DNA from: Amphiscolops sp. MND2022 | Taxonomy: Eukaryota | Reading direction: 5' to 3' | DNA: 64,000 bases | Assembly (NCBI GenBank): GCA_964187785.1 | Contig: CAXLNC010001087.1 | Location: 186,001 to 250,000 of the forward strand | Part shown: positions 1 through 64,000 of the stretch, piece by piece | Numbering within the stretch: the first letter of the stretch is position 1 | Layout of the letters: each line of letters opens with the position of its first letter | Notes under the pieces: generated by a model | Database searches by the model: none | What the model saw: only the letters and a program-made list of their open reading frames with translations | What the model was told of the DNA's origin: nothing | Translations under genes and position numbers: made by a program

Positions 1-534
1 CAGATATGGGGTCACCGTTGTGCGGTCAGGCACTCAATCGACAATAAAAAAACCTATCAGAGACATGCAAACAGTCTGTGAAGATTGATTCGAAGTATAA
101 CTACTCCAAAATGAATAAATTTGCCGGCTATTAAGCCGCAGTTATTTTTAAAACTACTTGGACCCCATATCCTGTTGTTCGGAGTTCGAGGTACAAAACA
201 CGTATGTGTGAACTTACTCCGGAAGCACCCATGTGAAGTCTCCACATTGTTGGTATAGTCTCTCAATTTCTTAATTGTATTACGATCTCTTGGAACCAGA
301 GATAATGGTACAGATCAAAATGAAAGGTTCAAAAAGGAGACAATATGTAGTACAAAGTGTTGGAAAGGAAGACAGTGTTACCTAGGAATACAAGTACTAC
401 TTCGTTTCCTACTACTTTTAACTTTGTATTGCTTTTTGATGCTTGTTCATTAGACGTGTTGATAATTACCCGATCCGTTTATCGCAGGTTGAATTTTCTG
501 AATTGCGTAGTTAACCAGTCAGCTTGTGATTTAA

Positions 535-1380
535 ATTTATTTTGAAATGGGAGCTTCTAAATGCAAATGTCCACAGGCAAGCGACTTCAAGGACACATTA
601 TTTTGGCTTCGATTTTGGTCCGTGTTCGTTTTTCTATTCTTCTGATGGGGTTTTTGACGTACAAGATGAAATAAAAGACAAAAAATTGGATTGATTCATC
701 TTTATTTTGAAATGGCATGTACTAAAGTCATTTGAGATTTGAATTTTCAGTTTCTCCTTATGCAAGAGATTTCAGGGAAACATTATTTTGGCTTCGATTT
801 TTGTCCGTGTTTATTTTTCTACTTTCTGATTGGGTTTTTGACGAACAACATAAAATAAAAACCAAAAAACAGGATTGATTTATCTTTATTTTGAAATGGC
901 ATGTTCTATATTCATTTGGGGATTTGAATTTTCAGTTTCTCCTTATGCAAGAGATTTCAGGGAAACATTCTTTTGGCTTCGATTTTTGTCCGTGTTTATT
1001 TTTCTACTTTCTGATTGGGTTTTTGACGAACAACATAAAATAAAAACCAAAAAACAGGATTGATTTATCTTTATTTTGAAATGGCATGTTCTATATTCAT
1101 TTGGGGATTTGAATTTTTAGCATGTCCACAAGCAAGTGACTTCAAGCACACATTATTTTGGCTTCGATTTTGGTCTGTGTTTAATTTTCTATTTTTCTGA
1201 TCGGATTTTTGACGTACAAGATGAAATAAAAACCAAAAAATTGGATTGATTTATCTTTATTTTGAAATGGCATGTTCTAAATTCATTTGAGGATTTGACT
1301 TTTTAGCTTCTCCTTATGCAAGAGACTTCAGGGAAACATTATTTTGGCTTCGATTTTTGTCTGGGTTTTTGTTTTTCTGT
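535..1380 (-). repeat. Diverged tandem array (~4.5 units, ~185 bp) of the same satellite as 7492-10868, in inverted orientation
   Basis: Units such as ttttggcttcgatttttgtccgtgttt and atctttattttgaaatggcatgttcta are reverse complements of the 7492-10868 monomer. The ttgaaatgg anchor recurs near 541, 706, 891, 1076 and 1261. Confidence 0.85.
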
Positions 1381-3099
1381 TTTCAGAAACAACCAGAAAT
1401 TTCTATCTCTAGATCTCAAGATGAAGTTCGAGCAATTTCAAAATTCTCAATAATAATTGCTCATTATTATTCCATTTACTTTTCCCAATAATTATTGATT
1501 TACATTTTCTAATTTTCATGCTCACATTTCTTCTCAAGTTAATTTTAGATGGTTCATAATTTTTTTCCAATAGTTGAAGCAATTAAAGCAACAATAGATA
1601 TAAACAAGGTCATCATTTTGATTACTACTCATTGCTTCTTTGAAAGTCAGTTTTATTTCTGATTTCTGCAGTACAATAAATACTGTATTTATATTTTTAC
1701 AGCCCTGCATGGTAATATGAGGAAATGGGAACATCATTTTCTTTCTTCCAATATTCATTCAAATTTCATTCGCTCAACTTTCAACAACTTTCCTCCTTCA
1801 TCTCCGTTTGAACATGCTGTCCTTTCAAGCTCTCATTGCGGCTTATGAGCTAATATTTGCTTCATTATATGCTGCATGTTCACAGTGTGCTTCAGTTCAG
1901 CTAACAGTTAGCTAGTTAATACAGCTAGTTAGCTTTTGTAAAGCGCGAAGTTGAATCTGTCCACCGAATGAGGAACTGATCGCTGATTGGTCAACGAATT
2001 GTGTTTGAAACGCAGGTTGCAGCGGAAAATCATCAGATATGAGGTCAGTAACTTGTCGTTCACATCAAGTGGAAAGCCGAGTTGGTCTGACGTCAAAGTT
2101 TCTTGAATTCTATTGGTTGATTACTTCAGTCGGGAATCATTTTCTCAGTAATCTCTAATTGCGACAGTCAAATCGATTCAAATTGATTGCTTAAAAACTG
2201 CATGCTTTTTCGAGTTTCCATTCTGCAAACTTTTAACTTTCCGTAATTTAACTTTAACTACCATTTAACTACCTAACTTTAACAACCAGTTACATTAAAA
2301 AATACAGTGCAATAGATTACACTTGACATTTACTTTGGTCGCTTGATTCAGACGAGCGCAATCAGCAGAAAGTAAGTCTCACTCTTAAATTTGACTTTCA
2401 AACGTTTTAAACTTCTCTGAATTCATTGATTTTCACCAACTTTTCAATTAATAAGCTGTCCTTGAGTGATCATTATTAACCGAGTTTATTTTTTCATGAA
2501 TCAGGTTAGCTGAAAATTAACACCAATTATTTTATTCGTCTGAAATGAGATTATTTTCAGTTGGTTGATTTCAAATATTTTTTGTCCAATGTTTTCTGGG
2601 TACTCCTGACTAAATGTGATTCCAAGTGACTTCTCCTTACTAAGTGTGGTCCCTGAAAACAGATTCGAAAATCCTCAACAAAAAAGAGTTTTTATATTAC
2701 CATGAAATTTACTTGAAGAATCTTTCAACCCAGCCAATTGGAATATCAAAACTTTAATTCTGTTCTGCCTCCATCAAAAATTTTCAAAGTAGCGCCTCTG
2801 GAAATCATGGAACAAGCCGTAATGATATCAGATTGATGGTGGCAGAAAAGAATGAATGTTTTGATATTCGAATTGGTTGGTTTGAAAGATTGTTCAAACT
2901 AAACTTCATGGTAAAATAAACTCTTTTTATGTTGTGGATTTTCGAATCTATTTTCAGCTGTTCGTTTTTGTAGTTTTGGTATTTGGAATTCCAATATGTT
3001 CCACAAGTCCCTAAAGAACGATTTAATTCACTAAATTGGTAGCTATAAATAATTTTGAAAGACAACCTAAATGGTGCAATATAAATTAATCATTTGCAG

Positions 3100-3499
3100 A
3101 TGACGACAAGAACGCGTAATTTGAGATAGAAAAAACCCACCGATCTAGCAGAGGAATTTGCCAACAGCGATCCAAATTGGCTAGAAATCAAAATTGTGTC
3201 CAAATCCATCGGATTGGGAGTGTTTGTTCTCAAAGAATTCGAGAAAGGAGATTTTATTGTAAACTATCGTGGGCGTCTATCCCAAGACAATAAGGTGGGC
3301 CCTGCGATTTTTGGCATTGAGTGGAGGAACAAACATTGGACCATTGATGGAACGTCGCTGGAACAAAGTATCGGTCGTTTCATAAATGACACCGATCCAT
3401 TTCATAAGCCAAACTGCGAACCCCATTTGCATTCCTTTGAAGAGAATGGGGAGCCATCATGTGTCCTCTGGTTCAAGGCTGTTTCCAAAATTTCCATAG
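3100..3499 (+). CDS. Exon 1: SET domain, N-terminal part (resembles the KMT5A/SETD8 type)
   Basis: LEIKIVSKSIGLGVFVLKEFEKGDFIVNYRG (motif I), IDGT..SIGRFINDT..PNC (NHS-type motif, here NDT). Phase-1 donor GTAAG at 3500. ATG at 3100 is followed by an in-frame TAG at 3127. Confidence 0.88.
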
Positions 3500-4062
3500 G
3501 TAAGCCATTACAAATTATGGTCATTGTTTTGTGAGTTACACTTCACGTTTATACCAGGGATGGGTAAAATAGTATTTCCTTACTATTCACCTCAGAAACA
3601 AATAATTATTAAGAAACCGCTCAAAATAAAGAATTCATTTTTTCGTTCAGAAAAAAGAAATAAACTCTAATTTGCGACAGTCAAAATAAAATACTTATCA
3701 GAATAATTCCGCATTAATTAGTTTCTACCCATTTCTGGTTTATACCGTTTAGCAATTTTACTTTATCGAATTTTACAATAATTTTTCAGTTTCTTTACTG
3801 TAAAATCGCTTTTTTAGATTTCCCTTTTATAATTGATTAACATCAATATTTCGAAATGGCAATTTGAACTGCAAGGCTCCGTAACTTTTCCAAGTTTTCG
3901 ATTACGTTTTTTCAGATAGTTTTCAGTTTTTAATCAGTTCATCAAAATATTCAAAATAAAGGACTAAAGAAGGAGGAGGTGGGCTTCTTAAGGTCGACCC
4001 GGGACCCCTACTTCAGTTGAATTTGTAAGTGCCTGCTTGGATAAATCGTTTTGTCTTAACAG

Positions 4063-5091
4063 GAGACGAGCTGCGGTACAACTACGGAAACAACCTTCAG
4101 CCTTGGAAGTCACGAAGCAATTGGTGCGAGACGGCTAGTGGATGGCAGTTTCTACATAACGTTCCAAACGATGGGTCCTTTCGAGTGGAAATCCCTGGCT
4201 CATTCAAACAATCTCCAGCACTTGACACAACTCTCGTCCCAATAGAAGACAATAACGCGTTGCGTGAAGAAGAGGAGCAGTTTGTTGACTTGTTCGTACC
4301 AGTTCAAAAGAAATTGAGGGGCATGGCTATTTATGCAAGAAAATTTAAAGGAAAAGACGAGGCCCGCTCTGTATCAACGAGAAGCTCAAAACGCAGCAGT
4401 AAAACATCTACACAACCATCTACTTCAAGTACATCTTCAACCAGGTTCTTGGACGAGACCTCTGCGAATAGCACAGATACCGTCAGTGAGACCTCAGCTC
4501 GTTGTAGTGTTTCCTCTAACGTCATTTCTTTGCAATCAGCTGTCCGTATTGAATCAGATCCTTTTACCCAGCGAAGTCAAACTACAAACCAATCAGAAGA
4601 GGTGATGAGCAGCCAAAGTTCGGACGCTGACGACAACTGTGAAGTACAAGAAAATACTGCTACTGAGGCACCTAGTGTTTCTAGAAAACGTCTTCCAACT
4701 TCAATAAAAGGAAAGGCAGCTCGAACAAAGCAGCAGCAAGGAAACACAAAAGTCCAGAGAAAACCAATAACTAGCAAAAGAGTCCAAATTGTTCCGAAGT
4801 TTGCTGGGAAAACAAAAACAAAATGGGGAGTATGGAATGAAGATGATGACTCTGATGAAAATCAACTTTTGACCGATGGTAATCTAACACCGCAAACTAC
4901 AGAATCAAAAAGGCTCAGTGTTATCGAGGAAGAAACTTCGCAATCGTGCACCACCCCCTGCAGAGGAACAAGCCAAATCAATGAAGGTATGGAAAAACTT
5001 GCCGCACCCTCATCGACCACCAATCAACTCCAAACCTCCAACATTAACTTGCAAACTCCAAACCTCAGAAACACAGATCAAACCGAAACAG
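4063..5091 (+). CDS. Exon 2: end of SET domain (GDELRYNYG) and a long Ser/Thr-rich low-complexity linker
   Basis: Acceptor ttaacAG at 4061-4062 in phase 1 completes the SET ELxYxYG motif. ORF 4029-5123. The 3' donor is uncertain; acaG|GGATGT looks like a mutated GTATGT. Confidence 0.75.
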
Positions 5092-5396
5092 GGATGTGTT
5101 TAACAAAGCTTGATTGTTTTTAACAATCCATTCAGAAACCATTTTAATCCCATTGAAGAAAAGACACTTTTTGTAGTTTTTGAGAGTCAGTTTCTTGAAG
5201 TACACGTTCCAAAAACCTTCATTAGCTAAGTCATTTAGAATTCTCAATTTTTACCATCTTTCTTCAAAACGTTGGTAATCAAAGGTGTATTGAAAAAATT
5301 GGTGAAAAGTATTGAAAGAAAGAAACAAATATTTCTCATACCCATTCCATTTCCTTGATCCAAAAAAAACAAAACACCAAACTCATCCGTGTTCAG

Positions 5397-6136
5397 GTAT
5401 TCCATCTGACATTCTTCCTCGAAAATCCTCGACACCATTAGTGCCCCAGAGCCAGACAATTTGCAGTGACGCAGAGGATGAAGAGCAGCAAAACGATAGC
5501 CAGAGTTCTTCAGAAAGTGACACGGAATCAATTGCATCAAGTGATGGTTCGGACGCTGATTTCCAAGTTGATGAAGTGGCTGATGTGGAAAGTTCAGAGG
5601 AAGAATCAGATGAGCAAGAAGATGAAACGACCGTTTCACCTTCGAAGAAAAAGAGGGTTTCGGCCATCAACAAGTGTGAAAAGCCGCCAAAATGTCCGTC
5701 GCTGATTGTTTCGGAGGCCTCAGATAATTTATCAATTGAGCCAGAAACAAGCGTTGCATCCACTGCAACACTGTTCAACGTTCCCTCGCCTCCTAGCAGC
5801 TCACTTCAAGAACCTGATGTCAGTGATTGTGTTGTTAACGCATACGACGCTTCTGCAATTCAAATTCTTCGACTGGGAACAAACAAAACTAAAAGCTATC
5901 CATGTGGTCTCTGTGCTGATGGGACTTGGTTTACGAAGCCACAAAGGCATTTTCTCGATGTCACAAAAAAGAAGCACTTTTTCAAGAAATCCAACGATTG
6001 AAAGAAACAACACTTAACCCAGTTTCCACGAGAGGGGAAGTAGAAGAAGCAAATGAACGCATCAAAGTGCTTCAGACGACGCTTTTAAACCAAGCCGTGA
6101 AGAAACATAACGATCAAGTTATTAGAGAAAAGAAAG
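5397..6136 (+). CDS. Exon 3: acidic linker and C2H2-like zinc finger (YPCGLC...RHFLDV[H]KKE), frameshifted
   Basis: ORF 5312-6001 continues in ORF 5926-6165 after a 1-nt shift near 5965. Phase-1 donor GTGAGT at 6137. Confidence 0.7.
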
Positions 6137-6359
6137 GTGAGTTCTTTTACTACTTTCCAAGATAATACAAGCTCAGTTTTTCGGTTGATGTCTAAAATTA
6201 GTTGATAATAAATTGATTGTTTTGCAAAAATTTGCAGTATTAATAACAACGGTTTTTTGAAAAAAGTTTTTCCGAAAAAGGCAAAACACACGTTTCATAC
6301 AAAATTTCCGCGTTTAAGATTGTATTAAAGTCAATTTCAAATCCATATAATGCTTTGTA

Positions 6360-6845
6360 ACTCAAAACAATTTGAGTGCGGTGGCTATCACATACACCGC
6401 AAAAAAGTATATGCAGTCGACATTTGTTTTTCAATAAATTAATTTTATTTCAAAATATTGCATTGTAACTGAAAACGTATCATGAACGCGGTGACAGGCA
6501 CATAGTGCAAACAAGTATTTGCCCTCAAAAAATATCTTCCATGGAAAATTCACTATAACTCAAAGAAGTGGAAGTGCGGTGGCTGTCACATACACCGCAA
6601 ATGAGTATATGCAGTCAACATTTATTTTTAATTGAGGTACTTTTAGTTCAATAAAACACATTGTACATGAAACCTTATCCTAAGTGCGGTGCCCGACATT
6701 TACGCCGCATACCAGTTTTTGCCCTCGACAACGATTTATCTGATGTAATTAATTTTAACTCAAACTTGTTTTGCTGGCAAGATATGTGGTCGATAATGTG
6801 CGGTGGCCATCACATGCACCTCAAAGAGGTATATGCAGTCGAACT
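6360..6845. repeat. Three ~200-bp-spaced copies of a ~65-bp motif containing the dyad TGCGGTG-N11-CACCGCA
   Basis: Dyads at 6377-6401, 6575-6599 and 6799-6823 (one mismatch), each followed by gtatatgcagtc. Confidence 0.75.
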
Positions 6846-6959
6846 ATTCAAATAAATTTTACCTTATATCCGGATTGGACTGCATACCGGTGCTTAAGGA
6901 AGAAGTATCGACCGCATATCCGGCCTTGAATACAATCTAATATTATCGAAAAGACTATG

Positions 6960-7094
6960 TATAGAAGATAATATGATACAGTATAATATAATATAATGTA
7001 GTCTAATATAACATAATATAAAATAAAATAATATAACATAAAGTAAAATAAAATAATCTAATATAAGGTAATAAAATATAATATAGTATAACAT
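6960..7094. repeat. Degenerate (TATAA)n-like low-complexity repeat running into an assembly gap
   Basis: ataatataatgtagtctaatataacataatataaaataaaata pattern; Ns begin at 7095. Confidence 0.8.
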
Positions 7095-7491
7095 NNNNNN
7101 NNNNNNNNNNNNNNNNNNNNNNNNNNNNNNNNNNNNNNNNNNNNNNNNNNNNNNNNNNNNNNNNNNNNNNNNNNNNNNNNNNNNNNNNNNNNNNNNNNNN
7201 NNNNNNNNNNNNNNNNNNNNNNNNNNNNNNNNNNNNNNNNNNNNNNNAANNNNNNNNNNNNNNNNNNNNNNNNNNNNNNNNNNNNNNNNNNNNNNNNNNN
7301 NNNNNNNNNNNNNNNNNNNNNNNNNNNNNNNNNNNNNNNNNNNNNNNNNNNNNNNNNNNNNNNNNNNNNNNNNNNNNNNNNNNNNNNNNNNNNNNNNNNN
7401 NNNNNNNNNNNNNNNNNNNNNNNNNNNNNNNNNNNNNNNNNNNNNNNNNNNNNNNNNNNNNNNNNNNNNNNNNNNNNNNNNNNNNNNNNNN

Positions 7492-10400
7492 TTTCAAAAC
7501 CTCAAATGAATTTAGAACATGCCATTTCAAAATAAAGATAAATCAATCCGATTTCTTGGTTTTATTTTATGTTGTACGTCAAAAACCCGATCAGAAAAAT
7601 AGAAAAACAAACACGAACAAAAATCGAAGCCAAATTAAATTGTCCCTGAAGTCTAATGCATGTGCACAAGCTAAACGTTCAAATCCCCAAATGAATTTAG
7701 AACATCCCATTTCAAAATGAAAACAAATCAATCCTGTTTTTCGGTTTTTATTTCATGTTAAACGTCAAAAACCCGATCAGAAAAATAGAAAATTAGACAC
7801 CGACAAAAATCGAAGCCAAAATAATGTTTCCCTGAAGTCTCTTGCATGTGAAGAAGCTAAAATTTCAAATCCTCAAATGAATTTAGAACATGCCATTTCA
7901 AAATGAAGATAAATCAATTCGATTTCTTGGTTTTATTTTATGTTGTACGTCCAAAACCCGATCAGAAAAATAGAAAAACAAACACGGACAAAAATCGAAG
8001 CCAAAATAAAGTTTCCCTGAAGTCTCTTGCATGTGGACAAGTTAAAATTTCAAATCCTCAAATGAATTTAGAACATGCCATTTCAAAATAAAGATAAATC
8101 AATCCGATTTCTTGGTTTTATTTTATGTTGTACGTCAAAAACCCGATCAGAAAAATAGAAAAACAAACACGGACAAAAATCGAAGCCAAAATAAAGTTTC
8201 CCTGAAGTCTCTTGCATGTGGACAAGCTAAAAAGTCAAATCCCCAAATTAATTTAGAACATGCCATTTCAAAATAAAGATAAATCAATCCGATTTCTTGG
8301 TTTTATTTTATGTTGTACGTCAAAAACCCGATCAGAAAAATAGAAAAACAAACACAGACAAAAATCGAAGCCAAAATAAAGTTTCCCTGAAGTCTAATGC
8401 ATGTGCACAAGCTAAACGTTCAAATCCCCAAATGAATTTAGAACATCCCATTTCAAAATGAAAACAAATCAATCCTGTTTTTTGGTTTTTATTTCATGTT
8501 AAACGTCAAAAACCCGATCAGAAAAATAGAAAATTAGACACCGACAAAAATCGAAGCCAAAATAATGTTTCCCTGAAGTCTCTTGCATGTGAAGAAGCTA
8601 AAATTTCAAATCCTCAAATGAATTTAGAACATGCCATTTCAAAATGAAGATAAATCAATTCGATTTCTTGGTTTTATTTTATGTTGTACGTCAAAAACCC
8701 AATCAGAAAAATAGAAAAACAAACACGGACAAAAATCGAAGCCAAAATAAAGTTTCCCTGAAGTCTCTTGCATGTGGACAAGCTAAAAACTCAAATCCCC
8801 AAATTAATTTAGAACATGCCATTTCAAAATAAAGATAAATCAATCCGATTTCTTGGTTTTATTTTATGTTGTACGTCAAAAACCCGATCAGAAAAATAGA
8901 AAAACAAACACGGACAAAAATCGAAGCCAAAATAAAGTTTCCCTGAAGTCTAATGCATGTGCACAAGCTAAACGTTCAAATCCCCAAATGAATTTAGAAC
9001 ATCCCATTTCAAAATGAAAACAAATCAATCCTGTTTTTCGGTTTTTATTTCATGTTAAACGTCAAAAACCCGATCAGAAAAATAGAAAATTAGACACCGA
9101 CAAAAATCGAAGCCAAAATAATGTTTCCCTGAAGTCTCTTGCATGTGAAGAAGCTAAAATTTCAAATCCTCAAATGAATTTAGAACATGCCATTTCAAAA
9201 TGAAGATAAATCAATTCGATTTCTTGGTTTTATTTTATGTTGTACGTCCAAAACCCGATCAGAAAAATAGAAAAACAAACACGGACAAAAATCGAAGCCA
9301 AAATAAAGTTTCCCTGAAGTCTCTTGCATGTGGACAAGCTAAAATTTCAAATCCTCAAATGAATTTAGAACATGCCATTTCAAAATAAAGATAAATCAAT
9401 CCGATTTCTTGGTTTTATTTTATGTTGTACGTCAAAAACCCGATAAGAAAAATAGAAAAACAAACACGGACAAAAATCGAAGCCAAAATAAAGTTTCCCT
9501 GAAGTCTCTTGCATGTGGACAAGCTAAAAACTCAAATCCCCAAATTAATTTAGAACATGCCATTTCAAAATAAAGATAAATCAATCCGATTTCTTGGTTT
9601 TATTTTATGTTGTACGTCAAAAACCCGATCAGAAAAATAGAAAAACAAACACGGACAAAAATCGAAGCCAAAATAAAGTTTCCCTGAAGTCTAATGCATG
9701 TGCACAAGCTAAACGTTCAAATCCCCAAATGAATTTAGAACATCCCATTTCAAAATGAAAACAAATCAATCCTGTTTTTCGGTTTTTATTTCATGTTAAA
9801 CGTCAAAAACCCGATCAGAAAAATAGAAAATTAGACACCGACAAAAATCGAAGCCAAAATAATGTTTCCCTGAAGTCTCTTGCATGTGAAGAAGCTAAAA
9901 TTTCAAATCCTCAAAAGAATTTAGAACATGCCATTTCAAAATGAAGATAAATCAATTCGATTTCTTGGTTTTATTTTATGTTGTACGTCCAAAACCCGAT
10001 CAGAAAAATAGAAAAACAAACACGGACAAAAATCGAAGCCAAAATAAAGTTTCCCTGAAGTCTCTTGCATGTGGACAAGCTAAAATTTCAAATCCTCAAA
10101 TGAATTTAGAACATGCCATTTCAAAATAAAGATAAATCAATCCGATTTCTTGGTTTTATTTTATGTTGTACGTCAAAAACCCGATCAGAAAAATAGAAAA
10201 ACAAACACGGACAAAAATCGAAGCCAAAATAAAGTTTCCCTGAAGTCTCTTGCATGTGGACAAGCTAAAAACTCAAATCCCCAAATTAATTTAGAACATG
10301 CCATTTCAAAATAAAGATAAATCAATCCGATTTCTTGGTTTTATTTTATGTTGTACGTCAAAAACCCGATCAGAAAAATAGAAAAACAAACACGGACAAA

Positions 10401-10868
10401 AATCGAAGCCAAAATAAAGTTTCCCTGAAGTCTAATGCATGTGCACAAGCTAAACGTTCAAATCCCCAAATGAATTTAGAACATCCCATTTCAAAATGAA
10501 AACAAATCAATCCTGTTTTTTGGTTTTTATTTCATGTTAAACGTCAAAAACCCGATCAGAAAAATAGAAAATTAGACACCGACAAAAATCGAAGCCAAAA
10601 TAATGTTTCCTTGAAGTCTCTTGCATGTGAAGAAGCTAAAATTTCAAATCCTCAAATGAATTTAGAACATGCCATTTCAAAATGAAGATAAATCAATTCG
10701 ATTTCTTGGTTTTATTTTATGTTGTACGTCAAAAACCCGATCAGAAAAATAGAAAAACAAACACGGACAAAAATCGAAGCCAAAATAAAGTTTCCCTGAA
10801 GTCTCTTGCATGTGGACAAGCTAAAAACTCAAATCCCCAAATTAATTTAGAACATGCCATTTCAAAAT
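7492..10868 (+). repeat. ~185-bp satellite, ~18 monomers, with higher-order structure (741-bp tetramers, one 556-bp trimer)
   Basis: The monomer gaacatgccatttcaaaataaagataaatcaatcc...aatcgaagccaaaataaagtttccctgaagtc recurs throughout. A diagnostic variant (spurious MKINQF ORF) occurs at 7903, 8644, 9200, 9941 and 10682, giving spacings of 741, 556, 741 and 741. Confidence 0.95.
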
Positions 10869-10989
10869 ATCCCTTGAAGATCTCACTCGCATAAACAGAC
10901 GAGTTAGCATTTCTTTAACAAAATAAACGTTGGAATTCAGCGGACGTGACTGGTATGGTAACTGAAGTGTTCAAAAGCTTGTGTTTCAG

Positions 10990-11876
10990 GAATCCTTGTT
11001 CCTGTGAGACTGCCACCCAAAGACGCAGATGTTACAGCAGCCGACTTTACTTTTTGTTTGAAATGCCATGGTTTGTTTTCCAAAAAAGGAATAACTGAGC
11101 ACATGCGTTTGACTTGCATTAATAAAGCACCCGCTTCCACTGGTCATCGTTCGTTCCTAAAAGAAGACGTCCAGTTACTTCTGCTGCAACAAGACACAGA
11201 TTATTCTACCGATCTACAGGAATTGTTGGCAGAGTTGCGAGAAGACCCAGTGGGGCGTGCCATCAAGCAAGATCGGTTGCTTCTCTATATTGCATCAATT
11301 CTAATCAAAAGGCGCAGTGAAGATGACGACAACAAAACAATACGGAACCGACTTCGATATTTGGCAAAGGTAGTTATCCAGTCAGGAAAAGACAACCTGT
11401 GTTCCTGTCTGTTCGCAAATGAACTCGATTCAGTGTACACGGTTCTAAACACATTTACGCCATCGGTGCGAATTCGAATGGGTCAACTCTTGCGAAGCGC
11501 GATGGAGTTAATGAAGTCCATTGCTATAAAGAAGGACGACGTCAGAATGACCCAAGCAATGACAAACTCCCTTGCTGTCCATGATACGGAATTCAAACAT
11601 CAAGTCGGACATCGGGCTGCCATGGAACAAGAAAAAGATAAATTTATGGGCAACTACGACATCTTGCCTCTCAGCAAAGACATCAAACTACTGGGGCAAC
11701 ATCTGGAGGATGAATGTCAACGATGCATCGAGAATTACCAGTCAGGAAAGAAAGATTCGAAGCGTGCAAAGAAAATTTTGGCAAGCAGGGTGGTGCTTTT
11801 CAATAAAAGACGTGGTGGCGAGTTTGTAAAGGCAACACGAAAAGATATTCAGTTTGCAATGCAGTTCCATAGAGGA
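10990..11876 (+). CDS. Exon 4: CxxC...H..C finger, helical core-binding region and first YR catalytic Arg (FNKRRGGE)
   Basis: Acceptor tttcAG at 10988-10989 matches the phase of donor 6137. DFTFCLKCHGLF...EHMRLTC and ASRVVLFNKRRGGEF are present. Donor GTCAGT at 11877 matches the phase of acceptor 12130-12131. Confidence 0.8.
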
Positions 11877-12131
11877 GTCAGTCATGACATTTCAGGTAAA
11901 GATTGAAAAACTGCCAGTAAATTTCAAAAATCTTTCTTTTTTCTGGTTTGAACGAAACTGCAGATAATGTAACGAAAAATCCAATAGACAAATCTAATAA
12001 ATTACTTAATATTAAAGTAAAGTATAGTTCAGTATAGTAAAGTACACTTTTAAAAATGAATCACAAATAAATATAATATAACTTCTATAATATGAGAAAC
12101 AAACCGAATTTCATTTTGGACACTGTTTTAG

Positions 12132-13047
12132 GACATTCTGACGGACCTGGAAAAGCACTTGGCATCACAAATGAAGCTCCTCAGATTGCCTGGTAAACAA
12201 GGTAAAGGAATTCCGGTGCTTCTCGATATAGCCTGCCAAAAGCTATTAAAGTTTCTCCTCGACGACGAAGACCTACAAAGCAATAAATTCTTATTTCAAA
12301 GTGGGCACAGACGACCCTACCAAAGTCACCATCTGCTGAATCAAATTACAAAAGAAGTCTCCCAGTTGGAAAAACCCGAAGTGTTAAGAGCAACAGCAAT
12401 GCGCAAGTACTGCGCCACAGCTCTTCAAATGATGGAACTCCCGAAGTATCAAAAATCGTGGGTCGCGGAGCACTTGGGCCACTCCCTGGGGATCCATGGG
12501 AAGTATTCTGTTATGCCTGTTCTGTATGCCTCTCGATTCTGTTGAAACTGCAAAAATAACGAAACTTTTGTACCTAATCGATCATTGTAAAATGAGTGAA
12601 GTGCGTGGCCTAAATTTAAACGAAGTGGATACCGTTATTAGCAGAGACAAAATACTTCAAAGTAGCGAAGAGAGTGACTATGTGGACCAATTGCCAGAAC
12701 TGTTTGACCGGGAAAACATGGATCGATGTTCCAAATATATTGATGATGAAGCCAACAGACCAGAAATAGTGCGCGGTTATTCCACAGTTGAGAAAGGAGA
12801 GCCCCTTGCCAGAGCCAGAAGGAAAGAAGGCAAAAGGTCATACTGGCCTCCCGACCAAGAGGCTAGAGTTATCGAGATTTTTCAGACCTTCATTGCCAGA
12901 CGACAATGCCCGAACAAAGTCCAATGTGAGAAATATTTGCATTTATTTCCTCATTGTCAAGGGAAGTACCAGCGGCTTAAAGAGAAAGTGAATAATTTGA
13001 TGTTAAAAGGGCAGCCCAGAGAGAAAAAAGAAACTTCCGATGAATGA
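12132..13047 (+). CDS. Exon 5: YR catalytic domain (GKQGK, ATAMRKY, LGH..HGKY) and C-terminal Myb/SANT-like helix-turn-helix
   Basis: LPGKQGKGIPVLL (Lys), LRATAMRKYCAT (HxxR equivalent), VAEHLGHSLGIHGKY (His, Tyr). A frameshift leads into MPLDSVETAKITKLL, then RSYWPPDQEARVIEIF...KVQCEKY...KYQRLKEKVNN. Confidence 0.8.
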
Positions 13048-13151
13048 ACGAATGACAGACCTTTAATTATTGGTATTTTTTTCATTGTTTTGAAAAGTGA
13101 CAGCATTTCATTTTTATTATTATGAAACAGGGGTATTTATTATCATTATTC

Positions 13152-13205
<54 letters not shown>
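13152..13205 (+). repeat. (ATT)n microsatellite tract A
   Basis: Pure att run preceded by degenerate units; abuts element E1. Confidence 0.97.
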
Positions 13206-15698
13206 GTATTATAGTACTCTCTATGGCTAAAAGCCCGTTAATAATAGGACTTTTTATGTCATACCCAGACTCTCTATGGCCAACCTCAAAAATTCAAACT
13301 TCTCAAAAAACTCTTCAAAACTTTTTCAGGACAATCAAATGGTTGGAAAACATTCTCTGTGGTGATAAGATTACAATTGCAAATAATTCCAAGTGTCTCA
13401 TTTCAGATTAGAATGGTTTTCAGGTCCCAAAACATTTTCAGCTTCTATTTCGGGATTATACGACTCTCTATGGTCATCCAGCGAGAGTATCAGATGCGAA
13501 TCGTAATGTGTGACGTAATTCAAGTGTGGTCTCATTTCTCATTGGCCAATCATTTTATGAATGATCAGAAGTTGTTCTCAGTCTATACACGCACTGTAGC
13601 AGTGTTACTGGCGTTTTACACCGCTTGCACTAAAATAACTATTAGACGTTCATTGTCAATCTAGTTACTATTAGACACTCTTTGTTATAAATTTGGTTAC
13701 ACATAGACACGTGGTGGTTTAAGAGATTTCGGCAGCTCAAATTTCAATTCAACAAAGTAACTGAAAACTCTGATTGAGGCAATTCAAAACTATCCAGTAA
13801 TTACCAGCAGTAAAAGGGTCACTCATTATCTATGTAGAGACTAAAATTTTACAGTAGCGTAAACGTTAACCATCTTACAATAAACTTTTTTGAAAACAAA
13901 CGCAGTATCTTCCTCATTTAATTTCAATTCGTTTACAATGTCTTTTACGTTGCCTTTCGACAGCTTTGCTCTCTTTGAAGCCACCATTCGACAAGCTCTT
14001 TTATACTCTTTTTCTAACGGGAAAGACTTTCGGTTACTGAATTTCAAAAGTTTTCTGGCTATTTCATCATACAATTCCTCATTTTTCATTCTTGTTTTGA
14101 TGTTTGTATCTTCAATTTTGACCACTTTTGCATTTCGCGGGGGTAGAAATTCTTTGTCGTTACCATCACCGTCGCTTTCAGAGTCGTCGTCTGTTTCGGA
14201 TTCGCTATTTTCATTCTTTTTTGAGACTTTTTTGACTTTTTTGCGTTTTTCACTTTTTTGACCAGTTTTCACTTGAACATTTTTGGACAAACTTTTTGAC
14301 GAACAAGCAATTAATTCATCTTGAGGCCCATCCTCATCTTCAGTAGTGTCAGCAGCTTCCTCAGAAGCAGTACTGGGAACTGTCAAAGTATAAATAATAA
14401 ACTGCTGAAAGTATATTGGCGATCTTTTTTCAAATCATCAAGACATTTGCCAACTAGTTCAGGTCTTTTCATGCTGTGTGTGCCTCTGAAAAACTTTGCA
14501 ATTGCGTCGAATTGGAAATTTGCAAGTGGTCGTTTCATTTTTTCAATGCAATAATCGCGATATTTGTTTAGCAATTCGCCGCCCCTCTCGGATAGGACAC
14601 CTTTTTCTTTCATGTATTTGATGATTTCGGCTGGAAATGTATTGCAATTGTCTCGGGTGATGTTTTTGACTGAATGTTGAGGGAATTGACTCAAATGTCG
14701 CTGACGATGAGTGAATCGGTATACACATTCTGCGCATTCGTACACGGGACTTTTGGCATTTTTAGTTGAAAACACACTCAAAATGAAACGTAGGTGGACA
14801 CCGGTCCATTTGTGGCTCTTTACTAAATGCTGACGAAGGAATTTGACTTTTTTTGGACAGATAGGACACTGAATTTCACCAGATTGTTTTGGTTTGACTC
14901 CGCGTTTCACTGTTTTTGGCTCGACCGGTATCGTTGACGGCCCTTGTTCGGTCTCAGACACTTCGGGGGGTATTTCGTCATGACTATGGGTGGCTTCAAA
15001 GGGGGAATTGTCTGTCTTTTTAGGGGAAAACAGGAGAAAATCATTTTCCACGATTTCGTCGAGCTCTGGCATGATGGACTGTGATCCAGCTAAATCGTCT
15101 ATTATAGCCTGTGTAAGAGGCCCTGGTGTTGGTAAACCGAAACTCGAGTCTAAATTTAAGTTTTCTGGACTAGATGCTGGCAATTCTGATTGTTCGAAGT
15201 CTTTTTCTGAAGCATTTTTAATTCTTCTACCGGATCTAAGTACTCTAGCCATTACGTGTCTATATGTAACCAAAAGGTGATCAAAGAGTGATTATAGGAA
15301 ATTTAAAATTTTTGAAAAGAAATTGGAAGCAAGCGCAATGATTCGTATTGAATGCAGTGTTGAAATGAATGTTATGTCATCCGGATGCTTTGTATAAATT
15401 ACAGTTGTCTGATTACGTCACACAGGTATTGGTATTGGCGGGAATGGTGATTACGTCACTAGCCAGAGAGTGTCTAATTACGTCATCGTTATTTACCAGT
15501 TCCGCCTATGCGACGAGGCTGCGCAAGTGCATGCGGCAATCATTTCCGGAATGCTTTTGAGTGAATACCTTTCCGTAATGCTGGAAGTTTCCTACATGTG
15601 ACTTTTTGTAAAACCACTCTATGGCTAACCTGAATTCAGGGCTTGGACACTCTATGGCCAGAAAATTGGCCGTTGCTTAAACCATAGAGCCTCCCACA
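13206..15698 (-). mobile_element. E1: internally deleted twin of YR element E2
   Basis: Appears identical to 15745-19072 (offset 2539, then 3374) except that ~850 bp of the catalytic domain is replaced by the filler ataaataataaact at ~14385-14398. Confidence 0.92.
13841..15252 (-). pseudogene. Deleted ZnF-YR ORF lacking the catalytic domain
   Basis: ORFs 14383-15273 and 13841-14386 match the N- and C-terminal parts of the 755-aa ORF in E2. Confidence 0.9.

Positions 15699-15744
<46 letters not shown>
15699..15744 (+). repeat. (ATT)n tract B
   Basis: Pure att run between E1 and E2. Confidence 0.97.
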
Positions 15745-18700
15745 GTATTATAGTACTCTCTATGGCTAAAAGCCCGTTAATAATAGGACTTTTTATGTCA
15801 TACCCAGACTCTCTATGGCCAACCTCAAAAATTCAAACTTCTCAAAAAACTCTTCAAAACTTTTTCAGGACAATCAAATGGTTGGAAAACATTCTCTGTG
15901 GTGATAAGATTACAATTGCAAATAATTCCAAGTGTCTCATTTCAGATTAGAATGGTTTTCAGGTCCCAAAACATTTTCAGCTTCTATTTCGGGATTATAC
16001 GACTCTCTATGGTCATCCAGCGAGAGTATCAGATGCGAATCGTAATGTGTGACGTAATTCAAGTGTGGTCTCATTTCTCATTGGCCAATCATTTTATGAA
16101 TGATCAGAAGTTGTTCTCAGTCTATACACGCACTGTAGCAGTGTTACTGGCGTTTTACACCGCTTGCACTAAAATAACTATTAGACGTTCATTGTCAATC
16201 TAGTTACTATTAGACACTCTTTGTTATAAATTTGGTTACACATAGACACGTGGTGGTTTAAGAGATTTCGGCAGCTCAAATTTCAATTCAACAAAGTAAC
16301 TGAAAACTCTGATTGAGGCAATTCAAAACTATCCAGTAATTACCAGCAGTAAAAGGGTCACTCATTATCTATGTAGAGACTAAAATTTTACAGTAGCGTA
16401 AACGTTAACCATCTTACAATAAACTTTTTTGAAAACAAACGCAGTATCTTCCTCATTTAATTTCAATTCGTTTACAATGTCTTTTACGTTGCCTTTCGAC
16501 AGCTTTGCTCTCTTTGAAGCCACCATTCGACAAGCTCTTTTATACTCTTTTTCTAACGGGAAAGACTTTCGGTTACTGAATTTCAAAAGTTTTCTGGCTA
16601 TTTCATCATACAATTCCTCATTTTTCATTCTTGTTTTGATGTTTGTATCTTCAATTTTGACCACTTTTGCATTTCGCGGGGGTAGAAATTCTTTGTCGTT
16701 ACCATCACCGTCGCTTTCAGAGTCGTCGTCTGTTTCGGATTCGCTATTTTCATTCTTTTTTGAGACTTTTTTGACTTTTTTGCGTTTTTCACTTTTTTGA
16801 CCAGTTTTCACTTGAACATTTTTGGACAAACTTTTTGACGAACAAGCAATTAATTCATCTTGAGGCCCATCCTCATCTTCAGTAGTGTCAGCAGCTTCCT
16901 CAGAAGCAGTACTGGGAACTGTCAAAGTTATTTCTGAAGGTTTTTCGGCGCGTTTTTTTCGAAATTGAACCCGGATATCATTTGTGGCATCGAATAGGTT
17001 TTGTAGCTCCATATCTGTTGGGGGCACTACATAGTGTTTCTCACGCGTCTTTTCAGAGTGTGCCGAATTAGCCTCGAATATTTTGCGGAGATTTGCCGGA
17101 ATTTTTTGCTTGTTTTTCTCATAAAAAGTCTCCCAAACTTTTCTGCATGAATTCGGGTTGAATTTTTCGTCTTTTTTGCCAAATAAATTTTTCATTAGAC
17201 GGCTGATTGTGGCCGATTGCGACGTGAATTCATTATCATCGTGGCCGGGAAAAATTGTTGTCGGTTTGATACCAAATTTTTCTTCGTATTCGCTGTGAAG
17301 TTCTTGCAAAACTTTCTTTTCAAAAGCTGTTATATAGGCGTAGTTGGTGAATAAACTTCCGGTTTTATGGTCATTAGAGCGAATAAAGGTCCCTGGTTCA
17401 TATGCGTCAAGTTGTTCGGTCGTAAAAGACAACAAAATACCAACACGGCAATTGGCTCGTGAGTGAATCTGGAATAATACCAGCGACAATTTTTCGAATA
17501 CCGTCAATGTATGCCATGGCGAGTCTAATTCTAATTTGTTTTCAATGAAATTTTCCACCTTGTCTTGGATCTCACAAAGCGATTCCATGGTGGGAATTTG
17601 TGCAAATCGTTCCTGTTTTCGCTTTGACTGTTCTTTAAGGCAGTCCTTAGAAGTCTCACTGAGCCACAAATTGATCGAGTCGTCAAAACTGACCTTGTTT
17701 ATTCGATAAGATTTTTGATAGCCGGCATTCATCCACTTTATGAACTGTTTGATGTCAAAACAAATTTTTCGTACTGAGCTGAAAGTATATTGGCGATCTT
17801 TTTTCAAATCATCAAGACATTTGCCAACTAGTTCAGGTCTTTTCATGCTGTGTGTGCCTCTGAAAAACTTTGCAATTGCGTCGAATTGGAAATTTGCAAG
17901 TGGTCGTTTCATTTTTTCAATGCAATAATCGCGATATTTGTTTAGCAATTCGCCGCCCCTCTCGGATAGGACACCTTTTTCTTTCATGTATTTGATGATT
18001 TCGGCTGGAAATGTATTGCAATTGTCTCGGGTGATGTTTTTGACTGAATGTTGAGGGAATTGACTCAAATGTCGCTGACGATGAGTGAATCGGTATACAC
18101 ATTCTGCGCATTCGTACACGGGACTTTTGGCATTTTTAGTTGAAAACACACTCAAAATGAAACGTAGGTGGACACCGGTCCATTTGTGGCTCTTTACTAA
18201 ATGCTGACGAAGGAATTTGACTTTTTTTGGACAGATAGGACACTGAATTTCACCAGATTGTTTTGGTTTGACTCCGCGTTTCACTGTTTTTGGCTCGACC
18301 GGTATCGTTGACGGCCCTTGTTCGGTCTCAGACACTTCGGGGGGTATTTCGTCATGACTATGGGTGGCTTCAAAGGGGGAATTGTCTGTCTTTTTAGGGG
18401 AAAACAGGAGAAAATCATTTTCCACGATTTCGTCGAGCTCTGGCATGATGGACTGTGATCCAGCTAAATCGTCTATTATAGCCTGTGTAAGAGGCCCTGG
18501 TGTTGGTAAACCGAAACTCGAGTCTAAATTTAAGTTTTCTGGACTAGATGCTGGCAATTCTGATTGTTCGAAGTCTTTTTCTGAAGCATTTTTAATTCTT
18601 CTACCGGATCTAAGTACTCTAGCCATTACGTGTCTATATGTAACCAAAAGGTGATCAAAGAGTGATTATAGGAAATTTAAAATTTTTGAAAAGAAATTGG

Positions 18701-19072
18701 AAGCAAGCGCAATGATTCGTATTGAATGCAGTGTTGAAATGAATGTTATGTCATCCGGATGCTTTGTATAAATTACAGTTGTCTGATTACGTCACACAGG
18801 TATTGGTATTGGCGGGAATGGTGATTACGTCACTAGCCAGAGAGTGTCTAATTACGTCATCGTTATTTACCAGTTCCGCCTATGCGACGAGGCTGCGCAA
18901 GTGCATGCGGCAATCATTTCCGGAATGCTTTTGAGTGAATACCTTTCCGTAATGCTGGAAGTTTCCTACATGTGACTTTTTGTAAAACCACTCTATGGCT
19001 AACCTGAATTCAGGGCTTGGACACTCTATGGCCAGAAAATTGGCCGTTGCTTAAACCATAGAGCCTCCCACA
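15745..19072 (-). mobile_element. E2: apparently autonomous 3.3-kb YR (Crypton-like) DNA transposon bounded by (ATT)n
   Basis: Single intact YR ORF. The left end has iterated ctctctatgg; the right end has two ctctatgg plus one opposing ccatagag. (ATT)n lies on both sides. No RT. Confidence 0.85.
16380..18626 (-). CDS. ~748-aa protein: acidic N-terminus, two C2H2-like zinc fingers, SAM-like core-binding region, tyrosine recombinase catalytic domain, charged C-terminus
   Basis: First ATG at 18626. CPICPKKVKFLRQHLVKSH and CAECVYRFTHRQRH; QYTFSSVRKICFDIKQFIKW; ANCRVG (Arg), DHKTG (Lys), NPNSCRKVWET (HxxR equivalent), SAHSEKTREKHY (His, Tyr). Confidence 0.88.
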   Translation of the reverse strand: MARVLRSGRRIKNASEKDFEQSELPASSPENLNLDSSFGLPTPGPLTQAIIDDLAGSQSIMPELDEIVENDFLLFSPKKTDNSPFEATHSHDEIPPEVSETEQGPSTIPVEPKTVKRGVKPKQSGEIQCPICPKKVKFLRQHLVKSHKWTGVHLRFILSVFSTKNAKSPVYECAECVYRFTHRQRHLSQFPQHSVKNITRDNCNTFPAEIIKYMKEKGVLSERGGELLNKYRDYCIEKMKRPLANFQFDAIAKFFRGTHSMKRPELVGKCLDDLKKDRQYTFSSVRKICFDIKQFIKWMNAGYQKSYRINKVSFDDSINLWLSETSKDCLKEQSKRKQERFAQIPTMESLCEIQDKVENFIENKLELDSPWHTLTVFEKLSLVLFQIHSRANCRVGILLSFTTEQLDAYEPGTFIRSNDHKTGSLFTNYAYITAFEKKVLQELHSEYEEKFGIKPTTIFPGHDDNEFTSQSATISRLMKNLFGKKDEKFNPNSCRKVWETFYEKNKQKIPANLRKIFEANSAHSEKTREKHYVVPPTDMELQNLFDATNDIRVQFRKKRAEKPSEITLTVPSTASEEAADTTEDEDGPQDELIACSSKSLSKNVQVKTGQKSEKRKKVKKVSKKNENSESETDDDSESDGDGNDKEFLPPRNAKVVKIEDTNIKTRMKNEELYDEIARKLLKFSNRKSFPLEKEYKRACRMVASKRAKLSKGNVKDIVNELKLNEEDTAFVFKKVYCKMVNVYATVKF

Positions 19073-19134
<62 letters not shown>
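19073..19134 (+). repeat. (ATT)n tract C
   Basis: Pure att run between E2 and E3. Confidence 0.97.
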
Positions 19135-19137
<3 letters not shown>

Positions 19138-22100
19138 ACGCAGTGCCAAATAACCCCACAGTTGTATTTTAGCGCATACCAAATACCACCAGCTGAGGGG
19201 TTATTTGGGGAGTAGTTTGGCATGACCCTGAATTTCCACTTCCACGGGTCGTAGGAAAGCGAAATTTAGGGAAGCAGCTGAAAACCCTTGAAAAAGACAT
19301 TTGACAAACTTTGAACGAAGTTGATCGCGTAATTCCTTAATTATTAAGGTCCCTTTCCCAATACCAAATAACCCCCTTTCAGATAATCTCAAGGACAAAC
19401 TACACCCTGAGTATTATTGCATTATTATGGCGCCTCGTCGTTATCTAAGACAGTCAAGCCAATTACCACACGCAATATTGGTATCCAAGAAGTTCTACGT
19501 AGTACCGTATTTATACTGCTTGAAGTTTTCCACCAACGCAAGAAATGCCAAATTACTCCTTTTTAGTCCTATTTTGATGAACAATATTTCGTGTAATTTC
19601 ACTTTAAATCTGATACCGAAGTGCAAAAAGTTGTTCAACTATTATTCAGGTATGCAATTCGATCGGTTCCTGAAGCAACAGTGTCCTTGTTTTCAATGAA
19701 CCTCATACCTTTTTACATACTATAACATCTGATCAATTGATTAAACTTCATTCGCTTTACACTCCCTAAAAGCCAGAGGTGAGCTTTTAGTCACGCGAAA
19801 GCAGAAACATACATTTCGGTGGTAGTCTTTTTAACAATTGTTTATCACGTCTTTTACTTCAAAAGTGTAACTAAATTTCTGCATTCCTTCGTTTCTGTTA
19901 AATTTCGTATCGTTACTGTTAATTCCCCCACAGTAAGCGAGCGGGGGAATTAAATCGGGGGGGGGGGGAAATAACCGAAGATATCCAAACTTTCTCGTAA
20001 ACAATTTTTCTTTTTTGTTATTTGAAACTAATTAAGGAACTAAAGGACTTAAAGGAATTAAGGAACAAGTTGGTCGTATTAATCTGCAAAGTTTGTCAAA
20101 GATAATCTCGATTCTTGTGATCGCAAATCAATTCGTCAAATTTTTGTGGTGGTGCTATAAACTCTTTGTTTCATAGAACCAACCGCAAAATCCAGTCAGA
20201 ATAGAAATTCATTGATAACTTAAAAAATGATGTTGCTTTTCAGAAATTGTAGAAAGTTTCAGATTCAATTGTAATAATTTTCTCTTGAGCTATCCAATTC
20301 TGCAACCTAATTATGTGATGATCACATATCGATGCTAACAGCCAATAAAATGGCGGTGTTTCCATACTGGTTCATACAGTGTATTTGTTTTACATGTACT
20401 AACTCTAACTGCAACTCTGGGGGTTTGAATAGGCACCTGCAACACTATTCAGCTGTAAAATTATTTTTGTATTTTTGCTCCTCTTTGTATTTGGTACGTA
20501 ATAATTTCGCAGAAAGCCATTTTGACGTTACTCACGCTAGAAAGCTGGAAGACTTTGTGACGTTAGTTTGTCAAATTTTCTATAACTATTGAATTAGTTG
20601 GCTTATTTCCATCATTCAATGAAGTTTCTCTTCCGCGTGACAAACGTCAAAAATTAGTTGGTTCAGGAATTTGAATTTCAAATACAAAACAACGTATAAA
20701 CTACCTAACTAAAACATTTCTATAGTTTAATCCTTTCCAAATAGTAGTTGTATCAAGTTGAATTTTTATTTTTCCAAGAATAATTACCTGTCGTATTGCA
20801 GCATTCATTTGGGAGCATATACTGTTTTCCACATTAGGTAAAAAAGATCAAAAATTCTGTCGAGATGAATACGAAAAATCAACCTCTATTTTGAATACGA
20901 GAGGACAAATAACTCCTATACTTATTAGCAGCGGACAAATAGCCCCCTATTTTAAAAATACCAGAGGACAAGTAACTCCAATATTTAATATCAGAGGACA
21001 AATAACCCCCGCATCAAAAATGCCAGAGGACAAGTAACTCCGTTTTTAATATCAGAGGACAAATAACCCCCGCATTAAGAACCAAAGGACAAACAACTCC
21101 AATATTTAATATCAGAGGACAATTTTTGAAGACATGCACAACTGCCTTTTCTTATTGGCCAATAGTTTCACCACTTAAATTCAGTTCAGCTTGTCAGTCG
21201 GGTGAAATGCATTTTAAATAAATAAATTTCACCGCAAACGATATCGCATAAGTCTTAATGAACCTTCCTGCGAGAAGATTGTAACCTGAATTGGGTTATA
21301 ATTATTTCTCCCAGGTACACCTTGTTTGTGATTCCCCCAACACGAAAGCACATTTTTATTGAGTGAATTCCCAAACAACATAGGAGCAAATAACTCAAAA
21401 CAAAATTTGTTTCAAATAACATAAAAATGAAATGAGTTTTACCAAACATAAAAATAGAATTGTTTACGAGAATGTTTTACTGGTCAAAATTATTCACAAT
21501 TCAAAAGATTCACTGGAAAATTTTTGAAAAAAACAAGTAAAATTTTGTGAATTTGATTATTGAAAAAGGTATTCGGTTTTATTTTTATGCTATTTGAAAT
21601 TAATTTCATTTTTATGTTATTTGAAAACAATTTTGTTCTTATGTTATTCGTTTTTATGTTTTTTGGTACTTAATCTTTTTATTGATGTTCATATGAGTGA
21701 AACACTTTTGAACAATAAAATCTTCTTCCGTGTTGAGGGGCTGGTTCGTAACAAAGTGTAACTCATGGGGAAACATGAATATTTTAACCAAACTCTTTGA
21801 TTCGATTTTTCTACACAACTGATAACTAAATCCAAAAATACTTTATAACAGTTTGTGTAAAAATTGAACTGAGGAAATATTTTGTTTTACATCCCTGGAA
21901 CTGACCACAAAGAAATGATTTTGCTTTTTTTGAAAAAATTGTGAAAAGTAACCCATTCATAGTTACGTTTCCCGTACTTGTTTCTCCAGAGTTTTCAATG
22001 ATAGTTGGTTTCAAGGTTATACTAACCTTCAATGTTATAACGTCTAATGAGCAAGGCCAAGTAATGCAAATTTTAGTAGCAAACTTAATTTTGCTAGCTG

Positions 22101-23812
22101 TTGGAAAGTTGTGAATGAGATGCAAACAACACTGCTAAACGTAGCAAGACTTTTTGACCATAGTCACGCTATAATGCAGAAACGGACTTTTTGAAACTGA
22201 ACATATGTAGATTTGTAGATTTGTAATTATGATTACCACTAGTTTTATGAGATTGCGCGTGACCAATGTCAAAAAAATACCAAATGCTAAATACGTGTGA
22301 TAAACCTCAAAAATGTAGTTTGGTCACTAACTGCACCTTTTTGAACTAGGGGGCTTAAAAGAATGGATCTTTAATCAATAATACAGAGAAATTCAGTTTA
22401 AATGTTTTTCGAGACTCCCAATTGAATGTATCATTGCATTTATGGTATCAACAAGTCATAAAGAAAGTTTCTCCGAACGAAAGCATTGAAAAAATGATAA
22501 TAATTGCCAAAATTGAATCAAACTTACACATCCTATTAGGCTGTCAATGGAAACCATTTTTGAATTCAAGTACTGATAATTAACCCCCCCCCCCCCCCCC
22601 GAATCAGAATCATATGTTCTTTCGTACATTTTATCAAGGATGCTAGTAAAATTCGAAGATGTTTCCCCATTCTAACAAGATCGGTGCAATAACAGTGGAT
22701 AAACCTACCTAACGAAGTGCTTATATCTATTTGTTTGTTTTGTTATATCCATAATTCTTGTTTACTTCGAATTAATCATTAGACTAGTTTAGTGAAAAAT
22801 TTTTTATGCTGTATCGCTGTCAATTTTCAATGAAGTTCGATTTTGGGTATGAATTGTATTGATACATATGGGGTAGGCACCATTCAATTTCCCAATAATT
22901 GAAGTACCTGTTTTGTTGTTTAAAAACAAAACGAAATTTGCCGGTACTTTTTAAAAAACGACATGTTCAAATGTGATTGGTTGCCGCATTCGCCAATGAT
23001 TTCACACTTCAACCCCCCCCCCCCCCACAACACGACCAAAGCACATTCGGGACAAATTCCGTAAAATAATTTTCATTTGCGGTTAAACATATATGCCCTT
23101 ATTTCATTTATTAATAATTTGTATCATTAATTGGAATAAAATCATTCACCTGTGAATGAATTTATTGTATCTAGGCTGAAATTGATTGTTAATTTCTGCG
23201 GCAGTATGAGTTCGAAGCAACATTTTCCGGACACAATGGTGCTCTAAAAAATTGTTTGATGGTCCCTATCAATATGCCCAGTCAAATTGTAATTTTGATT
23301 TGTATCCTGTTAAATTCCCCCCATCTGGCATAATGGCTCGAAAGTTTTTCCCCCATTAGGTTTCCAATGAATTTTTTGCAAAATTTATCTAAGGATTTTT
23401 TGTTAAAAGTTGCCAATTTTGTTCTCCTTGGGGAAAAGCTCGCTAAGGGAATTGTAGAAAAGGCCCAAAAACTCCTAGCAAATTTATCTCATGATTGTGA
23501 ATTTGCTAGTACTGAATTTCAGTGCCTATATCTAGATTCGTTATGTGGTAAAAAACTGGAGTTGTATGGCAACATATCAGTTTTACTAGCACTAGTAGTC
23601 TTTTTGCATTTCCAAGGGTTCAAATGGATTGCGGAAAACTGTCTCACGGGATATTCGCAAGGACGAACAGCCCCTTTGGAAGCTATCTACGCATACCAAA
23701 TAACCCTCTTAATACTTTAATACTAAAAGTGTAACTTGGTACTGCTATTAACTCAGTGGTGTCATTTGTCCTGCGCAGTGTAATATTGAGTGTAGTTTGG
23801 CATTGCGATTAC
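19135..23812. mobile_element. E3: 4.7-kb non-coding element with imperfect TIRs, bounded by (ATT)n
   Basis: Left end aacgcagtgccaaata vs reverse complement of right end atcgcaatgccaaact. The caaataaccc motif is iterated near both ends (19146, ~19200 inverted, 19366, 23698). Confidence 0.65.
20900..21122 (+). repeat. ~30-bp minisatellite (8 agaggacaa(a/g)taac(t/c)cc heads)
   Basis: Heads recur about every 30-31 bp with alternating spacer variants. Confidence 0.85.

Positions 23813-23879
<67 letters not shown>
23813..23879 (+). repeat. (ATT)n tract D
   Basis: Pure att run between E3 and E4. Confidence 0.97.
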
Positions 23880-23880
<1 letters not shown>

Positions 23881-26152
23881 ACCATTAGACCATCTATGTA
23901 CATAGAAAACGCAAAATTGGTGTGTCATAGGAAGTCTGAACTCCAAAATACGGGTGTACATAGAGAGTTTCTCAAGTTGGGAAGTTATATTCACACTGCA
24001 GCAAAAACAAATATAAACCATCAAATAGTGCCCAAATACAAGGCTGCATGCACAGAGTTGGAAATTTCCGTCCGCTGGTTAATGTGATAACCAACCACCG
24101 CTCAAGACACTCTATGACGTCGTTTTTTCACGCCGGAAACGCGTTTGCGCTGCCATTCTGTCTACCGCTCAACGAATTGCGTAATCAGGTATGTTTGTCT
24201 TCATTCCGAGACCTTAAACGAGCACTTTTAAATTTTAAGTTTTTTTGATATCTTTTCTTCAACGGTTTTTATTTTCACATTTCTACTAATGTATCAAAAA
24301 TTCAACAAGTGCAATTATTAGACAATTAATGGCACTTATATTACAAATAGGCCTCAGATCGAAAAACCAGCGTTATAAGAGGAATCTAAACTAGATGTGA
24401 GTTCAGAAAACATCGTTGTTGCCCCGGACACTCCACTGATTGGATTTCCAAGCCTTCGACCTGCGACACAGGCACTAATTGACAACATTTGTGAGTCAAA
24501 CCCTTGTTCACTGCAGGTGTTGGATTTACTCGACTCGGAAATTGAGGCAACTCCATCGTCAAAACTGGTTAATAATATTAGCTAAGGGCATGTAACGCAA
24601 ACTCCATCATTAAGCAAAACTTCTGTGCCAACTCCCAAAGCTGAACAAGCTGACAGGAAAAGAAAAAGAAGTAATGAAACCAAAACAGTAATTTTTTAAA
24701 CAGCGTCCATTTTGACTTTACATGCCGAGTTTCTTTGCCAGCACATCAGGGTGCCCGAAATTGCAGATTATGTTGTGAAAGGGAATCGTGTCGTAATGAA
24801 TTGCACCTTCAGTATGACGGGAACGCTATGTTATGACATCAAATTGTTTCTTTGTATTGTGAATGTTAATCATATAGCGTCTTACATGTTCAACAGAAAC
24901 TAGAAATTACACGGTACTACGGTTAATGCGAAGGAAACCCCCAGGACTGGTCAGACAGAGAGTCGGTCGAGGAATAAGATGAGATTAACTTTGATTCTCC
25001 TTATGTCTTTTTTTGGCGAAACTCGGTACTTACTCGACATTTAATCGACGAGTGATAATTATTGGACTCGCCTTGACGTAATCTGTCTTCTCAAAGGGCG
25101 TTTGGCTTGATGCCATTTCATATTTTTCCAAGAGCCAACTGCCGTTTTGGCATGCTAATCAATTTCGCAATTAGTCAGTTCAGTAAAAACATAACTGGAC
25201 ACTTCATCGGAAGTTTTTAAAAGAAATCAGGAAGCATTTACATTCGCGTTTGCTACATGACACACAATTAAAAATTGGTTGAATACGAGAAAAACATGCT
25301 TAAAAAACTAAAAACAGAACATTACTTGCACAATACGATGCCTAAACGTTGTTTAATTGATGTTAGTAAGCTTCATTGGGTTACAAATGCAAATAAAAAA
25401 GAGTTATAGCAAGAAATACCCTTGTCACGTAAGGACTGAAAATTAGTGCTCAAAATATTTCAAACCCAAACTTGAAAATGACACTCTCATTTTGGACTCA
25501 AAAGATACATTTCGTTTAGGTTTCACCCAATGTAAACATTTGTATACGTTTTGTTGCTCTATTTTAAACCGTTAAAAAGAAACAGAGTCAGAAAAAGAGC
25601 AATCGCAAACAAATGGGGGCTATTTTATTCATTAATTGTCCTATAATATTAGTTTTTGAGTCATATATTGTCTGATAATCAAGAACCAAAATCATCGAGA
25701 GTCTAATAGTTAAAAGGTTGAGACCGTCACCAGGCCATAAGTGTAGCATAAGAATTGATTAGAAACATTGTAGAATGCTGCTAGAACTGCTGTCTAGTAT
25801 GCGGAATGAAATGAACAACGAATGAGAAGCTGTGACGTCAGAATAAGATTAGGTCACGTGACCTCCGATAATCCTCGCTGGGCGGACAAAAAGCATCCAA
25901 TAATACCAAATAACACGTGATAAATGTTTTCAGCCTTGAAACAATTGTTAATCAAGAGTTAGACATTTGGAAAATATTGCAATTGTAATCTTATCACACC
26001 CAACTATGTTGGCATGTATTTTTTGAGAAACGAAACTCTTGCTGTTTTTAAATATTTGCGAGTTAATTTTTTCCGCTAGGACATAGAGAGTCTGGCATGT
26101 CACAGAGAGTCTGAATAATATTAAAAATTTGTACATAGAGAGTCTAATAAAA

Positions 26153-26153
<1 letters not shown>
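23880..26153 (+). mobile_element. E4: decayed relative of E2 in the opposite orientation
   Basis: Imperfect TIR ttagaccatctatgtaca / tgtacatagagagtctaa. The right end shares the gtgataagattacaattgcaa block with the E2 left end (inverted). Relic ORF 24397-24585 resembles the E2 N-terminus. Confidence 0.75.

Positions 26154-26196
<43 letters not shown>
26154..26196 (+). repeat. (ATT)n tract E
   Basis: Pure att run between E4 and E5. Confidence 0.97.
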
Positions 26197-28999
26197 GATT
26201 CTCAGACAATCAATGGCCATGGAAACAGCCTTTCTGAGGCGCCAGAGAGAGTCCGGCCCCTCAAAACGGAAAGCCAACGGGAGTCCTTAAGGATTGGATA
26301 GCTCTGTGCTCGTGACAATAACGTCACTGATTGCGTTTTAATTCGCTTCCAAAAGAAACGCTGCATACACGTGCGCAGCTTAATGGTTTCAGCGGTTTTG
26401 AAAATAACGAGTTTTGAAATTGGACTCTCTCTGGCGTTTCATGTTGCCATGTAATGTTTGTTTTCGGAGAAAATTAAGTGCTGGTCACAACTGCTAAAAC
26501 TGTTTAAAGAAAGTTGGTAGTGAATACAAAAAACACAAATGGCTATTGACAACATTTTTGAATGATTTCGATTTTGTTTTGGAGAAATACTAAAAATGCC
26601 TATAATCACTATTAAGTTTAGATAGTAATCAATAGACTTTGTATGGCTAGTGGAACTATATCATTGTTATCTGTTCGTTGATGTCGAAAATTGCTATCTA
26701 AAACAATCAATAAAAGCCCAATGTTTTAAATCCTCGCTTCCCCTAGTCTTTTAGCAGCTTTATAGATTTTTTCGAAAGGGTTAGAAGTGTTCCCAGACCT
26801 AACTATCAGATGTTTTGCGATGAATTTGCTGATCGCAAGACGGACACTGAAGTCGTTCAATTCAAGGTTAAATGCGTTGAAAATATGATGAATTTAGCGT
26901 TTAGATCAAGCGCCATCAACTCACCATCGAACCTGCAGCTTGCACAACAGTTCTGGTCACTGTAAGACTAAATATGAGAGAAAATTGGATTTTTCGGACA
27001 AAAAATTAGTTTGTGATTATAAAGACTCTCGTCGGCTACCCACTAATCAAACCCCGTTTTTCAACGAACGAAAATGGTGACTAAAAACAATCACAGTTTC
27101 GCAGAAAATTAGTGTTCGTATTTATTTCAACATTCTCAACCACATTTTAGAAGTCGCAAGAAGGCTGAAGTTGTTTGAAGCACAATAGATTACTTAAACT
27201 AGACGCCCTCAATGCGCCGGGATAATTTCCGCCTTCAATTGACTAACAATAGACGCTTAATCGAAAATTTACCTCCTTGGCAAAAAAACAATTTACTTCG
27301 GATGTAAATTCAATACCCGGATACAGCGCAATACTTTCGAACCTACGCTTCCTCTTTAGTAATACACAATTGTCTTCGGATATACCGTCAAAAGTTCAGA
27401 TATAGCGCAATTTTTCGAACGTCTGCCCCCTCCTTAGTAAAATGCAATATAGTTCGGATATAACGTCAAAAGATAGAATGGCTTATTACTTCACTTCGGA
27501 TATTACGAGGGAGAGTTCAATGAAATCAAAGAGGAAACCCTTGGAGACAAACAAATTTTCGAAAAAAACACAGCGCCGAAAAAAATGAAATCGGGATCCT
27601 TTAGTCTCGTCTGGTTTTGTAGGTTACGCTGAAAAGGTAAACATCAAAAGGGGACTCTTTGCAGTAAGTTTCCGCTGGCTGGGTTTGGCTTTAGTAGTTT
27701 TAGTCTGTGGTCTGGAGAAAAAAGATCTCTGTAAGAATCGGGCAATTTTTTTACACAAAAAGTGCTGACTAAAAACATTGTTTGTTCGCTCTTCTAATCT
27801 AATGAATCGCTTCAAATTAGTTGATCTTTGTTCGCACGGTCAACTGCATAACAAACGTAACAAACGAAGACACCTCTACTGTGACTCGATGTGTTCATTG
27901 CATATTGAAGACAATCAGACCAGAGACGGTCTCACCATGCGTTGAATATAAAAAATTTTTTAACATCTTCAAAATCAAAAAATTTGAATAAAAACTGTTT
28001 TCGGATACATTTCAGCATTACCGTCGCTCGTTTAAATTATAATAGGTAACCAAAAGGCCTAAACGAAAGATAAAATGTTGTTTTCAGGTTTTGCAATAGT
28101 GCACATTCATATGCGCACATTAACTTTCCGAGCAGGTTTCGGCTAGAAAAAGATGTAATAAACAATATTCAGTGTTTGTATCCCCTTGCCAGAAGAGCGA
28201 AGGTGATTTTTTTAAGTATAATTTTGTCCAAATTTGGTTCCGTGACTTTTTTATTCCTCATTCAATTTTGATGTCACAAGATTTTTTTTTTGATTTGTTC
28301 AAGTTAAAACTTCGTGGAGTGCTGACATGTCTACTTTCGAGAAATAAAATGGTTTGCCTGAAAACTATTTCCAGTTATACTATCCAGCCCAAAAAAGAAA
28401 ATGAGCATATCACACCTCTCGAAGAAGAGTTACGCACTTGTTTTTTTTATTTTGGCGACATTTAAAATGCATGTATAGCCAAAAAGTGTCTATTTATTTC
28501 GGCAATTTCCCATAGAGCGTCTATATATAACTGGTTTTACAGAACGAGTCCAATAATATCGTTTTTGGTGACTTTGAGATGCAAGCTAATTCGGTAAAAA
28601 CCAAGCAAACACGAGTGTAAGAATGTCCAAGCAAGTCGCACTTCGTATGCCATGCGACAGCCAATCAAAACACAAGCGCAATATTGCTTTGAAGTTCGCG
28701 CCATACATCAGTCCTGTTGTTACGCTTGTGTGGTATAGAGAGTCCTATTATAATTTTCTTTCCTGCTGAAAATGTTTGCATCCAAATCACCACTTTCTGG
28801 AGCCACGATCCATCTGAAATCATTTGCAATTGTAAACTTATCAATACCAACAACATATTCAAGCAATTGCCGTAACGTGAAACAACCATTTGGCTGATTT
28901 TGGTTCGATCAAAAAACGCAATGTACCAGAGAGAGTCTGAGGCGTTCCATAGCGAGTCCAAAAATAACTGTTTTGGCGCCATAGAGAGTCTGAGAATCC
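26197..28999. mobile_element. E5: 2.8-kb non-autonomous element of the same motif family
   Basis: TIR gattctcagac...gtctgagaatc (exact 11 bp, extending imperfectly to ~21 bp). Iterated ccatagagagtc/ccagagagagtc motifs near both ends. Confidence 0.75.

Positions 29000-29039
<40 letters not shown>
29000..29039 (+). repeat. (ATT)n tract F
   Basis: Pure att run between E5 and E6. Confidence 0.97.
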
Positions 29040-29041
<2 letters not shown>

Positions 29042-31642
29042 TTATACTACTCTCTATGGCAAAAAATCGATAATTATACTACTCTCTATAGCACCACAAA
29101 TACTCTCTGTGGTTCCAGCGAATTTTCGATGAAGTCAAATACTGCAAAGAAGCAATAATTAATTACTACAAAAGCCCAAAAACGCTTTCACCAATAGCAA
29201 GAACAATTTTTCATATTTTTCTGTTCGAGTCATGACGTTTTAAAACGGTTTTCAGACGCCCAAACATTTTCGATGTACCTTTTGTGAACTATCAGACTCG
29301 CTATGTCTAGCAAGCGGAACTGTCGGACGCGAATTGTAAACAAAATGGGAACACAAAATCGAACTAAACTCTCATTGGCTAATCGATATATCGTTGAAAG
29401 CAACTTCTCTCAACACTATTCCGATCGTGTGGTGGCCGTACAAGCTTGATATGCATCTACAAATATTATTAGACTCTCAGTGTAGAAAATTGAATTTAGG
29501 TTTATTATAAGACTTCCGTTGGGTAAATTGAAGTTACTATTGGAATTTTGTTGGCAAAGGTGATGAGTTTCCAACTACTCAAATCATCTTTTACTTTCAA
29601 ATTGATAGCTGAAACTTCAGCGATAGCTACAAATTATTATAGCCAAATATAATTCTGCCCAAATTATAACTAAACTGTTTCAAACTTCGTAACTGACAAA
29701 GCCAACAATAGCTTCAAAGAAATTGTTTATAAAAAGTTGAACTTCAATATTTTCAATTGAGCCAAAAATTGACATTTTATCTCTATTGTCTGCTTTTGTG
29801 AGTTCAAATTTCAATAACGCAATAATTCCCCAACCTGATTTTTTGAGTTTTCGAGAACGAGTATCGAGTTTTTTGATGAATTTCATTCTTTTTTGCGCAA
29901 AGTGACCAAACTTATCTTCTAGTTCATTTTGCGATTTCAGTCTCGTTTCGACGATATTGGGTAATTTCGTTGCATGGGGAGGTTGATACACGGTGTCTAA
30001 GTCAGTTGCCACAGCTCTAGAAGTTCGTTTTTGATTTAAGTCTATGTTTTCAGCTTTTTTCGTCTTTTTTTTTATTTCTATTGAAAATGTCTTGGTTCTC
30101 CTCAGAATTCTTTGACAACAAAACAATAGGCTGCAGATCTATTGAGGCGCTTCGAGATGAATGTTTGTTGTCTCAGATGCATATCTGACGCGTTTCTGCA
30201 AAAAAACACACTTTCCCGAGTTGACAAAAGTAATATAACGACGTTTTTTGTGAAATTTTGGACTATATAATTTCGGCATAAACACCAAACTGCTGATGTA
30301 TTCCAGCTAGTTCGAGCAAATAAAAGCGTCAATGATGTATATAATAAAACTCCCTAATTGAGGAATTTATCACAGCTTTCTAATCAGTAGTTTGCTTGCG
30401 ACAGTTTCGAGAAATCAACCGTCAAAGTATCTTCAGATTTGTAGCTAATGCCACTGTGTGTCTCATAAATATTGATCAGCACAAAAACCGAAAAACTGAT
30501 TTTTCCTAACAATTCGAGAAAATAAAAGCGCCAATGATGTAGTATAATGAAGCTCCTCAATTGGGAAATTTATCACAGCGTTCTATCAGTAGTTTGCTTG
30601 CGACAGTTTCTAGAAATCAACCGCAGCTACTGCCACAGTGTGTCTAATAAAAATTGATCAGCACAAAAACCGAAATGTGATTATTTTCCAACATTTCGAG
30701 AAAATAAAAGCCCCATTGATGTAGTATAATGAAGCTCCTGATTTGCAAAATTTATCACAGCGTTCGTTCAATAGTTTGTTTGCGACAGTTTATAGAAATC
30801 GGGGGTCAAAGTTTGCTCAGATTTGTTGCTTATGCCACTGGAAGTCTGATAAAAAATTGATCATAATAAAAGTCATAAAGTGACAATACTTCATTTTGAG
30901 CCAGTCGATCAGTCTGGTTTTTTGAACAGGGTCTCACTGAGTTGTGGGAAATCATTTTCAATGATTGTTTTTTAGGATTTGTTCCGGATTCTGAGAACAA
31001 AAACAATTTTTCCTTTTTAGGTCTTTCCTCACGATTTCGATATTAAGTTTTTGAGGTTGAATTTTATTCGTTTGCTTGCTTTGTGGAAATAATTGGTGGT
31101 ATCGAACGGAAAGTCATTCCAACGTTCAACTCAATGGGATAAAAGGTGTCATCTGAACCCTCTTCGTTAACGATTTTAGTCCCAGTTTTGTCATCAGCAC
31201 ACCAATCTAAGCGCTTTTGCCATGGGAAGTCCTATTGAAATTGATGTTGGTGTTGTGAGTAATTATGGTCGAATCACTATTTTGATCAAATTTGTTTCAA
31301 AACGCTTGAAGAAGTTTAAATATACAACTGTTATGTGATCAGAACAATAAAAACAATTCTACAAAGTATTGAAATGACATCAGAACCCCATTGAACGAAT
31401 AATCCTGGCCTGAATACTTATGACGTCACATGCCATAGAGTGTATAATTACGTAATGGTTATTCCTTTGTTACGCTGATAGCAGCGAGCTGCGCATATGC
31501 ATGCACTCTTAATTTTGGTAGGTAGTTAAATTGGTAATACTGCCGCTATCGTGGAAAATTCCTATAAAAGCAAATGTCCAAAACCACCTATGGCCAAGGG
31601 TAAATCGGCTCGCGGACTCTCTATGGTTCCAAAATTCTCGGT
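29040..31642 (-). mobile_element. E6: decayed relative of E2 in the same orientation; right end runs into a gap
   Basis: Left end has tactctctatggc, tactctctatagc and tactctctgtgg. Right end aaaaccacctatggcc...ggactctctatggttcc parallels the E2 right end. Relic ORF 29680-30126 resembles the E2 C-terminus. Confidence 0.7.
30319..30860 (+). repeat. Three diverged tandem copies of a ~190-bp unit inside E6
   Basis: aataaaagc..aatgatgta.tataat.aa.ctcc...tttatcacagc...gcgacagttt.agaaatc recurs at ~30319, 30521 and 30703. Confidence 0.8.
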
Positions 31643-31784
31643 NNNNNNNNNNNNNNNNNNNNNNNNNNNNNNNNNNNNNNNNNNNNNNNNNNNNNNNNNN
31701 NNNNNNNNNNNNNNNNNNNNNNNNNNNNNNNNNNNNNNNNNNNNNNNNNNNNNNNNNNNNNNNNNNNNNNNNNNNNNNNNNNNN

Positions 31785-32038
31785 GTACTTGTTGGTACAC
31801 TGTGTGTGTACGTATATATTCTTGTATAAATATATGTAATTATTAGTATTTATACATATGTAAATATAAATTTAGCTCCAAGCTGATTCAAAGTAATAGT
31901 TTATAATAGCAATAAATTAGTTAGTTGTTTGTTAGTTATTTCACTTGCCTTTTTCTGTTTCGGTCTAATTCCAATTTCCTTCTTCGTAGACCGCGCTTGT
32001 TGTGTGACAGGTTTCACAGCTTAGCTGGGGCTGTGACA
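31785..32038 (-). repeat. 3' LTR (visible part) of Gypsy 1
   Basis: Matches 46143-46392 apart from a few substitutions and a 4-nt indel; begins TGTCACAG on the minus strand. Confidence 0.9.
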
Positions 32039-32561
32039 GTCCTCGGCTTCGATGCGCTGTCTCATCTGGAAGGAGGAATTGGGATATCGACCTGATTGGG
32101 GTGTCAAACAAATTGGGTAGATCATCGCGCATTGAGTCGTAGGATCTCCATGAAGAATCCGAGTCCCAGTCGCTTCCTGACCAGTACCCTTCTGAGCTGC
32201 TGTATGGGCTCATGGGACTGCTGACGGTAAAGTTGGGGCTGTATCGGTCCGCAGGATTGAACCGCCGGATTGGGCTCACGAATTCGTCGTCTGGGATAAC
32301 CGGGTTATCTGTAGTGAACCTTCGTATCACTCCTTGTTCGTTTTCAACATTAATTGTATTTAGAAGCGGTTGTTCGTGAACAAGGACTACATGTATATCT
32401 TCCGTCTTGATTATTTCGTAGGTAATAGTATGCTGTGCTGTGTTGATGAGATTGTAATTAGGCGGCGGTGTACCGGGCCTTTGTCTTGGCTGCGCTGGTT
32501 GATCTCGGTCGAGAAGAAAAACGTCTTCATTTGTTTGATCGTTGGAATGGGAATTGTACAT
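31965..32561 (-). CDS. Hypothetical 198-aa Pro/Ser/Asp-rich ORF just before and into the 3' LTR
   Basis: ATG-initiated open frame in an otherwise AT-rich neighbourhood; no recognisable domain. Confidence 0.35.
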   Translation of the reverse strand: MYNSHSNDQTNEDVFLLDRDQPAQPRQRPGTPPPNYNLINTAQHTITYEIIKTEDIHVVLVHEQPLLNTINVENEQGVIRRFTTDNPVIPDDEFVSPIRRFNPADRYSPNFTVSSPMSPYSSSEGYWSGSDWDSDSSWRSYDSMRDDLPNLFDTPIRSISQFLLPDETAHRSRGLSQPQLSCETCHTTSAVYEEGNWN

Positions 32562-32787
32562 TTTATTTGATTGGCAATCTGATTGTCAGTTGAATAGGAA
32601 TATAACTGACTAATCTGCGTCCTGAAAATTTGTTCACACGATTTGTGTTGAGCTTTTGAATTGTTCAGTTGGCAGACTGAACAACTCTCCTTATATAGTA
32701 GATAACTTCTAGTATTAATATTTCCATTGATTTTACGCCACATCTTCTTTTTATTTTTCATGGTTTGTTATTTTCAGACAATTGATT

Positions 32788-35700
32788 ATGTGCTCGACTG
32801 AAGAAGATAGTGCATTATTGCACCGCAGTCGTGAAGCGGAGTTAGTCGAGAGTGGGGCGGAAGTTGAGTCTGTGGTTGAGTCAGTTGTCCGTGAGGGTAG
32901 AGAAGTGACTGTGGATGGCGACAAAAAGGAGGGTGGAGAAGCAACTGACGTTGGAATCTCTGCTGGTCATGGTTTTGGCGAGAAGGACAGTTCTGGAGGT
33001 GAAGGTCCTGGGCACTCGGACGGTGAAAGTTGTGTGGAGACCGTATCCTACCACTCGACTTGTAGTGAGGAGCGTCATGATCTGGACTACCTGGCAAGGA
33101 AGAAAGGTAAACTTTTCCTAGAAATTGATAGGTGGCCAGCCTTTTCTAGGTTACTTTGAACGCGTTCTTTTTCATCTACTTTTTGTAGCTACTGATGATG
33201 AGAGCGATGAAGATTATGTCCCCCCTAGTCAGACGAAATCTCAGAGCAGTTCAAAACAACGGACTAGTCGATTTCTGTCGACGAGTAGTGTGCGTTCTGC
33301 TAAGTGGGTGCGGCTGGCAAATGTAGTGGCTGGGTCCATTCCCAGGCCACCTGCTCTGGTTGATAGTTCTGGAGATGACTACATTCCTCCAACCGTCTCT
33401 GCATCCCGTACTCTTGAAAGTAGGTATTCCGTCTTCTTTCTTCCTTGGTTTAAAGTTGCTTGAGAAGGGTGCTAAGCGCATGTGTTCTGGTCTCTTGCGC
33501 ATACTTTTCGTTTTGTTTTATAGTCTCTGATCCAACTCCTAATACTGGGATGCAAGCTTCTGTGGTGCCTCGGGCTATTGCCTCCAGTGGCAGTGACGTT
33601 TTCGTTTGTGAGGAGGCACGTGATACCCCTGCTGTTGGGAGTGACCCGGCATCTGTGCTCGCTGACGAGGGTGTCCAGACGTCTCGGACGCAACATAGCC
33701 GTGATGCAATCGGACTGGAGCCTTCGGTCGTGTACAACGACTGGGAAAAAAGTATTGTTGAATGAGGTTGTTATTTTGTTGATGATTGCGTTTTCTTTAG
33801 TGATCGTTTCGTTGTATTGAACTGGGGAAATAATATACGGGTGGCTTGTACTTTATCTTCGTGTATTTTCAGTGGGTCTGAAGACTGTATCTCCTGGGTC
33901 GCCCATGATGATGTCTGCTGCCCAGTGCGTGATGCTCGCTCGTAGTGCTGCTCGGGCTGAGCGGACAGAGACTCTGAAGGAGACTAAGACCCTGGCAAGG
34001 CGTAAGTTGTTTTCTGAAGTTGTTTCATTTCTTTGTGTTCTCTGATTGTCTTCCGTCTGGTCTTGTGTTGTTGTCTAATTTTGTTTGTCTGTTCTACTTG
34101 GGTTGTTGATATTTCGTCATAGGATATTGGGTCATTCTTTGGTGTTGTATGTTGCAGAATTTGAAGAATTGTCACGGCTCTTAAAAGAGAAAGGGATCGA
34201 CGCAAGTGACCCTGGGCGCGTCCTGGATCCTGTGGAGGCGAAGAAGGAGCGATTGTTGGCCCGCGATGAAGAGCGGAAGAAGAAACAGACTGAGCGTCAT
34301 GTATTGGCTAAAGCTATGGTCAATCATCCAACTCCGCGTCTGTTCGTCAGCAGGCGTACTGACAAAAGCCCCAATGGTTTCAATTGTGCCGTTTGTCGGG
34401 AAGATGTCTCCTTCTTATCCCGGGGTCCCCGAGGCATCTAGAGGCATTTTAAGTACAAGGGGCATTATTTGAAAGACCGTCGCTACTGTCTGGACCATGA
34501 GGATGTTATTTACAGCGAGAATTTAGATGCCATCCTCGTTGCTGAGGTGTCTGCTGAATTACGAGCTGAAATTGAACTGACGCCCCCTGTCACTCTCGGC
34601 AGAATGAACAAGTTTGTGGAGGACGAGGTCGATGCACTGGTTGGCGTCCCTTCCAATGTACCGCCGACGACTCTCGTGGGATGCCTTTTCGAGTTGCTGA
34701 GGAGTGAAGGGTCACAGGTGTTCCTGCGTCGTCTCTGGTATCAATTTCGGACGACCTTGCCAGTGGAGAGTCCCTATGCTTCCGTGAGCTGGAGTAAGAC
34801 GGAGACTTTGGTTGTTATTGTCCAAACTCTTTTCCCTCGCGTTCTTCGACGTGTGAAATCGTGGCTGGGTGACAGTCCTTTTAGCTTGGCGCTGCAGTCT
34901 TCACTCTCAGGAGTGAAGTGTGTCGTCCGTTGCTGTCCCGACGATTCTGTACGTGAGATCTGTCTGGTTGATGTGGAGTTTGGCGGGGTCTCCTGTGAGA
35001 CGGAGATTCAGTGTTTGGCTCGAGTATGATCGCTTGTGCCAACTCGTCAGGGCCCCGTTTCCATCAAAGGTTGTCCTCCTGTGCTGTTCAATGCCTACGT
35101 GGATTGGTGCCAAGCAGTCTGTCGACCTGTTCCAATTGCTGCTATTGTCTTCGACTGTGATGTTCTGCGTCGTTTGATGCATGATCCTAGTTTTATGTGC
35201 GTTGGGTCAGTGGACCCCTTTGCGACTGTGGAATACTTGGTGCAGCGTCTGAAGCGAGTCCGACATCAAGCTTGGTTATTGAACTTGCCTCGATTCCGTA
35301 TGTGCTTGGAGTCTGGTTTCATACCTGCTGCCTCTTGGTGTGATGTCCAGGAGCTGCTGGATAATTGGTCAGATATCAAGATTTGCCTGTCAAATGATAC
35401 TCTCTTGATGAAGAAGAACGTTAACGTTGTTGATCTGGATTCGTTGTTGTGCTCGGATCGTTTGGGATTGCCTCGTCTTGCTTTATTGCATGTGGTGTTG
35501 CTGTGTTTCCGCTCTAATTGTAAAAAACAGTTTGAGTCTTCTGTGCGGGACTACGGTTGCAGGAACTTCAGTGATTTCTGTTTCTTCTATTGGAGTCTGT
35601 TGAGCAAGGTCAAGAAAGTCAGCCAATTGCCTTCAATCGATAAGTGGTCCGAGTATGTGTCAAAGCCGTTGAATAGTTGGGCCAATGTGACAGTTGCTGA

Positions 35701-36618
35701 GTGCCTGCGCAGGGGGAACCCAGTATGTTGAAAGCTCTCCGAGGGTTGGATGAGTCCCCTCGTCGTTCTTTCTTGCGCGAGTGTCAGGGGTGTTTACTTG
35801 AACTTTTGAAGCAGCTCAATTCCAGTCCTTACGCCCATTCACTGATTGCCCGGTCGTTGAGTTCCTTAAGTGTGGACATGTTGCTGGGCGGGGACGCCGA
35901 TTACGTCGCAGACTTATTCCAGGATCTTGTTGCTTGTTTGCAGGAGTCTGGTTGTCTAGATGGTGTGGAGCGTGAGGCCGCATCAAACGAGTTCAAGTCT
36001 TTGGTCGTGGAGTTGCGTGGACGTTCCGTGGATTATTCCCAAATCGATGATGTATTCAGTTTTTTGGAGTCTCTTGATATCTTCTAGTGCCGGGCTCATG
36101 TGAGGCAGGTCGTTCGTCTCGTGCGCGTGATTGTGTGTCCTGCTCCTCGTCCTCTTCCTCACGTTGAAATATCGACTAGTGGTTGTAGTGTGCCTCTGTC
36201 AGTGATCCAGACTGGTTTGAGTGGTGTTCAGTCATTTGTTATTCAGCCCAAGTTTGTATCAAATGAGCTTTTGACAGTGAAGTGTATTGCAGAATTAAAG
36301 AGTAATCTGTTAGTTGGTCATCTGTTCTTGGGGTGCAGTACCTTTGATCCCTGGGGTGGAGTCAGTCGTCATCCATATGAAGATGTCTTCGGAAGTATCT
36401 TTCGATGTTATACTGCTTATTATGCTGGGCAGGTTGAGGAGTGGAGAGCTCGTATGACAGCCGGCCCGTCTTCTCGAGGAGAGGCCTCTGAAGGTACGTC
36501 TGTAGCTGATACTGCATCTCTTGTTGTAGCTTCTGGATCTCAACAGGGCACTACTACTCCAGCGTCCGAAAAGAAGAAAGGGAGTAAAAAGAACGTTCGA
36601 CGGGGAAAGTCGTGTTGA
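32788..36618 (+). pseudogene. Antisense five-exon gene inside Gypsy 1, encoding a low-complexity N-terminus and a degenerate hAT-type transposase homolog
   Basis: Exons 32788-33106, 33189-33419, 33524-33751, 33873-34001 and 34158-36618, with four phase-1 GT-AG introns that join in frame. The last exon has a BED-like CAVC...RHFKYKGH finger, SWSKTETLVVIVQTLFPRVLRRVKSWLGDSPFSLALQSS and FLRECQGCLLELLKQLNSSPYAHSLIARSLSSL. Stops at 34439, 35027 and 36085; frameshift near 35720. Confidence 0.72.
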
Positions 36619-36993
36619 ATGATATCGTAACTGAAGACTTTGATGAAACTGTTTCTTTGTATTTTGTTTTTATTGTTCTTGTTGGAATTAGTCATTGTTC
36701 TTCTCATATAGTTGGGTTCCGCGTGTCGGTTCCTTTGATAGAAAAAGAGAAAGAAAAAAAATCATGCTCTGATATTATGGAGCGATAGGAAAAAATTTGA
36801 GGCAACTCAATGATCCGTCGGGTTAGTCAATTTAGTATTTTGCCTCTGTATTGTTTTCATCCAAGTTGTAGAGTGGTTGAGTGTAAGAGAGAGAAAGAGC
36901 TATTATAAGTTGAGGAGATTTGAATATGAGTCGCAGTATAGCTGTCCAGGTTAGCGCCTGGGGCCTTTTCAGTTTTCTGATCTCAGGCCACCG

Positions 36994-38565
36994 TCAGTGC
37001 CGAGGTCCGCTAGAATCTATTTCTGGGCCGTCGTCCAGGCCTTCGTTCTGATTTGAGGAATTTTCAGAGTTTATCTCTAAGGCGTTGTAATATGCAAAAT
37101 CTGGTTTCCAATTTGAAGCTGGGTTTCGTCGGAGATTGTAATGGGATTTTCGGGGGGATTTAGGAACGGGTGTATGATCTTCGGGTTCATTTTCGGTATC
37201 TAGGACTGGGTCATCTGTCGGGCTTCCTGAGTGGTTACTATTGCTTGCAGGCCCGTGCATTGGGTCGGGGTTCAAAGGGTTGGGGTACGTGAGGGCATCG
37301 ATTGTTTCCGGTGTCTTGGGTATTACTTCGGGTTCAGGCGACTGGCTATTTCCGGGTTGGGTAGGGGGTTCTTGATAAAGTTCTTGCCAAGCTATTGCGA
37401 AGAGGTCATCATGCTGTATGATTACCTCCGTGTCCTGCTGGAAATCTTTAGGCGAAACTGAGATGTCAGGCAGTTTGTGGCTGCTTGCGAATGGTCTTAG
37501 TCTGATTCTGTCCAGGATCTGGGTGAGGTTCGTTTGGAGTTTTCGGATTAAATAATTATTGTTGGGTAGGGCTTTGACCACGATATATGGTCCCGTCCAA
37601 AGGTATTCCCGAAACGGCAGTTTTGTCGCTTGGCTATGCGCCTTTGGATGTAATGCATAGCAGTAGTCGTTTACTACCAGTGGGTTTGCTGATGCCTTTC
37701 TGTCATAATAGCGTTTATGACGTACATAGGCCTGCATCAGTGCTTGCTGACTTTGGTTGAGGATTTGTCGTGTTTGCTGCAACACTTCCTCAGCTACTTC
37801 GCGATTGATTGGGGTAGGGGACTGTGGTTTGAGTCCGTATTTCAAGTCGAGTACGTTGTAGGGCACTCTTCCGTGAAACACCCTGCTGGGTTCGCAGCCT
37901 AGGGATGTGTGGTATGAGGTATTGTAGTTCAATACTGCCATCGGTAGGAATTGGTGCCACGTAGTGCGTCGTTCTCCTGTCATGATTTTGAGACTTTCTT
38001 TCAGGGAGGCGTGAGTCCTCTCTAGGATGCCGATCGTCTGGGCATGTTTTGTGGTGGCGTGTTTCAATTGGATTCCCAATGCTGCTGTGGTTTGATGCAT
38101 TGCTTCTGATATAAATTGGGATCCCTTGTCTGTTATTATTGTTGTGGGTAAGTAGCAATGCCTGGTTATGATGTCTGTGAGGACTCGTGTGACTGTCTTG
38201 GTATCGATTCTGGTGACACTGTATGCGAATAGATATCTGGAGAACACGTCCATTGCAGTAATGACTGCGGTATAGCCTCCTGATGGTTCATCAAAAGGGA
38301 CTATGTCCATCTGGAGTGCATCTTCGGGTCCCATTGCTACTTTTGACATGTCGATCAGCGGTGGTGTGATGGTACTGTTGGGTGTTCTCTTTGCCTGGGC
38401 ACATTCCATACAGTGCGCTATATGGTTAGCTATTCGGGCGGCAAGTCCTGGGAAGTAGTACTTCTTGCGGCATTGTTGGATAGTTTTGGCTATTCCCGGG
38501 TGTTTTCCATATTTGCCATGGTGGTGTTGTATGAATTCATCGACTAGTTGTTGGGGGTGCAGCAC
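36994..38565 (-). CDS. pol: Gypsy integrase (HHCC, DDE, GPY/F module)
   Basis: H..GKHPG...CMEC; LQMDIVPF, ITDKGSQF, GILERTHASLK; WTGPYIVVK. Confidence 0.95.
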   Translation of the reverse strand: MLHPQQLVDEFIQHHHGKYGKHPGIAKTIQQCRKKYYFPGLAARIANHIAHCMECAQAKRTPNSTITPPLIDMSKVAMGPEDALQMDIVPFDEPSGGYTAVITAMDVFSRYLFAYSVTRIDTKTVTRVLTDIITRHCYLPTTIITDKGSQFISEAMHQTTAALGIQLKHATTKHAQTIGILERTHASLKESLKIMTGERRTTWHQFLPMAVLNYNTSYHTSLGCEPSRVFHGRVPYNVLDLKYGLKPQSPTPINREVAEEVLQQTRQILNQSQQALMQAYVRHKRYYDRKASANPLVVNDYCYALHPKAHSQATKLPFREYLWTGPYIVVKALPNNNYLIRKLQTNLTQILDRIRLRPFASSHKLPDISVSPKDFQQDTEVIIQHDDLFAIAWQELYQEPPTQPGNSQSPEPEVIPKTPETIDALTYPNPLNPDPMHGPASNSNHSGSPTDDPVLDTENEPEDHTPVPKSPRKSHYNLRRNPASNWKPDFAYYNALEINSENSSNQNEGLDDGPEIDSSGPRH

Positions 38566-38652
38566 TTGTAAATATTTGACTTTTCCAGTGTCCCCAAAGT
38601 ATGGCCTATATAGGAGTCCATCTTTGATGATGATCCCATCTTCTTGGGCTAG

Positions 38653-40199
38653 TTACTTCGTTGCTCTGGGATCGTCATTGAGGAGTTGAGTGTCGTACGG
38701 TTCCTTCAATATTTTGAGCTTGAGGTTTCTGAGGACGGGGTCCTGGTCCTGGTGTGGTCTTAGGCTGCGAGGAAAATTGGTTTCGTTGTGTAGCTGACGC
38801 CTTTGTTCCTGTTCTGGGTCTTGGATGTTGTTGCAAACTATGGGCAGATTCTCTGTTTGCGAGCTTGGTTCGGTTGTATCGATTTGAGAACCAGTTGGCT
38901 GTTCTAGGGGGTTATAGATTTTCTTTCGGGCACGTTGTTTGCGTTCCCAGATATCGTCTTCAGTTTCGGAATCGTCTTCCGGCAAAAAGTAGAATTGATC
39001 CTCCACATGTATATCTGAGGATTGGATGTTCACTTGGATGGGCGTGGTCTGAATATCTTCTCTGATTTGGAGAAGGACTTTTTCTTTTGGATTGATGTCC
39101 AATCGGGAGAGGAAGTCTGCCGACGTGTTCATCCTTCCTGGCACATGGGCAATTTTGAAGTGAAATTGAAGCACAAAATCACAGGTGTTCCACAGGGAGG
39201 GTGGGATCATTTTGGTTCGAAAAAACCTTGACTGATTTATTGTCTGTTAGAACGATGGTTGGTTCGGAGGAACCCCACAAGATGTGGCTATATTCCATGA
39301 AGGCGAAATAAATGGCTAAAAACTCCTTGGCATAAGTAGACTTTTTCAATTGTGACGGGGAGAAAGTTTTAGAGCCAAATGCCACGGGGGCATATGTTTT
39401 CTTGGTGGAGGTGAGTTTCTGTTCTGGGTTTTCTTCAGTCATCAAGGCATATCCGGCGTTCTTGAAGTTCGCATCAGTCATTAGGACATACTGCCGGTTT
39501 GGCAGCGGCTGTTTGAGCCAGAGGTCACATGCGTTGTCTAACGACTTGTTGATGGCTTCAAAGTTGGTTATGAGTTCTTGATCTATTTTGGCAGGTTTGT
39601 CGGATTTGATGAGTTCGTGGAAAGGGGCTATCTTCTCGGATAATCGGGGAATGTAATTTCTGTAATAGTTCACGAATCCGATGTATCGTTGAAGTCCTTT
39701 CTTCGTTCGAGGGAACTTGAGTGTTTGCAAGTATTTCTGGATCTTGTGGCTCTGGGGTGCCACTCCTGATGGGGAGATCGTTCGCCCAAGGAATTCGACT
39801 TCTTTGGCGCCGAACTGACATTTCGCCATTGTGAGCCGGAGTCCTGCAGTACGGATGCATTGGAAAACCTCTCTCAAATTGTTTTTCAACTCTTCGGGAG
39901 TGTTTGTGGCGATTCCAATGTCGTCCACGTATTGCGCGCATTTGTTCGCCTTTATGGCTTTGTCCAGGTATTCCCTCATGAAACTTGAGAAGGACGATAG
40001 TGAGTGGCTCAGTCCTTGGGCCAGTCTCAGGTACGCGAACGTTCTGCTGGCAAAGTTGAAGGCTAGGAGCTGGACGGACTTCTGGTCTGCCATCTGCAGT
40101 ACGTGGTAAGCTTGTGAGCAATCAAGCTTACAAAACAACTTCTTGCCGGCGAGGTGTTGTGCAGCGTCGGTCAGTGTGCTGACTGGATGGTAATTGTTA
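38653..40199 (-). pseudogene. pol: RT C-terminal part, RNase H and linker (frameshifted)
   Basis: KLDCSQAY, QYVDDIGI, VEFLG, VLMTDANFKNAG, YAKEFLAI, LTDNK, AHVPGRMNTSADFLSR. Confidence 0.93.
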
Positions 40200-40671
40200 T
40201 TTTCCGCCCATATTTCATATGGGAAAGGAAAATATTTAAATCAAACGGTTTTTTTTTTTTTACAAAATTTGCCAAGATTTTATTTATATTTAAATTTAAG
40301 GGTGTTACCCATAGAATTCAACCCACATAAATTTAGCTTCGTGCGATATGTATTTGTAGAGATTTTTGAAGTTTTTTTAAAAAATGACGAAAATGACGAA
40401 AATGACCCCTTAATGACAAAATGACCCCTTAATGACAAAATGACCCCGAAAATGACAAAAATTCCCAAATTTCTCATTTTTAAACATTTTTATGCAATTT
40501 TTGCCATTTTTTGAGACACCGCGAATTAGAAAAATGGACAAGATGAATCGAAGCTTTCTTTTCTTCGAACTTCTCAGCGTTTTTATAGTGCATTAGTTAT
40601 TCTTGAGCCTCAAATTTATGTAGTTGTAGAACAGTTCGGGGCGGAAAATATCCCGCTCCTCAGCGGGCGTC
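40200..40671. mobile_element. ~470-bp MITE-like insertion interrupting RT
   Basis: AT-rich insert flanked by a ttgtta direct repeat (40194-40199 and 40672-40677); removing it restores DDYINNYHPVSTL. 12-bp inverted repeat tattttccgccc / gggcggaaaata; internal aaaatgac repeats. Confidence 0.8.
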
Positions 40672-42077
40672 TTGTTAATATAGTCATCGGAGATCAACTT
40701 GTTGATCTTTCGGAGGTCCACTAGAAGGCGCAGTCGTCCATTCGGTTTGCGCTGGGCGAAGATCGGGCTGGCGTACTTGCTGAACGGGAGGGTTGTTATG
40801 ATCCCGAAGTAATGCATTAATGCTAGTTCCACTGTCAAGTCCTCTTTCAAGTTAATAGGGCAGGGCAGGCTTTGCGAGTAGACTGGTTCGTCCGTTTTCG
40901 GCGTGAGTTTGATTTTAAAGTCGTGGTTAATTCCGATGTCCAATCGGTGCCTCGCAAAAATGTCATTGAACTCTATCAGTATTTCTTGGATGTCTTTCTG
41001 GTCATTTCCTGTTAGCTGGGAGTCATCCCATTTGAAGTTTTTGAGGAATGCTTCTCGGTCTTCTGCGCTGTTGTTGGGGTCCAGCTTCTGGATTTCTTCC
41101 AGTTCTTTGATTTCCCTCAGTATTCTGCTCTGAATTGGTGTGTGGGTATTAGGGTCTCCAGGATTATCTGGTGTGGGGAACGAAAAGTTTTGAGTGTGAG
41201 AAGGTTGGTCAGAAGTTTTCAGGAGTTCGTTGATGTATATTATTGCGTCTTCTGAGTCGTCCTCCGTGAGTACTTTTAGTGCTGCTGTGTTGAGTGGTTT
41301 GAGTTCTTTGGCTTCTTCGGGTGACATGATTTTGAACTCAGCAACGGTTGTATTCTTTTTTATGGTGTAAGGCGTGGGGGTAGTGTTGGTTACTCTGACG
41401 TCAATTTTCCGGTTGGAGGCCGTGGATATCGAGCTGGCTACGACCAAAGGGTCACCGCTGCAATGGTTGGTGGCTGGGTTGATGACACCGGTTGTGTCGA
41501 TTGTAGATGTTATGTCCGTGTAAGCGGTGATTGTCTGGGTTGTCTCAGGAGGAATGGTGAGTGGACTCTTGACTTGTACTTTGTATAGTTTTCTGTTGCG
41601 GGTATATTCATCGGTTTCAATCGAGTATGTTAGATGGGGGAAGTGGAGTAGGCCTTGGCTTACATCTAGGATGGCGCTGTTGTTTTTCAGGAATGTGAGG
41701 CCGAGTATTGGGCCTGTGAGTCGTTTTGCTACGATGAACGTTTCTTTGAAATTCCAGTCCCCGATTTCGAATTGGAGGATTATGGTCTTGGTGGGGGTTT
41801 CAATGTCGCCGTTTGCGACTTGGAGTTTGAACGGGGGTGGTTCCAGTTCTTTGACTATGTCCTTGGGGGACATCTGGAGGATTTTTTTGTAATCGGTTTC
41901 GGAGATGCAGTTGACCAGTGCTCCGGAGTCGATGAGGGCGTCTAGGGTCAAGTCCTGGACGTCCATTGGGGCGAATAGCATCTTCTTTTTCTTCTTAAGG
42001 GTCACCGCTGAGAAGATTGGAATGCATTCTTCTTTGGTGATGGGGTCTCTTGTGAGGTATTCTGCAATCTGAGCCAT
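40672..42077 (-). pseudogene. pol: Aspartic protease and RT N-terminal part
   Basis: ALIDSGA, ILGLTFL, PVYSQS, YASPIF..RKPNGRLRLLVDLRKIN. Confidence 0.93.
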
Positions 42078-43008
42078 GGGGTAGGACTGGGGTTCGTCCT
42101 GTGTCGGTGTGTCGTTTACAGCACCTGAGGGGATTCAGATTGCATGTTGGTTTCGGCAGTCGTAATGGGTCGAGGGTCCTCGACTTCATTTGCGGGCTGA
42201 CTTCTTGGGGAGGAGGGTGAGGGCGACGCCTCGTTGTAGGAGAGGGGCTCTAGGAGTAGAGACCTTTCTATTCTCCTTGTTTGCGGTGTGGAGATTGTTA
42301 TCTCCGTGTTGGTTGTAGTTTGGGTCAGGTCCACGGCTTCAGTCGTGGTTCTGCCGGTGAGCTTTTGGGTTTGGTGTCAGTCTGGTGCCACGTCCATTGT
42401 TGGGGATCGTATGATTCCGGCTCTGATGGGGTTGGCTGTTTGGTGTTTTGGTGGTGATTGTGGAGCCGTAGTTTGGGATCCGTGGTTTTTGAGTATGGAC
42501 TTTGGCCTGCTAGTCGGTTCGTCGACAAGTATTTCCGTCACTCGTTCTGTGTCTTGGTCGTACTCTGGGACCGGTTGGATGGTTTTCGGTCTGTGGCGTG
42601 GTTCTGTTGATATATTCATCCAGGTTGTTTTGATGAATTCCTCAAATGGCGTGCACTCTCGTTGTTTAAAGGTTAAAGTCGTTTTCTCGTAGAGTTTGGG
42701 GTTGTGGTAGGGGTCGCAGTTGAAGTCGGGGTCATGAATATAGGTTTCAGGGGCAGTAGTTTCGGGTAGTGGTCGTTTTGGAGTGTCGTAGTCGTTCGGG
42801 TTGTTAAGGTACCATTGTGGGTAGTCTTTTTTGGTCGTATTCTGACGGTTGTACTTATGGAGCCTGTGGATTTGCCATCTTCGCCGCCAGTCGAGAGATG
42901 GTTGTTCACAGCGCACCGTGATTTCTTCATGATCGTAAGAGTTTGGGGGTTCCGATGTTGTGAAGTGTCGTGTGTCGACCTCCTTCCCAAACTGAAGATG
43001 TGGCGAAT

Positions 43009-44574
43009 TTAGTTTTTTGACTGATTTGGTTCCTGGGGTTGGTTTTGGGGTTGGGTTGTCGCTTGTGCAGGTGGCATGTAGCCCATTTGGCTAGTTGCTT
43101 GATTGTGGTACTGGGTTTGGGTTTGGGTTGTCATTGGGAGAGGGGGTATGTAGCCCATTTGGCTGGTTGTTTGGTTCTGGTACGACGGTTGGGTCGCTTG
43201 GAAATTGTTTTTGGCATACTGACCTTGTGATTGTGGAGGTATCGGGATGTTATTTGGGGACGTGGCTTTGGGGGTTTTCCACCACTGTGGTCGATTTGCC
43301 CAGTTGGCGCCTGAGTAGCATTCTTGGGTGGTGTGGCTTTTCTTTCCACAAGTTTCGCATGGATCGACAATTTTGGTGGGCACCCTGTTACCTCTATTGC
43401 GGGCTTCGCGGGCTACTTGCCGGCAGTTTTTGATAACATGGCCGGATTGTCCGCATCCGTAGCATGGTCCTGACGGTTTGGGAGGATTCTTAGCTTGTTG
43501 TGGTTCTAGTGCGTCGATTTGATGCACTCCTGTTATGTTGGTCTCGTTGGGGGCCAACAGTCTGTTTAACTCCATCTCTCTCTCTCTCTCTCTCTAAGTG
43601 TTGGACCATCATTTCGTAAGATTCAGTTTCTAACCTTGCTTGGTTCAGGACTCGTTTGAGGTGGGTTGGCATTTTGGCATAGAAGGACGTCTCGATGAAT
43701 TTGGGGGCGTCGTCACCGTGTGCTTCTTGAGCCAGCTTTTGATACTGCTCCAAGAAGTCTTGGAAGGTTTGTTGGGATGGGTCAAAATGGAGTTGTTCCC
43801 ATTTGCAGCGGGCTGTGGCGATAGATTGGGGGCGGACATATCGTCGTCGGAAGGTCGCTATGATGTCATCTAGGCTGGCACGGTTTGTGTCAGTCATGTT
43901 GCGGTAGGTCTGCAGAGCGTCATCTCTGAGTAGGGAGTGGAAATAGTGGATCTATTCCTCTTCTGATATGTTGGGGTACACTTTGAGGCTGGTCATGAAG
44001 AAGTCTTCAAAGTGCTCGAACTTGTCGTTCTTTCCGTTGAATGTGGGCATAGTTGTTGACAATGCCTTGGGCAATCTGGGGAGTCCTACGTTTTGTTGGG
44101 TGACATTCTTGAGTGATTCTAGCAGCTTGTCCACTATGTGATCCGGGTATTTCTGGTTGGGGGCGGTAGGCTCGATGATCGGGGCGGTGCTTCTGTTTGG
44201 GGGAACACTCCTGTCACCATGTGTTGACCCTGAGATGGGTGCAACTCGTTCAACGTAGTTGGCCTTGATGTCGAGGCTTGGTTTTCAGGTTCGTAGAGAT
44301 CCACTATGGGATTTTCGGATCTAAGCGGATGGCCGGACAATGAGTCTATTTTTGAAGATAAATTCTCAATCATCTTCAGAATTTCCCTTTGCCCAGTCTC
44401 GGCGTCTTTTATTCTTCTACCAACTGATTTTTCGATTTTCTCAGAGATTTCGGAAAAATCGCGATCGGAGATACTAGGTACATTTTCAGTCCTTTGACTA
44501 GCTGCCTCAGGTTCACCTAGCGAGCTGGATACTGAATCCCTTCTGGCTTTCCTTTTAGAGGATCTTTCGGGCAT
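43009..44574 (-). pseudogene. gag: Gag (capsid-like region plus two CCHC zinc knuckles), interrupted
   Basis: MPTFNGK..KFEHF, CYGCGQSGHVIKNC, CETCGKKSHTTQEC. Stop at ~43952 and a (CT)n expansion frameshift at ~43575-43595. Confidence 0.88.
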
Positions 44575-46142
44575 TTTTGGTTTTTAAGCTCACAGATTCA
44601 AACTATTCGACAAAGAATGAAGAAAGGTTGAGATTTTAATCTTCAATTGAGTTTTGTAACAAGAGAAAACGAAGTTGCTTTACAGGAAGCGATTATTGAA
44701 TTTTCAAAATCTATCAATTTATTATTTTTCAACTGCACTTATTTAACTTTTCCAAGTATATATACCTTTCACCCACGTGAAGCGGGGAAAAATCCGCACC
44801 ACTTTCACGCTTTATTCAGCCCGGCGTCCTTCCAAGGCGGAGAAACCCGAAGTTCAGTTCCGCTTTGTCGAACTCAGGCTCTCAGTTTGTTCATGCTTTC
44901 CGAGGAAAGCACGCGTCCACTTCCTGCCTGAGTTGCGACTCCGCTTTCCTTCACCTCCAATTCCCGCCTTTTCAGGACGCCGAAGCTGAAATCAGCAATA
45001 AAATGAGCGATGATTCAACATTTCGCTTTTAAAAAGCGGGAAAGATGAAATTAAGCAACAACAATTATGGAAATTAGAATTTTCCCAAAACGATTTAACT
45101 GATTTAAATTTTACTCCGGATAATAGTTATTTCAACGAAACTGCACTTAAGCTCATAAAACCACCCGTGGGGGCATGAAAATACTGATTAAGTATGAAAG
45201 TACAAAGCTCGGTCTCGGGCTGGGGTCCGAGACGATTAAGGCAAAATAACTGATTTCCCAAAAATAGCAACGACTAACAATTTTGTGATTTATATCAACT
45301 TGGGGATGCGGTTCAGGTCATTTCTCAATCCAGTTTAAATGAGGATTAATTTTAAAAGGATAGTACAAATCATTAATAGTGGTTAAATAACTCAAGTCAA
45401 AGATTTAATTCCCAGGCCGGGGTCTAGGCCGTGGTTTAATGCATTTAAAGTTAAGTATTGCTACATGGATAAATGGTCACAAACTGCATGTAATCAACCA
45501 CTAATTCTTAATACACTGCGTATTTGGGACGTGGTTTCACTGATGGGACGGTGGATAATCGGGAGTACCGATATTTTCACTTTTGGGATGGATTTGGACA
45601 AACCTGATTTCAGGCCGGGTCCTGGGCTACAGTTTATTACATTTAATAATTAATCTTGGTTTACATGGGTGAATAGTACTGCACAACACTCTTGACCGTT
45701 ATTCGGTCATTTTTCATTGTGAGCGTTTAGTTATCGGGTAAAAATCATCAACTGTATTAACAATTTCCATTTCTACAATGGATTTTATAAATTTACATTT
45801 CAGGCCACTTCCTGGGCCGCGGTACATTACTTCCAGTTAATATCAACACAATTTGTACATTACTCAGGGAATTACATGTAAATCGTCACATTAGTTGTCT
45901 TTGTTTGTATCAACACTTTTACATGTAATCATTTAATAGCGCGTTCACTGCTGCACAGTGTTAAATAGCTCATTCCAATTTCAGGCCGCTTGCCAGGCCG
46001 CCGCTTCATTGCGTAAATCTGAGGCCGGTCGCCAGGCCACGGTTCCGCCATTAATCTTTCAAACCGTTTGCTGAGCGGTGTGATTCTTTTAACAATATTG
46101 CACTGTATTATTATTATTATTATTAACTGCACTAATAGTTCC

Positions 46143-46392
46143 GTACTTGTTGGTACACTGTGTGTGTACGTATATATTCTTGTATAAATATATGTCATTA
46201 TTAGTATTTACACATATGTAAATATAATTTTAGCTCCAAGCTGATTCAAAGTAATAGTTTATAATAGCAATAAATTAGTTGTTTGTTAGTTATTTCACTT
46301 GCCTTTTTCTGTTTCGGTCTAATTCCAATTTCCTTCTTCGTAGACCGCGCTTGTTGTGTGACAGGTTTCACAGCTTAGCTGGGGCTGTGACA
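46143..46392 (-). repeat. 5' LTR (portion matching the 3' copy; inner boundary unknown)
   Basis: Direct repeat of 31785-32038, with a TG start at 46392 on the minus strand. Confidence 0.88.
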
Positions 46393-49300
46393 ATTAGTTT
46401 GACACAATNNNNNNNNNNNNNNNNNNNNNNNNNNNNNNNNNNNNNNNNNNNNNNNNNNNNNNNNNNNNNNNNNNNNNNNNNNNNNNNNNNNNNNNNNNNN
46501 NNNNNNNNNNNNNNNNNNNNNNNNNNNNNNNNNNNNNNNNNNNNNNNNNNNNNNNNNNNNNNNNNNNNNNNNNNNNNNNNNNNNNNNNNNNNNNNNNNNN
46601 NNNNNNNNGGATAACCGACAGGGATAACCTTTTTTACCTTGATGTGCGGTACACCTCATTCCGATAAACTAAACCTTTACATCACTAATGATCTTCGCAT
46701 ATGTTATTTTTTTTGATAATTCGGGGCTGAATTACAAACCGCGTATGCAACTTTGACGATTTTGAATTGAAGAATGTTGCTCAAAACAACAATTTTTTCT
46801 GTCAACCTGGATCCGAATCATCCAAAAACTGTAGGTTTATGCGTCGTAATGATATGGTTTCATACGGAACCTGGAACCATATGGTTTCATGCATGGAATT
46901 GCATGGAATTTCAACTTGTGTTGACCAACACAGCTTTAAATTCCATGCATGAAACCATCTGGTTCATCATAATCCATTATTGCCGTGCCCATGAATGGTA
47001 TCACCCAGACCCATATGACTCACTGTATGGGTTTACATGATTTGTTTCTACCGCATGGAGCTACGAATCTCCATTCACAGAAGCTGATCGACCGAAGACT
47101 GAAAGTAAGTCTTAATCAAAGGAAACATGGTAATCGTGCCAATTTCCGGACAAAATCTCACATGAATGCCTGCATTGGCTAAAAATAGGATATTTTAAAA
47201 AATCATTTGAGTCCAGCACAACAAAAACACAGGGAGATAACCAAAAGGACAAAACTCTTTCAAAATTATCATACACGTTTTTTGGCGGCAAAAAGTTTGA
47301 AACCATTAGAAGCTGGAGTCCTTAAGGTGGAGAATTGAAAGCATTTTGTGAATGACACTTGAAAGTTCTCACGTGACAAAGCCCACGTCATCACTGTTTT
47401 GGTACAACATTTTTTACAGTTGCCAAGGACGCGACAGAAGTGGAGTATGAGTCATACAACTATCAGTGTGTCTTCTCCGAGGGAATCGTGGCTGCTTGGT
47501 CTTCTATGCTCACCACCAAGGCATCACATTCAAATTCACATTTCACCCTTAAATTCTTTAGCAACTACATTTGAGGCTAGCTCAAAGTTTGAAACAAACA
47601 ATGAAGCATGCACGAAATGAATTTTTGTTTTTCTTTAGTCGGCGCTTTTGGTTAGTTGGCACTGTACAAGGTCAAGTTGTCCCTCTTAAATCAGTCTTCC
47701 CCTCTTCAGATATTTTATAATTTTACTTGAATTATAGAATCGCCGCACATCAAATGGGCCCCTTGGTTTTTACTTTCAATGTTTCCAAATATGAAAATGA
47801 TTACTAGAGCCCTAAAGAGTCTCTTTTGGATTATTTTTGGCACTGGGAGGGTTTTCCAGAGTTTTCTCAAAAATAGGTCTTCAGCGTATTTGAAGTACTT
47901 TGCGTTTTTGAGGCTTTTAGACGGCATAATTCGAACGGCTACATTATGAATCAGCTTTTATTTTAACAGATCAAAGTCAATAGTTAGTTCAAACTGCCGC
48001 TTAGACTTTAGTGCATTTCTTAAATCGAGATCAAAAACTTGACTGAAAAATTTTATTACCATACAAAAAACACACTGGAAAGTCGAATGCGTAAAATTGT
48101 TCATGAAGTTTTCAGAAAGCACGTTTTGTTCCAAATTTGGGCGATGAACCAAGATTTGAAAATAATAAAAAAACGAAATAATGAACAATACAAGTGAGTC
48201 AGAATCAACACAACCACCTGAAGGTATATCAGAACTTACCAAACTATCGTGGTAAAATCAAATCGTTTTCAAAAAGGTTATGTTGTGTCTATGAGCCATC
48301 TAAACACTTAATCCGGTATTATATAAGATCTCGACAACTAAAGGCTATCTCCGGTACAGATGGCCCTCGACCAGTCTTTATATAACCTGACTATATATAC
48401 ATTGCGTTATACAAAAACCAACAGGGCGCCAATTCGAGAGGTTCCCGCTTTGTTTGATTGTCTAGGACCTCGAACATTCATAGAGTGCTGAACTTTTAAA
48501 TACTTGCAACAATACATCGTTTTGAAACTTCCTTGAACCAGAAAAATTAAATAATTGCTAGTATTCTTGAGAACTTAGTTGTTAGTAGTTTACTAGCTGC
48601 TTTGCAGTGTAACTGCTTTGCTTGGCTGAGTTAAAAGAGTGGTAGAAACCTAAAGGGATGGGTCTTGGATGCACATGACTGGCTCTTATGTGCCTGTAGG
48701 TCCGTTTTGATTCACTTGGGTATCATGGAAATCCACGAACCTGTCCTAGCTTGTTATTGCTAAAGGCAACGGGCATTTTACATCCACAAAACTACCGTTC
48801 GGATAGCTTTCGATTAGAATTTTTCGCCAATTTTTTTGCGATTGAGTAGTCGTTAGAAAGTTACATAATATTACACAATGTTGAAAGTTCAAGATCACAT
48901 CGGGAATAACACTAGTCAGCGCCCCGCTGAAGGCTCAAACAGCACAAAGTACCTCGAATAGTTTGGCAACTGTTTCTGAGGAATTTAGCAGTATCTCACA
49001 GTTCTGAAATACATTCCAAAAGATGCTGGTTTAGGCCGCGAAGGGCTTTTTTGACATTGAAAACTTCGAAAGAAATCCAAGCTTGGACTCTTCTGACTGT
49101 TTGTGAAAAAGGTTTCAAAAGTCACGAAAAACCCGCCCACACGTTTGTTATTCGAGTATATTTATCTTTTTTTAAAAAAAGAAATTTTTTGAGATGTCAA
49201 GACATTTAATCTTATGCAACTTTAACCGTTGTCTTTTCATCCGCTCTCAATTTCAACCTATTGCATTTTTAACATTGTGCAATTTCAATCTATGCTTACT

Positions 49301-52300
49301 TCGACTAATTTAGTTAGTCGTAGTTAGTTTAATAAATTTTTTATATTGCTTACAATTCCATACAGTTTTAATATCAAACATGCCAACTTTTACGCCAGTT
49401 TTGATATGCTTCGGCATCTTCAGCTTGCCTAATTCACTACGAAATTGTAATGAAACAAGACGTCCGCTATGCACCAGGATGTTTTCCGCCTTCAATCGGC
49501 TAACAATAGACACTTATTCGAAAATTTACTTCCTCCTTGGTAAAACGCAAAAGATAACGTCAAAATTCGGAAAGAGCGCAATTGTTTCCAACCTCCGTTT
49601 CCTCTGTAGTAAAACACAATTAACTTCGGATAATAATTATAAAATGGAGTAAAAACAACGAGATTTGACGGATTTTTTAATGAAAAAAACGCAACACAGA
49701 TTATGATCTTCCTCCCCCTACAGAATAAAATATGGGGGCGGAAAATAATGACTTTGCAACCAAATTAGGAGTAAATTTGTTCAAGTCGAGGAAATTTGAA
49801 AACGCAGTAGGGTGACATTTTTAACGGTTTAGATCGCTCAAGTTGAAACTGCTGTCACCATCCGCTCGCGGTCGGTGTTTTACCTGTCATGAAAGCATTC
49901 ACAGATACACAAAGGGACTCGGGCATGTACAGCAGAGTGAGTACTAAAATTAGAGTTAGGTATTTGATTCTACTTACAGCACAGCTGAAGAAATCGCAAG
50001 AACTTTCCAAATCACTAAAGTTAACGCAAAGGAAACGTAGAATTTCAGAAAATGATTTTTGCACTAGCTAAACTTCCGATCCAACATTTTTGAACGTGAA
50101 TAATTTTTATTTCCGGTCTCATCTTCCAGAATTTCTATGCTAATCTAAATATCAAAACAAGAGCAAAATTCGAAAAAGATATTATTTCTTCTTCCTCATC
50201 CCGATAAAAAATGTTGAAAACAAAATATAACTCCGTGAACTCTACGGAGCTCATACAACCTAAAACGGAAAGCATACAATTTGGCACTAAAAGTACATAC
50301 TTTTCCAGTACTGGAGTAGTTGTCACAATTCACCTAAAGTACAGTCAAGCAAATAATTACAACGTAATGACGGCATTGTATAGCAAAGTTGTTTAACTTT
50401 CATTTCCGACTTAACGGACCAATAACGTCGCCGCTTGGTTGAGCTATTTGCGCTCAGTCCAATAAGAGCAGATTTCCGTGACGTCATTTGCTAAGAGAAT
50501 AAGAATGCACTCCTTCGCTCTCCGATACCTCTCCGTTAAGTGCTGGCCAGCTATAGCCAATCTTAATACATATCAAGACGCTACGGTGCGATTGTAAAAT
50601 TGTAATAATTAACTTGGCATTTTAGGCTCATTTCAGTGAGTATCGTCTCCAGATAACGGTGAATTATGAAAGTTGTGAATGTAGAGTGTTAAAATGTAAA
50701 ACTGCGTTGTACGATGAAGACCTTGTGAATTGTTTTAAGAAGAAAATGAATGTGAAATGAAGCAAAATTCATTCTCCCTGTTCCTAGTTTCCCTTATTGG
50801 AAAGATCGTTAACCTTACGTTGCTCGGATTGCACTCTTGAAATTTACACAGACATGTTCCATCTAGTCACTCGATTTGATCGAGCCAGTAACCAAAAATA
50901 CAACGTAAGGGCAACGTAATATTAATGCGTGCTTCTTTCCTGAATAATTGTAATTCCATACAAAGCGCTCTTGTTGGGTTTCATGATAAAATTGTGATTG
51001 TCGTGCATGAAGTGATAATATGTTCATGTAATTAAGCGATAATCGATGTTCCATAGATATTTAATATGAAATGGGTTTTTTGTTAATCGTAAGGTCTCCG
51101 TTGCTCTAGTATCTGTGCTGTATTTTGAATATGGTAGTAATAGTATATCGTGTTTCTAGTTCAATTGAATTTATCTATGTAACCACCTGTATTGATTAGG
51201 ATGAGTCATCTTGGGATCATTTGTTCCTTTATGGTCCAAGTTTTTTGTCGATAAAGTGGTCCGCTCCGTTTCAGTTGCGTTGCCTTTTTTGCGTGTTATA
51301 CTGGTTTTAATATTCAAAACCCCTAACTTGGGAATTGACTAACTGTTCATACCGGCGTGCGGTCATCTATGAAAATATTGAGCAGTCTCCTAATTTGGCG
51401 CCCTTTTTGACGTTCAATCAGGAAATGTACTGGATTGAACAAATTATGAATTCAACGAAGGTGACGAATAAGCAAAGTAACTAGTCTTTTTGATATCCTA
51501 AATTTATGACGCGTGACTGAAATGATATGAATCCTTAATGATTTTTAGTGAACAAAGCCGATTTTCATTATACCTAGGAATTTTTAGGTGAGGAACAAAC
51601 GATGCTAGGAAGGAATATATAAGAAAGACGAACATGTAAAATTCAATTAAAATTGTTCTGTTCTAACTCTCTGTTACAAAAACGAAAATTTTTCTTTGTC
51701 GAATTCACGAATACTAAAGAATCTCTTCTTTTAATTCTAAAATGACAACTAGAAGCCGAAAGTGAAAAGCTGTTGAAGAGGTAGTCTCTCAAGACTCGGA
51801 AACACCTAAAGCTGCGAAAAGTTTAGCTGAAAATCTCATAGCAGTCCCTAGGAAATTTCTTAAAATACATCTTGAAAACTTTCACGAGATAAAAACCTTG
51901 CTGCTCAGGAAAGAAATAATGTCAGACTTTGTCAAAATTCTTGCTAAAAACCAAAGGAGATGTTAAAACTAATAGCCCCAACATCTGAAAAATCTGTTTA
52001 TTACCAAAACGCCGGAGACTCCAACTCTGAAACGGAAAATGTTTCTCCGATAACTGCATCGACTCCTACAAAATCTATAACGACTACATTTAAAACCACC
52101 CCGTTAACTAGTCGTAACATCTGCATAGGACGAAGTGTCATTTTACCCTTTTTGTGGGCCGTTAACCCTCTTTATTTTTAGTCGGCGCTTTACTTTAGAA
52201 AAGAGTCGACTATAGACATGGCTTTTTGTCAGTGTTTTTTAAGACCACTTGAACTGACCAAAATAATTCTACAAAAGTTCTACAAAATATTATTGCACCA

Positions 52301-52374
52301 AATTTCACTATTTGGTCTAGCGAACTGAACCAAAAAGGTTTTTCTTGTTTTCCCCGCGTAACATACCACACCGG

Positions 52375-52647
52375 GCAAGACCAAAGGGTCCCCCTTTCAG
52401 TTTTTTTTCGGCATTATGAGACTTGTTTTCCCCAAAGGGTCCCTCCTTCAATTTTTTGATGTTTTGCGACAAAGTGGATTTTGAAAACCCCTAAAGGGTC
52501 CACCCTTTCAGTTTTGTTCGGTATTGTGAGACCAAAAAATTTTTTCATGAAAGGGTCCCCAACTTACCAATACTTTGACATATTGAAGTCCTTTTGCTAT
52601 TTTTGAGCCTTAGATATGGCGCCGACTTGGACCGGTCCCGGCTTCTT
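52375..52647 (+). repeat. Dispersed repeat (aaagggtcccc iterations ending gatatggcgccgacttgg..ccggctt)
   Basis: A related copy lies at ~55290-55512 and an inverted end motif aaacaagccggg..cccaagtcggcg at ~63323-63350. Confidence 0.7.
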
Positions 52648-53404
52648 TAGTCTTATCGCAGAACGTTTGTGGACTGCTTTTAAAGAACTAGAAGAAAGAC
52701 ATTATTAAAGACCACCAGAACAGTTGCGTTTTATTCTATAACAGGCCAACTTAGAAAATCCGTTCGAAGGTTAAAGAAGTTTCGCCCTTGAACATGGACT
52801 AACATTGCACTGTTTTTGGAACAAGCGAATAAGACAATCAACCTTTCGTGATCACAATCCAACTATTCGAAACTGTTCTTTCTAAATCCAAAAAACGAAA
52901 CCCCAAAGTGTGAAATATATGAACTTTCGGTACATAAATAATCTGGTTCGTGTATATCGAAAAAGCGTCAAATATTTATCAGCTTGATTGAAGCGAAATT
53001 CGGTGCTGGGAAGATTTAAACCTTGACCTTATTTTTGACGAAACGTAAAAAGACAAAACAACATTTTATCTGAAGCATCTGAAGTATGTACATTATAATC
53101 AAATGATACCACTTTTTTTCAAAAAGTGCGCTCTTCTCAAATAAAATTAGAAAAGTTCACTATATCATAGAACCCTTTCCGTTTTAGCTCGAAACTTCTC
53201 GATTTCTAACCACTAGGTAACCGCGTCGTTTTTTTCACGTTGTTTCTGGAAAATTTTAACCTTTGTTCGAACTATTTTGCCTAATTTGCATGAGCCTGAA
53301 CATACCTACGGAAAGCAACTATAAATCTCGGTTTTTTCATTCACTTACAATGCTTAATGAAACAAACCATGGGTGACGTGTGAACTTGATCCCTTGGCAT
53401 TTAG

Positions 53405-56187
53405 TTCTCCTGTTCGTTCGACGTCTCAAAGTTTCCATTTGATAAGCATGATTGTCGGATCAAATTCGGACAATGGATATTCACGACTGATGAATATTCT
53501 CTGGGTAAGTACACAACCTTGCTCATTTTAGCATTTTAAGGTTAATAGTTTGATGATATAGGTTGTCAGTAGGGGCATTTATGATTGATCAAATTGGACT
53601 AAAGTGCTGGGTTTAAAAGCAATACCATTTCATATAGTTTTCCCCTGTTGGTAAAATTGAAAAAGTCCACAATATGGACTCTTCAAAATGCATTCTTCAC
53701 ATCTATTCCACCTAGCTTCAGCATTTTCACTCAAACGAAACTTTGATATCTTAATCTGCAATTAAACTTACCAATACAGCAAAATCCCAGTTTTTATATC
53801 AGTTATCTATGCTCCGAAGTTCTATTTGATATCTCATAACTGTCCTTTCTGTGCAGTTTATTTTCGGACCTTTCGTTTAAAAGTTATCCAAGTTTTTTGT
53901 AGGAGTTTACGAGGAAGAAAAACGCTATGGGTCATAATGATAATTGATACTTTGTTGCATAGACTTGGATTCCATTTGGGCCAAAAACATGAACGAAGCA
54001 GATTTGAACTTCTACAAACCTCACGACCAATGGAAACTTTTGAAACCCCTTATCTACACAGTGGGACAAAGGATTACCCACATTGGAACCACCATGCAAG
54101 TAAGAGTTAAAACTTCACTTTTATTCCAATGATCAAAAATGCTTTTTGGAAAACTTTGGTTTTCTGAATCTTTGAAGATAATGTTCGCAAACATCTGTTT
54201 TCGCTCAAAACAAAAAAAATGAGGAGAGATCTTCGGTTTTCAAAAGATATTATATTCGAAAAACAGCCGCAGAGTGCCAAAACAACAGAACCAGGTTTCC
54301 CTTCAACCTTTGCAAGCATAAGGAAAACCATGATCCGTCGGGACTCGAACTGTTCTTCTTACTTCCAGTTTGCATCGCCATGCAGAGAAATCCGGGATTG
54401 CTTCTATGGCAAGTGCAAAATACTTTCCAGCTTTTTACCAGAATCTATCAGCAATTGTCAGAAATTGTTAGGAAAAAATGTTTCCGTGCTAAAACTAATT
54501 TCATTGTGTTTCCTGATAAACTTGGTAAAACTGTTGTAATCAATCCGAGCAATTGAGGCATTTGGCTAAACTCAGTTTAATTATTCAAAATGATTAGAAA
54601 CTTAAACCAAACGTTTGTCAAGACATTTCCCATACACCAAGCAACGCTTCAAAACAACAGCCTAAAACAACACAGAAATAACCCCCCTTGAAACAAAGGT
54701 CTAGAAGTGCCAAAAAAGCAGCATTTTGCAAGCAATGGTAAGCCTCACTGCTTTTTAAAGCCGCAAATTTGTCCCCAATTTAATTGCAATTAAATTCTTT
54801 GTTAAATTTAACACATAAACTAAGAGGCATTTCCCGCGTGCTTAAAGGTATTCTTTGTAGTTTATGTGTTCAATTTTTTAATTTCATTATTCAAAAGTTT
54901 GTTAATTACCTGATCGATTGAATAATTTGTAACGAATTGTTGCCTTTTCAAAATGGCATGACCTACTGCTTGAGACGAATTGCAGTTTTTTTTGGCATTT
55001 GGGGCGAATTGTCGTATTGGACGAATTGTCATATGGACGAATTGTCCCCCAGCCACGATAGTTGTAGATTGGCTCATATTGAGGCGTTTTTAGTCGGCGT
55101 TTTTCTAGATATCACACAGGCTAGTTTTTTGCTTTTTTCTTTTCCGTCAAACTAAAGAGCTCACCCTGTTTGTACCATTTTTTGTGCATTATGCACTTTT
55201 ACCAAAAGTATTTGGTACTTGATTTTGAACGCATCCAAAAGTCTCTAACATGAATTACAAAACCGTTGCAAAGCAGAAGGGCAAAACATTTCCCCCTTTC
55301 CAATGTTTTCGGCTTCCCCGCCCCTTTTTCCGGCTTTATAAGTTTTTTTTCGAAGTTTTTCAATGTTTCCAAAGGGTCCCCCTTCTAATTTTTTTGATAT
55401 TTTGCAGCTGAATGGATGTTGAAAAAACCCAAAGGGTCCCCCTTTTACAATTTTAAAAACTTTCCGCTTTTTGAGCCTTGGATATAGCGCCGACTTTAGA
55501 CGTTCCCGTCTTGTTTCTATATGCAAATTTGTCTCGATTGTTGTTTCAGTGGGTGGCTGTGGACCTGAAGATTATGAGGGAGCCGAGGTTTTATAGCATC
55601 TTGTTTCTGGTACCCACTATTCTGCTGTACTTTCTGTCTCCCCTCGTGTTTCTACTCCCAGTCGAGTCTGGGGAGAAAACCTCCATGTCCATAACCCTTC
55701 TCCTTGCTCAGGTTTTCTTTCAATTTTTCCATCGCCAAATTCAAAAACAGGATAAAATTGAATTGCATTTCCTCTTTCCAATATTTAAGCTGGTTGCGAT
55801 GTAAACGATAAGTAAACCATCATCATTGGCTCAGTTGACAATGTTGCAAAAATGAAAAATCTTTTTTTTCTCCAAAAAAGATGCTGACACTGGTTTATTA
55901 AATAAGCAAGCTAATGTTACGCTGAGAAGAAATGGATTCCTGTCATTTTTTCACACTCAATTCAATCAAATGCCGAATCTCAGTGACAACCAAAAGCTTA
56001 AACTTTTGAAGGTTTTTCCTCTTCAAGTATGCTTTCTGACGTCACAACCAATATTGTATGTAGGTGGTATCGATGGGAGCTCTATCGGATGTGTTACCCG
56101 CCAGCTCATCCAACTTCCCAATCATCTCCTACTTTCTCTGCATTTCAATTGGCCAAATGGGACTCGTCACGATGCTCTCAATTCTCG
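53405..56187 (+). CDS. Cys-loop ligand-gated ion channel subunit (nAChR/5-HT3-like, cation type); four exons visible: 53405-53504, 53963-54099, 55550-55711, 56064-56187
   Basis: Cys loop CSFDVSKFPFDKHDC (C-x13-C) plus KFGQW; ADLNFYKPHDQWKLL; IMREPRFY, M1, LPVESGEKTSMSITLLL (M2); LPASSSNFPIISYFLC (M3). All GT-AG junction phases are consistent. The 5' exons and M4 were not located. Confidence 0.9.
55290..55512 (+). repeat. Second copy of the aaagggtcccc dispersed repeat (intronic)
   Basis: ccaaagggtccccctt occurs twice, followed by ttttgagccttggatatagcgccgact. Confidence 0.65.
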
Positions 56188-57116
56188 GTAAGCGCAAAAG
56201 TTATCACAGGCGAAGTGACACTGTTAGATTTTCCTTCTTTCTACTAATCTCATTGACTAATGGACTCGGCTCATTTGCGAAATGCCGGTTCCACTATTGC
56301 CCGCAGTAGATTCTTATTTTGTAAACAGTGGACTCCACAATTTCGTTCAAGTTGGCACTCACCGTCATTTTTGAAGGAAGAGACTAAAAGTTGCCATTGT
56401 TTGAGTATCTTTGTACCTGAAACCAGTGAAACTTCCAGTGTAATCAGGCGCAATGTTCGAGAGATTTTCAATGGGTTTCGCTGTATACAATTATCTTGTG
56501 TCGTTAAATTGCCAAAAACACTAGTGAAATTGAAAACAATTCAGATTCAATATATAATTGATTCAGGCATTCTGGATTTTTCGGGAACTTCTGTTGCTAA
56601 TTTGATGTTTGAAGTTGGAAAAGACTTTTTGGCAGACTCTCAGAGAAAAGTCTGTCAAAAGTCCTATCCGACTTCTCCGTTTTTCACAATTCAATCTCTT
56701 CAAAAACATTCTAACAGAATCCTCCATGACATAAATTTTTCACAAGAGTCTTGGTAAAATTTTCCAATAAGCGTGCTGGGTGAACCAGCAACTGAATTGG
56801 GATTTTTTCAAACTATTTGCCAGATTCAATTTGGGCCACAACGAAACCACAGTCTAGATGATGGACGAAGAAACAATCATGAATCCGAAAGCATCAAAGA
56901 AGCCTTTGCACGTCGCAATAAAACGAGTTTAATCTTGGTCCAGATAAAGTATATTATACAACGTCACACGGTAACCGAAAATAATCTTGTCAATTCTTAT
57001 ACCTGTGGAAATATACAAAACTTTTTATAAGATTATACAGGTCAACGTGGAAAACAATAAGAAACGCGCAGAAAGAGCATGCAGGGTTACTTCCAAGGGG
57101 AAGCATGATGTAAAGG

Positions 57117-57312
57117 TGTGACAGGGCTCAATCAAAGAAGCAAAGAACAAAACACTAAATTAAAAATAACATATGAGTGACGTAAACTTTACCAACAAGT
57201 TGTACATTTTATCTTACATATTTACAAATAATGTACTGGTTGAATTATAGAGCTTGAAGTCTGAGATCCGCTCAGTCACCATATGGTCTATACAATAAAG
57301 TATTGCTTCTCG
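57117..57312 (+). repeat. Truncated 5' LTR
   Basis: Appears identical to 62906-63101; lacks the final 28 bp and the PBS. Confidence 0.92.
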
Positions 57313-58083
57313 GTAAGTGCAAAAGTTATCACAGGCGAAGTGACACTGTTAGATTTTCCTTCTTTCTACTAATCTCATTGACTAATGGACTCGGCTCGTT
57401 TGCGAAATGCCGGTTCCACTATTGCGCGCAGTAGATTCTTATTTTGTAAACAGTGGACTCCACAATTTCGTTCAAGTTGGCACTCACCGTCATTTTTGAA
57501 GGAAGAGACTAAAAGTTGCCATTGTTTGAGTGTCTTTGTACCTGAAACCAGTGAAACTTCCAGTGTAATCAGGCGCAATGTTCGAGAGATTTTCAATGGG
57601 TTTCGCTGTGTGCAATTAGCTTGTGTCGTTAGATTGCCAAAAACACTAGTGAAATTGAAAACAACTCAGATTCAATATATAATTGATTCAGGCATTCTGG
57701 ATTTTTCTTTAAGGAAGAGACTAAAAGTTGCCATTGTTTGAGTGTCTTTGTACCTGAAACCAGTGAAACTTCCAGTGTAATCAGGCGCAATGTTCGAGAG
57801 ATTTTCAATGGGTTTCGCTGTGTGCAATTAGCTTGTGTCGTTAGATTGCCAAAAACACTAGTGAAATTGAAAACAACTCAGATTCAATATATAATTGATT
57901 CAGGCATTCTGGATTTTTCTTTAAATTCTTTTGCAAATTTGATGTTTGAAGTTGGAAAGGACTTTTTGGCAGACTCTCACAGAAAATCTGTCAAAGTCCT
58001 ATCCGACTTCTCCGTTTTTCACAATTCAATATCTTCAAAAACATTCTAACAGAATCCTCCATGACATAAATTTTTCACAAGAG
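57313..58083 (+). repeat. Duplicate of host intron segment 56188-56748, with an internal ~210-bp tandem duplication
   Basis: Begins at a copy of the GTAAG donor after shared ttctcg and ends at shared cacaagag. ORFs 56260 and 57385/57738 are near-identical. Confidence 0.92.
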
Positions 58084-58899
58084 GCAAGAAGCAACAAAAA
58101 CCCCTGAATTAGAATGGGAAAAGTGGAGAGACCTATTTGAAGTAGCTCTTATGGCTAAAAGTAACATCTCTGTAGCAGAACTTATCAAAACTACAGGTAC
58201 AAAAGAAAAAAGCCTCATGGGAGACCTGGAAGAGGCAACAGCAATGAAGAAAGTTAACAGCGTACTCTACCTAGCCCTAGGAATGGCAGCAAGGAAGACG
58301 ATTTCAGATAAATTCCCGACAACGAATATCGCTACAACTACTTTGGTCGAACTACTACAAAAATGCAAAGACTGCTTCGAAAAACCAAAAAATGAAAGGC
58401 TGGACAGATTCAAGTTCCTGAGCAGAAAACAAAACGAAAACGAAACGCTAAAACAGTTCTGGAACGAACTTAACGGACTGGCGGCGAAGTGCAATTTTGG
58501 GACAATAACTGAAAGTTTGGTGAAGGACGTATTTATTGTGAATATGAATAATGAAGAAGTTCAACAAAAATTATGTACAGAGCCCAAAACATCAATCGCT
58601 GACACAATTCAATTCGCAATAGCCTACGAAGAAGGAACGCTGAGACAACAAACATTCGATAAACTGGACAAACCAAACATTAAACACGAACCATACGAAA
58701 TCAATAATATAAATACAGAGACCAAGCGGTGGGGACCGACAAAAAAATGCTTTTGTTGTGAAGCTCCATTCAGCCCACAACACCTAAAGGAGTGTAAGGC
58801 AATGGGCAGTACTGCATGAAATGTGGAAAAAAAGTGCCACTTTGCAAAATGTTGCCAAACCAAAGGAGCCGGTAATTTTGCAAAAAGCCGGAAAATCAC
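58084..58899 (+). pseudogene. gag: 5'-truncated Gag
   Basis: RFKFLSRKQNENETLKQFWNELNGLAAKCNFG...KDVFI..M; decayed zinc knuckles CFCCEAPFSPQHLKEC. Confidence 0.85.
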
Positions 58900-58977
58900 A
58901 AAACCGCCACCGCAAAGAATCCAAAGAATGAATGGGAAGAAAGCAGTTCGGGATAAGCAATAGAAGACGATAAAATT

Positions 58978-61900
58978 GTGCTAACAATAAACGGCGATGA
59001 AAATGGACAATTTTCAATGAGCGGAAAAATGAATGGCAATCCTTTCAAAACAATGGTTGACTCAGGGTCACCAGTAACAATATTCGAAATTGAAGAAATT
59101 AAACGAATAATGAAAAGAAAAACTTTATTCATACGACAACTACCAGAAGACGAAGAATACGTGGACTTCAATAAACGAAAATTGAACTCACTGGGTTATG
59201 TGTTCTGCCAATTGGAAGTGGGAGACAGCAAACTGCAGAAGGCGTGAATATTGATAGCAGAAATAGGCGCAAAATCACTAATTGGAAGGGACTGGCTGAA
59301 CGCCTTCAACTACAAATTCGTCTCACCCAATCAAAACGAAGGTAAAAGAATTATTTGTAAAATAACAAGCGGAACTACACAACCAATTAAATTGGATAAA
59401 CCAAACAAAACGAATGAACCACAAAATTGGAACGACCAACAAAATGAACAAACTAAACTAAAACAACAATTTTAAGAATTATTCGAACGGCAAGGAAAAC
59501 TAAACAAACATAAAGTAAAAATAGAATTTAAACAAAACGCCAAAATAACACAACAAAAAGGTAGAAGGGTACCGATCCTACTCCAGGAGGCAGTACAAGA
59601 CGAAATCGAAAGATTATTAAATGAAGGCCACATTGAACGAGTCAGTGAAGTAACAGATAAGCAATTTATACAACCTGTGGTAATCACAGTGAAGAAAGAC
59701 AAAAGTGTGAAAAATGCTTTAGACGCGCGTGCACTGAATAATGAAATTGTGAAAGATAAATACGAAATGCCCAACCTAGAACCTTTAGTTGACTTAGTAG
59801 CAGAGCAATTAGACAACAAAGAAAACGGAAAGGCACTTTACACATCACTTGACATGCGCTACGCGTATGGACAAGTGCCGCTTGATGAAGAAACATCAAA
59901 ACACTGTAATTTTCAAATTATAGGTGGGAAAGCCACCGGCACATACAGGTTCGTAACAGGATTCTATGGCCTCACTACAATGCCCACAGAATTCCAAAAA
60001 GCCATGGACCAAGAGTTGGGAAACATCCCAAACACATACGTGTTTCTAGATGATATTTTAATCGTAAAACGGGGCTCAAAGGAAAAACACTTCGAAATAG
60101 TAAAACAAGTTCTGAAAAAGCTAGATAAATCTAATATCAGACTAAAATGGGAAAAATGTAAATTTGCGGCAGAAGAGATCAACTGGTTGGGGTATAAATT
60201 ATCTCAAACAGGAATAAAACCAATAAACTCCAAAGTTCAACCCATACCGGAAAACTGACACCGAAAAGTTTAAAAGAACTCCGATCATACCTAGGAGCAG
60301 TGAACCAACTAAATCGGTTCAAACCAAACTTGGCGCAACTTTGACATGAACTACGTCCACTACTAAAAAAGATCAACCCTGGAATTGGGGCGAAAAACAC
60401 GACAAAGCATTTAAACTAATAAATGAAAAAGTAAAACAAGTCGCAGAAGTAGGACACTTCAAAAGAAGCAGCCCAATCAGAATCAATTGCGATGCAAGCA
60501 AAGCCGGATTAGGCGCTGTACTACAACAAACAGACAAAAATAACGAAAACAATTGGAGACCAATACATTTCGCATCGAGATTTTTAACGCCGTTAGAAAG
60601 TAAATATTCTATAAACGAACTAGAATTACTCGCCATTGTATGGGCGATAGAACATTTCAAAATTATTTATACGGAACAAAATTCCAAATAATTTCAGACC
60701 ACAAAGCACTGGCGTCAATACCTGAAGGAAATAATAATAATAAAACATACTCGAGCCGACTAACACGATGGGTGGATCTTCACTCCCATTTGAATTTGAA
60801 ATAGCCCATGCACCAGGCAGAACGATGGGAATTGCCGACTACCTCTCACGCCACCCATCACCAATTGAAGGAGAAAGCGTAAAAGCAACTGAACTTTGGA
60901 ATACATGGTTCACAGTGAATCACGTAAACAACTTGAATGCCGTTTTAGTGAATGAATTAAACGAACCAATCAGAGGGCGGAGATGGCTAAAGCTGAAAAG
61001 AAGTGACGAACGAAGTAAGAGTGCACATTGGCCAATACAAGGCAAACAAACAAACGCACGTGGAAGCACGAAATACGAAAATTCAAACGCCGCCAACAAA
61101 ATGGGACAAGCTCACTCAGCAGACAATTTACCAGGTACTGAAATTCATCAAGTCCCAAACAAATTACAACCCAAACTAAAATTCGCCAATCAAATTGGAC
61201 AAAATTTACTAGCCGCAAATTACTTAGACGACGAGTTTTTACAAAAAATAATCGGAATCGTGAAAAATCCAACAAAAGGGAAAATAAAGGCTTTAGACAG
61301 CCCATGGCGTGAAAGATTTCAAGCATTATCGTTAGACGAAAACGACTTACTATATCTTGACGACCGGCTCGTAATCCCAAAAATACTGCAAGCACCAATC
61401 AAAAATTCTTTACACTGGGGACATCACGGCAGAGACGCGATGCTCCAACAGATCAGCGACATCTGGTGGCCACGCATTTACCGTGACATCACACTTTTAG
61501 CCAAAAGCTGCCCAAACTGCCAAGAAGCCGGTAAGTCGATAAAACCAATATTAAAACAAAATATCTTTGGAAAAATACCAACGCTGGAAGAAACTAACGA
61601 CGAAATTGCAATCGACTTCGCAGGACCGTTCAAAATAGCAGCAAGCTCAAAAAGATACTTAATCGTATCGATTAACAGTAAAACCGGGTGGCAAGATGCA
61701 AAGTTTCTAAGAGCACCGACAACACGAAAAGTAATCGAATTTTTACAAAAATATATAGCAGATAACGGAATTCCCATACAAATAAAGACAGACCCCGGCA
61801 CAGCTTTTACCAGCAATAAATTTAAAGAAATTCGCGAAAAATATTTCATAAACCCAGTAAATGACCACAAAGGTATTGGAAAGGTCGAAAGACTAATAAG

Positions 61901-62408
61901 GACAATGAACGAACGACTGCGAGCAAACAAAAAAATAATACTAGAAAAAGATAACACAGGATTATCAGAAATGCTCTACGCACTAATAGGTGCGAAACGA
62001 CAAAATAAACTTTGCGCCGCAGAACTACATAACAATCGGAAATTCACGACTGTAAAAGAAATTATTACTACAAAACCAAGAAATAACTACAATGTTTCAG
62101 AAAACGACAACAACTTCCAATTGGAACTGTCAGACTTTCCGGGGGAACAAGACTCGGAAATACTGGTGAGGGAACGTGCAAGAGGTACGAAGCTGGACGG
62201 ACTCTTCAAGAAGAAAAAAGGGGTGATCACAAAAGAAACAGATCACACAATCACAGTGAGCGGCAAGAAACGGCGACCAACTATATACAGCAAGCGAGAC
62301 GTAGCGATGGCAATTACAAATGAGGCGCGAACAGCACCGAACCAAGAAGCTACAACAAGCCCTACCAACCGCAGACTCACAACGAGAAAGACGAACACCA
62401 AGCACTGA
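58978..62408 (+). pseudogene. pol: Pol (PR, RT, RNase H, IN) with multiple stops and frameshifts
   Basis: MVDSGSPVT; LDMRYAYGQVPL and FLDDILI; CDASKAGLGAVL-type RNase H region; HWGHHG..CPNC, IDFAGP, TDPGTAF, KVERLIRT. Confidence 0.93.
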
Positions 62409-62890
62409 CAGCGAACCAATTAAAAACGCCGCACCAAACAAAAAGCCACAACCAGCTAAAGTGAACGAAAAGAGGAAAAAATCCAAACTCCCAAAAGAGT
62501 TCCACAGATTACAAAACTGGCAACAACTACTAGAAACAGACTCAACTGACGAAGAGGAGGAAAGGAGGCGACAAAAGGCACCAATAAAAGCCACAACAAA
62601 CTGGGAAAAACAGCCAAAAGAAGAACCGAAATCAGAAGAAGAAACGGCAAGTCAACAAGCGAGCGACCGACCAAGAAGAGAACGAAAGACCCCAAATTAC
62701 TTTGGAAACCCGGTTATGATCTGTGGAGTTGAACAAGGAAAACAACCCCCCGAAATCATCACTATCAGTTCATCAACAGATGAAAACTAAAGTAGCCACA
62801 AGAAGCAGCTAAAGGAAATAGAAAAACTTAGAAGCAACAGAAACTTACAGAGCCAAATTATTTATGTTCAATTTCATGACTGAACGTCAA

Positions 62891-62905
62891 GAAACGAAGG
62901 AGGAG
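62891..62905 (+). other. Polypurine tract
   Basis: gaaacgaaggaggag immediately before the TGTGAC start of the 3' LTR. Confidence 0.85.
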
Positions 62906-63129
62906 TGTGACAGGGCTCAATCAAAGAAGCAAAGAACAAAACACTAAATTAAAAATAACATATGAGTGACGTAAACTTTACCAACAAGTTGTACATTTTA
63001 TCTTACATATTTACAAATAATGTACTGGTTGAATTATAGAGCTTGAAGTCTGAGATCCGCTCAGTCACCATATGGTCTATACAATAAAGTATTGCTTCTC
63101 GTCTTTTCACCTGAAACATACACTTCACA
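62906..63129 (+). repeat. Complete 3' LTR (224 bp, TGTGA...TCACA)
   Basis: Terminal inverted pentamer, aataaa signal, preceded by the PPT. Confidence 0.9.
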
Positions 63130-64000
63130 ATGAAAACTGAATTATACAACAGGAAGTTACTTAATGGAAACTACCCTAAAACAAAAGGTTAGAGCATTCG
63201 GCCTTTACTGGGCGGTATCATCCTCGAACCATATTAACCCCTCCCCATTGTTAAAAATTAGGCAAGTCCTTATCCGTAGCTTAGTGGTATTGATAGTGCA
63301 ATGATCAAGTTGAACAGAGGTAAACAAGCCGGGAGCAGCCCAAGTCGGCGTCCCGGTCAAAGTTCAATAAAGGGTTCAATACTAGACAGGACACTATTTG
63401 AAAAATTTTAAAGTGACAACGCCATAACATACCCGAATCATCGAATAGCCCAGATTTTTGAAAAAAATAGTCGTAAGTTTTTCTATCGGGAAAAGTCTTA
63501 TAGTGTTGAAAAACCCAAAAGGAGACTATTAAGTTCACGAAACGCTTTTTGTTGTACCCTTTGACCAAATGGACGTTTCTTCCCAAAAAAGTGGCAAAGC
63601 GAGGGAAAACCGTAGGTCATTTCTACAGCAATGATGAAAACTCTCGAAAACCCAATAATATTTTCGATGAGTCGCATGGTGCCAAAAATTCGAAGGGAGC
63701 CCTCTTTACTCGCAAAACGCTTTCGTTCTGTCAAACACTGAAAGATGTTCCGGTGAAAAACAAATGAACAAAAGTCGTATAGTATCAAAAAAGTATAGTA
63801 CCGACCCTTTAGTCCTTTCTCTATTTTTGCAAGCAATAAAAACTTGGTTCAGTGCGTGACTCAAACTCGTTCTCCTGCTACCCAGGCCTCATAGCCACAT
63901 CCGAAAATCCACGTTACCCACTGGATCAAAGCAAAAGGCGGGCACACTTTCATATAAAGTTTATGACTCAATCAAAATTTCTTTTAAAAAAAAGACATTT

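What the first reader, a model, noticed from the sequence alone, without database searches (positions are those of the whole stretch)
13152..31642. Train of six different elements, each delimited by (ATT)n: microsatellite-targeted tyrosine-recombinase transposons
Seen: six pure (ATT)n tracts separate six 2.3-4.7-kb modules over 18.5 kb. Each module starts and ends at a tract with its own terminal structure, and the one intact gene is a YR. The SET-YR gene also ends just before the first tract. Inference: a family of YR DNA transposons integrates specifically into (ATT/TAA)n, leaving target on both sides so that insertions pile up as an ordered archive in a low-cost site. Unlike the classical Crypton description (short direct repeats, no TIRs), several modules have imperfect TIRs. 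Some Crypton subgroups may already be reported near microsatellites; I cannot verify this.
Basis: partly seen in the sequence, partly recalled or inferred. Interest (0 to 1): 0.88.

Follow-up and report, generated by a model that had tools for sequence, protein, structure and literature searches.

The report
Microsatellite-targeting tyrosine-recombinase transposon train
One (ATT)n microsatellite has been invaded repeatedly by small Crypton-like jumping genes that carry only a zinc-finger tyrosine recombinase and always sit between (ATT)n tracts; this habit is on record for one Crypton group (CryptonV) but has hardly been described.

Summary
The six pure (ATT)n tracts are real. They are the only long ones in the window and all read ATT on the + strand. 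They bound six modules, with three corrections:
- Modules 1 and 2 are one family; module 1 is module 2 with an 849-nt deletion.
- The region's right edge is a masked N gap, not a tract.
- Module 3 shows no link to a recombinase.

Modules 1, 2, 4, 5 and 6 belong to four of five related families (A-E) and share an inverted CCATAGAG end motif with extra subterminal copies. The 748-aa ORF has no Pfam hit. It carries the R-K-R-H-Y pattern, and its model matches Cre, Xer and lambda Int.

The targeting idea holds. All 13 recombinase-type copies seen at seven loci of this genome lie between (ATT)n tracts, three of them solitary with unique flanks. Only module 6's gap-hidden right end could not be seen. 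Polarity relative to the tract is fixed per family. Copies 98-100% identical sit at different loci. A sister clade from another sample forms arrays between (TCA)n.

No empty site or circle junction was seen, so integration by recombination within the tract is inferred.

Kojima 2022 states that some CryptonV families insert specifically in microsatellites, so the kind is known. The scan has also noted such elements elsewhere in this genome. I rate this a new variant of a known kind.

The parts
13111..13212 (+). Tract 1: degenerate ATT-like run (13111-13151), then pure (TTA)18 at 13152-13205. This is the left edge of the train.
13206..15698 (-). M1: family A non-autonomous copy. It is M2 lacking residues 286-566 of the recombinase (849 nt replaced by 14 nt at 14390-14403).
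15699..15743 (+). Tract 2, (ATT)15
15744..19072 (-). M2: autonomous family A element, 3.3 kb, with a single ORF. The outermost inverted motif copies are at 15755-15765 and 19056-19066, and further subterminal copies lie within about 300 nt of each end.
16380..18626 (-). 748-aa zinc-finger tyrosine recombinase. It has two C2H2-like fingers in the N-terminal third, then a core-binding and a catalytic domain with R394, K421, R495, H523 and Y532.
19073..19132 (+). Tract 3, (ATT)20
19133..23812 (.). M3: 4.7-kb non-coding element with its own roughly 20-nt TIR (core CGCARTGCCAAAYWAC at 19139 and 23807) and subterminal CCAAAYWAC-like copies. It has no recombinase relic and no CCATAGAGAGT motif, and it remains unclassified.
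23813..23878 (+). Tract 4, (TTA)22
23879..26153 (+). M4: family B non-autonomous copy. Recombinase relics cover profile positions 10-141, 261-435 and 668-743; the catalytic C-terminal half is missing. It is 97.8% identical to L005:2683-4955.
26154..26195 (+). Tract 5, (TTA)14
26196..28999 (+). M5: carries family C ends (about 235 nt on the left and 340 nt on the right match L005, whose copy encodes P0008) with a 20-nt TIR abutting the tracts. The interior, 26436-28658, is unrelated and includes a very high-depth repeat at 27240-27633.
29000..29038 (+). Tract 6, (TTA)13
29039..31642 (-). M6: family D non-autonomous copy, 98.7% identical to L004:2913-5554. Only the C-terminal relic of the recombinase remains. 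It is cut by the N gap about 27 nt before the family's end.
31643..31784 (.). Masked or unassembled stretch. It hides the end of M6 and whatever joins it to the LTR, and it was not examined.
31785..32038 (.). LTR of a roughly 14.6-kb Gypsy element; its partner is at 46143-46392. The partner is preceded, 19 nt upstream, by a short (TAT)6 at 46106-46123.

Best explanation
The region is one ancestral (ATT)n microsatellite invaded repeatedly by small Crypton-like DNA transposons. Their only gene is a zinc-finger tyrosine recombinase.

Five related families (A-E) coexist in this genome; A, B, C and D are present here. They appear as one autonomous copy (M2) and four non-autonomous copies (M1, M4, M5, M6). 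An unclassified TIR element (M3) is lodged in the same tract.

Proposed mechanism (inferred):
- The element leaves as a circle in which its two ends are joined across a stretch of the repeat.
- The recombinase binds the inverted CCATAGAG-type end motifs. The subterminal direct copies act as accessory sites.
- It exchanges strands between the element's repeat and a genomic (ATT)n tract.
- The crossover lies in identical repeat units, so there is no target-site duplication and no footprint. The tract is split in two, and the element's polarity relative to the repeat strand is fixed.
- Each insertion creates two new targets, so trains build up. Recombination between any two tracts could also move several modules as one circle.

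Deleted copies that keep the ends are moved in trans.
For: Shown:
- Tracts and modules are as described.
- CCATAGAGAGT with up to 2 mismatches occurs 43 times against 10.7+-2.9 expected. Forty of these lie in 13216-31626, clustered at module ends, and none lies in M3.
- The ORF has the invariant R394/K421/R495/H523/Y532 pattern, with spacing as I recall it for Cre and XerD. Its AlphaFold model has pLDDT 80.5. The top PDB matches are Cre, XerA, XerH, Tn1549 Int and lambda Int. AlphaFold DB matches include eukaryotic 'Tyr recombinase domain' and 'Core-binding domain' proteins.
- The 3.3-kb element holds no other gene. No reverse transcriptase or DDE hit was found.
- At seven loci of the same assembly, 13 recombinase-type copies of five families all lie between ATT-type tracts of 15-186 nt. 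Only M6's gap-hidden right end could not be seen. Of 24 ATT-type runs of 12 nt or more in 154 kb, 21 abut an end motif, against 1.7% of random 30-nt windows.
- Solitary copies in L001, L003 and L021 have tracts on both sides and unique flanks.
- Polarity is constant within each family: A, D and E have AAT on the gene strand, B and C have TTA.
- Activity is recent. M1, M2 and L021 are 99.97-100% identical. M4 and M6 have 97.8-98.7% identical copies elsewhere.
- Selection acts on the ORF. dN/dS is 0.17 within family D. Between families synonymous sites are saturated (pS about 0.8), while pN is 0.25-0.43.
- The five ATT families form one clade with 100% support. Its sister clade, from another sample, forms tandem arrays separated by (TCA)n with 9-nt inverted repeats 0-3 nt from the tract.
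Against: - No empty site, excision footprint or circle junction was seen. Logan contigs break at every tract.
- The loci were found through the recombinase gene. They show that elements sit in tracts, not what share of tracts is occupied.
- The inverted CCATAGAG arms lie 9-15 nt from the tract in families A, D and E. The arms plus tract therefore do not form a classical 6-8-bp-spacer core site, and the point of strand exchange is unknown.
- The M4-M5 order recurs in L005, and an M3-like element next to family B recurs in L002. Some adjacency may come from duplication or co-mobilisation rather than separate insertions.
Confidence: 0.8

Rival explanations
1. The (ATT)n tracts are fixed terminal parts of the elements, which insert at essentially random sites. 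The microsatellite is cargo, not target.
For: Every copy carries the repeat, and no empty site was observed. The outer tracts of L002 and L005 are only 15-18 nt long.
Against: - Solitary copies have the repeat on both sides, with very unequal and copy-specific lengths, such as 105 and 186 nt in L003. A one-sided tail is therefore excluded.
- Within trains a single tract serves two different families.
- All six tracts of the window share one strand although the modules lie in both gene orientations.
- A tyrosine recombinase needs matching sequence at the crossover, so an element-borne repeat implies a repeat at the target. This rests on established knowledge of the enzyme class.
Confidence: 0.08
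2. The train grew mainly by unequal crossing-over or segmental duplication between microsatellites, not by serial transposition.
For: - M1 and M2 are adjacent, in the same orientation and identical apart from a deletion.
- The M4-to-M5 order recurs in L005, and an M3-like-to-B order recurs in L002.
- Tandem same-family arrays occur in L002, L006 and L018.
Against: - The window holds four recombinase families plus M3, in mixed orientation.
- Near-identical copies of A, M4 and M6 lie on other contigs with different flanks or neighbours.
- Solitary insertions exist.
- Unequal exchange could explain local duplication such as M1/M2, but not dispersal.
Confidence: 0.15
3. For M3 only: it is an unrelated cut-and-paste (DDE) transposon that happened to land in the tract, for example a PIF/Harbinger-type element that duplicates TTA/TAA.
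For: M3 has its own roughly 20-nt TIR next to the repeat (within 5 nt on the left, flush on the right). It has no CCATAGAG motif and no recombinase relic. A TTA/TAA target would be hidden inside an ATT repeat.
Against: - No transposase relic or autonomous partner was found.
- An M3-like element in L002 also ends flush at a (TTA)n tract.
- Its subterminal repeated motif resembles the layout of the recombinase elements.
Confidence: 0.4
4. The modules are (TAA)n-specific non-LTR retrotransposons (Dong/R4-like) or LINE/SINE copies with (TAA)n tails.
For: (TAA)n-specific LINEs exist; I recall Kojima & Fujiwara 2004, which PMC8869645 cites for sequence-specific LINEs. Microsatellite tails are common in LINEs.
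Against: No reverse transcriptase or endonuclease is present in any module. The repeat lies on both sides, inverted ends are present, and there is no 5' truncation pattern.
Confidence: 0.01

Closest known systems
CryptonV (Repbase group; Kapitonov & Jurka 2012, Repbase Reports 12:2034, as cited in PMC8869645)
   Same: A DNA transposon lineage that encodes a tyrosine recombinase, with some families inserted specifically in microsatellites.
   Different: - CryptonV was described from cnidarians. Earlier scan notes call this host an acoel, which I did not test.
- No CryptonV sequence or structural description was available to me; only three papers in the library mention the name.
- The present recombinase family has no Pfam hit. 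In the 30 of 135 HMMER-detectable clusters that I checked, every member comes from unannotated ENA, Logan or JGI assemblies.
Classical Cryptons (Goodwin 2003; Kojima & Jurka 2011, PMC3212892)
   Same: - A recombinase-only DNA transposon with no reverse transcriptase and no target-site duplication.
- Identical short sequence at both ends, taken as the recombination substrate.
- A circle-integration model.
- CryptonS ends share TATGG, and TATGG is part of the end motif here.
   Different: - Classical Cryptons are described as lacking TIRs and having 4-6-bp direct repeats.
- Here the direct repeat is a whole microsatellite of 15-186 nt.
- There are 8-20-nt imperfect TIRs plus several subterminal motif copies.
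- The protein carries N-terminal C2H2-like fingers instead of GCR1_C.
CryptonF-1_cRei of Chlamydomonas (PMC9977147)
   Same: An active Crypton with a defined short target (CAYCG) shared with its terminus. Excision leaves only the target, and target sites mediate rearrangements.
   Different: Its target is a 5-bp motif, not a repeat tract. It belongs to a different recombinase group and a different kingdom.
Telomere-repeat-specific tyrosine recombinases of endogenous nimaviruses (PMC10871703)
   Same: A recombinase with a C2H2 zinc-binding part and a SAM-like domain, associated with insertion into a simple repeat, (TAACC)n.
   Different: These are giant viral genomes with a pentanucleotide target. 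No sequence relationship was tested.
Tn916/Tn1549-type conjugative transposon integrases
   Same: Works like: a circular intermediate, end-binding plus accessory sites, and AT-rich targets. Tn1549 Int is among the fold matches.
   Different: These are bacterial, and their coupling sequences need not match. Here the exchanged sequence would always be identical repeat units.

Membership tests
Crypton superfamily (recombinase-only DNA transposons) | Encodes a tyrosine recombinase with the catalytic R..K..(H)xxR..H/W..Y set | tested here: met
   R394, K421, R495, H523 and Y532 are invariant or nearly invariant in 11 family members. The two-domain model matches Cre, Xer and Int. N492 stands where H usually stands.
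Crypton superfamily (recombinase-only DNA transposons) | No reverse transcriptase, no LTRs, no DDE transposase | tested here: met
   The 3.3-kb element has one ORF. There are no Pfam RT, rve or DDE hits.
Crypton superfamily (recombinase-only DNA transposons) | [quoted passage not shown] | tested here: not met
   Direct repeats are present, but as whole (ATT)n tracts. Imperfect TIRs of 8-20 nt occur in all five families.
Crypton superfamily (recombinase-only DNA transposons) | Recombinase groups by sequence with described Crypton clades | tested here: inconclusive
   No match to any Pfam model, including Phage_integrase and the Crypton-related DUF models, at E up to 1. Only fold-level and language-model resemblance to DUF3435 and eukaryotic recombinase clusters was found.
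CryptonV | Insertion specifically in microsatellites | tested here: met
   All 13 recombinase-type copies at seven loci lie between ATT-type tracts; one end, M6's right, is hidden by the gap. The sister clade lies between (TCA)n.
CryptonV | Recombinase clusters with the CryptonV consensus proteins of cnidarians | not testable with these tools
   The Repbase Report and its sequences are not in the library. None of the 30 related clusters I checked comes from an annotated proteome.
DIRS/Ngaro/PAT recombinase retrotransposons | Reverse transcriptase and RNase H beside the recombinase | tested here: not met
   None is present in any module.
R4/Dong-type (TAA)n-specific non-LTR retrotransposons | Reverse transcriptase plus restriction-like endonuclease, one-sided tail, 5' truncation | tested here: not met
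   No reverse transcriptase is present, the repeat lies on both sides, and inverted ends are present.
PIF/Harbinger (M3 only) | TIRs, 3-bp TWA duplication, DDE transposase in the autonomous partner | tested here: inconclusive
   A TIR is present. Any duplication would be indistinguishable inside an ATT repeat. No coding relic was found.

The most novel reading that the evidence does not exclude
A deep, so far unannotated clade of zinc-finger tyrosine-recombinase transposons has split into lineages that each specialise on one trinucleotide microsatellite and one strand polarity. The repeats seen are ATT here, ATC/TCA in the sister clade, and AGT in SET-fused relatives.

The C2H2 fingers might read the triplet repeat, and the catalytic domain would cross over inside it. 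Near-identical copies suggest that family A is still active. That would make it a tractable animal system for Crypton transposition, with multi-element circles as a way of moving whole trains.
Probability: 0.35. Interest if true: 0.75.

Novelty: new variant of a known kind. Interest (0 to 1): 0.55.

Why it matters
Cryptons are the least understood class of eukaryotic DNA transposons. The Chlamydomonas study says its observations of active Cryptons are, to its authors' knowledge, the first.

These elements offer several things to work with:
- a clean, repeated and harmless target;
- defined end motifs;
- autonomous and non-autonomous partners;
- near-identical copies that suggest current activity.

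Together these make the circle-integration model directly testable. They also show how several transposon families can share one 'safe' niche and turn a microsatellite into an 18-kb insertion stack. This bears on repeat annotation and on assembly breaks at microsatellites.

Because a 2012 Repbase Report already records microsatellite-specific Cryptons, the value lies in the anatomy and the breadth, not in the principle.

Tried and rejected
- Pfam scans of the 748-aa ORF and of all 11 family members gave no significant family. A profile search of PDB sequences gave only a low-complexity hit. The recombinase call therefore rests on motifs and the predicted fold.
- Laying Logan contigs of four runs on 23300-29200, to look for reads that skip a module or join ends, showed nothing. 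The contigs are cut at every tract and no tract-to-tract joints appear; only relative depth was informative.
- I tested whether the train sits in a Gypsy LTR whose partner LTR would be the empty site. The partner has (TAT)6 19 nt before the LTR match. The sequence left of tract 1 does not match the partner's upstream side, and the decisive stretch is masked. This is left open.
- A profile search of six-frame translations found no recombinase relic in M3, in M5 or in the SET/recombinase gene region.
- I looked for annotated or named relatives in 30 related clusters and found none.
- I looked for X, the repeat that flanks the trains of L002 and L004, as an unoccupied copy. Only the two occupied copies were available.
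- The non-LTR (Dong-like) and DIRS readings were rejected on coding content.
Full report
**Observation**

Tandem Repeats Finder and a regular-expression scan find six pure ATT-type tracts of 39-66 nt between 13152 and 29038. The only other such runs in the 64-kb window are 18 nt at 46106 and 12 nt at 60730. All six read ATT on the + strand. The stated right limit, 31642, is the first base before an N gap (31643-31784), not a tract.

**The modules**

- M1 and M2 are one family. They are 100% identical over 1184 and 1295 nt. M1 lacks 849 nt, replaced by a 14-nt filler, which removes residues 286-566 of the protein.
- M2 carries the only intact ORF, 748 aa from the first ATG.
- M4 holds relics of a related protein without its catalytic C-terminal half. 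M6 holds only a C-terminal relic.
- M5 has the ends of a further family, but its interior is unrelated.
- M3 has no long ORF, no relic and a different TIR.
- CCATAGAGAGT with up to 2 mismatches occurs 43 times against 10.7+-2.9 expected. Forty of these lie inside the train, clustered within about 300 nt of module ends, and none lies in M3.
- In gene orientation each recombinase-type element starts with an inverted copy (CTATGG) and ends with several direct copies. The outermost pair forms an imperfect TIR. The arms abut the tract to within 1 nt in family C, lie 5 nt from it in family B, and lie 9-15 nt from it in families A, D and E.

**The protein**

Pfam gives nothing for the ORF or its relatives. 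The alignment of 11 family members shows invariant or nearly invariant R394, K421, R495, H523 and Y532, with the spacing I recall for Cre and XerD. The N-terminal third has two C2H2-like fingers.

An AlphaFold model of residues 128-560 has a mean pLDDT of 80.5. Its best PDB matches are Cre, XerA, XerH, Tn1549 Int and lambda Int. E-values are modest (about 3e-3), and the best matches carry probabilities of 0.98-1.00. In AlphaFold DB it matches eukaryotic 'Tyr recombinase domain' and 'Core-binding domain' proteins, some of them fused to SET domains.

A profile search of 1.84 billion representatives finds only 135 relatives. All 30 clusters I looked up come from unannotated ENA, Logan or JGI assemblies.

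**Other loci**

The relatives at 39-62% identity all come from one ENA assembly (ERZ25074608). It also holds a copy 99.97% identical to M2, so it is the same organism.

| Locus | Content |
|---|---|
| L021 | Solitary family A copy between (AAT)30 and a 96-nt (TAA)n tract, with unique flanks |
| L001, L003 | Solitary family D copies; tracts of 48/57 nt and 105/186 nt |
| L004 | Non-autonomous D copy (98.7% identical to M6), then a family E element, with three tracts |
| L005 | Copy 97.8% identical to M4, then an ORF-bearing family C element (P0008, 509 aa) whose ends match M5, with three tracts |
| L002 | M3-like end, then two tandem family B elements, with tracts between |

That makes 13 recombinase-type copies of five families at seven loci. 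Every visible end lies at a tract; only M6's right end is hidden by the gap. Of 24 ATT-type runs in 154 kb, 21 abut an end motif, against 1.7% for random 30-nt windows. This sample was ascertained through the recombinase gene, so it says where elements sit, not how many tracts are occupied.

**Polarity**

Families A, D and E always have AAT on the gene strand. Families B and C always have TTA. This explains why modules of opposite gene orientation share tracts of one strand in the window. It is also what strand exchange inside an asymmetric repeat predicts.

**Age and selection**

Between families, synonymous sites are saturated (pS about 0.8) while pN is 0.25-0.43. Within family D, dN/dS is 0.17. 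The lineages are therefore old and kept functional, yet all keep the ATT association. Word depth of contigs from the same sample is 10-20 times higher over M4, and 5-15 times higher over M5, than over the adjacent part of M3. This fits multicopy families, although the tool warns that depth is not copy number.

**Relatives with other repeats**

In a tree of the proteins, the five ATT families form one clade with 100% support. Its sister clade (P0020, P0023; a different sample) forms tandem arrays of at least three copies. They are separated by (TCA)n tracts of 0.2-1.1 kb. In the P0020 array (L006), 9-nt inverted repeats lie 0-3 nt from the tract.

A more distant family, from marine metagenomes, starts at (TAA)n in six contigs. 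A SET-associated relative in this genome has (TAG)40 about 1.2 kb upstream of its SET ORF.

The recombinase piece left of tract 1 in the window (Phage_integrase, E = 2e-4) is not detectably related to this family. I found nothing that links that gene's ends to the tract.

**Mechanism**

Shown: the anatomy, the enzyme class, two-sided repeats at independent loci, fixed polarity, trans-mobilised deletion copies and very recent copies.

Inferred: excision as a circle carrying a stretch of the repeat; recombinase-mediated exchange with a genomic tract; no duplication and no footprint; trains arising because each insertion doubles the targets. The recurrence of the M4-M5 pair in L005, with one alignment running across the shared tract, fits either co-mobilisation as a two-module circle or duplication. 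The exact crossover point is unknown, because the conserved arms are too far apart to form a classical core site.

**Literature**

- Kojima & Jurka 2011 do not mention microsatellites. They describe Cryptons as lacking TIRs.
- Kojima 2022 states that some CryptonV families are inserted specifically in microsatellites, citing a 2012 Repbase Report on cnidarian elements. Only three papers in the library name CryptonV, and none describes it.
- Endogenous nimaviruses use a C2H2-bearing tyrosine recombinase associated with telomere-repeat insertion.
- Active Cryptons with a short shared target are documented in Chlamydomonas.

The principle is therefore known. This protein family, its end architecture, the multi-family occupation of one tract and the clade-specific choice of repeat are not described in anything I could read.

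**Earlier scan notes**

Earlier notes of this scan report the same kind of element elsewhere in this genome, between (GAT)n, (AGT)n, (TAA)n and (ATT)n tracts. They name the host as an acoel. I used these notes as leads only.

**Verdict**

I rate the finding a new variant of a known kind, of moderate interest.

Noticed in passing
window 27240-27633 (inside M5): Summed word depth of the sample's contigs reaches 22,000-125,000, against about 87 for neighbouring low-copy sequence, with many joints and loose ends. This is a very high-copy short repeat (78-nt period at 27320-27472) embedded in M5.
   Followed up: no
window 31785-32038 and 46143-46392; (TAT)6 at 46106-46123: These are LTRs of a roughly 14.6-kb Gypsy element. 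The train ends, through the N gap, next to one LTR. The other LTR has a short ATT-type run 19 nt before the LTR match. This may be the un-invaded counterpart of the target, but the masked stretch prevents a test.
   Followed up: partly
L002:8906-11400 and L004:2-2775: The same repeat (88-92% identical, with ORFs lacking clear Pfam hits) abuts the outermost tract of two different trains. Copies of one repeat that ends in (TAA)n have been invaded independently by different families.
   Followed up: partly
L006 and L018 (sample ERZ25067548): Both contigs holding the (TCA)n-separated tandem arrays are labelled circular by the assembler (suffix _c), at 0-2x coverage. This is probably a graph artefact of tandem repeats, but extrachromosomal multimers are not excluded.
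   Followed up: no
window 3196-3534 and 12159-12545; L017:5390-9198: The window has a SET-domain ORF and a Phage_integrase-like ORF about 9 kb apart, with a 185-nt satellite (7492-10868) between them. L017 has a SET ORF directly upstream of the 1065-aa recombinase P0042, with (TAG)40 1.2 kb upstream. The window's recombinase piece is not detectably related to P0042.
   Followed up: partly
L004:9595-14063: Genes with double-jelly-roll capsid-like, rve integrase and (faint) Pox_A32 ATPase hits, a Maverick/Polinton-like gene set, begin about 0.5 kb after the train's outer tract.
   Followed up: no
window 577-1368 and 7492-10868: Two blocks of satellite with the same 185-nt unit length (371-nt higher-order period), the second bordered by N gaps and an (ATAAT)n run at 6968-7091.
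   Followed up: no
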